Assembly: GCA_002329445.1 (NCBI GenBank) | Contig: DCTU01000070.1 | Location: 13,883-49,900 of the forward strand | Origin: a bacterium UBP9_UBA1432 | GTDB taxonomy: Bacteria; Vulcanimicrobiota; Xenobia; Xenobiales; Xenobiaceae | Direction: 5' to 3' | Length of the DNA stretch: 36,018 nt | Part shown: piece after piece, positions 1 to 36,018 of the stretch | How positions within the stretch are numbered: position 1 is the first letter of the stretch | How the letters are laid out: each line of letters opens with the position of its first letter | Notes under the pieces: model-generated | What the model saw: the letters and a program-made list of their open reading frames with translations, nothing else | Told to the model about the DNA's origin: nothing | Databases searched by the model: none | Position numbers and translations under genes: made by a program

Positions 1-947
1 TCGATCACGGCCTGTCCGCAGCCCGGGCACCAGGTGGTCTGGCCGGCCGGGTCGACGATATTGCCCGTGTAGACGTAGCGCAATCCTCGCTCCATCGCCT
101 GGCGACGGGCCCGCTGCAGGGTCTCGGGCGGCGTGGCCATGTGGTCCATCATCTTGAAGGCGGGATGGAAGGCCGACAGGTGCAGGGGGACATCGACCCC
201 CAGGTTCTCGGCGATCCAGTCGCACATGCGGGCGATCTCGTCGGGAGAGTCGTTCTCGCCGGGGATCACCAGGGTGGTGAGCTCGAACCAGACCTCGGTC
301 TCGCGCTTGAGGTAGAGCAGGGTGTCCAGCACGGGCTGGAGGTGGGCGAAGCAGAGCTTGTGGTAGAAGCGCTCGGTGAAGGCCTTCAGGTCGACGTTGG
401 CTGCGTCCATGCCGGCGAAGAATTCCGGCCGGGCTTCGGGGGTGATGTAGCCCGCCGTGACCGCCACGGTCCGCAGGCCCGAATTCCGGCACTCGCGGGC
501 CGTGTCCAGGGCATACTCGGCCCAGGCCACGGGGTCGTTGTAGGTGAAGGCCACGCTTCGGCAGCCCAGGCGCAGGGCGGCCTGGGCGATCTGTCCGGGG
601 GTGGCCTCTTCACAGAGGGTCTCGACCTGGTGGGCCTTGCTCATATGCCAGTTCTGGCAGAAGCGGCAGCCCAGGTTGCATCCGGCCGTCCCGAAGGAGA
701 GCACGCTGGAGCCGGGCAGGAAGTGGTTCAGGGGCTTCTTCTCGATGGGGTCCACGCAGAAGCCCGTGCTGCGACCCCAGGTGGTCAGGATCAGGCGTCC
801 GCCCTGGTTCTGACGCACGAAGCAGAAGCCACGCTTCCCGTCTCGGAGCCGGCATGCTCGCGGGCACAGACGGCATTCGAGGGCGCCGTCCTCGAGCGCC
901 GTCCACCAGCGGCCGGGATGGGGGGCAGGCTGGCCGGGTTCAGTCAT
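1..947 (-). CDS. amrS: AmmeMemoRadiSam-system radical SAM enzyme (PflA-like activase family); C-terminus cut by the left window edge
   Basis: Own minus-strand translation from ATG at 947: MTEPGQPAPHPGRWWTALEDGALECRLCPRACRLRDGKRGFCFVRQNQGGRLILTTWGRSTGFCVDPIEKKPLNHFLPGSSVLSFGTAGCNLGCRFCQNWHMSK... It has the CX3CX2C cluster motif (CNLGCRFC), and the N-terminal CxxCPxxC and DPIEKKPL blocks typical of this family. It is absent from the ORF track because no stop lies inside the window. Confidence 0.8.
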   Translation of the reverse strand, partial: MTEPGQPAPHPGRWWTALEDGALECRLCPRACRLRDGKRGFCFVRQNQGGRLILTTWGRSTGFCVDPIEKKPLNHFLPGSSVLSFGTAGCNLGCRFCQNWHMSKAHQVETLCEEATPGQIAQAALRLGCRSVAFTYNDPVAWAEYALDTARECRNSGLRTVAVTAGYITPEARPEFFAGMDAANVDLKAFTERFYHKLCFAHLQPVLDTLLYLKRETEVWFELTTLVIPGENDSPDEIARMCDWIAENLGVDVPLHLSAFHPAFKMMDHMATPPETLQRARRQAMERGLRYVYTGNIVDPAGQTTWCPGCGQAVI

Positions 948-1145
948 CCGAATCGCCTCCGCCTCCAGTCTACCACGCCCGGATCCCCCTCTTGGGGGCC
1001 GATCCAGACGAGGTGGGAGGCGTCCCGGAAATTCTTCGGCGAGGTGCGAACTTAACCCGGTTCCGGTGGTCTCTGTCCTTCGAGAGTTCGAAAACCCGGC
1101 GCCTCGCCCGGCCTCCCGGCCGGCCCGGCGAGAAGGAAGGCAACC

Positions 1146-1463
1146 GTGAACCGCATCCGCTTCTCCGTCCTGATCCTCCTGGCCCTCGTGGCCCTCCTGG
1201 GGCGGGCCCTGCCGGTCCTGGCCTCCGTGGAGGAGGCCCATCGTGGCTGCGCGGGGAACCACGTGCACGCCCAGACCCAGGCCGCCTGGGAGTCCGGGGA
1301 GACTCCCCGCCAGATGGCCGAAGGGGAGTGCTCGCGCTGCCAGGGGTCCAAGAAGTGCTCGGTGTGCGGCGGTTCTGGCAAGAACGGTTCGGGCGACACG
1401 TGCTCGATCTGCAACGGCTCGGGCAAGTGCTACTTCTGCAACGGGACCGGAAAGAGCCTCTGA
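1146..1463 (+). CDS. Small secreted cysteine-rich protein with DnaJ-type zinc-finger repeats (4x CxxCxGxG)
   Basis: ORF track, 105 aa. GTG start preceded by GAAGGAAGG. Signal-like N-terminus MNRIRFSVLILLALVALLGRALPVLASV. C-terminal repeats CSRCQGS / CSVCGGSG / CSICNGSG / CYFCNGTG. Confidence 0.7.
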   Translation: MNRIRFSVLILLALVALLGRALPVLASVEEAHRGCAGNHVHAQTQAAWESGETPRQMAEGECSRCQGSKKCSVCGGSGKNGSGDTCSICNGSGKCYFCNGTGKSL

Positions 1464-1569
1464 TCGGGTGGGGCCCTGAGCATCGAGGAGAGTCGATGTC
1501 GGACTCCGAACCCCCTGGATCGGGGAGCGGCTCGGGGGGGGCAGGCCGCTCGGATGGAGGAAGACATCT

Positions 1570-2256
1570 GTGAGAGTGCTCGGAATCGCCCGCAGGATGA
1601 TGAGACCCGAGGTCCAGGCCCGGGTCCTGCGCACGATGGCCAGGGATCTGGCCATCTATCAGGAGCTCTGGGCCGGGTCGGAGGCCGGAGGGCTTCTGGC
1701 TCGGAGCAACCCGGACGAGTTCAACGCCCTGGCGGAGGAGCTGGATCCCCGCCCCCAGCTTGCGGAGTCCGAGGTTCGACGACGCAGGGCCTTTCACGAG
1801 GCGGGGCACGCCGTGGTGGGTCACCTTTTCGGGGCCGGGTCTTCCGACGTCACCTTGTCTCGGGACGACTCCACGCGCCATCCCATCCCCTGGTTCTCCT
1901 GCCCCGGCGAAGAACTGCCGGAGGGCGATGAGTCGGCCCGACTCCAGGAGACGCTGCAGCGACGGGTCCAGGCCCTGCTGGCTGGAGAGGTGGCTCAGGA
2001 GCTGGCCGGGTTCCCTGCCGAGCTGGGGACCGAGGCCGATGAGGAGGCCATCCTCCAGTCCGCCATGGAGCTCGGCGCGGATCTGGACGTCCAGGCGGCC
2101 TTCGTGACCTGGATGCGCTGGGTCACCCGCCGGTTGCTGGCTTCGCCGGAGCAGTGGTGGAAGGTGGAGGGGGTGGCCGAAACGCTCCTGGAGCGCGGGA
2201 GCATGACCCGGGAGGAGGTCCTGGAGCTCATGAACGCTCCCGTCCGGGCTCTCTGA
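1570..2256 (+). CDS. Stand-alone peptidase M41 (FtsH protease-domain-like) zinc metalloprotease, no AAA+ or TM part
   Basis: ORF track, 228 aa. GTG start lies 9 nt after GGAGG (1556-1560). AFHEAGHAVVGHL (HExxH) and the downstream LLAGEVAQEL / GTEADEEA segments resemble the FtsH C-terminal protease domain. No Walker motifs or hydrophobic helices. Confidence 0.75.
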   Translation: MRVLGIARRMMRPEVQARVLRTMARDLAIYQELWAGSEAGGLLARSNPDEFNALAEELDPRPQLAESEVRRRRAFHEAGHAVVGHLFGAGSSDVTLSRDDSTRHPIPWFSCPGEELPEGDESARLQETLQRRVQALLAGEVAQELAGFPAELGTEADEEAILQSAMELGADLDVQAAFVTWMRWVTRRLLASPEQWWKVEGVAETLLERGSMTREEVLELMNAPVRAL

Positions 2257-2396
2257 AGAGGGGGGCCCCGGGCGCTTCGCTTTCCCCGGAGCTCGGTCTC
2301 CGGGCCTGCCGCCGGGGGATTCGGCGCGGGAATGTGGGCCCCGGGGGCGAGGGGGGCGCCCCGAGGAACCCGGGGCGAGGGAGCGAACGGGCTGGG

Positions 2397-3953
2397 ATGC
2401 CCGAAGCCGTCGTCGAGGTTCAAGGCCTGGTGCGCTCGTTCCCGTTCCAGGGAGGGCAGGCCCGGGTGCTGGATGGCGTGGATCTGGAGGTGCACCCCGG
2501 AGACCGGGTGTGCCTGGTTGGCCCCAACGGGTCCGGCAAGTCCACGCTGCTGCGCATCCTGGCCGGGTTGGATCGCCTGGACGGCGGCCGCGTCCGGACC
2601 TCGGAGAGCGGGGGAGGCCCCTATCTGGTCCCCCAGGAATCGGATCTGTTTCCCTGGTTGACGGCTCGCGACAACCTGCTGTTGGGGATGCGCCGCTCGG
2701 CCCTGGCACCCGCAGAGTACGTCCGGCGCCTGGACAGGTGGCTTCGCACCCTGGACCTGGCCGACCACGTCGACCGCTTCCCCGCCCAGTTGAGCGGAGG
2801 TCAGCGGCAGCAGTTCAGCATCCTGCGGGCCTTCCTTTCGGGCTCGCCGGTGCTGCTGATGGATGAGCCCTTCTCTCGTCTGGATGCCGCCACCCGGGGT
2901 CATCTTCAGCAGGAGACCCTGGAACTGTGGGAGCGGGAGCGACCGGCCATCGTCTTCGTGACGCATGACCTGGCCGAGGCCATGTTCATGGGGGAGCGCC
3001 TGATCCTCATGGATGGACGGGGGCGGGCTCGAGAGCTGGTGATGGAACGCTCGGGCTCCCGGGACCCGTGGAATGCGGGGGGGGGCAGTCAGGACCCGGC
3101 GGTGCAGGAGGTCCTGGCGGCCTTCCGTGAACCCCGCCCGGCGAATCCGTCCACCCCGTCCCGGCCCGCTGGGGTGACCCGGCCCGCTCTGGCCACCCTC
3201 CTGTCCCCCCTGGTCGCGTTGCTGCTGTGGGAGGTTGCCGCCCGCCTGGGCTGGATCGATACCCGCTTCTTCCCCGGGCCGCTGCAGGTCCTGTCCAAGT
3301 TGATGGAGATGACGACCTCCGGCGAGTTGTGGCCGCACCTGGCGGCCAGCGCCTTGCGCCTGGCCGCGGGCTTCACCCTGGGTTCCCTGGCGGGGACCGT
3401 CCTGGGCCTGTCGATGGGGATGATGCCGCGACTGCGAGCCGTGCTGGAGCCCGTGGTGGCCCTGACCTACCCGATCCCGAAGATCGCCATCCTGCCGCTC
3501 CTGCTTCTGATCTTCGGCCTGGGGGAGATCCCTCGGGTCACGATCCTGGCCATCGGCGCCTTCTACCTGGTCCTTCTGAACACCCTGCAAGGGGTGACCG
3601 AGGCTCGCGACTCCACCAGCCTGGTGGCCCGGAATCTGCGACTCCGAGGCTGGGACTACGCGGTGCGGACCCTGCTGTTGGGAGCCATGCCCTGGATCCT
3701 GACGGGTGTCCGGGCGGCGGCCGGGTACTGCCTGGTGCTGATGGTGGCCGCCGAGTTTGCCGCGACCGAGTCGGGCATCGGCTACGTGGTGTGGAACTCC
3801 TGGGACCTCTTCGATATCGACCGCATGTACGCGGGGCTGGTGGTCCTGGCCGTGGCCGGGGCCCTGCTGCAGGCCCTGGTCGGGGCCCTGTGCCGGGCCT
3901 GGTCCCGCCGGCGCGGTGGAGTCGGTGCGGGTGGAGATACCATGAGGCTCTGA
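2397..3953 (+). CDS. Fused ABC transporter ATP-binding protein::permease, NitT/TauT (nitrate/sulfonate/taurine-type) importer family
   Basis: Internal ATG (MPEAVVEVQGL...) of the 2154..3953 ORF. Walker A GPNGSGKST, signature LSGGQRQ, Walker B LLMDEP. A Pro-rich linker (REPRPANPSTPSRPAG) follows, then a 6-TM-like permease (LLWEVAARLGWIDTRFFPGP..., EAA-like EARDSTSLVARNLRLRGW). Confidence 0.85.
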   Translation: MPEAVVEVQGLVRSFPFQGGQARVLDGVDLEVHPGDRVCLVGPNGSGKSTLLRILAGLDRLDGGRVRTSESGGGPYLVPQESDLFPWLTARDNLLLGMRRSALAPAEYVRRLDRWLRTLDLADHVDRFPAQLSGGQRQQFSILRAFLSGSPVLLMDEPFSRLDAATRGHLQQETLELWERERPAIVFVTHDLAEAMFMGERLILMDGRGRARELVMERSGSRDPWNAGGGSQDPAVQEVLAAFREPRPANPSTPSRPAGVTRPALATLLSPLVALLLWEVAARLGWIDTRFFPGPLQVLSKLMEMTTSGELWPHLAASALRLAAGFTLGSLAGTVLGLSMGMMPRLRAVLEPVVALTYPIPKIAILPLLLLIFGLGEIPRVTILAIGAFYLVLLNTLQGVTEARDSTSLVARNLRLRGWDYAVRTLLLGAMPWILTGVRAAAGYCLVLMVAAEFAATESGIGYVVWNSWDLFDIDRMYAGLVVLAVAGALLQALVGALCRAWSRRRGGVGAGGDTMRL

Positions 3954-3991
3954 GCGGCCCCCCCGGGGATTTCCCGCGGCGAATCCGGTCT

Positions 3992-4034
3992 GGTGTCGGG
4001 TGACACCGATCGGCGCGAACAGGCGATGTAGAAT
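3992..4034 (+). promoter_or_regulatory. Candidate Crp/Fnr-type (class II geometry) promoter: palindrome GGTGTC-gggt-GACACC (3992-4007) plus TAGAAT -10 box (4029-4034)
   Basis: Perfect 6+6 inverted repeat with a 4-nt spacer, centred 29.5 nt upstream of the first base of TAGAAT, about 70 nt before the SBP start. It has almost the same architecture and flanks (GACACCGAT ... GTAGAAT) as 14043-14086. Confidence 0.45.
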
Positions 4035-4100
4035 GTTGCCAGCTCTGGTGCCGTCCTGGACGGGGCGCCAGGAGTCTCGTGTGCTGCTCCGGAGGTTTTC

Positions 4101-5249
4101 GTGAGATCCTTTCCCTTCGTCTCCCCTCGCATGTCTGCGCGTCCCCGGCCCGCGGCGGGCTTGAGAGGGGCGCCGGGGCCACCTGCGGTTCACGAAGGTG
4201 GCACCTCGCGGAACCCTGCCGGCAGGAGACGGCCGCCAGCAGGAAGAGGGGTCGGGGTGGTCCTTCTGGTGCTCGCGGTCTTCCTGGTCGGGCTCCTGCT
4301 CCCCGCCGGGGCCGAGACCATCGAAGTCCGGGTCGGCGTGGCCCCGACGATGTCCTCCGCGGGCCTCTACCTGGCCGCGGACAAGGGCTACTTCCAGGCC
4401 GAAGGCTTGAAGGTCCGCTTGATCCCCTTCCGTTCCTCGGGCCCCGAGATGCTGCCCCTGCTGGCCACCGACAAGCTGGAGGTCGGAGGCGGCAACCTGG
4501 GAGCCAGCTTCTACAACGCCTTGGGTCGGGGCATCAAGCTCAGAGCCGTGGCCGACAAAGGCAGCAACTCACCTGGGTGCGGCTACCTGAGCCTGGTCGT
4601 CAGGCCGGGCCTGGAGGTTCGCAGCCCCCAGGACCTGAAGGGTCGGACGGTGGCCTTCACCGGCAGGGGGGTCTCGCAGGAGGTGGTGGCCGACCGCTTC
4701 TTGCGCACGGGGGGGTTGGGAATCGGAGACCTGAGGATCGTGACGATGCCCTACGCAGACACCAACATGGCGATGGCTCGAGGCAGCCTGGACGCCACCG
4801 TGCAGATCGAACCTCTCCTGACCGAGGCGCTGTCCAAGGGATGGGCGCGGGAAGTGCGCGCCGCCAGCCAGATCTATCCCTACCAGCAGAGCGCCGCCAT
4901 CCTGTATTCCGAGACGTTCAGCCTGAACACCGGCGCTGCGCGCCGCTTCATGCGTGCCTACCTTCGGGGCGTGCGCGATTACCACCGGGCCTTCGTCCAG
5001 AAGCGCGACCCCGGGCCCGAAATCGCCATCATGACGAAACACGTGCCGGTGAAGGACAAGGCCCTGTATACTCGGATGCGCCCCGTAGGCCTGAATCAGG
5101 ACGGCTACCTGAATGCCCGCTCGATGGCCGATGACCTGAAGTGGTACCAGGCGCACGGCTACGTCCAGAAGTGTCCCCCCCTCAGCGACATCGTGGACCA
5201 CTCCTTCGCCAGGTGGGCGGCGCAGCAGTTGGGACCTCGCACGCGCTAG
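4101..5249 (+). CDS. ABC transporter substrate-binding protein, NMT1/SsuA-like (NitT/TauT family)
   Basis: ORF track, 382 aa. GTG start lies 5 nt after GGAGG (4091-4095). Arg-rich N-region plus hydrophobic helix VVLLVLAVFLVGLLLPAGA. The mature part (IEVRVGVAPTMSSAGLYLAADKGYFQAEGLKVRLIPF...) is typical of SsuA/NMT1 periplasmic binding proteins. Confidence 0.85.
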   Translation: MRSFPFVSPRMSARPRPAAGLRGAPGPPAVHEGGTSRNPAGRRRPPAGRGVGVVLLVLAVFLVGLLLPAGAETIEVRVGVAPTMSSAGLYLAADKGYFQAEGLKVRLIPFRSSGPEMLPLLATDKLEVGGGNLGASFYNALGRGIKLRAVADKGSNSPGCGYLSLVVRPGLEVRSPQDLKGRTVAFTGRGVSQEVVADRFLRTGGLGIGDLRIVTMPYADTNMAMARGSLDATVQIEPLLTEALSKGWAREVRAASQIYPYQQSAAILYSETFSLNTGAARRFMRAYLRGVRDYHRAFVQKRDPGPEIAIMTKHVPVKDKALYTRMRPVGLNQDGYLNARSMADDLKWYQAHGYVQKCPPLSDIVDHSFARWAAQQLGPRTR

Positions 5250-5286
5250 GATCTCGAGGGCGCGCCGAACCCCCGGGCTCCGCCGA

Positions 5287-6525
5287 TCACCTCGGCGGGT
5301 CAGGACCTCCGGCAGGCGGACTCAGGAGCCTGGCCGCCTCTTCGGCGATGAGGGCGTGTCCGGCGGCGTTGGGGTGGTAGGGGTCCAGGACCGGATCATT
5401 GAAAAGCGGTCTCCCTGGGAAGCGCGCGAAGGTTGCCTCGACGTCGACCACGGGGGTGCCCGTCTCCCGGGCCACCTGGTCGACCCGGAGGTTGGACTGG
5501 ACGTGGCGGGCGCTGCTCTGGTAGACCTCCATGCGCCTCAGCAGGCTCAAGGCAAACTCTGCCACCGCGGAATCCCCGGACTTGCGGCCCAGTTCGTAGG
5601 CCTCCCAGCAGCGCTTCGCGTCCAAGGGGTCCAGGCTCAGGCCCTCCCGGTAGCGAGCCGTGGCCTGGGCGAAGTCTCCCTGTTGAACCCGGCGGGACGC
5701 TTGGGCGAAGAGTTCGGCCGCCTGCCTGCGCGAGGCGGGGGACACCTGCGGAGGCAGGGGCAGGTTCAGCGGCATCTTGACCAGCACCGGGAGGGCGCCG
5801 GCGGCGCGGACCTGATCGACCATCTGCGTGAGGTTTCCAGCGTAGGCCTCCATCGAGACTCGGGGGGGGGCCTCCTGGGAAAGGCGCAGGAAGGCGGCCT
5901 GCCCCTCCAGGGCACCGTCGCGGTTGCGGAAGGCGCGATTGCGCAGGAAGCGATAGGTGTTCGTGTTCATCAGGAGGTTCCAGGTGGTCACGGCCAGCTC
6001 GCTCTGGGGGCGCTGATCCTCGTCGGGGCGGGTGTCGGCGCCGAAGAACCGCAGTTTGCTGACGTCGTTGACGCCGTGGCAGATCATCACGACTTCTGGC
6101 CGGTCCGGCAGCGCCACCTCGTGAAGCACTCGCATCCCCTGCCAGGTCGTGTAGCCCGGCACCGAGGCATTCCTCACGGGGATTCCGAGCCGCCGCTGCA
6201 GCAGGCTCGGCCAGGTCTGGCTGTCGCCGACGCCCCAGCCGAAGGTCAGCGAGTCCCCCAGCACGTAGATTCGGAAGGGGCCGCCGGAGGGCGCCGCCGG
6301 ATCGATGCGCCACCCTTCATGGTCGGTGTGCAGGGGGGCTCCCATGAAGCGGGTGTCCAGGCCCTTGCGCAGGGCCCAGATCCGGGTGGGGTGCAGTTCA
6401 AAGATCTCCAGGATGGCTTCCAGGCGCTCGCGAGGAGCGGGCCAGAAGCCTGCCGCCAACTCGGTGCCCGCGACGATCAGGAGGGCCAGCGCCAGCCAGG
6501 CCAGCCGCGCCTTCCAGGGGATCAC
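5287..6525 (-). CDS. SGNH/GDSL-family hydrolase (lipase/esterase), membrane-anchored, with a helical insertion
   Basis: C-terminal 412 aa of the 5287..7128 ORF. The GTG start at 6525 overlaps the upstream stop (GTGA). Anchor WKARLAWLALALLIVAG. Block I IYVLGDSLTFGWG, block III ICHGVNDV, block V DPYHPNAAGH. Confidence 0.8.
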   Translation of the reverse strand: MIPWKARLAWLALALLIVAGTELAAGFWPAPRERLEAILEIFELHPTRIWALRKGLDTRFMGAPLHTDHEGWRIDPAAPSGGPFRIYVLGDSLTFGWGVGDSQTWPSLLQRRLGIPVRNASVPGYTTWQGMRVLHEVALPDRPEVVMICHGVNDVSKLRFFGADTRPDEDQRPQSELAVTTWNLLMNTNTYRFLRNRAFRNRDGALEGQAAFLRLSQEAPPRVSMEAYAGNLTQMVDQVRAAGALPVLVKMPLNLPLPPQVSPASRRQAAELFAQASRRVQQGDFAQATARYREGLSLDPLDAKRCWEAYELGRKSGDSAVAEFALSLLRRMEVYQSSARHVQSNLRVDQVARETGTPVVDVEATFARFPGRPLFNDPVLDPYHPNAAGHALIAEEAARLLSPPAGGPDPPR

Positions 6526-7442
6526 CTCGGAGAGGCGTCGCTTCTGGGGGTCGCCGCGGGAGAGGGCCTCGCGTCCGCACCGGGGCCTGGCCGGGGTTCG
6601 CGGGTGCTGGCCACCCGGAAGCCGATGAAGTGGCTGAACATGCTGGGAGGGCTGGCCGCCACCCGTTCGGCGCAGTTCAGGCAGCGTTGTTCGACGCTGT
6701 ACCAACTGGCCCCGCGCATCACGCGGCCGTCTTCCGAGTGGGGATCCTCGCGGCCATCGTCGGCTCGATAGGGATGGGGACGGAAGACCGTCGAGGTCCA
6801 CTCCCAGACGTTCCCGGCCATGTCCCAGCAGCCGTAGACCGAGACGCTCTCGGGGAAGGAGCCTACCGGAGTGGTCCCCCGCTTCTTCAGGAAGTCGGCC
6901 ATCCCGGCCATCTTGTCCTGGCGGCGCAGGTTCCAGTTGTTGCTGAACTCGGGCTGCCAGTCGTTGCCCCAGACGTAGGCACGCCCATCGTTGCCTCGGG
7001 CCGCCTTCTCCCATTCGGCTTCGGTGGGCAGGCGCAGACCGGCCCACCGGCAGTAGGCGTCGGCATCCTTCCAGGTGACGCAGACCACCGGGTGATCGTC
7101 CAGGCCGTCGTGGAAATAGGTCCGCCACTTGCCCTGGGGGACGTACCCGCTCTTCTCGACGAACGTGGAGAACTGGCGGTTGGTCACCTCATACTTGCCG
7201 ATCCAGAAGGGATCGACCCGGCAGACGAACTCCGGCTTGCCGAAGATGACGCTCTCCTCGTCGGTGCCCATGACGAATTCGCCCCCCTCGACCTGGACCA
7301 GGGTGGACCCCTCCGGGCCTTGGACCTCGCGCCCCCGATGGGCCGCTGGCATGGTCCTCTGGAAGCCTGAGATCATCCCGGCTGCCACGGCGCAGCTCGT
7401 CACGACCAGGAACAGGATGGCCATGGTTGCCCAACGCTTCAC
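6522..7442 (-). CDS. FGE-sulfatase-fold (SUMF1/EgtB/PvdO family) exported protein, paralog 1; possible lipoprotein
   Basis: From the 6522..7619 ORF. GTG at 7442 (9 nt after GGAAAGG) gives MKRWATMAILFLVVTSC (lipobox-like VTSC). Motifs: FWIGKYEVTNRQF, DHPVVCVTWKDADAYCRWAGLRLPTEAEWEKAARG, GNVWEWT, IGFRVA. Confidence 0.85.
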   Translation of the reverse strand: MKRWATMAILFLVVTSCAVAAGMISGFQRTMPAAHRGREVQGPEGSTLVQVEGGEFVMGTDEESVIFGKPEFVCRVDPFWIGKYEVTNRQFSTFVEKSGYVPQGKWRTYFHDGLDDHPVVCVTWKDADAYCRWAGLRLPTEAEWEKAARGNDGRAYVWGNDWQPEFSNNWNLRRQDKMAGMADFLKKRGTTPVGSFPESVSVYGCWDMAGNVWEWTSTVFRPHPYRADDGREDPHSEDGRVMRGASWYSVEQRCLNCAERVAASPPSMFSHFIGFRVASTREPRPGPGADARPSPAATPRSDASPR

Positions 7443-7510
7443 TTGCGATCGCCTTTCCGGATTCACGATGGATTCAGTCTTGTCTCTTGGGTTCGCCGTC
7501 CCGGCCCAGC

Positions 7511-8335
7511 TCAGGGGCCGGAGTCCGCCACCCTGAAACCGACGAAGAAGGTGAAGATCGGGGGTTTGCATCGGCTCCGGGTATCGGTCCTGAAGAACCC
7601 GGTGTGCCTGTAGGCCCACCCCCCACCGCGCAGCGAGACCTCGACCGGGTCGTCGTTGGCCTCCCGTCCGTCGTCGGCCCGGTAGGGATACGGATCAAAA
7701 GGCGAGGTGGTCCATTCGAAGACGTTTCCGGCGGCATCCAGCAGGCCGAAGGGAGACGCCCCCTCGGGGAACGAGCCGACGGGCAGGGTCCCCCGACCGT
7801 TGTGCACGGAGGCCATCCTGGCCATCAGCTCGGGGCGCTTCATGTCGCGGTTGTTGCACTTCTGGGCATCCCAGGTGTCACCCCACGGGAAGAGGCGGCC
7901 GTCCAGTCCTCGGGCGGCCTTCTCCCACTCAGCCTCGGTGGGAAGTCGCAGTCCGGCCCATCTGCAGTAGGCCTGGGCGTCGTACCAGGAGACGCTGGCC
8001 ACGGGGTGGTTCTCCAGGCCCGGCTTGAAGAGCTGGCGCCAGTTCCCCTCCGCCTGGTAACCCGTCGCCTGGACGAAGGCGGCGAACTGCCGGTTGGTGA
8101 CTTCGTGCTTGCCGATCCAGTAGGTGGGCAGGTTCAGGTCGAACCTGGGTTTGGAGTCGCGATACTCGTCGGAACCCATCACGAACTCGCCCGCCGGGAT
8201 CTCGATCAGGACCGAGCCGTCCCTGGGGTTGGTCCGCTCTTGGAGGGGGACGGGAACCTCCGGATCCGGGCTGCAGCCCGCCAGGAGGAGGAGCATGAGC
8301 GCCGTCACCAGGCCAGGCATCAGGATCGCCTTCAT
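7511..8335 (-). CDS. FGE-sulfatase-fold lipoprotein, paralog 2
   Basis: Internal ATG of the 7511..8980 ORF: MKAILMPGLVTALMLLLLAGC (lipobox LAGC). Motifs: YWIGKHEVTNRQF, NHPVASVSWYDAQAYCRWAGLRLPTEAEWEKAARG, GNVFEWT, VGFRVA. The start overlaps the upstream stop (ATGA at 8332-8335). Confidence 0.85.
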   Translation of the reverse strand: MKAILMPGLVTALMLLLLAGCSPDPEVPVPLQERTNPRDGSVLIEIPAGEFVMGSDEYRDSKPRFDLNLPTYWIGKHEVTNRQFAAFVQATGYQAEGNWRQLFKPGLENHPVASVSWYDAQAYCRWAGLRLPTEAEWEKAARGLDGRLFPWGDTWDAQKCNNRDMKRPELMARMASVHNGRGTLPVGSFPEGASPFGLLDAAGNVFEWTTSPFDPYPYRADDGREANDDPVEVSLRGGGWAYRHTGFFRTDTRSRCKPPIFTFFVGFRVADSGP

Positions 8336-9321
8336 TCCGACCGTGCCACCCGGAATCCCCAGGCATAGGTGGAACCGTAGTCCGGGGCCTTGACGCTGAC
8401 CGGTGGCGTGAGGGTACAGCGCGCGGGCCTGTCGTCCCAGGAGCCGCCGCACAGCATCCTCCAGTACCAGCCTCCGAATCCGTGGGGGTCCTTGGAGGGG
8501 TCTCCGGCCTTCCCCTGGTCCGAGCACCACTCGGCGACGTTGCCGATCATGTCCAGGGCCCCGCAGGGGCTGGCTCCTTCCGGGAAGAGGCCGGTCGGGA
8601 GGGGGCCCCTTCCGGCCGAGAAGTCGGCTCGCCACGACTTCCGTTTCTGGTCGGCAAGTTTGAAGTTGTTGCTGCGGTTCGCGTCCCATTCCTGGCCCCA
8701 GGGATAGGTCCGTCCGTCGGTCCCACGGGCAGCGCGCTCCCACTCGCGAATGGTGGGGAGCCTCAGTCCGGCCCACTTGCAGTAGGCGGAGGCTGCCCGC
8801 CACGAGGCGTAGACGACGGGGAAGTCGTCGCCCGACTTCTTGGCGTAGGTCTCCCAGACGTTGACGAAGGGGGCGTATCCCGTTTCGCGGACGAAGCGGG
8901 CAAACTGGGCGTTGGTGACCTCGAACTTGCCGATATAATAGCCTTCCAGGTGGATCTTCCGGGTCTTTCGTCCGGTCCACCCGCGCGCGTCTGGGGCCTC
9001 GGCTGCGAGGTAGTCCCCGGCCGGGATGTGGATCAGCACGGAACCGTCGGCAGCGAGGTATTCCCGGTACCCCTGCGGGTTCATTCCCTGGTCGCGGAGC
9101 GAGGGCTTCAGCTTCCGGTCGGGGAAGGCACAGTCGTCAGGACCAGGGACCCGTGGTCGGAGGTCCCGGAAGCCGGAGGCCCTGGCCTGCCCGCGCGTCG
9201 CCGGCGGGTCCACCTGCGATTCCTGTCGGGTCAGCCAGAACAGGTTGAGCAGGCCCAGCAAGGCCAGAAGCCAGCATGTGGCGCGCACCATGCGCTGTCG
9301 ACGCCCCGCCCCACCAAGCAT
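8332..9321 (-). CDS. FGE-sulfatase-fold protein, paralog 3 (signal-anchored, most divergent)
   Basis: From the 8332..9456 ORF. ATG at 9321 lies downstream of AAGGAG; ATG 9291 is an alternative start. Anchor MVRATCWLLALLGLLNLFW. Motifs: YYIGKFEVTNAQF, DFPVVYASWRAASAYCKWAGLRLPTIREWERAARG, GNVAEWC, WGFRVA. Confidence 0.85.
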   Translation of the reverse strand: MLGGAGRRQRMVRATCWLLALLGLLNLFWLTRQESQVDPPATRGQARASGFRDLRPRVPGPDDCAFPDRKLKPSLRDQGMNPQGYREYLAADGSVLIHIPAGDYLAAEAPDARGWTGRKTRKIHLEGYYIGKFEVTNAQFARFVRETGYAPFVNVWETYAKKSGDDFPVVYASWRAASAYCKWAGLRLPTIREWERAARGTDGRTYPWGQEWDANRSNNFKLADQKRKSWRADFSAGRGPLPTGLFPEGASPCGALDMIGNVAEWCSDQGKAGDPSKDPHGFGGWYWRMLCGGSWDDRPARCTLTPPVSVKAPDYGSTYAWGFRVARSE

Positions 9322-9402
9322 CGTTGGCCGCAGCTCCTTTGGAACTGGATTTGCGTCGATTATGCCTGAGGACGTGTCTGCTTGGCAAGGCTCGTCTTGC
9401 AT

Positions 9403-9445
9403 CCTGAATCCGCGGCCGAATGCCACGGCAGGTGGCGGATTCAGG
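9403..9445 (+). repeat. Palindromic intergenic repeat, copy A (REP-like)
   Basis: CCTGAATCCGC-GGCCGAATGCCACGGCAGGTG-GCGGATTCAGG: a perfect 11-bp stem with an inner GCCG/CGGC stem. The same core recurs at 19469-19511 and, inverted, at 22289-22341. Confidence 0.7.
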
Positions 9446-9518
9446 TGCATGCCCACGAAAAGGACGCGAACGCCTTCCGGGCTGGACCCTGGTCACCGCG
9501 AGCCGGACTGGATGGAGG

Positions 9519-10856
9519 CTACTCTTCGTGCGTCGGGCGGCGGAAGACGCTGAAGTAGTCCGTGTCGCGCGAGGTGACGCCCGGAGCCGGATTCTTGACC
9601 ACCTCCAGGCCGGCCTGCGAGACCTGCTGTTGAATGACGCGGGCATCGACGTTGCCGTCCCCGACCACCAGCAGGCCGCCGGGTCTGAGCGCGGTCCGGA
9701 CGGTGCGCAGCCAGGGCAGCAGGAATTCCCGGAAGTTCTTTTCTTCGGTGGGGTTGGAGATCGGGAGCATGGCATGGTAGGTCTCGATGACCGTGATCAG
9801 TTCCACCGATGCTGGCGGCAGGCTCAGTCGGCTCTTGGGCGTCAGGACGGTCTCGATATTCAGGGTTGGCCTCTCCGCGGCGGCAAAGGCCACGAAATCC
9901 AACACGCTCCGGTTGATGTCGACGGCGTACACCTTCCCGCGGGGGCCGACCTTCTCGGCCATGGGGAAGGTGAAGAGCCCCGGGCCGCAGCCGACGTCCG
10001 CGATGGTCTGTCCCTCATGCATTCCGGACACGGCGACCAGGTCGTCCCATCTCCAGGACAACCGCTCGGTCTCGGTAAATCCGTCCAGGATCATCATGTA
10101 GACCTTGTAGGACTGCTCGGCATCCCCCCTGTCGGGTCCCGGCGGGTGGTTCCTGCACCGGATTTCGCCGTTCTGCATGAGGTAATAGCTGTTGGCCTGG
10201 CTGGCCGGACAGTGGATGAGGCCCAGCGGAGATTCGGTTTGCAGGTCCTCGATTCGGGTCGGAAGGCGGCCAGAGTGGGCCGCCTCGTAGGAACGCAGCG
10301 CTCTTGCAAGCTGGTCGAGGCCGGCCTGGCACTCCATCCGCATCTGGTAGCGGATGGCGCCTTCGGGAACCCCCTGAGAGAAGAGAAAGCGGTAGTGGGG
10401 GGCGGCGAAGACTCCTTCGGCGATGAGCTTGTCGCGCTGGGAGGTGTCGCCCAGTTGCTCGCGGCACCAGGCATCGAACGGAAGGCTCGAGCGGACATAG
10501 AGGTTGTCGGAGAGTTTCTGCAGGCTGCGGAGCCTCTCGGCCGCCTGCAGCAGGTCTTCCTTCTTCTTGGACTGTTGGAAGTCGATCAGGGTGCGGACGG
10601 CGGAGTAGTAGGCGTCCCGGGATCGGATCAGCTCTTCGATCGGAACATCCCCGAACCGCCCGCCCTTGAACAGGGGACCGGTGGTTTCGGGAGGGGCCAG
10701 CCGCCTCACCTCGGGAAGGTCGCTGGCCGGGTGATCCCCCGCGGTGGGCTGGTGGGCCGGAGAGGCCTGCCGTGACCAGCGACCGACGAGTTGAACCCCC
10801 AGCAGGAGGGCCATCAGCAGGGTGACCAGGAGGATTCGTTGTTGGGTTGGTTTCAT
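9519..10856 (-). CDS. Signal-anchored protein with C-terminal class I SAM-dependent methyltransferase domain and ~270-aa N-terminal domain of unknown function
   Basis: Internal ATG of the 9519..10952 ORF: MKPTQQRILLVTLLMALLLGVQLVG. Methyltransferase motif I IADVGCGPGLFT, post-I KVYAVDIN, later LRPGGLLVV. Confidence 0.8.
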   Translation of the reverse strand: MKPTQQRILLVTLLMALLLGVQLVGRWSRQASPAHQPTAGDHPASDLPEVRRLAPPETTGPLFKGGRFGDVPIEELIRSRDAYYSAVRTLIDFQQSKKKEDLLQAAERLRSLQKLSDNLYVRSSLPFDAWCREQLGDTSQRDKLIAEGVFAAPHYRFLFSQGVPEGAIRYQMRMECQAGLDQLARALRSYEAAHSGRLPTRIEDLQTESPLGLIHCPASQANSYYLMQNGEIRCRNHPPGPDRGDAEQSYKVYMMILDGFTETERLSWRWDDLVAVSGMHEGQTIADVGCGPGLFTFPMAEKVGPRGKVYAVDINRSVLDFVAFAAAERPTLNIETVLTPKSRLSLPPASVELITVIETYHAMLPISNPTEEKNFREFLLPWLRTVRTALRPGGLLVVGDGNVDARVIQQQVSQAGLEVVKNPAPGVTSRDTDYFSVFRRPTHEE

Positions 10857-11093
10857 CGCGAGAGACTCTTCCAGGGGGCGGATTCCAAGATTCCCCGGGG
10901 CCGCCCCGGCCTGGTCCCAATTCTGCGGGAGGACCGGCGTCCCGGGACGCACGTGGAGGGACAGGGTGCGGCGCAGGGATTCGGAGGAGTCACGAGGGGG
11001 TCCTCCTGGGTGTGATCCCGGGTCCCAGAGACCAGGAGGTCGCGACAGGGCTTGAGCCCCCGACCGCGTATTGCCGGATCAGGAGTCTTCTCG

Positions 11094-11993
11094 ATGAAAA
11101 ACAAGGTCCGTTCCGTGGGGTTGGTTCTGGCAGTCGCCGCACTTCTGGCCTTGGCGGCATGGAGCCTGGCTCGTCAGCAAGGCCACAGGGGTGCCGCATC
11201 GGTTGATCTCCGCTATCTGCGGACGAACGCCTGCGGGTTCCGGGAGTACCTCAACCCCAAGGATGGTTCGGAGATGGTCCTGATCCCGGCAGGTCGCTTC
11301 CTGATGGGGAGCGAGACCCTGGATGAGACCCGTCCCCAGCAGCAGGTCGACCTGGACGCCTTCTGTCTGGGGAAGCACGAGGTGACCAACGCCCAGTTCC
11401 AGAGGTTCCTGGAGCAGACCGGGCACCAGCTCCTGGCCAGCCGCTGGGACCTGCACTACGAGCAGGGCCTGGAGGACCATCCCGTCGTCTACGTGAGCTG
11501 GTTCGACGCCGCAGCCTATTGTGCGTGGGCCGGGGGGCGTTTGCCGACGGAGGCCGAGTGGGAGAAGGCGGCCCGGGGACCGACCGGTCTGCCGTATCCC
11601 TGGGGCCAGGACTGGGACAAGAATCGCTGCAACAACCTGGACATGGAGGACCCGAACCTGGTCGAGAAGATGGCCGAAATGGACGTCGGGCGGGGCACGA
11701 CGCCCGTCGGATCCTTTCCGTCGGGAGCAAGCCCCTACGGGGTGCTGGATCTGTTGGGCAACGCCATGGAGTGGTGCTCTTCCATCTACCAGGACTACCC
11801 CTACCGAGCCCAGGACGGGCGCGAGGCGCCGGATCCCAAAGCCTTGCGGGTCCTGCGGGGAGGTTGTTGGTACCATCAGGAAGACACCATGAATGGTTTC
11901 TATCGGGACAAGTCCACGCCAGAATACTGGTATTTCTACAATTACGTCGGATTCCGGGTGGCCATGCCGGCGCCGGAGGAAACCACGCCCTGA
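11094..11993 (+). CDS. FGE-sulfatase-fold exported protein, paralog 4
   Basis: ATG lies 8 nt after AGGAG (11081-11085): MKNKVRSVGLVLAVAALLALAAWS. Motifs: FCLGKHEVTNAQF, DHPVVYVSWFDAAAYCAWAGGRLPTEAEWEKAARG, GNAMEWC, VGFRVA. Confidence 0.85.
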   Translation: MKNKVRSVGLVLAVAALLALAAWSLARQQGHRGAASVDLRYLRTNACGFREYLNPKDGSEMVLIPAGRFLMGSETLDETRPQQQVDLDAFCLGKHEVTNAQFQRFLEQTGHQLLASRWDLHYEQGLEDHPVVYVSWFDAAAYCAWAGGRLPTEAEWEKAARGPTGLPYPWGQDWDKNRCNNLDMEDPNLVEKMAEMDVGRGTTPVGSFPSGASPYGVLDLLGNAMEWCSSIYQDYPYRAQDGREAPDPKALRVLRGGCWYHQEDTMNGFYRDKSTPEYWYFYNYVGFRVAMPAPEETTP

Positions 11994-12161
11994 GGTGGGG
12001 ATCGGATCGGGGTTGAACCGGGCTGGAGGGCCTGCCCGGTCGATCCCGGGCCTGCGGACGCCTCCCGCTCGGTACGCCCGCCACCGGCGGTCCTGGGGGA
12101 AGGATGCCGCGCTCGTGCTGCGAAGCGTCCCGGCACACATGGCACCCGGCCGACTCCAAGG

Positions 12162-13193
12162 ATGACCGGCTCGGCGCGTCGCTCCGGACAAGACGGGGGC
12201 GCCGGGCTTCCTTGTGGGCCTCGGTCTGCCGGCCAGAGGACGGTCGACCTCGGTTCGAAGAGGTGGCTGGTGGCGATCCTCCTGGTGCTTCTGGGGGCGC
12301 AGGCGTTTTGGATGCTTCGAGGGCACGGCCTCCTCCCCGCAGACGGTGAGCCGCCAGGCACCTCCTCCGCCGGGAAGCCCAGGGAGGCTCGTGCCGGCCG
12401 GGCCTCCGACGACGCCCGTTCCTCCGCGCTTCTGCTCTTTCTGGGCAGGGACTACTGCCTGGTTCGCCGATCGGTCGGCTTCGCCTGGACGCTCGACAGG
12501 CTGCGCAGCAGCGCTCCACATCATCTGACCCCGGCTCAGCTCGAGGAGGTTCGGCCGCTGGTCCAGATGCTGGTGGAGGATGCCCGCGCCGAGCAGGACA
12601 GCATCCTGGGTCTGCGCGCGGTCCTGACCCCCGAGCAGGTCGGCTTCCTCAACAACCCCGCAGGGGTCCATCCCAGCGACCTGTTCGGGGCCAGCGGACC
12701 CGACGTCCTGCCCAGCGAGAGCTTCAAGAGGTTGCTGAAGGCTCTGCAGGCGCGGGCAGCCGAAGCGGACCCTTCCGGTCGGCGTCCGGGCCAGGAAGCT
12801 CCGGCGCGGAGCCCGGCCGGCCTGGCCCGGGTGGCTCCGTTGCCGGGCGATGCGGCGGGGGTCTGCGTTCCGTCCGCGCCTGGGGGGAACTCCGCGCCGG
12901 CCCTGGTGTCTCGCTGGTCGGACTTCCTGGATCGCCCCCCGCAGTTGGCCGGCTGGTTGATGGTGATGGACGGCAGGAAGGGCCTGGCCTTCAGCGCCGA
13001 CCAGGCTCGTCAGATGCTTCCCCTGGTGCAGCGCTTGATCGCAGCGGTGGAGCGCTACGACGCGACGACCGTCCGGTTTGCGGCGGCTCTGACCGCAGAG
13101 CAGTTGGCCTATCTTCGTTCCGAATTCCTCAAGCGGGGCATCCCGGACTTCGTCGTGGTCCGCCTGCTGCCGGAGCTTCTGCCCCCGCGCTGA
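12162..13193 (+). CDS. Hypothetical anchored protein with repeated LTxxQ-type helical segments (CpxP/Spy-like motif); start uncertain
   Basis: ORF track, 343 aa, with GC3-biased codons. TM-like WLVAILLVLLGAQAFWML. Two similar segments: LTPAQLEEVRPLVQMLVEDARAEQDSILGLRAVLTPEQVGFL and SADQARQMLPLVQRLIAAVERYDATTVRFAAALTAEQLAYL. Confidence 0.55.
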   Translation: MTGSARRSGQDGGAGLPCGPRSAGQRTVDLGSKRWLVAILLVLLGAQAFWMLRGHGLLPADGEPPGTSSAGKPREARAGRASDDARSSALLLFLGRDYCLVRRSVGFAWTLDRLRSSAPHHLTPAQLEEVRPLVQMLVEDARAEQDSILGLRAVLTPEQVGFLNNPAGVHPSDLFGASGPDVLPSESFKRLLKALQARAAEADPSGRRPGQEAPARSPAGLARVAPLPGDAAGVCVPSAPGGNSAPALVSRWSDFLDRPPQLAGWLMVMDGRKGLAFSADQARQMLPLVQRLIAAVERYDATTVRFAAALTAEQLAYLRSEFLKRGIPDFVVVRLLPELLPPR

Positions 13194-13200
13194 CCGGGCA

Positions 13201-13235
13201 AGGAGCCGAGCCCGGACCGCGGGCTGGGGGCTCCT
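13201..13235. terminator. Composite GC-rich hairpin between convergent genes (possible bidirectional terminator)
   Basis: Outer stem AGGAGCC/GGCTCCT (7 bp) plus inner stem AGCCCG/CGGGCT (6 bp), loop GACCG. It sits between the stops at 13193 (+) and 13239 (-). No clear U-tract. Confidence 0.35.
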
Positions 13236-13238
13236 CTC

Positions 13239-13967
13239 TCAGGGAAGGATGGTGAGCCCCGAGGTCTGGGGCAGGTCGGTTCCCTCAGAGAACTCCAACA
13301 GCCGGTCCACTGCGCGGATCACGAGGTGCCGGCGCGTTGGATCCTCATCCAGGATGCCTTGTTGACGCATCTTCTTCAGCACGCGGGATACGGTCGCGCG
13401 CGTGCTGCCGACCATCCTGGCCAGTTCCTGGTGGGAGAGCTCGCGGGGGAGGGCCCGCGCCGGGTTGCCCGGGGCACAGTCCTCAGACAGGGCCAACAGC
13501 TTCTGGGCCACCCTGGTGTAGACGCGCTGGGTTGCGCTGGTCGCCTGTTCCTGGAGGGACCGGGTCAGGCGCCGCAGCAACTGCGACAACAGGTGGTGGT
13601 ACACGCAGGCGTGCTCTGCCAACAGCGTGCTCAGGACCCTCGTCGGGATCGCCAGCACACGCGAAGGCCGGACCGCCACGGCGTTGCTGATGCGCGGGAT
13701 GGCCCCGGCCAGTCCGGCGACTCCGCAGGCATCGCCTGGACCCAGCATGTCCAGGGTCATCTCGGCTCCTTCGGCCGTCAGGACGCTGATGCGGATCTGC
13801 CCCGACACGACGATGAAGGCCGGGTCGCTGACTTCCCCCTGCCGGAAAAGGAAGGCCCGCCGGGGAACATCGCGCACCTGCATGCGCCCCAGGAAGGGCT
13901 GCAGATGCTCGGGTTCCACCTCCCGGAGGAAGGACAGCCGGCAGCAGTCGGCCGGGTTTGCAGACAT
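13239..13967 (-). CDS. Crp/Fnr-family transcriptional regulator (cNMP-binding-like domain + C-terminal HTH)
   Basis: Internal ATG (MSANPADCCRLSFL...) of the 13239..14129 ORF. Beta-roll region FLFRQGEVSDPAFIVVSGQIRISVLTAEGAEMTLDMLGPGD. HTH: SHQELARMVGSTRATVSRVLKKMRQQGIL. Confidence 0.85.
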   Translation of the reverse strand: MSANPADCCRLSFLREVEPEHLQPFLGRMQVRDVPRRAFLFRQGEVSDPAFIVVSGQIRISVLTAEGAEMTLDMLGPGDACGVAGLAGAIPRISNAVAVRPSRVLAIPTRVLSTLLAEHACVYHHLLSQLLRRLTRSLQEQATSATQRVYTRVAQKLLALSEDCAPGNPARALPRELSHQELARMVGSTRATVSRVLKKMRQQGILDEDPTRRHLVIRAVDRLLEFSEGTDLPQTSGLTILP

Positions 13968-14042
13968 CGGGGGAGGCTTTCGGTCTTCTGGTGGCTCTCC
14001 CTGTTTCCGGAGAAGGGATTCCCGATGCCAGGGGCTCCTCCC

Positions 14043-14086
14043 GGTGTCCGGCGACACCGATTTCGGGGCCGGTTTCGACGTAGAAT
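14043..14086 (+). promoter_or_regulatory. Candidate Crp/Fnr-type (class II geometry) promoter in the crp-porin divergent region: GGTGTC-cggc-GACACC (14043-14058) plus TAGAAT (14081-14086)
   Basis: Same palindrome, same GACACCGAT flank and same GTAGAAT box as 3992-4034. The centre lies 30.5 nt upstream of the -10 box, 83 nt from the regulator's own start codon and ~160 nt from the porin start. Confidence 0.45.
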
Positions 14087-14212
14087 CTCTTCGACCGTGC
14101 CGGTGCGAATCTTGGCGTGCCAGGACCACCGCGCGGGTTCATTGTCCGCGCGCCCTGCCACATGGCCCGAGCGAGCGGACCGACCCAAGATTGCTTGAAT
14201 CGGGAGCATCTC

Positions 14213-16846
14213 GTGCACCTCTGGCCCTCCATGACAAGCTGGAAGCACCGCCGGCCGGCGTGCGTCCGCCCGAACCATCCTGCATGTCCCCTGGGGGGGA
14301 CGGCCCTTGTGGCTCTCCTGCTCCTGCTGGCCGTCGCGTTCCCCGCTTGGGCGGCGCCGGTCCTGCCCGACGTCCCGGAGGCCCACTGGGCTCGAGACGC
14401 GGTGGCCTCGCTGGTGGCGAGGGGGCTGATCGAGGGATACCCGGACGGCACATGGAAGGGTGACCGGGCCGCCAGCCGCTGGGAAATGGCGCTCCTGCTG
14501 GCCCGCCTCCTGGCCAGGGCCGAGCAGGACCACGCCACCTTCGCAACGCTTCGGGACCGCGAGGAGATCCGGAAACTGGCGACCGCCCTGGGCGAGGAGT
14601 TGGAGGCCCTGGGCGTGCGCACGACCGCGCTGGAACAGTCCGCGGCCCGACTGGACCGGAGGGTCGCCGAACTGGAGCGCATCACCTTCTACGGATCGGT
14701 GGATGCCCGCTTCGTGGCCCAGACCTTCACCAACACCGGAGTGTCGGACAACGACAACGGGCGGGCGGGGGGCGGCCGGGCTGCCGGAGTGCCCTACGTG
14801 GACTACAACAGCGCGGTGGGCAGTGCGGTCGGCCCGCGGATGCGACCCCAGACCCACGGCGTGCTGCCGGTGGTCGATTATCAGCGAGGTCGGGCCCTGA
14901 CCAACGGAGCCGGCTTCACCAGCCGCGCCATCCTGGGCCTCCAGGTCAAGGTCTCCGCCGACCTGGACGCCGGGGCCGAGTTCGCGGCCTATACGTCTCA
15001 GGGGGACGCCAATGTCGACGGCTACTGGGGCGTCAACCCTCCCTTCCTGGCCGGGCCCAGCGGTGCCAACGCGGGCACGGGGGGAGCCCAACCCCTGAAC
15101 AACCAGCCCTACACGCGCCTGGTCCTGGACCACTTCTGGGTGCGCCACAACCCTTCCAAGACTCGGATCCATCTGGGCGCCGTCGAGAAGACCCGCCTGG
15201 ACCCGCTGGTCTTCCTGGGGCAGAGCAACCTGTGCGTCTACGGTCCACCGCGCCTTCCCGGGTACGGTTTCGACGTGACGGGCGAATCCGCTCTGAGCGC
15301 GGGCAGCGTCCTGGAGTGGGAAGCGCTGGGGACCCGGACCGGTTCAGGGAACGCCTACCAGGGCATGAACTACCTGCACCAGAACCTGGGTGCCACCCTG
15401 GGCTGGAGGTTCTCGGAGGGCCGGGGTCTGGTTCGAGCCAACTTCGTCCGCAACTTCGATGAGGCCCCTCCGGGCGGCCCGCTGGTCGTGGGCCTGGTGA
15501 CGGGCGCCAACGTCCGCTATGGCGCCTCCTCCGGATGGAACCCGCTGCAATGGGTGAACCCTCCGGGCCATTTCGCGGCCCAGCGCAGCGCCATCGAGCA
15601 GGGCAATCCTGCCGTGGCGGGCGGCGTCTTCATCCCCAACACCATCGACACCCGGCCGATCCCAGGCTGGAATCCCGCGGCCGACAACGCCCTGGGCATC
15701 ACCACCGGTGGAGGCAACTTCGGTCCGCAGGATCAGACCCTGGTGGGCTTGTCGGTGCGCCATGAGTGGAAGCTCGAGGGCCAGGACTCGCTACGCGTCA
15801 AAGGGGAGTGGGCTCTGAGCGACTACAAGTCCAGTCGCAACTCCAGCCACAGTGCCCAGGGCCAGGCCGTCCGGCTGGAGGTGGGCGGGAAGACGCTGCA
15901 GGGGAACCTGGATCTGTCCGCTTTCTACCTGAACGTGGATCCCGATTACGGGCCCATGTCCTTCAGCAGCAACCTGCTGGGGTTCCGTTCGCCGTCCACC
16001 TACGCCTTTGCGGGGCGCTTCCATCTGCACGACTTCAAGAACTATCCGCACAACCGGCAAGGATGCGGGATCAAGGGCACGTGGAGCTTCGATCAGGGCC
16101 GTGGGCGGGTGGGTCTCAACGCTTCCTGGCTGGAGCAGGCGCGCACATCCCTGTACGACGTTCGAGCGCTGCCCGGCTCGGTCGGAGTCGGCACTCCGAA
16201 CTACCCCGTGCTGGGCTTCTCGCCGGGCTTCATCGACTACGTCTTCTCGGGTTATGCCCACCCTTTGCAGTATGGGATCAACTCCGGCTCGTCTTTTGAC
16301 GACGCGCTGCGGCCCTTGGAGGACGTTCGTGGTCAGGAGAGAGGCTATGGGCTGGTGGTGTCCCACCGCTGGGAAGATCCCAAGGTGGGAGCCGAACTCC
16401 GCTACAACCGCACGGATCTGGTTCGGCCCTCGACTCTGGCAGCCGACTTCGGCGGCAGCCAGAACCAGGTCGATCTGGGGATCGATGCCTGGCATCTGGA
16501 AGCCAACTGGGATCTGACCGATCACTGGACGTTGCTGGGAGGCCTCGACCGCATCGCCGTCAGGGGACACCACGACCCGGCAGGCCTCTACAACAGCTAC
16601 GCCGTGGCCCACAACAGCGTCGGCTTCGTCAACGTCGACTCGACGCAGACGGTGCCGTACCTTGGGGCCCAGTTCCGTCTGGCCAAGGACAGCCTGTGCG
16701 AGCTGGTCGTCAGTCACTACGACACCCGGGATGGCGTTCCGGCCTCGGTCACCGCGGGTCAGGGAGCCGACTCCCGCGGGGCCACGGCCCACGCCTTCAA
16801 CTGGGGCGGTTGGCAGATCCAGACCCACTTCCAGACGAAATTCTGA
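14213..16846 (+). CDS. SLH-domain outer-membrane porin (SLH + coiled coil + large beta-barrel, C-terminal Phe)
   Basis: From the 14117..16846 ORF. GTG 14213 lies 6 nt after GGGAG; ATG 14231 is an alternative start. Signal peptide ...ALVALLLLLAVAFPAWA. SLH motif LPDVPEAHWARDAVASLVARGLIEGYPDGTWKGDRAASRWEMALLLARLL. Coiled coil EEIRKLATALGEELEALGVRTTALEQSAARLDRRVAELE. Gly/aromatic-rich alternating barrel region ending HFQTKF. Confidence 0.85.
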   Translation: MHLWPSMTSWKHRRPACVRPNHPACPLGGTALVALLLLLAVAFPAWAAPVLPDVPEAHWARDAVASLVARGLIEGYPDGTWKGDRAASRWEMALLLARLLARAEQDHATFATLRDREEIRKLATALGEELEALGVRTTALEQSAARLDRRVAELERITFYGSVDARFVAQTFTNTGVSDNDNGRAGGGRAAGVPYVDYNSAVGSAVGPRMRPQTHGVLPVVDYQRGRALTNGAGFTSRAILGLQVKVSADLDAGAEFAAYTSQGDANVDGYWGVNPPFLAGPSGANAGTGGAQPLNNQPYTRLVLDHFWVRHNPSKTRIHLGAVEKTRLDPLVFLGQSNLCVYGPPRLPGYGFDVTGESALSAGSVLEWEALGTRTGSGNAYQGMNYLHQNLGATLGWRFSEGRGLVRANFVRNFDEAPPGGPLVVGLVTGANVRYGASSGWNPLQWVNPPGHFAAQRSAIEQGNPAVAGGVFIPNTIDTRPIPGWNPAADNALGITTGGGNFGPQDQTLVGLSVRHEWKLEGQDSLRVKGEWALSDYKSSRNSSHSAQGQAVRLEVGGKTLQGNLDLSAFYLNVDPDYGPMSFSSNLLGFRSPSTYAFAGRFHLHDFKNYPHNRQGCGIKGTWSFDQGRGRVGLNASWLEQARTSLYDVRALPGSVGVGTPNYPVLGFSPGFIDYVFSGYAHPLQYGINSGSSFDDALRPLEDVRGQERGYGLVVSHRWEDPKVGAELRYNRTDLVRPSTLAADFGGSQNQVDLGIDAWHLEANWDLTDHWTLLGGLDRIAVRGHHDPAGLYNSYAVAHNSVGFVNVDSTQTVPYLGAQFRLAKDSLCELVVSHYDTRDGVPASVTAGQGADSRGATAHAFNWGGWQIQTHFQTKF

Positions 16847-16930
16847 GATCTGGTCTGGGCCCGGGCCTCCGGAGGGGCACGTCGGATCCCGGAAGATTCC
16901 CGGCAGGAGGGGAAAAGACCCGACGGTTCC

Positions 16931-16956
16931 GGGCTGGGGGTGGATGAATCCAGCCC
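16931..16956 (+). terminator. Hairpin downstream of the porin gene (possible terminator)
   Basis: GGGCTGG-N12-CCAGCCC followed by the relatively AT-rich GAATTGTGCTATACAAG, 85 nt after the stop at 16846. Confidence 0.3.
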
Positions 16957-17114
16957 GAATTGTGCTATACAAGATCCAGGAACTTGCCCCGGTTCTCTGG
17001 CGGTCACGGGGGGCGCCCTCCGGGCACCCTCGCAGAAGCACCAGGACTGCGGGGCGCGCTTGGGAGGGGGGCGCCGGTTCCCAGATGGTGGGGTGAAAGA
17101 GGTCGAAAGTCGAC

Positions 17115-18509
17115 ATGCGTCTGCACCACTTGGATTGGGTGGCACGGGCCCAGCAGGCCACCCGGGAACTGGCGATGGAGGAACTGCTCGAGGCCGGGAT
17201 CGTGCCCCGAGGGGAGCCCTTCGTCCCCGTCATCACCTATCCGGCCATGGGTCTGATGCCCTCCGCCCACGCGGACGAGGTGTTGGGGGCTCATCCAGCG
17301 GTCCGCCAGCCCGTGGCCCTCTATCTGCACCTGCCCTTCTGCCTGACGCGGTGCCATTTCTGCCACTGGGTCACGCGCGTGGGCAGCACCGAGGACGAGG
17401 TCGCCGGCTACCTGGATGGCCTGGATCTGGAACTCCGTTTGTATCGCGAACGCCTGTCCCTGGACCGGATCCGGGTCGCTTCCATCCTGGTCGGCGGGGG
17501 GACCCCCAGTTGTCTGTCCGCTGCCAACCTGCAGAAGTTCCTGCACCTCCTCGACAAGCACGTCGATACCACGGAATGTCGGCAGTTCTCGTTTGAGGCC
17601 GAGCCCTCCACCCTGCTGGGCGACTCGGGCGCCGAGTTGCTGCGGATTCTGCGCGACCACGGGGTCCACCGCCTCAGCATGGGCGTCCAGGCCTTCGACG
17701 ACGGCCTGCTTCGCCAGACGGCCCGCCCCCACTCCTCGGCTCAGGCCCTGGAGGCCATCGCCCGGATCCGGGAGTTCGGCTTCCAGAGCGTGGCCATCGA
17801 CCTGATCTACGGGCTGGGAGGCCAGACCCTGCAGCAGTGGATCGACACCATGCAGACGGCGGTCCGCTCGGGAGCCGACTCCTGGCAACTGTATCGGTTG
17901 CGGATCGCGCCCCACGGGGATCGGCCCGGAACGGTGCTGGGGCACTACCGCCAGGATCCCTCGACCTTTCCCGGCTACGACGAGGGCAGCGTGATGAAGA
18001 TGCTGGGGATCCTGATCAGCGAGGAACATGGCTTCCACCAGGACTACACGCGCATCTTCTCCCGGGACCCGAGCCATGTCTCGGGCTACCTGCACGACGT
18101 CAACAACGATCTCGCCGACGTCATCCCCGCGGGCATCAGCTCGTGGGGGAGTCTGGACAGCACCTACTTCCTTCACGTCGGGGACGACTTCCGGAAGTAT
18201 CGTCAGATGTTGGCGGAAGGGCGCCTGCCCATCGATCGGGGCCTGGTCCTGGACGAGGCCACCGCGCAGCGACGCGCCCTGATCCTTCCGCTGAAGAACA
18301 CCCGCGTGGACAAGCAAGCCTACTTCGATCGGATGGGGAGGTGGCCGCAGGACCTCTTCGCGCCGACCTTGGAACGGCTGCGGGGGTTGGACCTGGTGGA
18401 GGAGGACCAGGACTTCTTGCGGCTCACGGCTCGAGGTCGGTTCTTCGCCGACGAGGTGGTGATGCAGTTCTTCGAGCCCAGGTTCGTTCCACCCCGGAAG
18501 CTGGCCTAG
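17115..18509 (+). CDS. HemN-family radical SAM protein (coproporphyrinogen-III-oxidase-like; true substrate unclear)
   Basis: ORF track, 464 aa. LYLHLPFCLTRCHFCHW (CX3CX2C), LVGGGTPS, HRLSMGVQAFDD, IDLIYGLGGQT, and a HemN_C-like tail. Confidence 0.85.
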   Translation: MRLHHLDWVARAQQATRELAMEELLEAGIVPRGEPFVPVITYPAMGLMPSAHADEVLGAHPAVRQPVALYLHLPFCLTRCHFCHWVTRVGSTEDEVAGYLDGLDLELRLYRERLSLDRIRVASILVGGGTPSCLSAANLQKFLHLLDKHVDTTECRQFSFEAEPSTLLGDSGAELLRILRDHGVHRLSMGVQAFDDGLLRQTARPHSSAQALEAIARIREFGFQSVAIDLIYGLGGQTLQQWIDTMQTAVRSGADSWQLYRLRIAPHGDRPGTVLGHYRQDPSTFPGYDEGSVMKMLGILISEEHGFHQDYTRIFSRDPSHVSGYLHDVNNDLADVIPAGISSWGSLDSTYFLHVGDDFRKYRQMLAEGRLPIDRGLVLDEATAQRRALILPLKNTRVDKQAYFDRMGRWPQDLFAPTLERLRGLDLVEEDQDFLRLTARGRFFADEVVMQFFEPRFVPPRKLA

Positions 18510-18515
18510 CAGTCC

Positions 18516-19418
18516 GTGGAACCCGGCAGCGGCTGGAACGGTGGTCTCTTCGCCCTGGGCTCGGCCTTCGCGTTCGCTTCGGCCAGCCTGCTCTTCCGCA
18601 GGCTGGGGCACTCGGTCTCGCCCTTGGGGCTCAACTTCGCCAAGACGGTCATCGCGGTGGCGGCCTGTGCCGGGCTCCTCTCCTGCCAAGGCATGGCCGA
18701 GGTTCCGCTCCGGGAGGGGCTCTTCCTGGCCTTGAGCGGGCTGGTGGGGATCACCCTGGGCGACACGGCCTACTTCACCGCCTTGAATGCCCTGGGACCG
18801 CGGCGGACGCTGCTCCTGGATACGCTGAGTCCCGGTCTCACGGCGGTCCTGGCGGCCTGGATCCTGCACGAACGGCTGGACGGCGTTGCCTGGTCGGGGA
18901 TCCTGCTGACCCTGGGCGGGGTTGCCTGGGTGCTGAGGGGCCGAAGCGCTCCGGGCCACGAGGTGCGTGGATCGATGGCCAGGGCCGTGGCCTGGGGCTT
19001 GTGTGCGGTGGGCAGCCACGCGGTGGGGGTGATCCTGGCCAAGGATGCGCTCTCGCAGGTTCCGGCCCTGGAGGCCTCCCTGGTCCGGCAGGTGGCCGCC
19101 CTCTCGGCGCTGTTCCTGTGGGGTTTCCTGGAACCTGGGCGCCTGCTGGGCTGGGTCCGTCCCTTCGGTCGTTGGCCCGAACTCAGAACCCTGGTGGGGG
19201 CCTCGCTGCTGGGCACCTTTTTCGGAATCTGGCTTTCCATGTTGGCATTGGAGTTCGCCCCCGCCAGCATCGCGGCCACCCTGAACTCGACCGGCCCCCT
19301 GTTCATCCTGCCCCTGACCAGGGTCTTCGACGGCGAGAGGATCACCTGGCGGGCCGGCCTGGGGGCAGCCGTGGCCACGGCGGGCGTTGCCATCCTCTTG
19401 CTGAGGGGTGCGGGCTGA
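18516..19418 (+). CDS. EamA/DMT-superfamily transporter
   Basis: ORF track, 300 aa (GTG start). About 10 hydrophobic helices in two EamA-like halves (GLFALGSAFAFASASLLF..., TLNSTGPLFILPLTRVFDGERITW). Confidence 0.8.
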   Translation: MEPGSGWNGGLFALGSAFAFASASLLFRRLGHSVSPLGLNFAKTVIAVAACAGLLSCQGMAEVPLREGLFLALSGLVGITLGDTAYFTALNALGPRRTLLLDTLSPGLTAVLAAWILHERLDGVAWSGILLTLGGVAWVLRGRSAPGHEVRGSMARAVAWGLCAVGSHAVGVILAKDALSQVPALEASLVRQVAALSALFLWGFLEPGRLLGWVRPFGRWPELRTLVGASLLGTFFGIWLSMLALEFAPASIAATLNSTGPLFILPLTRVFDGERITWRAGLGAAVATAGVAILLLRGAG

Positions 19419-19432
19419 GAGCACTCGGCGGG

Positions 19433-19457
19433 GTCGGGGGGGGATCCCCCCCCCGAC
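19433..19457. terminator. G8/C9 homopolymer palindrome between convergent genes (possible bidirectional terminator)
   Basis: GTCGGGGGGGG-AT-CCCCCCCCCGAC centred on a GGATCC, between the EamA stop (19418) and the ATPase stop (19507). No U-tract. Confidence 0.35.
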
Positions 19458-19468
19458 GTCAGGTCCTG

Positions 19469-19511
19469 GCTGAATCCGCGGCCGAATGCCACGGGAGGTG
19501 GCGGAATCAGC
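19469..19511 (+). repeat. Palindromic repeat, copy B (overlaps the ATPase stop codon)
   Basis: GCTGAATCCGC-GGCCGAATGCCACGGGAGGTG-GCGGAATCAGC. Compared with copy A, the outermost pair is swapped compensatorily (C-G to G-C). The TGA of the minus-strand ATPase (19507-19509) lies in the 3' arm. Confidence 0.7.
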
Positions 19512-22236
19512 TCCTGGCTCGCCAGTTGCGCCAGGCCTTCTCGACCGCCACCACCGGCAGGATGGTGGCGCCCACCAGCGTGGCCTTCCCCAGGTCGGCC
19601 GGTTGCAGCGGCACGGTGTCGAAGACCACGTTCATGGGGGGGAAGTAGATGAACAGGGCCTGCAGGACCACCAGGAGCGCGATCCCCAGGTAGAGCACGG
19701 GGTTGCTCCACATCCCGACCGTCAGGAGGGAGTGCTTCAGCGAGCGGCAGTTCAACAGGTAGAAGATCTGGAACATGACCACCGTGGTGACCGCCATCGT
19801 CTGCGCCTCGGAGACGGCTGCGGTGGCGGCAAGGCCAGAGGCCAGGGCGTCGGATCGCTCGTCGAGGAACATGAGGAGGGCGCCGGCCGTCATCAGGACC
19901 GCCACCATGACCGTCCGGTACAGCACGAAGGGGCCGAGGATCGGCTCTCCCGGCCGGCGAGGAGGGCGATTCATGAGGTCCTTCTCGGGAGCCTCGAAGG
20001 CCAGGGGAGTGGCCAGGAAGAAGGAGGCGATCAGGTTCACCCACAGCAACTGGGCTGGCAGCATGGGGAGCAGCAGCTCGCCCGTGCGGGGGTCAAAGGG
20101 AAAGAAGGCGACGCCCCAGGTCAGGATCAGGGCCAGTCCCAGGTTGGTCGGCAACACGAAGGCCAGGGACTTGATCAGGTTGTCGTAGACGCGGCGGCCC
20201 TCTTCGACGGCGGCCCGGATGCTGGCGAAGTTGTCGTCGGTCAGCACCAGGTCGGCCGCCTGCTTGCTGACCGAGGTTCCCGTGATCCCCATGGCCACGC
20301 CGATGTTGGCCTGCTTCAGGGCAGGGGCGTCGTTGACCCCGTCGCCCGTCATCGCCACCACCTCGCCCTGGGCCTGCAGGCTCTTCACCAGGCGCAGCTT
20401 GTGCTCGGGGGCCACCCGGGCGAAGACATGGCAGCGGCGCAGCGCGTCGTCCAGGGCCGGACCGTCCATGTGATTGAGCTCCCGGCCGGCAATGACCGGG
20501 ATTTCCGAGTGCAGGCCGAGTTGCTCACCGATGGACTGCGCCGTCGCCTGATGGTCTCCGGTGATCATCTTGACCGTGATGCCGGCCTGGTGGCAGTCCC
20601 GGATGGCCTCGATGGCCTCCGCGCGGGGCGGGTCGATCATCCCCTGAAGCCCCAGGAAGCTGAACCCCGTGGCGGTGTCCTCCAGGTCGACCTGGACCTG
20701 GTCTCTCGGCAGCTCCTTGCGGGCGAAGGCCAGGACCCGGATGCCCCGGGAGGCCATTCCCACCACCTGCTCGTGGACCTCCTCGGCCACGACTTCCGAG
20801 CAACGCGACAGGATGACCTCGGGCGCCCCCTTCAGCAACAGGACGCTGGCTTCTCCCATCCGGTGCAGCGTCGCCATGAACTGGTTTTCGCTTTCGAAGG
20901 GGATGGCATCCAGCCGGGGGGATTCCTGGCGCACCTCCGAGGCCTTCATGCCCGCCTTCTCGGCAGCCGTCAGGAGCGCGCCCTCGGTGGGGTCTCCCGT
21001 CACGGTCCAGCGCCCGGATTCCTCCTGCAGCGAGGCGTCGTTGCACAACACACCGGCTTCCAGCAGGCGGCGGCCGGCCTCCGGCAGGTCGGGGGTGAAG
21101 CCGCCCACCGGCTCATAGCCGACCCCGTCGACGACGATGGTTCCGGCCTGGGGGGTCCACAGGGCCTGGACCGTCATCTCGTTGCGGGTCAGGGTGCCGG
21201 TCTTGTCGGTGCAGATCACCGTGGTGCTGCCCAGGGTCTCGACGGCGGGCAGCTTGCGGATCACCGCCTGGCGCCGGGCCATCCGTTGCACTCCGATGGC
21301 CAAGGCGATGGTCACCACGGCCGGCAGGCTCTCGGGGATGGCGCCCACGGCCAGGGCGATGGCAAAGGTGACGGTGCCCCTCAGGGCCTCGAAGAAGGCC
21401 GCGCCATTGCCCAGCATCTCGCGGGCCGTGCCCACGGCCAGCATCAGCGCCGAGAGGGCGACGATCCCCACGGTCAGCTTGCCGCCGATCTCCTGGAGCG
21501 CCCGGGTCAGGGGGGTCACGAGATCGGTGGCTTCCGCCAGCATGGTGGAGATGCGCCCCAGTTCGGTCGTGGTGCCCGTGGCCACCACGATTCCGGTTCC
21601 GGTGCCGTAGGTGACCAGGGTTCCGGCAAAGGCCAGGCACTGGCGGTCCCCCAGAGAGGCCTCGGGGTCCACCGGACCGGGTGCCTTCTCGACCGGGACC
21701 GATTCGCCCGTCAGGGCCGCCTCTTCGACCTGGAGGGTCCGGCTCGCCAGCAGGCGCAGGTCGGCCGGGACCTTGTCTCCGCTGGCCAGGAGGACCACGT
21801 CCCCCGGCACCAGGTCGGCTACGGGCACCGAGAGGCGCTGCCCCGAGCGCTGGACGGCGGCGAAGTCGGGGACCATGCCGGAGAGGGCCTCGATGGCCCG
21901 GCTGGCCCGGAACTCCTGGAAGAATCCGATGGCGGCGTTGAGGATCACCACGGCCAGGATGACCAGGCCGTTCTTGGTCCCATCGCGGGGGTCCGCCAGC
22001 AGGGCCACCACCGAGGCCACCAGGAGCACCCAGATCAGCGGGTTGTTGATCTGCCTCCAGAGGAGGACCCACATCGAGTCGCCTTGAGGGCGGGGAAGCA
22101 GGTTCGGGCCGTGCTTTCCAAGGCGGGCCTTGGCCTGCTCGACCGTGAGCCCCTCCAGGGTGGAGTCCAGGGCGTGGAGGACGTCGTCGTCGGTTCGGGC
22201 GTGCCAGGGGAGGGGTGGGTTCGGTTCTGTCGGCAT
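19507..22236 (-). CDS. Cation-transporting P-type ATPase, type IIA (SERCA-like, probably Ca2+)
   Basis: ORF track, 909 aa. Motifs: [25 protein letters not shown]4 [14 protein letters not shown], and an N-terminal cation-ATPase-N segment ([17 protein letters not shown]). GAGGAG lies upstream of the ATG. Confidence 0.9.
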
Positions 22237-22288
22237 GAGGGGCAGGTCTCCTCGTCAGGTCGGTTCCCAGGGGGCCTTGAGTTCTTAC

Positions 22289-22341
22289 CGGATCCGCCAC
22301 CGCCCGTGGCATCCGGTTCTCGGAGCAGGCGGCGGATTCGG
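22289..22341 (-). repeat. Palindromic repeat, copy C (inverted relative to A/B, with ~14-nt insertion)
   Basis: CCGGATCCGCCACCGCCCGTGGCATCCGG-ttctcggagcaggc-GGCGGATTCGG. The reverse complement aligns with copies A and B over ...ATGCCACGGGCGGTGGCGGATCCGG. The arms CCGGATCCGCC/GGCGGATTCGG pair with one G-T. It lies 53 nt upstream of the ATPase start. Confidence 0.6.
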
Positions 22342-22507
22342 GTTGCTCTGGTCGGCCGGGCCGGTTCTGCGCTGGAGGCCGAAAACGTTCTGGCCCTGGA
22401 AGGGTTCCCGGTGCGGGCCCGGGTCGACGCCATGCTCCCAGGCAAGCACTGCCTGGGAGCATGGCGTGATGGGTTCGGAAGGCCCCCCTTCCCGATGTGC
22501 CGTCGGC

Positions 22508-25498
22508 TCAGCCGACGCTCACCGGGCCGGCTGGCAGCAGCCAGGCATGGTCGGTCAGCACGGCCCAGAGGATCTTCTCGAGCGCCGGGTCGATCTCGGG
22601 GTCGGCCAGTTCGAGATCCACCTCGCGGGTCTGCTCCACCCGCAGGCGGAACCTCTTGCCGCCCAGGTGGAAGAACCCGGGCACGGCGCTCTCCTCGAAC
22701 TCCTTCTCGGTCGAGAAGAGGGTCAACTTCTCGAGGTAGGGGGAGCTGTCGTAGGGGCAGAAGGCCGTGCAGTTCCCGCACTCGTTGCACATCCGGTCGA
22801 TGTGCAGGATCTGGGGACTCTCCAAGCCCTTGACGGTCAGCGACAGGTAGGCCCGGTTGGGACAGACCTGGACGCAGTTCTCGCAGATATCCCCACACTG
22901 CAGGCAGCGCTCAACCTCCCTGGAGCTGTCGTCATACAGCTTCAGGATGCCGTGCTTGGAGTGGCAGTCGCCGGTGCAGCCCGGGACGGAGTGGGGATAG
23001 GGGCCGGCGATGGCGTCGACCACGCGGCGGGCATCGGCGATGGCCTCGACGATGGTGGCCGGACCCAGGTGGGCGTCGCCAGCCACGTAGACCCCGGGGA
23101 TCGAGGTCTCCAACGTCGCCGGGTTGACCTGCACGCGGCCCTTGTCGGTCATGGCCAGGCCGTTGGCCTGGAAGAAGCGGGGATCCACCTTCTCGCCGAC
23201 CGCGGCGATCAGCGTGGTGCAGGGGACCGAGACGGTCTGGTCGGTCTCCAGCGGAGTCCGCCGGCCGCTGGCGTCCGGCGGGCCCAGCTCCATCTTGCGG
23301 CACAGGAGTTGTCCGCTCTCCCAGGAGATCGGGGCCAGGAGCTCCAGGAACTCGACCCCGTCCGCCAGCGCCAGGTGCAGCTCTTCCTCGTCGGCGGGCA
23401 TGAAGCGCCGGGTCCGGCGGTACACCACCCGCGAACGCTGGACTCCCGGGGTCCTCTTGGCGGCCCGGGCGGCGTCCATGGCGGTGTTCCCACCCCCGAT
23501 GACCAGCACGTCGGTTCCCAGATCCTCGAGTGTTCCAGCCCGGTGGCGTTGGAGGAAGTCGATGACGTTGAGGGGCTCGCCCTTCTCCAGGCGCAGGGTT
23601 CCCGGGGCCTGGGCACCCACGGTCAGGACCACGTGCGTGAATCCCTGGCTCTGGAGTTCCTGCACACCGGGGGCCTCCTGGCCGGTCCGCACCTCGACGT
23701 CCATCTTCTGCATGAGGGCTACGTCGCAGTCCACGCTCTGGTCCGGGATGCGGAATTCCGGGACCACGTAACGCACGATGCCGCCCAGGTGCTCCTGCCT
23801 CTCGAAGAGGGTCACCGGGACTCCCTGGCGGCCCAGGAAGAAGGCCGTCGACATTCCGGCCGGCCCTCCGCCCACCACGGCCACCCGATGAGGGGAGGTC
23901 TTGGGGGGAGCGGAGAGCTCGGCCATGAGCGCTTCGAAGCCGGCCTTGGCAGCCTGCAGTTTGACGTTGCGGATGGAGACCGGCTCTTCATAGAAATTGC
24001 GCGTGCACTTGTCCATGCAGCGGTGATTGCAGACCGTTCCGGTCATGAACGGCAAGGGATTCTTCTCGGTGATCAACCGCAGCGAGCCCAGGGCGTCGCC
24101 CTTTCCGAAGAGCTCGATGTACTCCGGGATGTCCTGGCGGATCGGGCAGCCGTGGGTGCAGGGGGCGGTGAAGCAGTCGACCAGGGGCACCTTGGTGTCC
24201 AGTTTGCGCCGGGGGGGCGGTTTGAGGGCCTTGAGGTGCTGGGGATCGTGGAGGGCGTGTTCGGCCAGCCGGGTGACCCGACCCACCGAGACGCCCTGGA
24301 ACGGCGGGATCGCTCGGCTGGACAGGGAGCGGGCCATCTGGGTGAAGCGCTGATAACCGCCGGGTTTGAGCAGGGTGGTGGCCATGGTGACCGGCCAGAT
24401 GCCGGCCGAGACCAGGCCCTCGAGGTTGAAGGCCTCGACGCCGCCCGAGAACGACAGGCGCATCTGGCCATCGAAATCCTCGCTGATGCGGCGGGCCAGC
24501 TCCATGGTCAGCGGGTACAGCGAGCGGCCGCTCATGTACATCTCCTCGCCCGGCAGCTCGCCCCGGGCGATGCCGACCGGGAACGTGTTGGTCAGCTTCA
24601 GTCCGAAGGTCAGGCAGTTCTCGGCGGCCAGATCCTGCAGGCGCCGGAACATGGGCACCGCGTCGCGGTACTGCAGGTCGTCGTTGAAGTGGAAGTCGTC
24701 GAAGACCAGATAGTCGTAGCCCATCTGGTCCATGGTGCGGCGAGCGAAGTCATAGCCCAGCAGCGTCGGGTTGCACTTGACGAAGGTGTGCAGTTTCTTG
24801 GTGTGGAGGAGGTACGCGGCGATCCGCTCGATCTCCTGGGGGGGGCACCCGTGAAGCGTGGACAGCGTGATGGAAGTGCAGACCCGCGGCGAGATGCCCG
24901 CCAGGTAGTCCTCGTCCACCCGCTCGAAGCGGTCCATGTTGGCTCGGGTCCAGGCCAGGCACTCCGCCCAGATGGGGGTGGCGCTGGCGTTCTTGAGCCC
25001 CTCGATGAAGGAGTCGATCTTCTCGGAGGTGATGCCCTCGTAGTTGTAGCCCACGCTCATGTTGAACATGAACCCGTCGGGCTGACCCCAGCCGAACTCG
25101 TGGCTGAGCAGCTTCAGGGCAAACCAGGCCTTGACGTACTCGTCGAAGGCCTCCTGGACGCGCAGCTCGGTGGACCACTCGACGTTGTAGCACTCGTCCT
25201 CGGCCAGGATGCAGGGCTTGGAGACGGGAAGGTCCTCGCCGTCCAGGGTCTGCACGGTCTTGAGCTCGAAGAAGCGCGCTCCGGCGTAGTAGGCAGCCAG
25301 GATGTTCTGGGCCAGTTGGGTGTGGGGGCCCGCCGCGGGTCCGAAGGGCGTCTCGAGGTGCTCGCCAAAGAGGTGCAGCATCTCTTGAGCAGGGGCGACG
25401 AAACCGTGGTGCAGGGCGAAGAAGGTGCCCTTCTTCCTCTCCTCGAGGACCCAGTGCATCAGTTCATGGAACGGGATGGGTGTCATTCGATCGGACAT
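22508..25498 (-). CDS. ygfK: YgfK-type putative selenate reductase/oxidoreductase subunit (DPD-like TIM barrel + GltD-like FAD/NADPH + 2x[4Fe-4S] ferredoxin)
   Basis: Internal ATG (MSDRMTPIPFHELMHWVLEE...) lies 7 nt after GAGGAG. Motifs: VAVVGGGPAGMS, VLVIGGGNTAMDAAR, CFTAPCTHGCP, CLQCGDICENCVQVCP and CNECGNCTAFCP. Length (~996 aa) and order match E. coli YgfK. Confidence 0.85.
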   Translation of the reverse strand: MSDRMTPIPFHELMHWVLEERKKGTFFALHHGFVAPAQEMLHLFGEHLETPFGPAAGPHTQLAQNILAAYYAGARFFELKTVQTLDGEDLPVSKPCILAEDECYNVEWSTELRVQEAFDEYVKAWFALKLLSHEFGWGQPDGFMFNMSVGYNYEGITSEKIDSFIEGLKNASATPIWAECLAWTRANMDRFERVDEDYLAGISPRVCTSITLSTLHGCPPQEIERIAAYLLHTKKLHTFVKCNPTLLGYDFARRTMDQMGYDYLVFDDFHFNDDLQYRDAVPMFRRLQDLAAENCLTFGLKLTNTFPVGIARGELPGEEMYMSGRSLYPLTMELARRISEDFDGQMRLSFSGGVEAFNLEGLVSAGIWPVTMATTLLKPGGYQRFTQMARSLSSRAIPPFQGVSVGRVTRLAEHALHDPQHLKALKPPPRRKLDTKVPLVDCFTAPCTHGCPIRQDIPEYIELFGKGDALGSLRLITEKNPLPFMTGTVCNHRCMDKCTRNFYEEPVSIRNVKLQAAKAGFEALMAELSAPPKTSPHRVAVVGGGPAGMSTAFFLGRQGVPVTLFERQEHLGGIVRYVVPEFRIPDQSVDCDVALMQKMDVEVRTGQEAPGVQELQSQGFTHVVLTVGAQAPGTLRLEKGEPLNVIDFLQRHRAGTLEDLGTDVLVIGGGNTAMDAARAAKRTPGVQRSRVVYRRTRRFMPADEEELHLALADGVEFLELLAPISWESGQLLCRKMELGPPDASGRRTPLETDQTVSVPCTTLIAAVGEKVDPRFFQANGLAMTDKGRVQVNPATLETSIPGVYVAGDAHLGPATIVEAIADARRVVDAIAGPYPHSVPGCTGDCHSKHGILKLYDDSSREVERCLQCGDICENCVQVCPNRAYLSLTVKGLESPQILHIDRMCNECGNCTAFCPYDSSPYLEKLTLFSTEKEFEESAVPGFFHLGGKRFRLRVEQTREVDLELADPEIDPALEKILWAVLTDHAWLLPAGPVSVG

Positions 25499-25509
25499 CA
25501 GGGTTCTCC

Positions 25510-26838
25510 TCAGCCGTTGATGGAATTCCAGAGTTTCCGGGCGCTCTCGCGGCAGCGGGCCATCAGGTCCGCCTCGTCGGTCACCAGGACCTGCCGGTCG
25601 CGCATGAGGACCTTGCCGTTGCACACGGTGCTGGTCACGTGTCGCCCGTTCATGCCGAACAGGATGTGCCCGTTGCAGTTGGCTCCGTTCATCGGCGTGA
25701 GGGGGTCATAGTCGGTCACGATCACGTCGGCACAGGCCCCGGGCTTCAGGACGCCCAGGGGCTTGCTGAAGAAGCGTCCGGCAATCCGAGCGTTGTTCTC
25801 GAAGAGCATGGTCGGGATCTCCGCCCAGGCCACGGTCGGGTCGCACAGGTGGTGCTTGTGGATCAGGTTGCCCACCTTGTAGCTCTCCAGCATGTCCGAG
25901 GTGTAGCCGTCGGTGCCCAGTCCGATCAGGACCCCGGCCTTGAAGAGGTCCAGGACGGGGCCGCAGCCGACCGCGTTGCCCATGTTCGACTCCGGGTTGT
26001 GGACGACCATCGTGTCGGTGGCCTTCAGCAGCTCGATCTCGGCGCGGTTGACGTGGACGCAGTGGATGGCCAGGGTCTTGGGGCCCAGGATGCCGGCATC
26101 GAAGAGGCGATGGACGATGCGCTTGCTGAAGCGCTTGAGCGAATCCTGCAGGTCACCCGGCCCCTCGGCCACGTGGATGTGGTAGCCCGCCTCGCGGCCC
26201 TGGTGTTCGGCGCAGAAGGCCAGGGTCTCGTCGCTCAGGGTGAAGGCGGCGTGCAGGCCCATCATGCCCTTGAGCATGTCGGTCTCATCGGAGGCCGCGC
26301 GTTGGATGAAGCGCTCGTTCTCCAGGACGGCCTCTCTCATCTTGGCCTCGCCGTCGCGGTCCGAGACTTCGTAGCACAGGCAGGTGCGCACCCCGTATTC
26401 CACGGCGGGCCGGGCGATCATGTCCAGCGAGCCGGGGATCTCGTGGTAGGAGGCGTGGTGGTCGAAGACCGTGGTGACGCCGTTCTTGATGCAGTCCAGG
26501 TAGATCGCGCAGGCCGAGAGGTGGTCGTTCTCCAGGGTCAACTGACGGTCGATCTTCCACCACATCCCCTCCAGGATGTCGTTGAAGTTCTTCGGGCTGT
26601 AGCCGTCGATCGACAGGCCCCGGGCAAACGCGCTGTAGATGTGGTTGTGCGCGTTGATCAGGCCCGGCATGATCGTGCCGCCACGGGCGTCCAGGAACTC
26701 TGCGTGGGGGTATTTCTGCCGCATGGCGGCGGTGGTGCCGACCTCCTGGATGAGGTTCCCCTCGATGACGACGGCTCCGTCGTCAAAGAAGGCTCCGTCG
26801 TCACGGGTGATGAGCCTGCCGTTGCCAATCAGTAGCAT
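25510..26838 (-). CDS. ssnA: SsnA-type putative aminohydrolase (amidohydrolase superfamily)
   Basis: ORF track, 442 aa. MLLIGNGRLITRD..., metal motif PGLINAHNHIYS, later HVAEG and GLGTDG. AAGGGG lies 6 nt before the ATG. Ends 11 nt before ygfK. Confidence 0.85.
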   Translation of the reverse strand: MLLIGNGRLITRDDGAFFDDGAVVIEGNLIQEVGTTAAMRQKYPHAEFLDARGGTIMPGLINAHNHIYSAFARGLSIDGYSPKNFNDILEGMWWKIDRQLTLENDHLSACAIYLDCIKNGVTTVFDHHASYHEIPGSLDMIARPAVEYGVRTCLCYEVSDRDGEAKMREAVLENERFIQRAASDETDMLKGMMGLHAAFTLSDETLAFCAEHQGREAGYHIHVAEGPGDLQDSLKRFSKRIVHRLFDAGILGPKTLAIHCVHVNRAEIELLKATDTMVVHNPESNMGNAVGCGPVLDLFKAGVLIGLGTDGYTSDMLESYKVGNLIHKHHLCDPTVAWAEIPTMLFENNARIAGRFFSKPLGVLKPGACADVIVTDYDPLTPMNGANCNGHILFGMNGRHVTSTVCNGKVLMRDRQVLVTDEADLMARCRESARKLWNSING

Positions 26839-27151
26839 GTGTTCGCCCCTTGGATGAAGGTTCGCGTGGCGCGCGAGGTCGCGCAGCCCGGAGCGGGTCG
26901 AAACCCGGCTTCCAGAGTTCCATCGCGGCCCCCTTCCTCCCTGCCTTGGAGTCGCGACCAGGAGGAGGAGACGGGGGCCTCCTCCCCTGGAGGTCGAGGA
27001 AAAACTCCCTGTTCATGGGAATCGTGGCGAAATGGCAACAAAACGCTAGACCGCGCGGGAGCCCCGGGGGATAGGATCCTTGGGGGAGGCCTGCGCGCCC
27101 CTGGTCCAGTTCTTCCGCACCCTCCGGCCTCCCTCGAGAAGGAGAATCCTC

Positions 27152-28216
27152 ATGTCCGACCAGACCAACCCGCAGCGCGAGATCGACAGGCGTCCCATCC
27201 GACGCCTGGAGATCCGCCCGCTCGGCGAGGGCGCCTCTGCGGATCAAGAGCGATTCGAGACCGTCCTGACCGATCCCACCTCGCAATCAGCCGGAGAGCC
27301 GGCGTTGCATGCACCGGCTCCTCTGGATCGGGAGGAAACCGAGTCTCCGGGTGCCGGAAGGGTGCGCCCCCGGGCGGCGCATGACCGCTTCACGACCACG
27401 CTGGCGGTGCTGCTGTTGCTGGGCGTCTCCCTTCTCGGTCTGGTGCTGGTCCGCTCCGCCGGCCTGCCTCCGGGCCAGGAGGCTGTCGAGACCGCCGTCT
27501 CCGGATCCGCTCCAGCACCCCTCGCTCCCGCTGCGTATTCCGTTGCTCCGCTGCCGGTCTATCCGGTGCCCGGGACCTCCTCGGCGTCCTCCTCGGTCTC
27601 GCCCATCCCCATGGCACGACAGCGGCAGGCTCCCCGCCCGGATCCGGCCCCCGCCCGGACCGACTCGGTGGTGCAGACCCCTTCCTCCGTCCTTTCCGAA
27701 GAGTCGTCGGCGCAGGCCCCGGCCGACGACAAGCCGGTCCCTGCGGGAGAGATCGAGCAGGAGACCCCCCCGGCGGTTGAAGCCTTCTCGGCGGATTCCG
27801 AAGCGCAGGCTTCCCAGCCTCAGGCGGCTGCGCCGGCGCCCCGGCAGGTCCAGCCGGGTCAACCCGTTCGCCTGGCCCCGGGGCACTCCGCGTCAGCGGC
27901 TGCGCGGCCTGGAAGGCCGGATGTGGTGATGTCCGCCCTGCAGGAGGCGAAGCCTTCCACGGCTTCAAAGCCTCCGGCCCGGCAGGTGTCTCTCCCGCCT
28001 CGTCCGACCCTGCGCCCCCTCCCGCCGGATTCCCAGGTTCCACGTCAGGTGGCCTCGGCCACGGGCTTGAACGTCCCCTTGCCCTGGACGGTGCAGGCCC
28101 CCGCTCCCTCCCAGGCTGCCGAGAAGAGATCCGGCACCTCGGAGGCACCACGCTCCCTGGCCACCTACCTGGCCAATCCCTGGTTGCTGTTGCCTCCGCT
28201 GCGGGGCGAGCACTGA
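27152..28216 (+). CDS. Hypothetical single-pass membrane protein with long Pro/Ala/Ser-rich low-complexity region
   Basis: ATG lies 7 nt after AAGGAG (27139-27144), with GC3-biased codons. TM: TTTLAVLLLLGVSLLGLVLV. The rest is low complexity, with no recognisable domain. Confidence 0.55.
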   Translation: MSDQTNPQREIDRRPIRRLEIRPLGEGASADQERFETVLTDPTSQSAGEPALHAPAPLDREETESPGAGRVRPRAAHDRFTTTLAVLLLLGVSLLGLVLVRSAGLPPGQEAVETAVSGSAPAPLAPAAYSVAPLPVYPVPGTSSASSSVSPIPMARQRQAPRPDPAPARTDSVVQTPSSVLSEESSAQAPADDKPVPAGEIEQETPPAVEAFSADSEAQASQPQAAAPAPRQVQPGQPVRLAPGHSASAAARPGRPDVVMSALQEAKPSTASKPPARQVSLPPRPTLRPLPPDSQVPRQVASATGLNVPLPWTVQAPAPSQAAEKRSGTSEAPRSLATYLANPWLLLPPLRGEH

Positions 28217-28400
28217 GGGCTTTCCGGACTGAACCGGGGGCCGGTGCTTCTGCCCCGGTTCGGCACGGCGCGTTCGGGCAGGTGGAGCGTTCCTGAAGAA
28301 GGGACTGAGGCCCCGGTCTAGTATCTTCTGCTTTCTGCCCGATGGCCCGACCTGTCAGGAAGCCTGCAGGGAGCGCCGCATGCGACTGGAGGAGACGACG

Positions 28401-29399
28401 ATGGTGAAGTGCGATCACGGCAACGGCACGCAGGGGCGAATCCTGGTTGCGGGGTCCCTGGCCTTCGACTTCATCATGGGGTTCCCGGGTCGCTTCCAGG
28501 AACACATCCTTCCCGAGAAGCTGCACATCATCAACCTCTCGTTCCTGGTCGATCGGATGCGCAAGCAGCGGGGAGGGTGCGCCGGGAACATCGGCTACAC
28601 CCTGGCCCTGTTGGGCGAGAAGCCGCGCCTGGTGGCGGCGGCCGGTGGAGACTTCGGTTCTTATCGCAGCTACCTGGAAGGCTTGGGTGTCGACACCTCG
28701 TGCATCGCGCAGCATCCCGACGAGATGACCGCCACGTGCATGATCACCACTGACAAGTCCAACAACCAGATCACCGGCTTCTACGTCGGGGCCATGGCCC
28801 GGGCCCGGGAGATCAGCCTGAAGGCCTGCGTCACTCCTTCCACCTGCTTCGCCGTGGTGGCGCCGGACGACCCGCCCGCCATGCTTCGCCATGCCTGCGA
28901 GGCCCGCGAGGCGGGCGTCCCGGTCATCTTCGACCCTTCCTTCCAGGTGATCGCCCTGGACGGAGAGGAGCTGATGCGGGGGGCCGACGGGGCCAAGGCC
29001 CTCATCCTCAACGACTATGAGTTCGCGGTCTTCCTGGAGAAGACCGGCCTCACGCTGGACGAGTTGCGTCAGCGCATCGAGCTGGTCGTGGTGACCCTGG
29101 GCGAGAGGGGGAGCCGGATCCATACCCGCGAGGGTCGGGACATCGAGGTGGCCCCCGTGCGGATCCAGCAGGTCGTCGACCCCACCGGTGCCGGGGATGC
29201 CTACCGCGCCGGCTTCGTGCACGGCCTGGTGCGCGGCGAGGATCTGGAGGTCTGCGGGCGCAAGGGCAGCGTGGCCGCAGCCTACGCCATCGAGAACTAC
29301 GGCACCCAGAGCTTCACCTTCACCGTCGAAGAGTTCAACCAGCGCTACTTCGAGAACTACGGGGTCAGGCCGCCGGCGGAGGCCCTGGCCGCCTGCTGA
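28401..29399 (+). CDS. PfkB-family carbohydrate/nucleoside kinase (adenosine-kinase-like)
   Basis: ATG lies 6 nt after GGAGGAG inside the 28380..29399 ORF. Motifs: ILVAGSLAFDFIM, GGCAGNIGYTLALLG, C-terminal DPTGAGDAYRAGF. Confidence 0.85.
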   Translation: MVKCDHGNGTQGRILVAGSLAFDFIMGFPGRFQEHILPEKLHIINLSFLVDRMRKQRGGCAGNIGYTLALLGEKPRLVAAAGGDFGSYRSYLEGLGVDTSCIAQHPDEMTATCMITTDKSNNQITGFYVGAMARAREISLKACVTPSTCFAVVAPDDPPAMLRHACEAREAGVPVIFDPSFQVIALDGEELMRGADGAKALILNDYEFAVFLEKTGLTLDELRQRIELVVVTLGERGSRIHTREGRDIEVAPVRIQQVVDPTGAGDAYRAGFVHGLVRGEDLEVCGRKGSVAAAYAIENYGTQSFTFTVEEFNQRYFENYGVRPPAEALAAC

Positions 29400-29487
29400 G
29401 CGCGCCGGCTTCCCGGCTGAGGCCCGGGGACCAGCCCTCTGGATTCGCGCCCGGCGAGCCACGTCTCGGTCCGCGCCTGCCGCTCCT

Positions 29488-30054
29488 TCAGGGCGGCCCC
29501 GCCAGCATGTTTCGGACCAGGACCACCTGGGAGACCCGGGCCTGCTGGAGGTGAACCGTCAACTCCCCGAAGGCCACCTCCTGGCCGGCTTCTCGGGGGA
29601 CCTGGCGCCAGGTCCAGGAATCTGGGGTCCGTTGTGAAGGTGGACCGAAGAGCCGCTCGACCACCTCGGGCGGGTCTCCAGGACGGATCAGCACCGTTTC
29701 GCCCAGCAAGAGCGGGTGCTGCTCGGCCATGATCGACAGGACCCGCCCGTCCTGGTCCAGGACCACCACGACCATGCCCTCTTGCCCAGGAGTCCGGTAT
29801 TCCAGCGTCTGGAAGGCACCGAGTCGGCTCCGTTCGGTCGGCTCGCCCAGGGTTTCGAGCACGGCGGCCTCGCCCTGCTCCAACCAGACCCCGGCCAGGA
29901 CCAGCGGCGGCGAAGACCGGGCCGACGGGGTGGGCGCGGGCGAGGCGACTTCGGGTATGCGGTCTCCCCACTGCAGGCCCCATCGGGCCAGCAGCGAGAC
30001 CGCCACCAGGACCAGGGCCAACTCCAGGAAGCGGACAAGCCGTCGGGCGTTCAT
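29488..30054 (-). CDS. Small N-terminally anchored hypothetical protein, last gene of the nuclease module
   Basis: Internal ATG (MNARRLVRFLELALVLVAVSLLARW...) of the 29488..31695 ORF, overlapping the upstream stop as ATGA (30051-30054). It has two G-x5-V-x3-(L/F)G-x-P segments (GEAAVLETLGEPT, GDPPEVVERLFGPPS). Confidence 0.6.
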   Translation of the reverse strand: MNARRLVRFLELALVLVAVSLLARWGLQWGDRIPEVASPAPTPSARSSPPLVLAGVWLEQGEAAVLETLGEPTERSRLGAFQTLEYRTPGQEGMVVVVLDQDGRVLSIMAEQHPLLLGETVLIRPGDPPEVVERLFGPPSQRTPDSWTWRQVPREAGQEVAFGELTVHLQQARVSQVVLVRNMLAGPP

Positions 30055-32387
30055 GGAGGAGTTTTCGACGAGGTTCGCTCCAGGACCCTGTGCAGCCCTG
30101 GCAATCCGGAGCGCCCATGGAGTTGAGTCCTGGGGGAGGCACCTGTCGGAGGCGTTCGCCTGGATTCTTGCAGGGGCCGGCAGCATCCGGCCTGCTGGTA
30201 GCCCGCCGCAGCGGCCTCGGCCGCGTCCTTGAACACGGCCGTGCAGTTCTTGCAGTCGTAGTTCCGGCACCCGGGGCGGTGGACGACCATGCTCCGGGTG
30301 TTTCCGTGCAGGGGGCCGGCGGCGTCGGGGGACTCTGGGGGCGCGGAGGCGGCGTCGCTCGGGGCGGTCGGTTCCGGAGGCAGGGACGTGGCTCGGGGTT
30401 GGCGTGCGAGGCGTCGGAACTCCCAGGGGGGCACGGGGCTGGCCTCCTCCCACAGTCCGATGCGCTGGACGCGGGCCCGCGTCTCGGCGCTGGCCAGCGC
30501 GGCCTCGCTGGAGTACTCCTTGGAGTGCCAGGCGTGGCCGGCCTGGACCAGGGCCAGGTTCAGATCGACCCCGTCCACGAAGACCCGCCCCAGGGTTCGA
30601 CCGTAGCGGTCCAAGCCATGGCTGCGGATTTCGAGGTCCCTGCCCAGCACCCGATCGGCCGTGAAGCGTTGGGCTTCTGGTCCGCCGACCTGCCCGGACT
30701 CCGGGCAGTCGACCCCTTTGAAGCGCACCTCCAGCACGCGGTTCGGCCAGGCGCGGACCCAGATGGTGTCGCCGTCGGTGACGCTCAGGGCCTCGGCCCG
30801 GAAGGTGGCCCCCGGCCGCGTCACGCCCCAGGCGAACCAGGCCCAGCCGACCACGAGGAGCAGCGACGCCAGGACGGCGGCCATCCCGACCCTCCTCCAG
30901 GAGTGGGAGGGTCGGGCCCAGGTGGCGCCTGGATCCGGAAGCGTGGCCGGGTCGTCGGGCTCGTCCGGAACCGCCCGGCGCTCTGCTGCGGTCCCTCGCC
31001 AGCGCTTCAGCGCTTGGTAGGTGGCCCATCCTGCCGCCACCGAGAGGACCAGCCCCAAGGCCAGCCACTCCGGCGAGGCCTCCGGCGGAGGCAGGCTGGC
31101 ACCTTCCAGTCGCAGGGCGCTGGCCACCTCGGCCGAGCGCCCCGAGAAGAAGAGGATCGTGGGCACCAGGAAGAAGCCCATGGCCTGGGCGCGCCGGGCA
31201 CCCGAGAGGGGGGCGACCAGGCCCAGGAGGCTGGCCGCGGCCAGGAGGATCAGCCCCCAGAAACCGGTGGTCCAGGCCACCAGCAGGACCAGGAAGACCA
31301 GGGTGGCCCCGTTGAGCCCTCCCGGATGCAGGTGGTTGATCAGGCGGGCCAGCCTCAGGCCGTTGCCTCTCAGCACCTGCTGGCATACCAGTCCCGCCGC
31401 CAGCATGGCCAGCCCCAGCGTCAGGAGTTGGCCCCGGCCGGGCTCGGGGAAGAAGGTCTCCAGGGCCGCCGAGGCTCCGCTGCGCGAACGCGCCAGAAGC
31501 GCCAGGGCGGCGATTCCGAACAGGGCATCCGAGAGGTTGATGGAGGAGACCATCACCAGGTAGCGGCGCCCGGAGGATTCGGTCTCGGGGCCGCGTCGGC
31601 GCAGCGAGGCCAGGGCCGCGGCGTTGCCTGCGCCGAGGCCGGGCAGGAGCCCCACGGCCATCCCTCCCAGGAGGCCCGCCAGGGCCGCACCCCAAGGAAC
31701 GTGGGAGGGGAGGGCCGTCTCATCCTGTCGGGGCAGGCTGGCGCCGGGATCCCGCAGGGCCAGCAGCAGGCCGGCTGCACCGAAGAGCCCCGTCAAAGCT
31801 GGAAAGAGCGCCCCGAATGCGGCCCCTTCGCCAGGGGACAGGGGGCTGGCGAAGACGACCAGGCCCAGAAGCCCGCTGGCCAGGAAGACGACCAGGGCCC
31901 AGCCGCTCCTCTGGTCGGTGGCGATCAGGAGAAGCGAGATCCCCGCCAACAGCCAGCCCATCCAGGGGCGCAGCAGGCCATCCACCGACGAGGCGAGCGG
32001 AAGGCCCCTGGCCTCCAATGCCAGGAGTCCGGCCACCATGGCCAACCCCAGGACCAGACCCCACATCGCACCGGAAAGGGTGTAGCCCAGGGCCTCCAGG
32101 CCTCGCCCCCGGCGGACCAGGCGATGGGCAGGCAGAAGGGCGTAGGCCTCGTCGGATGGGACTCCGAGGAAGAGCGAGGGCACCGCCTCGAAGAAGGCGT
32201 GGGCCACCGCAGCCGTCACGACGCCGACGGCCGCTGCCAGGGGGGGCACACCCAGGCTTGTCCAGACGGGGGCCGAAGCGGCCAGAAGCGCGGCCGCGAC
32301 GTTCACATGCAGGCCAGGGGTCAGGCCGCTCAGGATGCCGGTGGCCATTCCCACCACGAAGGCCATCACCAGGGCCAGCGGCTCCAT
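30051..32387 (-). CDS. Fusion protein: TctA/DUF112-like polytopic membrane domain + thermonuclease (SNase) domain + Ada-like Cys-rich C-terminal tail
   Basis: ORF track, 778 aa. ATG lies 9 nt after GGAGG. Two G-L-x-PGL repeats (GILSGLTPGLHVN; VGLLPGLGAGN) sit in ~12 hydrophobic helices (aa 1-520). SNase motifs: VTDGDTIWV, VRFKGVDCPE, DRYGRTLGRVF, ALVQAGHAW. Tail: HGNTRSMVVHRPGCRNYDCKNCTAVFKDAAEAAAAGYQQAGCC. Confidence 0.8.
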   Translation of the reverse strand: MEPLALVMAFVVGMATGILSGLTPGLHVNVAAALLAASAPVWTSLGVPPLAAAVGVVTAAVAHAFFEAVPSLFLGVPSDEAYALLPAHRLVRRGRGLEALGYTLSGAMWGLVLGLAMVAGLLALEARGLPLASSVDGLLRPWMGWLLAGISLLLIATDQRSGWALVVFLASGLLGLVVFASPLSPGEGAAFGALFPALTGLFGAAGLLLALRDPGASLPRQDETALPSHVPWGAALAGLLGGMAVGLLPGLGAGNAAALASLRRRGPETESSGRRYLVMVSSINLSDALFGIAALALLARSRSGASAALETFFPEPGRGQLLTLGLAMLAAGLVCQQVLRGNGLRLARLINHLHPGGLNGATLVFLVLLVAWTTGFWGLILLAAASLLGLVAPLSGARRAQAMGFFLVPTILFFSGRSAEVASALRLEGASLPPPEASPEWLALGLVLSVAAGWATYQALKRWRGTAAERRAVPDEPDDPATLPDPGATWARPSHSWRRVGMAAVLASLLLVVGWAWFAWGVTRPGATFRAEALSVTDGDTIWVRAWPNRVLEVRFKGVDCPESGQVGGPEAQRFTADRVLGRDLEIRSHGLDRYGRTLGRVFVDGVDLNLALVQAGHAWHSKEYSSEAALASAETRARVQRIGLWEEASPVPPWEFRRLARQPRATSLPPEPTAPSDAASAPPESPDAAGPLHGNTRSMVVHRPGCRNYDCKNCTAVFKDAAEAAAAGYQQAGCCRPLQESRRTPPTGASPRTQLHGRSGLPGLHRVLERTSSKTPP

Positions 32388-32388
32388 G

Positions 32389-34893
32389 TCAGGATTCCTC
32401 CGAGACGGAGCGGACCACCAGGGAAGGCTGCCCGTTGTAGCGGTCGGTCCGGCCCTCGATCCGCAGGACGCGGCCGGATTCCAGGCGGCGGCGATCCAGG
32501 GGGGTTGTCGCGGCCTCGAACATGATGCCCTCCACCTGCGCGGTCCCGTCGTCCAGGACGAACTTCAGGTGGAGAGCGTTGCGGTTCCGGCTGCGGTGCT
32601 CCCAGATGCGGTGGACCCGGGCCGTCACGGCCACCTGGATGCCCTTCGGCATCGCGACGATCTCGGCCACCGTCGAGACGGGGACATCCTGGACGCCCTT
32701 CTCGAGGACCTGGAGATGGCCTCGGGTCAGCGGCAACAAGAAGGATCTCTTCCGCCAGACTCGGGGGATGGCCACCACGCTCACCCGGTCCCCGGAGCGG
32801 ATCGGTGGATCGACCAGGCCCAGGCGCGGCGAGAGCAGGACGGTCTGTGCGCCCTGGTCGGTCTTGATCGTGATCATCGCTCCATTGCCGGCGGTGGTCC
32901 GGGAATGGCTCACCCGGCCGATTCGGGTCACGGCGCCTGGTGGGGGCGGGGAGCTCCGCAGGCGCTCCATCTCCTGCTGGTGGCCCCACCACAGAGCGCC
33001 GCACAGGGCCAGGCTGGCCAGCAGGGCGGGCCAGGGGGACCAGGCGGGATCCTCGTCCCCGGCCGTCCTCGGCCGCAGCCACCCTTCCAGCCATCGGGGC
33101 AGCCGCCTGGAGGAGGTCGCGCGGCCGGTCCGGGCCTGCTCAGGGGCCTCTTCGCGAAGCGTTTCCTCCACGTGGGCCAGGGCCCGCAGTCGGGCGCGGG
33201 CCAGGGCCAGGAGGCCCTCCCGGGTGGCGCGGCGGAAGCCGTCCAGGACACGATGGCGGTCCTGGTCGGGCGGGGGGAGCCGTTGCCAGGCCGCGTAGGC
33301 GTACTCCAGGGGAACCTGGGAGCTGAAGCGCGCGGCACCCTCGTAGCAGGTGCCGTCGGGGAGATGGCCTTGGTTGTCGAAGAGGCGGGGCCGGAACTCC
33401 TGATCCAGTGGGCGGCCCTCGAAGGTCCAGTCGAACCCCATCTCCCGCGTCACCTGGGGCAGGGAATGGCCGAGAAACCCCAGGTTGTAGCGGCGGTCGA
33501 CCTCCTCGGCCAGGAAGGAGATCCGGCTCCGTTGAGGGGTCAGGAGTCGGGCCAGGAAGGGGTGCCCCTGAGGCTTTGCATTTCGGGTCAGGGCATTCTG
33601 CAGGGTCTTGAGGTCTCGTCGTCCGTACAGGAAGACCTGGACGGGCCCCGTCGTCTCCGGGGCACACGCCTCCAGGGCCTCTTCCAGCGCCGTCGCCCAA
33701 TCCTTCAGCAAGGCCTGCTCCTCTTCGGCGCCTGGCGGGGTCTGGGCCAGGCGCACCACCTCCCGGCGGGTCTGGGGGCCGACGACCAGGGCTCCCAGCA
33801 GGTAGACCCGATCCTCCAGATAGTCCCACCAGGCCTCGAGGAAGACCTGAACCCGTCCCGGGTGGGTCGGGCCGACCGGCAATCGGCTGGCCTGGGGGCC
33901 CTGAAGCCAGGAGCGGGCCTCCATGTCGGGGTCCAACCTGTGAGCGACCGCCCGGGCCCTCTGGATGTGCAGGTCCAGGTCGGTGCCCAGGGCCTCTCCG
34001 GCGCTCAGGGCGGCCACCTGGGCGGCGTGCTCGGAGGGGGTGCGCAGGGTCGCGTCGGGCTGCTCCTCCGGAGCCAACTCCTTCAGGGCGGCCAGCTCCT
34101 CGACCCGCGTGATCCCAAATCGGGTCAGGATGTCCTGCTCGCTGGCGCCCAGGAAGGGCACCAGCGCGAGGCTGCGGGTCTCGAAGGCCTCCCGCATGCA
34201 CAGCGCGTTGTAGGGGCAGCCCTCGCATCGCCGGGTCAGGTGGATTCGAGCCTCCTCGCGGGCGGCCCGGGCCATCCGCCAGGCCACCCCGCTCGGGGCC
34301 TCGACCATCTCCTGCACGGTCCGTCGAGAAGGGAGCAGATCGAAGGCCGTCGGCTGGTCGGACCTCCGTTCCGGCAGGCGCCACACCGAGCCCTTCAGGC
34401 GGGCTTCCAGGCTCTCTCCGCGGGTCATCTGCTCCAGCAACTCGCAGTAGATGGCCACCTGCACGCGGTGCTCGAGCCGGTCCCTGCGGCTGGCCTTGAT
34501 GTCGATCACGTGCAGGTCCACGGCTTTGGGGCTGCGTCCGCGGATCTGCACGATGTCCGCCCGGCCCCCGCAGGTGAACTCCCCCAGCGTTCCCCGCACG
34601 GGGGCCTCCACCAGGGTGACGGCCTCGCCGGATCGCAGGTGTTCCAGGGTGTCCTCGGGCGAGCCTCGGCGAAGGTCCACCACTCGGTGCCCCTGGCCTT
34701 CCAGGATCCGGTGGCAGGTCACCTCCCGCTCGGCTCCTCGCACCGACAGGAGGGGAGTCAGGAACTGCTCGGCCAGGTTCCAGCGCTCGAAGAGCCCGCG
34801 GGTCTCCGGAGGGTGGAGCCGATACCAGAGGAAACGCGCGCAGGACTCGAGCCGGAGGAATCCGGTCAGGTCGGTCGGGGCGAGATGGCGCAC
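32389..34893 (-). CDS. Multidomain nuclease: Cas4/RecB-like PD-(D/E)xK domain with 4Fe-4S Cys motif + HhH + RNase-H-like domain (TM0106-family-like), then a TM helix and C-terminal OB-fold
   Basis: ORF track, 834 aa (GTG start). C18 ... C223-x2-C226-x5-C232. GRADIVQI (D113), VIDIKAS (D131/K133), QVAIY. HhH-like LGASEQDILTRFGITRVEELAAL. RVQVFLEAWWDYLEDRVYLLG is the RNase-H-like start. Hydrophobic WSPWPALLASLALCGALWW. OB-like VAVTARVHRIW...LKFVLDDGTAQVEGIMF...GRVLRIEGRTDRYNGQPSLVV. Confidence 0.8.
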   Translation of the reverse strand: MRHLAPTDLTGFLRLESCARFLWYRLHPPETRGLFERWNLAEQFLTPLLSVRGAEREVTCHRILEGQGHRVVDLRRGSPEDTLEHLRSGEAVTLVEAPVRGTLGEFTCGGRADIVQIRGRSPKAVDLHVIDIKASRRDRLEHRVQVAIYCELLEQMTRGESLEARLKGSVWRLPERRSDQPTAFDLLPSRRTVQEMVEAPSGVAWRMARAAREEARIHLTRRCEGCPYNALCMREAFETRSLALVPFLGASEQDILTRFGITRVEELAALKELAPEEQPDATLRTPSEHAAQVAALSAGEALGTDLDLHIQRARAVAHRLDPDMEARSWLQGPQASRLPVGPTHPGRVQVFLEAWWDYLEDRVYLLGALVVGPQTRREVVRLAQTPPGAEEEQALLKDWATALEEALEACAPETTGPVQVFLYGRRDLKTLQNALTRNAKPQGHPFLARLLTPQRSRISFLAEEVDRRYNLGFLGHSLPQVTREMGFDWTFEGRPLDQEFRPRLFDNQGHLPDGTCYEGAARFSSQVPLEYAYAAWQRLPPPDQDRHRVLDGFRRATREGLLALARARLRALAHVEETLREEAPEQARTGRATSSRRLPRWLEGWLRPRTAGDEDPAWSPWPALLASLALCGALWWGHQQEMERLRSSPPPPGAVTRIGRVSHSRTTAGNGAMITIKTDQGAQTVLLSPRLGLVDPPIRSGDRVSVVAIPRVWRKRSFLLPLTRGHLQVLEKGVQDVPVSTVAEIVAMPKGIQVAVTARVHRIWEHRSRNRNALHLKFVLDDGTAQVEGIMFEAATTPLDRRRLESGRVLRIEGRTDRYNGQPSLVVRSVSEES

Positions 34894-34965
34894 GGTTCCA
34901 GGCGCTTCGCGAACCAGGACCCGAGTCCCCTGCGGGGAGGCGTGGGAACTGCTGGGAAAGCGGGA

Positions 34966-34990
34966 GGGGCAGGTCGGCAGGACCTGCCCC
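34966..34990 (-). terminator. Perfect 10-bp hairpin after the PTS gene (likely terminator separating it from the nuclease module)
   Basis: GGGGCAGGTC-N5-GACCTGCCCC. On the minus strand it is followed by TCCCGCTTTCCC. It begins 30 nt after the PTS stop (35020). Confidence 0.45.
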
Positions 34991-35019
34991 TCCGGGGGCC
35001 ATGTCGACCTGAACCCGGC

Positions 35020-36018
35020 TCAGCCCTGCATGGCGGCGGCGGTGGCCTCGGCCTGGCCGACCCCGACCAGCAGGTGCAGCGTGTCCGGGTGCACCTGCAT
35101 CAGGCCGATGCCGGCGGCCTTCAGGGCTGCCTGGTCCACCTTGGCGGCGTCCACCAGGACCACCCGGACTCGGGTCAGCGCGGTGGGGGAGACCTCGCGC
35201 AGGTTCTCTCGTCCGCCCAGGGCGTCCAGCAGCATCCGGGCCCGCTCGGCCGACTCGGGGGTGATCTGCACGGGCTCGGCCTTCGCGGTCGCCGAGGGGG
35301 CTGTCGGGGCGACCGCCATCGGCTGGTCCGAACCCGTCGAGCGCAGGAACTCCTCGATGTCGGTCTTGAGGTTCTCGGACATGGTCCCAAAGATGGCCTG
35401 CAGGCCGTTGCCTACCTGGACCACGCCGGCAGCCCCCAGGGCCTTCAGGCGGTTGGGGTCGGCCTTGCTGATGTCGACCAGGCCCACCCGCAAACGGGTG
35501 ATGCAGGCGTCCAGGGCGGCGATGTTCCCTCGGCCACCCAGGGCCAGGACCACCTGGGCCGGCAGGCTTCCGGCCTCGGCGGCAGCCCCCGTCGCGGCGG
35601 CGGCCAGGTCGGTGTCTTCGCGGCCCGGGGTCTTGAGGTTGAAGCGGGTGATCAGGAAACGGAAGACGCTGTAATAGAACACCGCGTAGATGGGACCCAG
35701 GATCAGCACCAGCCACGGCTTGGTGTCCTTCGCGAAGTACAGCACGTAGTCGATGAATCCGTGCGAGAAGGTGTAGCCCAAGCGGCCACCCATCTCGTAC
35801 ATCAGGACGAATCCGATGCCGGCCAGCAGGGCGTGGACACCATACAGCAGCGGGGCCACGAACAGGAAGGCGAACTCGATCGGTTCGGTGATGCCCGTCA
35901 AGAACGAGGTCAGGGCCGCCGAGATCATGATGCCGAAGACCTCGGCGCGGCGCTCCTTCTTTGCGCAGTGCCAGATGGCAATGGCCGCCGCCGGCAGGCC
36001 CCACATCTTGAACAGGAA
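35020..36018 (-). CDS. PTS glucose/N-acetylglucosamine-family EIIC-EIIB component, N-terminus beyond the right window edge; carries a second, Cys-less EIIB-like domain
   Basis: The 35020..36006 ORF continues to the window edge ([12 protein letters not shown]...). EIIC end: [29 protein letters not shown] active-site motif [19 protein letters not shown]. Second copy: [20 protein letters not shown]. Confidence 0.85.

Follow-up and report, generated by a model that had tools for sequence, protein, structure and literature searches.

Which process would bring together, in one set of coupled genes, two unrelated nuclease chemistries, an OB fold and a transporter-like membrane domain? The question arises from three minus-strand genes, here called A, B and C, in a 36,018-nucleotide stretch of contig DCTU01000070.1 from the UBP9 bacterium UBA1432 (the window), which had been picked out in a first-pass annotation made from the sequence alone.

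Locus Organization

The gene junctions reported in the first-pass annotation are confirmed by the sequence: the stop of gene A (32389) and the start of gene B (32387) are separated by a 1-nt gap, with the TGA of A followed by one base and then the ATG of B, and an ATGA at 30051-30054 forms both the stop of B and the start of C. A GGAGGA lies 10 nt upstream of the gene B ATG, and the 1-nt A/B gap is identical in four related contigs. Between gene A and the PTS EIICB gene (stop codon 35020-35022) sits a hairpin that had been placed at 34966-34990; it is real, although slightly larger than described (Table 1). The 80-nt stretch containing it folds at -39.6 kcal/mol (z = -2.9 vs shuffles); it has no clear U tract and is absent from the output of a T-tract terminator scan, and it is probably a transcription boundary. 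The tight packing and the hairpin ahead support the view that the three genes are one operon, and all of them are under purifying selection (dN/dS 0.18-0.6). The surroundings of the locus are metabolic (PTS, pfkB kinase, amidohydrolase), with competence genes not among them. There are no cas genes in the window, and a family scan of its ORFs found neither TctB nor TctC.

Table 1. Positions of the genes, protein regions and hairpin in the window
Feature	Position	Strand	Basis
Hairpin, 13-bp GC-rich perfect stem	34963..34993	-	Sequence read and fold
Gene A, 834 aa: chimera of cytoplasmic nuclease, one TM helix and extracytoplasmic tandem OB (predicted topology)	32389..34893	-	
A residues 1-240, Cas4/Exo5-like PD-(D/E)xK nuclease, C...CX2CX5C cluster	34174..34893	-	Pfam, invariant residues, Foldseek
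A residues 241-583, RNase H-like (DnaQ/RNase_H_2-type) domain and helical region	33145..34173	-	AF2, Foldseek RNase HI, motif alignment
A residues 619-637, hydrophobic helix WSPWPALLASLALCGALWW, R-rich N-terminal flank	32983..33039	-	Alignment, flank charges
A residues 650-834, two tandem OB folds, predicted outside the membrane	32392..32946	-	Pfam and homology
Gene B, 778 aa: TctA-like domain, two extra TM helices, SNase, Cys-rich mini-domain	30051..32387	-	
B residues 1-425, TctA-like (PF01970) polytopic domain	31113..32387	-	Pfam E 1e-35
B residues 439-523, two extra TM helices (about 441-461, 500-522) flanking an R-rich loop	30819..31073	-	AF2 helices, charge counts
B residues 526-660, staphylococcal-nuclease (SNase) domain, full Ca2+ and catalytic residue set	30408..30812	-	Pfam, PDB profiles, Foldseek
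B residues 690-735, Cys-rich 'sunset'/ArfC-like mini-domain (HRPGCRNYDCKNC...GCC)	30183..30320	-	Sub-threshold NCBIfam
Gene C, 188 aa: N-terminal anchor, P/S linker, domain of about 130 aa	29488..30054	-	

Domain Architecture of Proteins A and B

The PD-(D/E)xK domain with a Cas4-type C...CX2CX5C cluster that had been proposed for A is borne out by a Pfam match to PDDEXK_1 (E 6e-9) and by family alignments, in which D113, D131, K133, Q145, Y149, C223, C226 and C232 are invariant and C18 is conserved at 90% or more. Residues 1-583 are modeled by AF2 with a pLDDT of about 90, and Foldseek matched A to Cas4 SSO0001, Exo5, ACE1 and RNase HI with weak E values (about 2e-3) and probabilities of 0.98-1.0, the structures matched by residues 1-240 being 4ic1, 7lw7 and 9iab. 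The AF2 model and the RNase HI matches likewise support the RNase H-like domain assigned to A; a relative in locus L090 carries PF13482. The first acidic residue of its motif (D353 in the family) is E or Q in A's clade, and from the motif alignment the catalytic competence of this domain is uncertain. Constraint within A is strongest in the nuclease segment (dN/dS 0.25-0.43), whose catalytic and Fe-S residues are all kept in six diverged homologues (63-93% identity). Its fold and Cys/DEK motifs are Cas4-like, but A is not a CRISPR-associated Cas4, scoring 23.2 bits against a cut-off of 65 for TIGR00372 and 16.3 against 22.7 for PF01930. The PD-(D/E)xK plus RNase H-like architecture is similar to that of the TM0106 family of RecB-like nucleases, to which A does not belong either (TIGR03491, 43.2 bits vs a cut-off of 97.45, covering residues 128-327 only).

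The C-terminal part of A has a different origin. The OB fold noticed earlier is recovered as PF01336 (tRNA_anti-codon) at 754-830 (E 1e-8) and by homology to stand-alone OB partners of TctA-like proteins, the AF2 model of the region being low-confidence; residues 619-834 as a whole (TM and two OB folds) align with stand-alone anchored OB partners from bacteria and archaea. In a column-by-column alignment the hydrophobic helix coincides with the N-terminal TM anchors of 35 such partners and is, on that evidence, the kept signal-anchor of an ancestral stand-alone OB protein. Residues 1-570, for their part, are 30-46% identical to the N-terminal parts of DNA2-like/TM0106-type proteins of about 1280-1330 aa (uncharacterised 'AAA domain-containing proteins'), which combine PD-(D/E)xK, RNase H-like and SF1B helicase regions, the last matching DNA2/Upf1. 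They have all nuclease and Fe-S residues in common with A, whereas A has lost the helicase and gained the TM helix and two OB folds; sequence comparison thus indicates that the nuclease part of A derives from this free-standing nuclease-helicase family.

A helicase-bearing form exists in a sister genome (L005), where a 1554-aa protein seen in two independent assemblies contains PD-(D/E)xK, SF1 helicase, TM and OB regions and is coupled to a TctA::SNase gene. BLAST aligns A 3-606 with residues 33-643 of this protein and A 619-832 with residues 1340-1552, placing a helicase-deletion scar at about residues 606-619, just upstream of the TM helix; as judged from this alignment, the window's gene A lost the SF1 helicase that the sister genome keeps. 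The nuclease(-helicase)::OB fusion is restricted to one narrow clade, and free-standing relatives of A's N-terminal part do not adjoin TctA-like genes. By these comparisons gene A is a chimera that only the UBP9 lineage has, joining a cytoplasmic nuclease(-helicase) to an OB-protein anchor.

In B, the TctA-like assignment holds (Table 1), and the domain is the most constrained part of the locus (dN/dS 0.18-0.28), matching archaeal OB-linked TctA-like proteins over its own full length (E 1e-41 to 1e-56). A sequence search of the PDB found no relative of it, and the fold search list for B is dominated by SNase entries. The Ca-dependent SNase with its catalytic residues is equally well founded: it matches PF00565 (E 6e-18; 65.6 bits vs a cut-off of 21) and PDB profiles (E 1e-18), reaches a Foldseek target TM-score of 0.83 to S. 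aureus nuclease, and has D538, D540, T541, R555, D560, E563 and R597 invariant in family alignments. The locus therefore does encode two unrelated nuclease chemistries, PDDEXK_1 in A and SNase in B, each with invariant residues. The mini-domain at the end of B falls just below threshold for NF051437 (24.2 bits vs a cut-off of 27) and is modeled with a pLDDT of about 85-89; homologues of B have a weak precomputed match to PF27542 (ArfC).

A Conserved OB/TctA-like Gene Pair in Bacteria and Archaea

Although the first-pass annotation took the three genes as a module, comparison of gene neighborhoods indicates that the conserved unit is two genes, the first for a single-TM tandem-OB protein and the one immediately downstream for a TctA-like membrane protein, often with SNase, and that A's nuclease is a lineage-specific fusion. 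All 22 bacterial loci, which represent 10 or more phyla or classes, have the pair, as do at least 21 of 56 archaeal loci and a Pseudanabaena plasmid. The OB protein (homologous to A 601-834) ends about -15 to +68 nt from the TctA-like start on the same strand, and these two are the sole gene families conserved across the neighborhoods. Most bacteria (about 15 non-redundant loci) have SNase fused to the TctA-like protein; L013, L025 and the archaeal L029 encode it in a gene of its own next to the pair, and in L011, L020 and L028 there is none within 7 kb of the pair. In some loci defence-type genes lie a few kb from the pair (Mrr_cat and AAA_15/DUF4276 in L007; split integrase ORFs in L008).

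Conserved synteny thus extends to the OB/TctA-like(::SNase) pair, which is widespread, and not to gene C: of four related genomes compared, three (L003, L004, L005) lack it or have it replaced. Gene C is a real gene (dN/dS 0.33 vs UBA6111), lineage-restricted and outside the conserved module, and we regard it as an accessory add-on: a search of 1.84 billion representatives gave just 4 homologues, among the related genomes the gene is confined to the window and a single close relative, and Pfam, NCBIfam and PADLOC scans gave no family match.

The pair is also distinct from the canonical TctABC transporter, with which it shares the PF01970 membrane domain: TctB and TctC are missing from the window and from the conserved neighborhoods of related loci, and the partner is an anchored OB protein. 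For canonical plasmid tctA, tblastn gave no match even at E≤10.

Correspondence to Archaeal Transformation Genes

The combination had been described as matching no known system, but it is not wholly undescribed, since an archaeal trio resembling its conserved core was already published (Fonseca et al. 2023, PMC10133366). M. maripaludis no longer transforms when MMJJ_13020 (single-TM OB) or its neighbor MMJJ_13030 (TctA-like, 11 TM) is deleted in frame, and both deletions can be complemented; natural transformation there also needs the lipoprotein thermonuclease MMJJ_16440, and in M. thermophilus deletion of the TctA-like gene has the same effect (PMC10133366). The phenotype is a requirement for transformation, not transport, and piliation was not assayed there, so an indirect role of these genes is possible (PMC10133366). 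The M. maripaludis trio and our locus share three Pfam families, the OB-then-TctA-like order, a single TM on the OB protein, a membrane-attached SNase, and the lack of TctB or TctC. They differ in that our host is bacterial, a stretch with two additional TM helices joins the SNase to the TctA-like protein, the OB fold is tandem and not single (as in many archaea), and a cytoplasmic Cas4-like/RNase H-like region of 600 aa extends the OB protein. The link to MMJJ_13020/13030 is at family level and consists of shared Pfam families, identical gene order and topology, together with strong similarity to other archaeal OB-linked TctA-like proteins.

This match in family and gene order lends support to the earlier suggestion of ComEC-like DNA capture, degradation or uptake across the envelope. 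We propose, with a probability of about one half, that the locus is a bacterial counterpart of the OB/TctA-like/thermonuclease transformation machinery, serving ComEC-independent DNA capture, processing and import. We infer the topology (from the positive-inside rule only), the transported substrate and the role in the bacterium as follows. The R-rich loop in B and the R-rich flank of A's TM helix would put the SNase and OB domains outside and the nuclease inside. Anchored by its one TM helix, the tandem OB of A would face outward from the cytoplasmic membrane and bind incoming DNA; the SNase of B, placed outside by the two extra TM helices, would cut or strip it; and the TctA-like domain would move the resulting single-stranded DNA or oligonucleotides through the membrane. 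On the cytoplasmic side, the Cas4/Exo5-like Fe-S nuclease, which together with the RNase H-like domain is joined to A's TM helix, could process the emerging DNA. In the sister lineage an SF1B helicase would occupy the same place, much as ComFA does under ComEC.

Known bacterial DNA uptake relies on an analogous set of parts, made up of the OB, channel and nuclease domains of ComEC, ComFA as the helicase below it (PMC12663950) and YhaM, a nuclease that contains an OB fold (PMC12107432). ComEC/ComFA/ComFC and our locus follow the same logic of extracytoplasmic OB, polytopic conduit, nuclease and, in the L005 form, cytoplasmic helicase (PMC12663950). The parts differ: here the membrane domain is TctA-like and the nuclease an SNase, and ComFA is a DEAD-box protein whereas the L005 helicase is SF1B DNA2/Upf1-like. 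Pfam scans of A, B and C found neither a competence (PF03772) nor a metallo-beta-lactamase domain, and the likeness to ComEC is one of analogy, not homology.

To our knowledge, the sole candidate for the DNA transporter of archaeal natural transformation is the TctA-like protein with its OB-fold neighbor, on genetics from one study. An independent, comparative line of evidence that the pair acts on nucleic acids comes from our locus and its relatives: on the outside, SNase recurs as a fusion or a neighbor, and on the inside one lineage has a DNA nuclease(-helicase) fused. A broader version, which we put forward tentatively and at less than even odds, is that the pair (with SNase) may be a second, ComEC-independent DNA import machine of archaea and many bacterial phyla. 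The UBP9 fusions would then show what works with it in the cytoplasm, namely a DNA2-like nuclease-helicase drawing in the incoming strand and trimming it. We know of no demonstration of a DNA channel function for TctA, a member of a small-anion carrier family, and some pair-carrying bacteria belong to groups known to have ComEC, which leaves room for a redundant or nutritional role. Should the pair prove to be a DNA importer, it would represent a second, widely distributed route of DNA uptake, and competence prediction from genomes would change. The pair is widespread in bacteria, and its carriers include cultured Exiguobacterium, Anabaenopsis and Pseudanabaena, which are open to genetic and biochemical work.

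Alternative Explanations

The main rival is scavenging of extracellular nucleic acids, in which the surface SNase would degrade eDNA or RNA to 3'-nucleotides or short oligonucleotides, the OB protein would serve as binding protein, and the TctA-like domain would import the products as a source of P, N and C, leaving A's N-terminal nuclease as a passenger or as a salvager of imported oligonucleotides. SNase products are indeed small, and the locus lies among metabolic rather than competence genes. OB and SNase also occur together in the secreted nutritional nuclease YhcR of B. subtilis, which has a PF01336-type OB partner; one source even gives the name 'YhcR' to an archaeal OB homologue. YhcR and S. 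aureus Nuc/Nuc2 share the extracytoplasmic Ca2+-type SNase with our locus, but they are wall- or membrane-anchored and have no transporter-like domain and no coupled OB gene. TctA, moreover, is the membrane component of binding-protein-dependent organic-anion importers (PMC10133366). Against this, the archaeal mutants lose uptake of intact replicating plasmids, which mononucleotide import would not explain (PMC10133366), the stable fusion to a DNA2-like nuclease-helicase in L005 suggests a polymeric substrate in the cell, and three loci keep the pair without a nearby SNase. We consider scavenging a serious but doubtful alternative to DNA import.

Defence against phages or plasmids, also raised in the first-pass annotation, is weaker, and we judge it improbable. 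Membrane-tethered nucleases would destroy invading DNA at the envelope, A's N-terminal part being an effector taken from a defence-type nuclease-helicase. What speaks for this comes from neighborhoods. Free-standing relatives of that part lie in surroundings of defence or mobile appearance, adjoining GmrSD/SLFN, DEAD helicase, NYN, HNH, PIN and integrase genes. The slot is also variable in relatives, one of which has a PemK toxin gene upstream and IS66 downstream and another SNF2, methyltransferase and SLFN/AlbA downstream. PADLOC (PADLOC-DB v2), however, returned only weak Cas4 and SNc matches for A and B and no system, and only generic SF1 helicase matches for the helicase-bearing relatives. 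The OB and TctA-like genes stay together as a two-gene cassette in bacterial and archaeal chromosomes whose surrounding genes vary, and an extracytoplasmic Ca2+ nuclease would presumably be unable to tell self from non-self as known defence systems do. Least probable of all is that A is an accidental chimera, a nuclease-helicase gene that lost its stop, ran into the OB gene and is now decaying, with only OB/TctA::SNase functional. The clean loss of the helicase relative to the 1554-aa form and the E or Q in the RNase H-like motif would fit such decay, and the fusion would be topologically free because the N terminus of the OB anchor is cytoplasmic; the nuclease segment is nevertheless the most constrained in A, with catalytic and Fe-S residues kept in all six homologues.

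Layout and Domain Architecture of the Locus

Sequence reading bears out the three tightly packed minus-strand genes A, B, and C described in the first-pass annotation: the TGA of A is followed by one base and the ATG of B, with GGAGGA upstream of the B start, and an ATGA is common to the end of B and the start of C. The 1-nt A/B gap is also found in four related contigs. The hairpin placed between the PTS gene and A is likewise present, 80 nt of this region folding at -39.6 kcal/mol (z -2.9).

Coordinates, in the window, of the three genes and associated features
Feature	Position	Strand	Description
Gene A	32389-34893	-	834 aa; Cas4/Exo5-like nuclease, RNase H-like, TM helix, two OB folds
Gene B	30051-32387	-	778 aa; TctA-like::SNase
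Gene C	29488-30054	-	188 aa; small anchored protein
Hairpin	34963-34993		13-bp GC stem, past the PTS EIICB gene stop
Cys-rich mini-domain of B	30183-30320		B residues 690-735, HRPGCRNYDCKNC...GYQQAGCC; NCBIfam "sunset domain," just below cut-off

Pfam recovers PDDEXK_1 together with an OB fold (PF01336) in A and both TctA and SNase in B, in agreement with the domains called from the sequence alone. The nuclease and Fe-S residues singled out in A (D113, D131, K133, Q145, Y149, C223, C226, and C232) and the SNase residues of B (D538, D540, T541, R555, D560, E563, and R597) are invariant in family alignments. In the AF2 model of A, confidence is high over residues 1-583 and low in the TM/OB third, because the alignment is shallow. 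Foldseek matches of this model to Cas4 SSO0001, human Exo5, ACE1, and RNase HI, which have probabilities of 0.98-1.0 but weak E-values, support the proposed RNase-H-like and Cas4-like folds. NCBIfam gives A a weak TM0106-type match; membership in that family and assignment as a CRISPR Cas4 were both rejected on thresholds or missing partners. A Foldseek search with the full AF2 model of B returned a list dominated by Staphylococcus aureus nuclease entries (target TM-score 0.83 for the SNase domain against the S. aureus enzyme), and PDB sequence searches found no relative of the TctA-like domain.

The TctA-like core of B is followed by two further TM helices (~441-461 and 500-522) with an R-rich loop between them, and the positive-inside rule would thus place the SNase outside the membrane. 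A has a single hydrophobic helix (619-637), whose R-rich N-terminal flank suggests that the nuclease lies inside and the OB folds outside. The Cys-rich mini-domain of B, predicted to be extracytoplasmic, also has weaker matches to NCBIfam L17, L4, L20, and S2 ribosomal-protein models labelled "sunset domain variant," and its homologues carry a weak precomputed Pfam ArfC match. Purifying selection acts on every part of A and B. Constraint is strongest in the TctA-like domain (dN/dS 0.18-0.28), and the nuclease domain comes next (0.25-0.43).

An OB/TctA-Like Gene Pair Conserved in Bacteria and Archaea

We scanned one genome per species by phmmer and jackhmmer analysis. TctA::SNase fusions are far more widespread than the architecture of A, and in distant genomes a 230-360-aa protein, anchored by an N-terminal TM helix and carrying two OB folds, is encoded directly upstream of the fusion. 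In 22/22 bacterial loci the end of the OB gene lies between -15 and +68 nt from the start of the TctA-like gene, and the same spacing is seen in 21 of the 56 archaeal loci with sufficient upstream sequence. The bacterial loci represent Acidobacteriota, Binatia, Rhodothermales, Thermodesulfobacteriota, Glaciecola, Crocinitomix, Exiguobacterium, Deinococcaceae, Vulcanimicrobiota, and Anabaenopsis; Exiguobacterium algae S126 and Anabaenopsis elenkinii CCIBt3563 are carriers in culture. The internal helix of A lines up with the N-terminal anchor of every one of these OB partners. Only the OB and TctA-like families are conserved across these neighborhoods. The SNase is fused to the TctA-like domain in most bacterial loci, is separate but adjacent in two of them (L013 and L025) and in the archaeal locus L029, and is not found within 7 kb of the pair in three loci. 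A search of a 5.8-billion-protein set with the OB alignment profile, whose sensitivity is limited by a word prefilter, gave six matches.

The conserved module is not the three-gene set originally proposed. The OB/TctA-like(::SNase) coupling recurs across genomes, but the inner-face nuclease(-helicase) fusion is confined to one clade and C falls outside the module. C is a real gene (dN/dS 0.33) found only in the window and UBA6111; a set of 1.84 billion representatives contains four homologues, and Pfam, NCBIfam, and PADLOC assign it to no family.

The pair is also present on plasmid pPg_03 of Pseudanabaena galeata CCNP1313 (L093:2907-5401), as WP_281009940.1, annotated as hypothetical, and WP_281009941.1. 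In this cultured cyanobacterium the pair adjoins a RelE/ParE toxin gene and topA, and a TctA-like gene occurs on a second cyanobacterial plasmid (Cylindrospermopsis). A tblastn search of 72,556 plasmids (E<=10) retrieved just two members of the same TctA-like subfamily, both cyanobacterial, and no canonical tctA. A canonical TctABC (TTT) transporter was rejected for the locus, there being no TctB or TctC in the window.

Origin of the Nuclease Fusion in A

The architecture of A is rare (five homologue clusters, 63-93% identity), and an exact-sequence look-up of the protein returned no record. The next-best matches are PD-(D/E)xK plus SF1B helicase proteins of ~1280-1330 aa, with a helicase region resembling DNA2/Upf1, which cover only the first ~68% of A. 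In GCA_032941855.1 (L005), a 1554-aa PD-(D/E)xK, SF1 helicase, and OB gene lies 1 nt upstream of TctA::SNase, and this sister form is also present in an independent assembly. Because A aligns with residues 33-643 and 1340-1552 of the 1554-aa protein, it represents the same chimera minus ~700 aa of helicase.

Free-standing relatives of the N-terminal part of A occur in defence- or mobile-looking contexts without adjoining TctA-like genes. One of them, a 1281-aa homologue with helicase included in a Gaiellaceae MAG (L090:1-17846), neighbors a GmrSD_N plus SLFN_AlbA_2 gene, a 1262-aa DEAD helicase, and an NYN protein, together with a second PD-(D/E)xK, RNase_H_2, and SF1 helicase gene. These nuclease-helicases could be a so far undescribed component of defence islands.

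A Proposed Envelope Machine for DNA Import

[quoted passage not shown] In-frame deletion of MMJJ_13020 or MMJJ_13030 abolishes transformation and is complemented, and deletion of the Methanoculleus thermophilus TctA-like gene likewise abolishes it; as archaea are without ComEC, TctB, and TctC, the authors put forward the TctA-like protein as the DNA transporter still missing in archaea (PMC10133366). The C-terminal part of A and B encode the same three functions in identical gene order. Shared families, order, and topology, together with the strong similarity (E 1e-41 to 1e-56) between the TctA-like domain of B and further OB-linked TctA-like proteins from archaea, suggest orthology to the MMJJ proteins.

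Of the readings considered, the most likely is that A and B form a machine in the envelope that captures, processes, and imports DNA. The OB domains would bind DNA outside, the SNase would cut it, the TctA-like domain would conduct it across the membrane, and the tethered Cas4/Exo5-like nuclease would process it inside, where the sister lineage has a helicase. This scheme runs parallel to ComEC/ComFA/ComFC (PMC12663950) and to YhaM, an OB-containing nuclease (PMC12107432). The ComEC-like trans-envelope reading made at first sight gains support from the match to the archaeal trio. Membership in ComEC itself was rejected, on score thresholds or for want of partners.

The relatives of TctA carry small anions, and no TctA-like protein of the clade of B is known to carry out transport; the archaeal transformation phenotype could be indirect. 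Nucleic-acid scavenging with import of nucleotides or oligonucleotides is a possible but less probable role. Defence against phages or plasmids, also suggested initially, appears unlikely, as PADLOC finds no system at the locus. It is more improbable still that the N-terminal part of A is an accidental, decaying chimera: sequence conservation speaks against this, although at the first acidic position of the RNase H-like motif its clade carries E or Q.

Literature searches on TctA-like proteins in DNA uptake and related topics returned the 2023 archaeal paper with its preprint and nothing else. The view that the combination was undescribed needs narrowing, since the archaeal OB/TctA-like/thermonuclease trio is already published. 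The locus is of a kind known but barely characterised; in the literature searched we found no account of how the pair is distributed in bacteria, of the fusion to SNase, or of the fusion to a cytoplasmic nuclease(-helicase).

Variability and Setting of the Locus

The window (G+C ~68-72%) has its closest match in a contig of bacterium UBP9_UBA6111. On an ERZ2931041 contig (L004:14739-22511), which encodes a 93% identical A homologue and a B homologue shorter by 40 aa, TctA::SNase is followed 3' by an 87-aa ORF, a 963-aa SNF2-family helicase, a 1071-aa N6/N4 DNA methyltransferase, and an SLFN/AlbA_2 plus HATPase_c_4 protein. These four genes stand where C and the pfkB gene would be, and the replacement looks like insertion of a defence-type island. 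In GCA_032941855.1, a PemK toxin gene, itself preceded by a small ORF (L005:2694-3304), lies 5' of the 1554-aa gene and IS66 transposase genes (L005:10665-13067) lie downstream of TctA::SNase; the PTS-to-pfkB slot therefore appears variable in this lineage.

Elsewhere in the window, a P/A/S-rich low-complexity ORF of 378 aa without a family match (27080-28216, +) has as counterpart a 354-aa gene without Pfam matches adjoining pfkB in two compared loci (L001 and L003); the 690-aa antisense ORF that overlaps it is expected at such G+C. Three paralogous FGE-sulfatase-family (formylglycine-generating-enzyme-like) genes (6525-7694, -; 8335-9492, -; 11016-11990, +) surround a 519-aa SAM-methyltransferase-domain gene (9522-11078, -). 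Finally, an SLH domain at the N-terminus of a 920-aa protein (14084-16846, +) hints at S-layer or outer-envelope attachment of a type typical of some diderm Terrabacteria, and bears on the placement of the SNase and OB domains.

Follow-up and report, generated by a model that had tools for sequence, protein, structure and literature searches.

What does a bacterium do with a protein that joins a transporter-like membrane domain to a thermonuclease, and does such a protein exist at all? The question is raised by a gene in a 36,018-nucleotide stretch of contig DCTU01000070.1 from the bacterium UBP9_UBA1432 (hereafter the window), for which an earlier note, made from the sequence alone, had claimed a fusion of a TctA/DUF112-like permease to a staphylococcal-nuclease-type (SNase) domain. 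The fusion was borne out, as one open frame encodes 778 residues (Table 1) and both Pfam domains exceed their curated cut-offs, TctA (PF01970) with 123.5 bits against 28.9 and SNase (PF00565) with 65.6 bits against 21, which is the profile search that the note had proposed. The source genome, a MAG of 73% completeness, is broken into 464 contigs, the kind of assembly in which an error or a frameshift could wrongly join two genes, and we give this explanation practically no weight. In a search for the same architecture, TctA and SNase lay within one frame in all 24 aligned homologues, which stem from separate assemblies that include complete chromosomes and are 32-96% identical to the window protein; in addition, GC3 is coherent along the whole reading frame. 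Because the same fusion is present in at least eight bacterial phyla, it is real and no assembly artefact, and a frameshift was rejected. The fused form is nevertheless rare: among some 1,260 representatives of the TctA-like subfamily, about a dozen have it.

Table 1. Features of the fusion gene and its neighbours, in positions of the window; residues are those of the encoded protein.
Feature	Position	Strand	Basis
Whole gene, fusion of TctA-like core, two TM helices, SNase domain and Cys/His tail	30051..32387	-	single ORF; Pfam TctA and SNase; 24/24 aligned homologues alike
TctA-like (PF01970/DUF112) core, residues 1-432	31092..32387	-	Pfam E=1.1e-35; AF2 core model
Extra TM helix A, residues 439-468	30984..31073	-	hydropathy; AF2 helix 439-468
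Extra TM helix B, residues 496-522, predicted to bring the chain back to the outside	30822..30902	-	hydropathy; AF2 helix 496-517
SNase/thermonuclease domain, residues 525-655, predicted extracytoplasmic	30423..30815	-	PF00565; PDB thermonuclease alignment; Foldseek
Cys/His-rich C-terminal module, residues 695-737, 'sunset'/Ada-N-terminal-like, putative Zn- and nucleic-acid-binding knuckle	30177..30305	-	NF051437
Upstream, translationally coupled partner, 834 aa: Cas4-like PD-(D/E)XK region, one TM helix, two outward OB-folds (predicted)	32389..34893	-	Pfam; junction
PD-(D/E)XK (Cas4/RecB-like) nuclease domain of partner, residues 85-232	34198..34641	-	PF12705 (PDDEXK_1) E=6.3e-9; Cas4 models in PADLOC
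Single TM helix of partner, residues about 621-641	32971..33033	-	sequence WPALLASLALCGALWWG
Two OB-folds of partner, residues about 650-830, predicted extracytoplasmic	32404..32946	-	PF01336 E=1.1e-8 at 754-830
Small membrane-anchored protein, 188 aa, downstream, accessory	29488..30054	-	ATGA overlap of its start with the fusion stop

The match to PF01970 spans residues 8-403 of the protein and positions 2-422 of the 423 in the profile, and all 24 fused homologues match the same model. Two hairpin motifs, LTPGLHVN (residues 22-29) and LLPGLGAGN (residues 247-255), lie within the segments GILSGLTPGLHVN (residues 17-29) and VGLLPGLGAGN (residues 245-255); together with the full-length match they uphold the duplicated permease, with one motif in each half, that had been read from the sequence. 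An AF2 model of the core alone (pLDDT 90, pTM 0.89) contains about 11 membrane helices and two hairpins. When this core-only model was compared with PDB folds, no significant solved structural counterpart was found, and TRAP DctM was absent among the matches listed. SNase entries overwhelmed the fold search made with the complete model. The core shares with TctABC, the citrate uptake system of Salmonella, the PF01970 family, the duplicated core and hairpin motifs of the PG(L/I)G type, but it differs from that system in its stand-alone subfamily, its first hairpin (PGLHVN), the lack of TctB and TctC and the presence of an OB-fold partner instead. No match to TctC (PF03401) was found anywhere in the source genome, which is 73% complete, and the genes on either side of the fusion, one for an OB-fold protein and one for a small protein of no known family, encode neither TctB nor TctC; with no TctC found in this genome and a different partner gene, a canonical TTT (TctABC) transporter was rejected. 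In a phylogenetic tree the core falls in a bacterial clade whose sister group is the stand-alone TctA-like proteins of archaea, with which it clusters, unlike the TctA of TctABC, and core residues that are invariant (e.g. H27, N29 and R302) are the same in fused and unfused members. Judged by its sequence, the membrane core is a member of a stand-alone, mostly archaeal TctA-like subfamily and not of the tripartite citrate transporters.

The two further helices that had been noticed beyond the core are seen both in hydropathy and in the AF2 model. The loop between them is of the positive-inside kind (KRWR..SWRR): KRWR...ERR comes after helix A, as the positive-inside rule would predict, and SWRR precedes helix B, whose hydropathy peaks at residues 500-518 (H=2.13). 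In the homologues the linker holds either zero or two helices, that is, an even number, and in 16 of the 24 the place of the Cys/His tail is taken by an Excalibur domain, whose name stands for extracellular Ca2+ binding. Every topology argument places the SNase domain outside the cytoplasm, which answers the question of sidedness that the note had left to prediction.

The active site of the SNase domain is intact, and the domain is predicted to have Ca2+-dependent nuclease activity. PF00565 matches residues 554-647 (E=6.2e-18), and alignment to the Staphylococcus aureus thermonuclease 3mhb_A (E=7.6e-11) pairs D540 with D21, R555 with R35, D560 with D40, C561 with T41 and E563 with E43, while R597, within a conserved YGR motif, is the equivalent of R87. 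All five catalytic counterparts listed previously (those of D21, R35, D40, E43 and R87) are present, and the catalytic residues are invariant or nearly so among the homologues. The modelled domain superimposes on a solved SNase structure with a target-normalised TM-score of about 0.83 (Foldseek). The Ada-type Cys-rich tail fared less well: a Cys/His-rich tail is there (residues 703-738), but its likeness to Ada or 'sunset' is only near threshold, with 24.2 bits (E=2.6e-5) against the NCBIfam 'sunset' model NF051437, below the cut-off of 27 bits, and with the Ada N-terminal Zn domain as the best named PDB match at a non-significant E=0.2-0.9. Precomputed annotation assigns PF27542 to homologues that are 96% and 85% identical.

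The gene directly upstream is tightly linked to the fusion, since the junction reads TGA-C-ATG, so that the partner ends one base ahead of the fusion's ATG, and a GGAGGA Shine-Dalgarno sequence is present. The N-terminal region of the partner also resembles TIGR03491/Cas4 and carries a CxxC...C motif at residues 221-232; a PDB sequence search with its N-terminal 620 residues returned no match. Its OB-fold match is to the tRNA_anti-codon family (PF01336), and homologous partners match PF01336/PF13742 and the N-terminal OB-fold of XseA. In a relative with 61-66% identity, the cytoplasmic part of the partner also includes a fused SF1 helicase, and because the TM helix of that protein comes after the helicase, which is necessarily cytoplasmic, the OB-folds would lie outward. 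Thus the OB-folds and the SNase domain are both predicted to face the outside.

A single-TM OB-fold gene lies directly upstream and on the same strand at all 26 bacterial loci compared and at no fewer than six archaeal loci. It is the sole conserved neighbour of the TctA-like gene across the 26 bacterial loci, and it is kept whether the TctA-like gene is fused or unfused. At locus L021, an unfused sister gene is adjoined by a separate, convergent SNase-like gene. Exiguobacterium algae and Anabaenopsis elenkinii are examples of organisms with the unfused form, and Bryobacterales of a group with the fused one. A YdjM-type protein, a conceivable third partner, was sought in the source genome and beside the fused genes and was found in neither. 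Downstream, no conserved genes were found among the loci compared: the 188-residue protein, which matched no family in profile searches, was found only in locus L002 and is confined to the closest relatives, and a convergent PfkB-family kinase gene just downstream is likewise conserved only in the closest relatives.

The same combination of parts is found in archaea. [quoted passage not shown] 2023, PMC10133366). A TctA-like homologue is likewise essential for natural transformation in Methanoculleus thermophilus (PMC10133366). The M. maripaludis deletions show a requirement for transformation, which is distinct from a role of the TctA-like protein as the DNA conduit. The window and M. maripaludis JJ have the same three types of part, with an OB-fold single-TM gene directly upstream of a stand-alone TctA-like gene, neither TctB nor TctC, and a thermonuclease at the outer face of the membrane; in the window these are the stand-alone core of about 11 TM helices, the upstream single-TM OB gene and the fused thermonuclease. 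The window differs in being bacterial and in having the SNase domain covalently fused to the TctA-like domain via two extra TM helices, whereas the M. maripaludis thermonuclease is a separate lipoprotein encoded elsewhere, and only the window has the large cytoplasmic Cas4-like region on the OB partner and the Cys/His tail. No protein named Methanococcus is among the best 120 matches listed, and we infer homology to the genes of M. maripaludis from the protein family, the number of TM helices, the adjacency of the genes and the clade. All three parts are essential in M. maripaludis and the same parts are fused or coupled in the window, which therefore unites them in one module and may be read as a Rosetta-stone link to the methanogen transformation genes. 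The novelty that had been claimed for the covalent link holds in part: our literature search found no paper describing a covalent TctA-like/SNase fusion, but the three-part association is already known from methanogen genetics, and what is new is its fused, bacterial form.

ComEC and ComEA are otherwise near-universal in bacteria. The module resembles them in having an outward OB-fold or DNA receptor, an outward nuclease and a polytopic domain in the membrane, and in four orders its distribution is complementary to that of ComEC; there is no homology, and the likeness is a functional analogy only. Neither a PF03772 competence domain nor a metallo-beta-lactamase domain was found in the fusion protein at E<=1, and the genuine ComEC of the source genome is encoded elsewhere. 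In the four orders, from four phyla, ComEC was absent in 11 of 11 TctA-like carriers compared to 29 of 203 non-carriers (Fisher-combined p=2.4e-6, and 2.3e-4 once the index genomes were left out, with no phylogenetic correction), in orders picked after ComEC-less index genomes had been seen and among genomes many of which are MAGs. ComEC-less carriers lacked a ComEA-type match in three of five cases and kept DprA in four of five, whereas all five ComEC-bearing carriers had ComEA-like matches. Strict complementarity was rejected, as ComEC is kept in 10 of 23 carriers and in two of the three carriers of an Acidobacteriota-wide sample, and the window's own genome has both ComEC and ComEA. Because this genome and 10 of 23 carriers keep ComEC, the module is not simply a ComEC replacement.

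On balance, we lean towards reading the two coupled genes of the window as OB-fold/TctA-like/thermonuclease machinery of the archaeal type in a fused, bacterial form, which would serve DNA capture, processing and import in a manner analogous to ComEC. DNA would first be caught on the outer side of the cytoplasmic membrane by the outward OB-folds, possibly helped by the Zn tail, and the tethered Ca2+-type nuclease would cut it or degrade one strand. The TctA-like core would then serve as the conduit or as an indispensable component of it within the membrane, and the incoming strand would pass to the nuclease that is tethered in the cytoplasm (in the relative, a nuclease-helicase). Small anions are the presumed substrates of the transporter class that includes TctA, and we know of no channel precedent for this class. 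A further-reaching version, which we advance tentatively and consider somewhat short of probable, is that the OB partner and the fusion together form a complete DNA-import machine that works without ComEC/ComEA, is common to archaea and bacteria and has displaced ComEC/ComEA in at least four phyla, with the TctA-like fold as DNA conduit or gate and the SNase domain making the transported strand.

Counting against DNA uptake, the SNase domain is non-specific and suits scavenging equally well. A nuclease with OB-fold capture could digest extracellular DNA and RNA to 3'-nucleotides and short oligonucleotides, and the TctA-like carrier could import the anionic products or phosphate. We consider this unlikely, although it is the main rival: PF01970 is a family of secondary carriers for organic anions and is matched over its full length, and the non-specific, processive SNase is of a type known from surface scavenging nucleases that bear OB-folds. 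One of these is YhcR of Bacillus subtilis, a surface scavenging SNase-type nuclease that also carries OB-folds. With staphylococcal nuclease and YhcR the window protein shares the SNase fold, the catalytic residues, the extracytoplasmic location and Ca2+ type predicted here, and the association with OB-folds; it differs in being anchored by a transporter-like domain of 11-13 TM helices instead of a signal peptide, lipid or sortase, and in having the OB-folds on a separate protein. The retention of ComEC in the window's genome and in 10 of 23 carriers makes a distinct, nutritional role plausible, and the PfkB-family kinase gene also fits scavenging, although conservation of that neighbour ends with the closest relatives. 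What scavenging leaves unexplained is that transformation in archaea depends on the related genes, that the OB partner in the window's clade bears a cytoplasmic PD-(D/E)XK nuclease, in some cases together with a helicase, and that in four phyla it is the carriers that lack ComEC/ComEA. The import of nucleotides or oligonucleotides that the earlier note had suggested may still occur, but DNA handled as a polymer is favoured, because the OB partner is conserved and in this clade bears a cytoplasmic nuclease/helicase, and because many carriers have lost ComEC/ComEA.

It is still less probable that the TctA-like domain is no more than an anchor that keeps a surface nuclease at the membrane, for instance for the turnover of extracellular DNA in biofilms, with no coupled transport. 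Anchoring by a helix or a lipid is common for SNases, and the rarity of the fusion within the subfamily would fit such a role; however, a conserved polytopic domain of 430 residues is costly as a mere anchor, its core residues stay the same whether or not a member is fused, every one of the 26 loci keeps the OB partner irrespective of fusion, and in archaea the unfused TctA-like gene is itself essential for transformation. Least probable among these functions, and highly doubtful in our view, is envelope defence or exclusion, in which a membrane nuclease complex would destroy incoming phage or plasmid DNA at the cytoplasmic membrane. The presence of two nucleases, one of them Cas4-like, and a weak similarity to the SNase-containing PADLOC candidate PDLC01096 (E=1.4e-6) and to Cas4 models could be taken to suggest it. 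A defence system was nevertheless rejected, as PADLOC returned generic SNase and Cas4 domain similarities and matched no defence-system model as such, no defence-island context was found within the window, and the pairing conserved over archaea and bacteria, together with the link to transformation, points in the opposite direction.

To our knowledge, genetic leads to how DNA passes the membrane in archaea come from one methanogen only, with its OB-fold protein, TctA-like protein and thermonuclease. The fusion of two of these parts and the translational coupling of the third provide independent comparative evidence for one physical machine. They also indicate that the OB-fold/TctA-like/thermonuclease system is not confined to archaea, and in some bacterial lineages it coincides with the loss of ComEC/ComEA. 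The fused forms are natural single-chain constructs and good structural targets for a membrane fold without a solved relative. If the DNA-uptake reading is true, the module would be a second natural route of DNA uptake in bacteria, which bears on predicting which uncultured organisms are transformable.

The earlier note proposed that a TctA/DUF112-like permease and an apparently active thermonuclease are joined in a single gene, and our searches bear this out: the fusion gene is one 778-amino acid open reading frame with GC3 of coding type. Profile searches, which the note had suggested, matched both parts, Pfam PF01970 (TctA) over its full length (residues 8-403, profile positions 2-422 of 423, E=1.1e-35) and PF00565 (SNase) at residues 554-647 (E=6.2e-18). 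The two motifs quoted from the permease are indeed there, at residues 17-29 and 245-255, and the two helices placed after the core were recovered at 439-468 and 496-517/522 by hydropathy and in an AlphaFold2 model. As for the proposed catalytic set, residue-level alignment pairs D540, R555, D560 and E563 with D21, R35, D40 and E43 of the S. aureus thermonuclease, and R597 is located in a conserved YGR motif. The SNase domain model superposes on a solved SNase with a TM-score of ~0.83, and the nuclease looks active. The suggestion of an Ada-type Cys-rich tail held only in part: a Cys/His tail is present, yet its similarity to the Ada N-terminal Zn domain is weak and its match to the NCBIfam 'sunset' family (NF051437) is near threshold, at 24.2 bits and below the cut-off of 27. 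PF27542, found in the precomputed annotation of two homologues (P0002 and P0004, 96% and 85% identity), may correspond in Pfam to the 'sunset' tail.

A database search for the same architecture, also proposed in the note, found it in homologues of 96 to ~40% identity from several bacterial phyla. Among the best 80 loci of 356 relatives (one genome per species) ~20 are fused, all of them bacterial, from UBP9 (the window's nearest named relative), Acidobacteriota, Binatota, Rhodothermota, Gemmatimonadota, Thermodesulfobacteriota and Gammaproteobacteria. TctA and SNase are both present in 24/24 aligned fused proteins, and in 16 of these an Excalibur Ca2+-binding domain replaces the window's Cys/His tail. 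Of 1,264 subfamily hits among 1.84 billion representatives (E<=1e-30), only ~11-14 clusters at 50% identity cover both domains. The fusion of TctA-like and SNase domains is real and no artefact. In a tree of the membrane core the bacterial proteins form a single clade (100% support) with a large archaeal clade as sister. Because the fused forms fall into two groups, at least two gains or losses of the fusion are required, and branching within the larger group is discordant with phylogeny. In a Vulcanimicrobiota MAG (locus L021) the TctA-like gene, the unfused sister to the window's clade, is accompanied by a distinct SNase-like gene, possibly a pre-fusion or post-fission state.

The core groups with archaeal stand-alone proteins (Methanoperedens, Thermoplasmata, Thermococci-like, Altiarchaeota and DPANN), and its cluster also holds a few proteins of cyanobacteria, Deinococcaceae and Exiguobacterium. 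The window's genome has one PF01970 gene only, and TctC was not found in it. A core-only structure model was confident (pLDDT 90, pTM 0.89) and found no significant counterpart among solved structures (best E=0.024, TM-score <=0.35).

The OB partner gene ends one base ahead of the fusion gene's ATG, which is preceded by a GGAGGA Shine-Dalgarno sequence, and a small downstream ORF overlaps the fusion gene's stop (ATGA). The TM+OB part of this partner is the sole conserved neighbour of the TctA-like gene in bacterial loci, directly upstream on the same strand in 26/26 usable loci, fused and unfused alike, and at least six archaeal loci have shorter TM+OB genes in the equivalent position. OB partners match PF01336/PF13742 and the exonuclease VII N-terminal OB. 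A YdjM-type hydrolase, looked for as a third partner, was found neither in the window's genome nor beside the fused genes. Fifteen Methanoperedens loci, L028 among them, are without a same-strand upstream OB gene and share in its place a conserved, divergently transcribed gene of 92-306 aa. The convergent PfkB-family kinase is far better conserved than the module's proteins (~96% versus 78-88% identity). The 378-aa ORF beyond it had no family match; a long ORF on the opposite strand overlaps it and its GC3 did not pass the filter, so it is possibly no gene.

Features of the fusion module and of related loci
Feature	Location	Strand	Description
Fusion gene	window 30051-32387	-	TctA-like core, two helices, SNase, Cys/His tail
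OB partner	window 32389-34893	-	Cas4-like PD-(D/E)XK, one TM helix, two PF01336-type OB-folds
PfkB-family kinase	window 28380-29399	+	counterparts at L002 and L003
378-aa ORF	window 27080-28216	+	Pro/Ala/Ser-rich, one hydrophobic segment
Separate SNase-like gene	L021:3978-4397	-	convergent, just downstream of TctA-like gene (tblastn E=2.8e-6)
TctA-like gene in two pieces, one Bryobacterales genome	G230:C6:369432-372991		pieces matched ~2.3 kb apart, as though an insertion separated them
Second SNase-domain gene, window's genome	G000:C189:4037-4330 (L083)	-	511-aa open frame, PF00565 E=4.2e-22
ComEC gene, window's genome	G000:C388:619-1398 (L082)	+	very short 2.9 kb contig; MAG membership hangs on binning
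Multi-HhH protein, ComEC-less Rhodothermales carrier	G003:C1:2405835-2407364	-	697 aa, at least four ComEA-type helix-hairpin-helix repeats, unlike ordinary small ComEA
Methanoperedens locus	L028:1991-2665	-	
OB partner with helicase	L089:1335-5999		GCA_032941855.1, contig JAWDGO010000002.1; whole module flanked by PemK toxin gene and IS66 transposase

A topology check had been recommended as well, and it places the SNase on the outer side: the loop joining the two extra helices is bordered by KRWR and SWRR, which fits the positive-inside rule; linker helices in homologues number 0 or 2, always even; and Excalibur, the most common tail, is named as an extracellular Ca2+-binding domain. In L089, from a relative with a fusion protein 69% identical to the window's, the OB partner is 1,554 aa long and consists of PD-(D/E)XK, SF1 helicase, TM helix and OB. 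The helicase (~700 aa, AAA_11/12/19/30) is an insert that separates the Cas4-like region from TM+OB, and the portions flanking it both align with the window's partner. An ATP-dependent helicase must be cytoplasmic, and as a single TM helix lies between, the OB-folds are therefore predicted to be outside. The OB-folds and SNase would thus share the outer side, with the nuclease, with or without helicase, on the cytoplasmic side.

Fonseca et al. 2023 (PMC10133366) showed by complemented in-frame deletions that natural transformation of Methanococcus maripaludis JJ needs each of two neighbouring genes, MMJJ_13020 (OB-fold, single TM) and MMJJ_13030 (TctA-like, 11 TM). A TctA-like homologue is likewise essential in Methanoculleus thermophilus, and transformation is also lost when MMJJ_16440, which encodes a membrane-anchored thermonuclease, is deleted (PMC10133366). 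That study proposed the TctA-like protein for the missing role of archaeal DNA transporter and mentioned neither bacterial counterparts nor fusions (PMC10133366). Earlier comparative work had guessed at a carboxylate carrier (PMC5898192). We place the window's proteins tentatively in the subfamily of MMJJ_13030/13020, by family, TM count, gene adjacency and clade. Compared with the M. maripaludis genes, the window's module contains all three kinds of part, two of them within one polypeptide, a Rosetta-stone fusion that supports a single machine.

A DNA-importing role for the module would raise the possibility that it replaces ComEC. No such replacement is seen in the window's own genome, which has both ComEC and ComEA. 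ComEC was absent from 13/23 carriers (genomes with a TctA-like gene of this kind) tested, and present in 146/151 sampled Acidobacteriota and 10/10 bacterial control genomes. Within orders, ComEC is lacking in 5/5 carriers versus 15/76 non-carriers of Bryobacterales (index genome G002; one-sided Fisher p=6e-4), 1/1 versus 4/50 of Rhodothermales (G003; p=0.098), 3/3 versus 1/38 of Longimicrobiales (G005; p=3.8e-4) and 2/2 versus 9/39 of a Thermodesulfobacteriota order (G004; p=0.067). Combining the four orders gives p=2.4e-6, and leaving out their four index genomes p=2.3e-4, in statistics that ignore kinship and concern orders picked after their index genomes were seen to be ComEC-less, some genomes being MAGs. 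Carriers elsewhere keep ComEC (2/3 in an Acidobacteriota-wide sample). Of five ComEC-less carriers, three had no ComEA-type match, one had a sub-threshold match only and one had the atypical 697-aa multi-HhH protein, and four kept DprA; ComEA-like matches occurred in 5/5 ComEC-bearing carriers.

The most likely role of the module, and one we hold to be somewhat probable, is that of a ComEC-analogous machine which captures extracellular DNA, processes it and imports it. That nucleotide products are imported instead seems unlikely to us, and that the TctA-like domain is an anchor only, distinctly improbable. A role in defence is more doubtful still, and an artefact is next to inconceivable. What is new in the DNA-import machine favoured here is its bacterial, fused form and a partner with a predicted cytoplasmic nuclease, in a module of a kind that was recently discovered.
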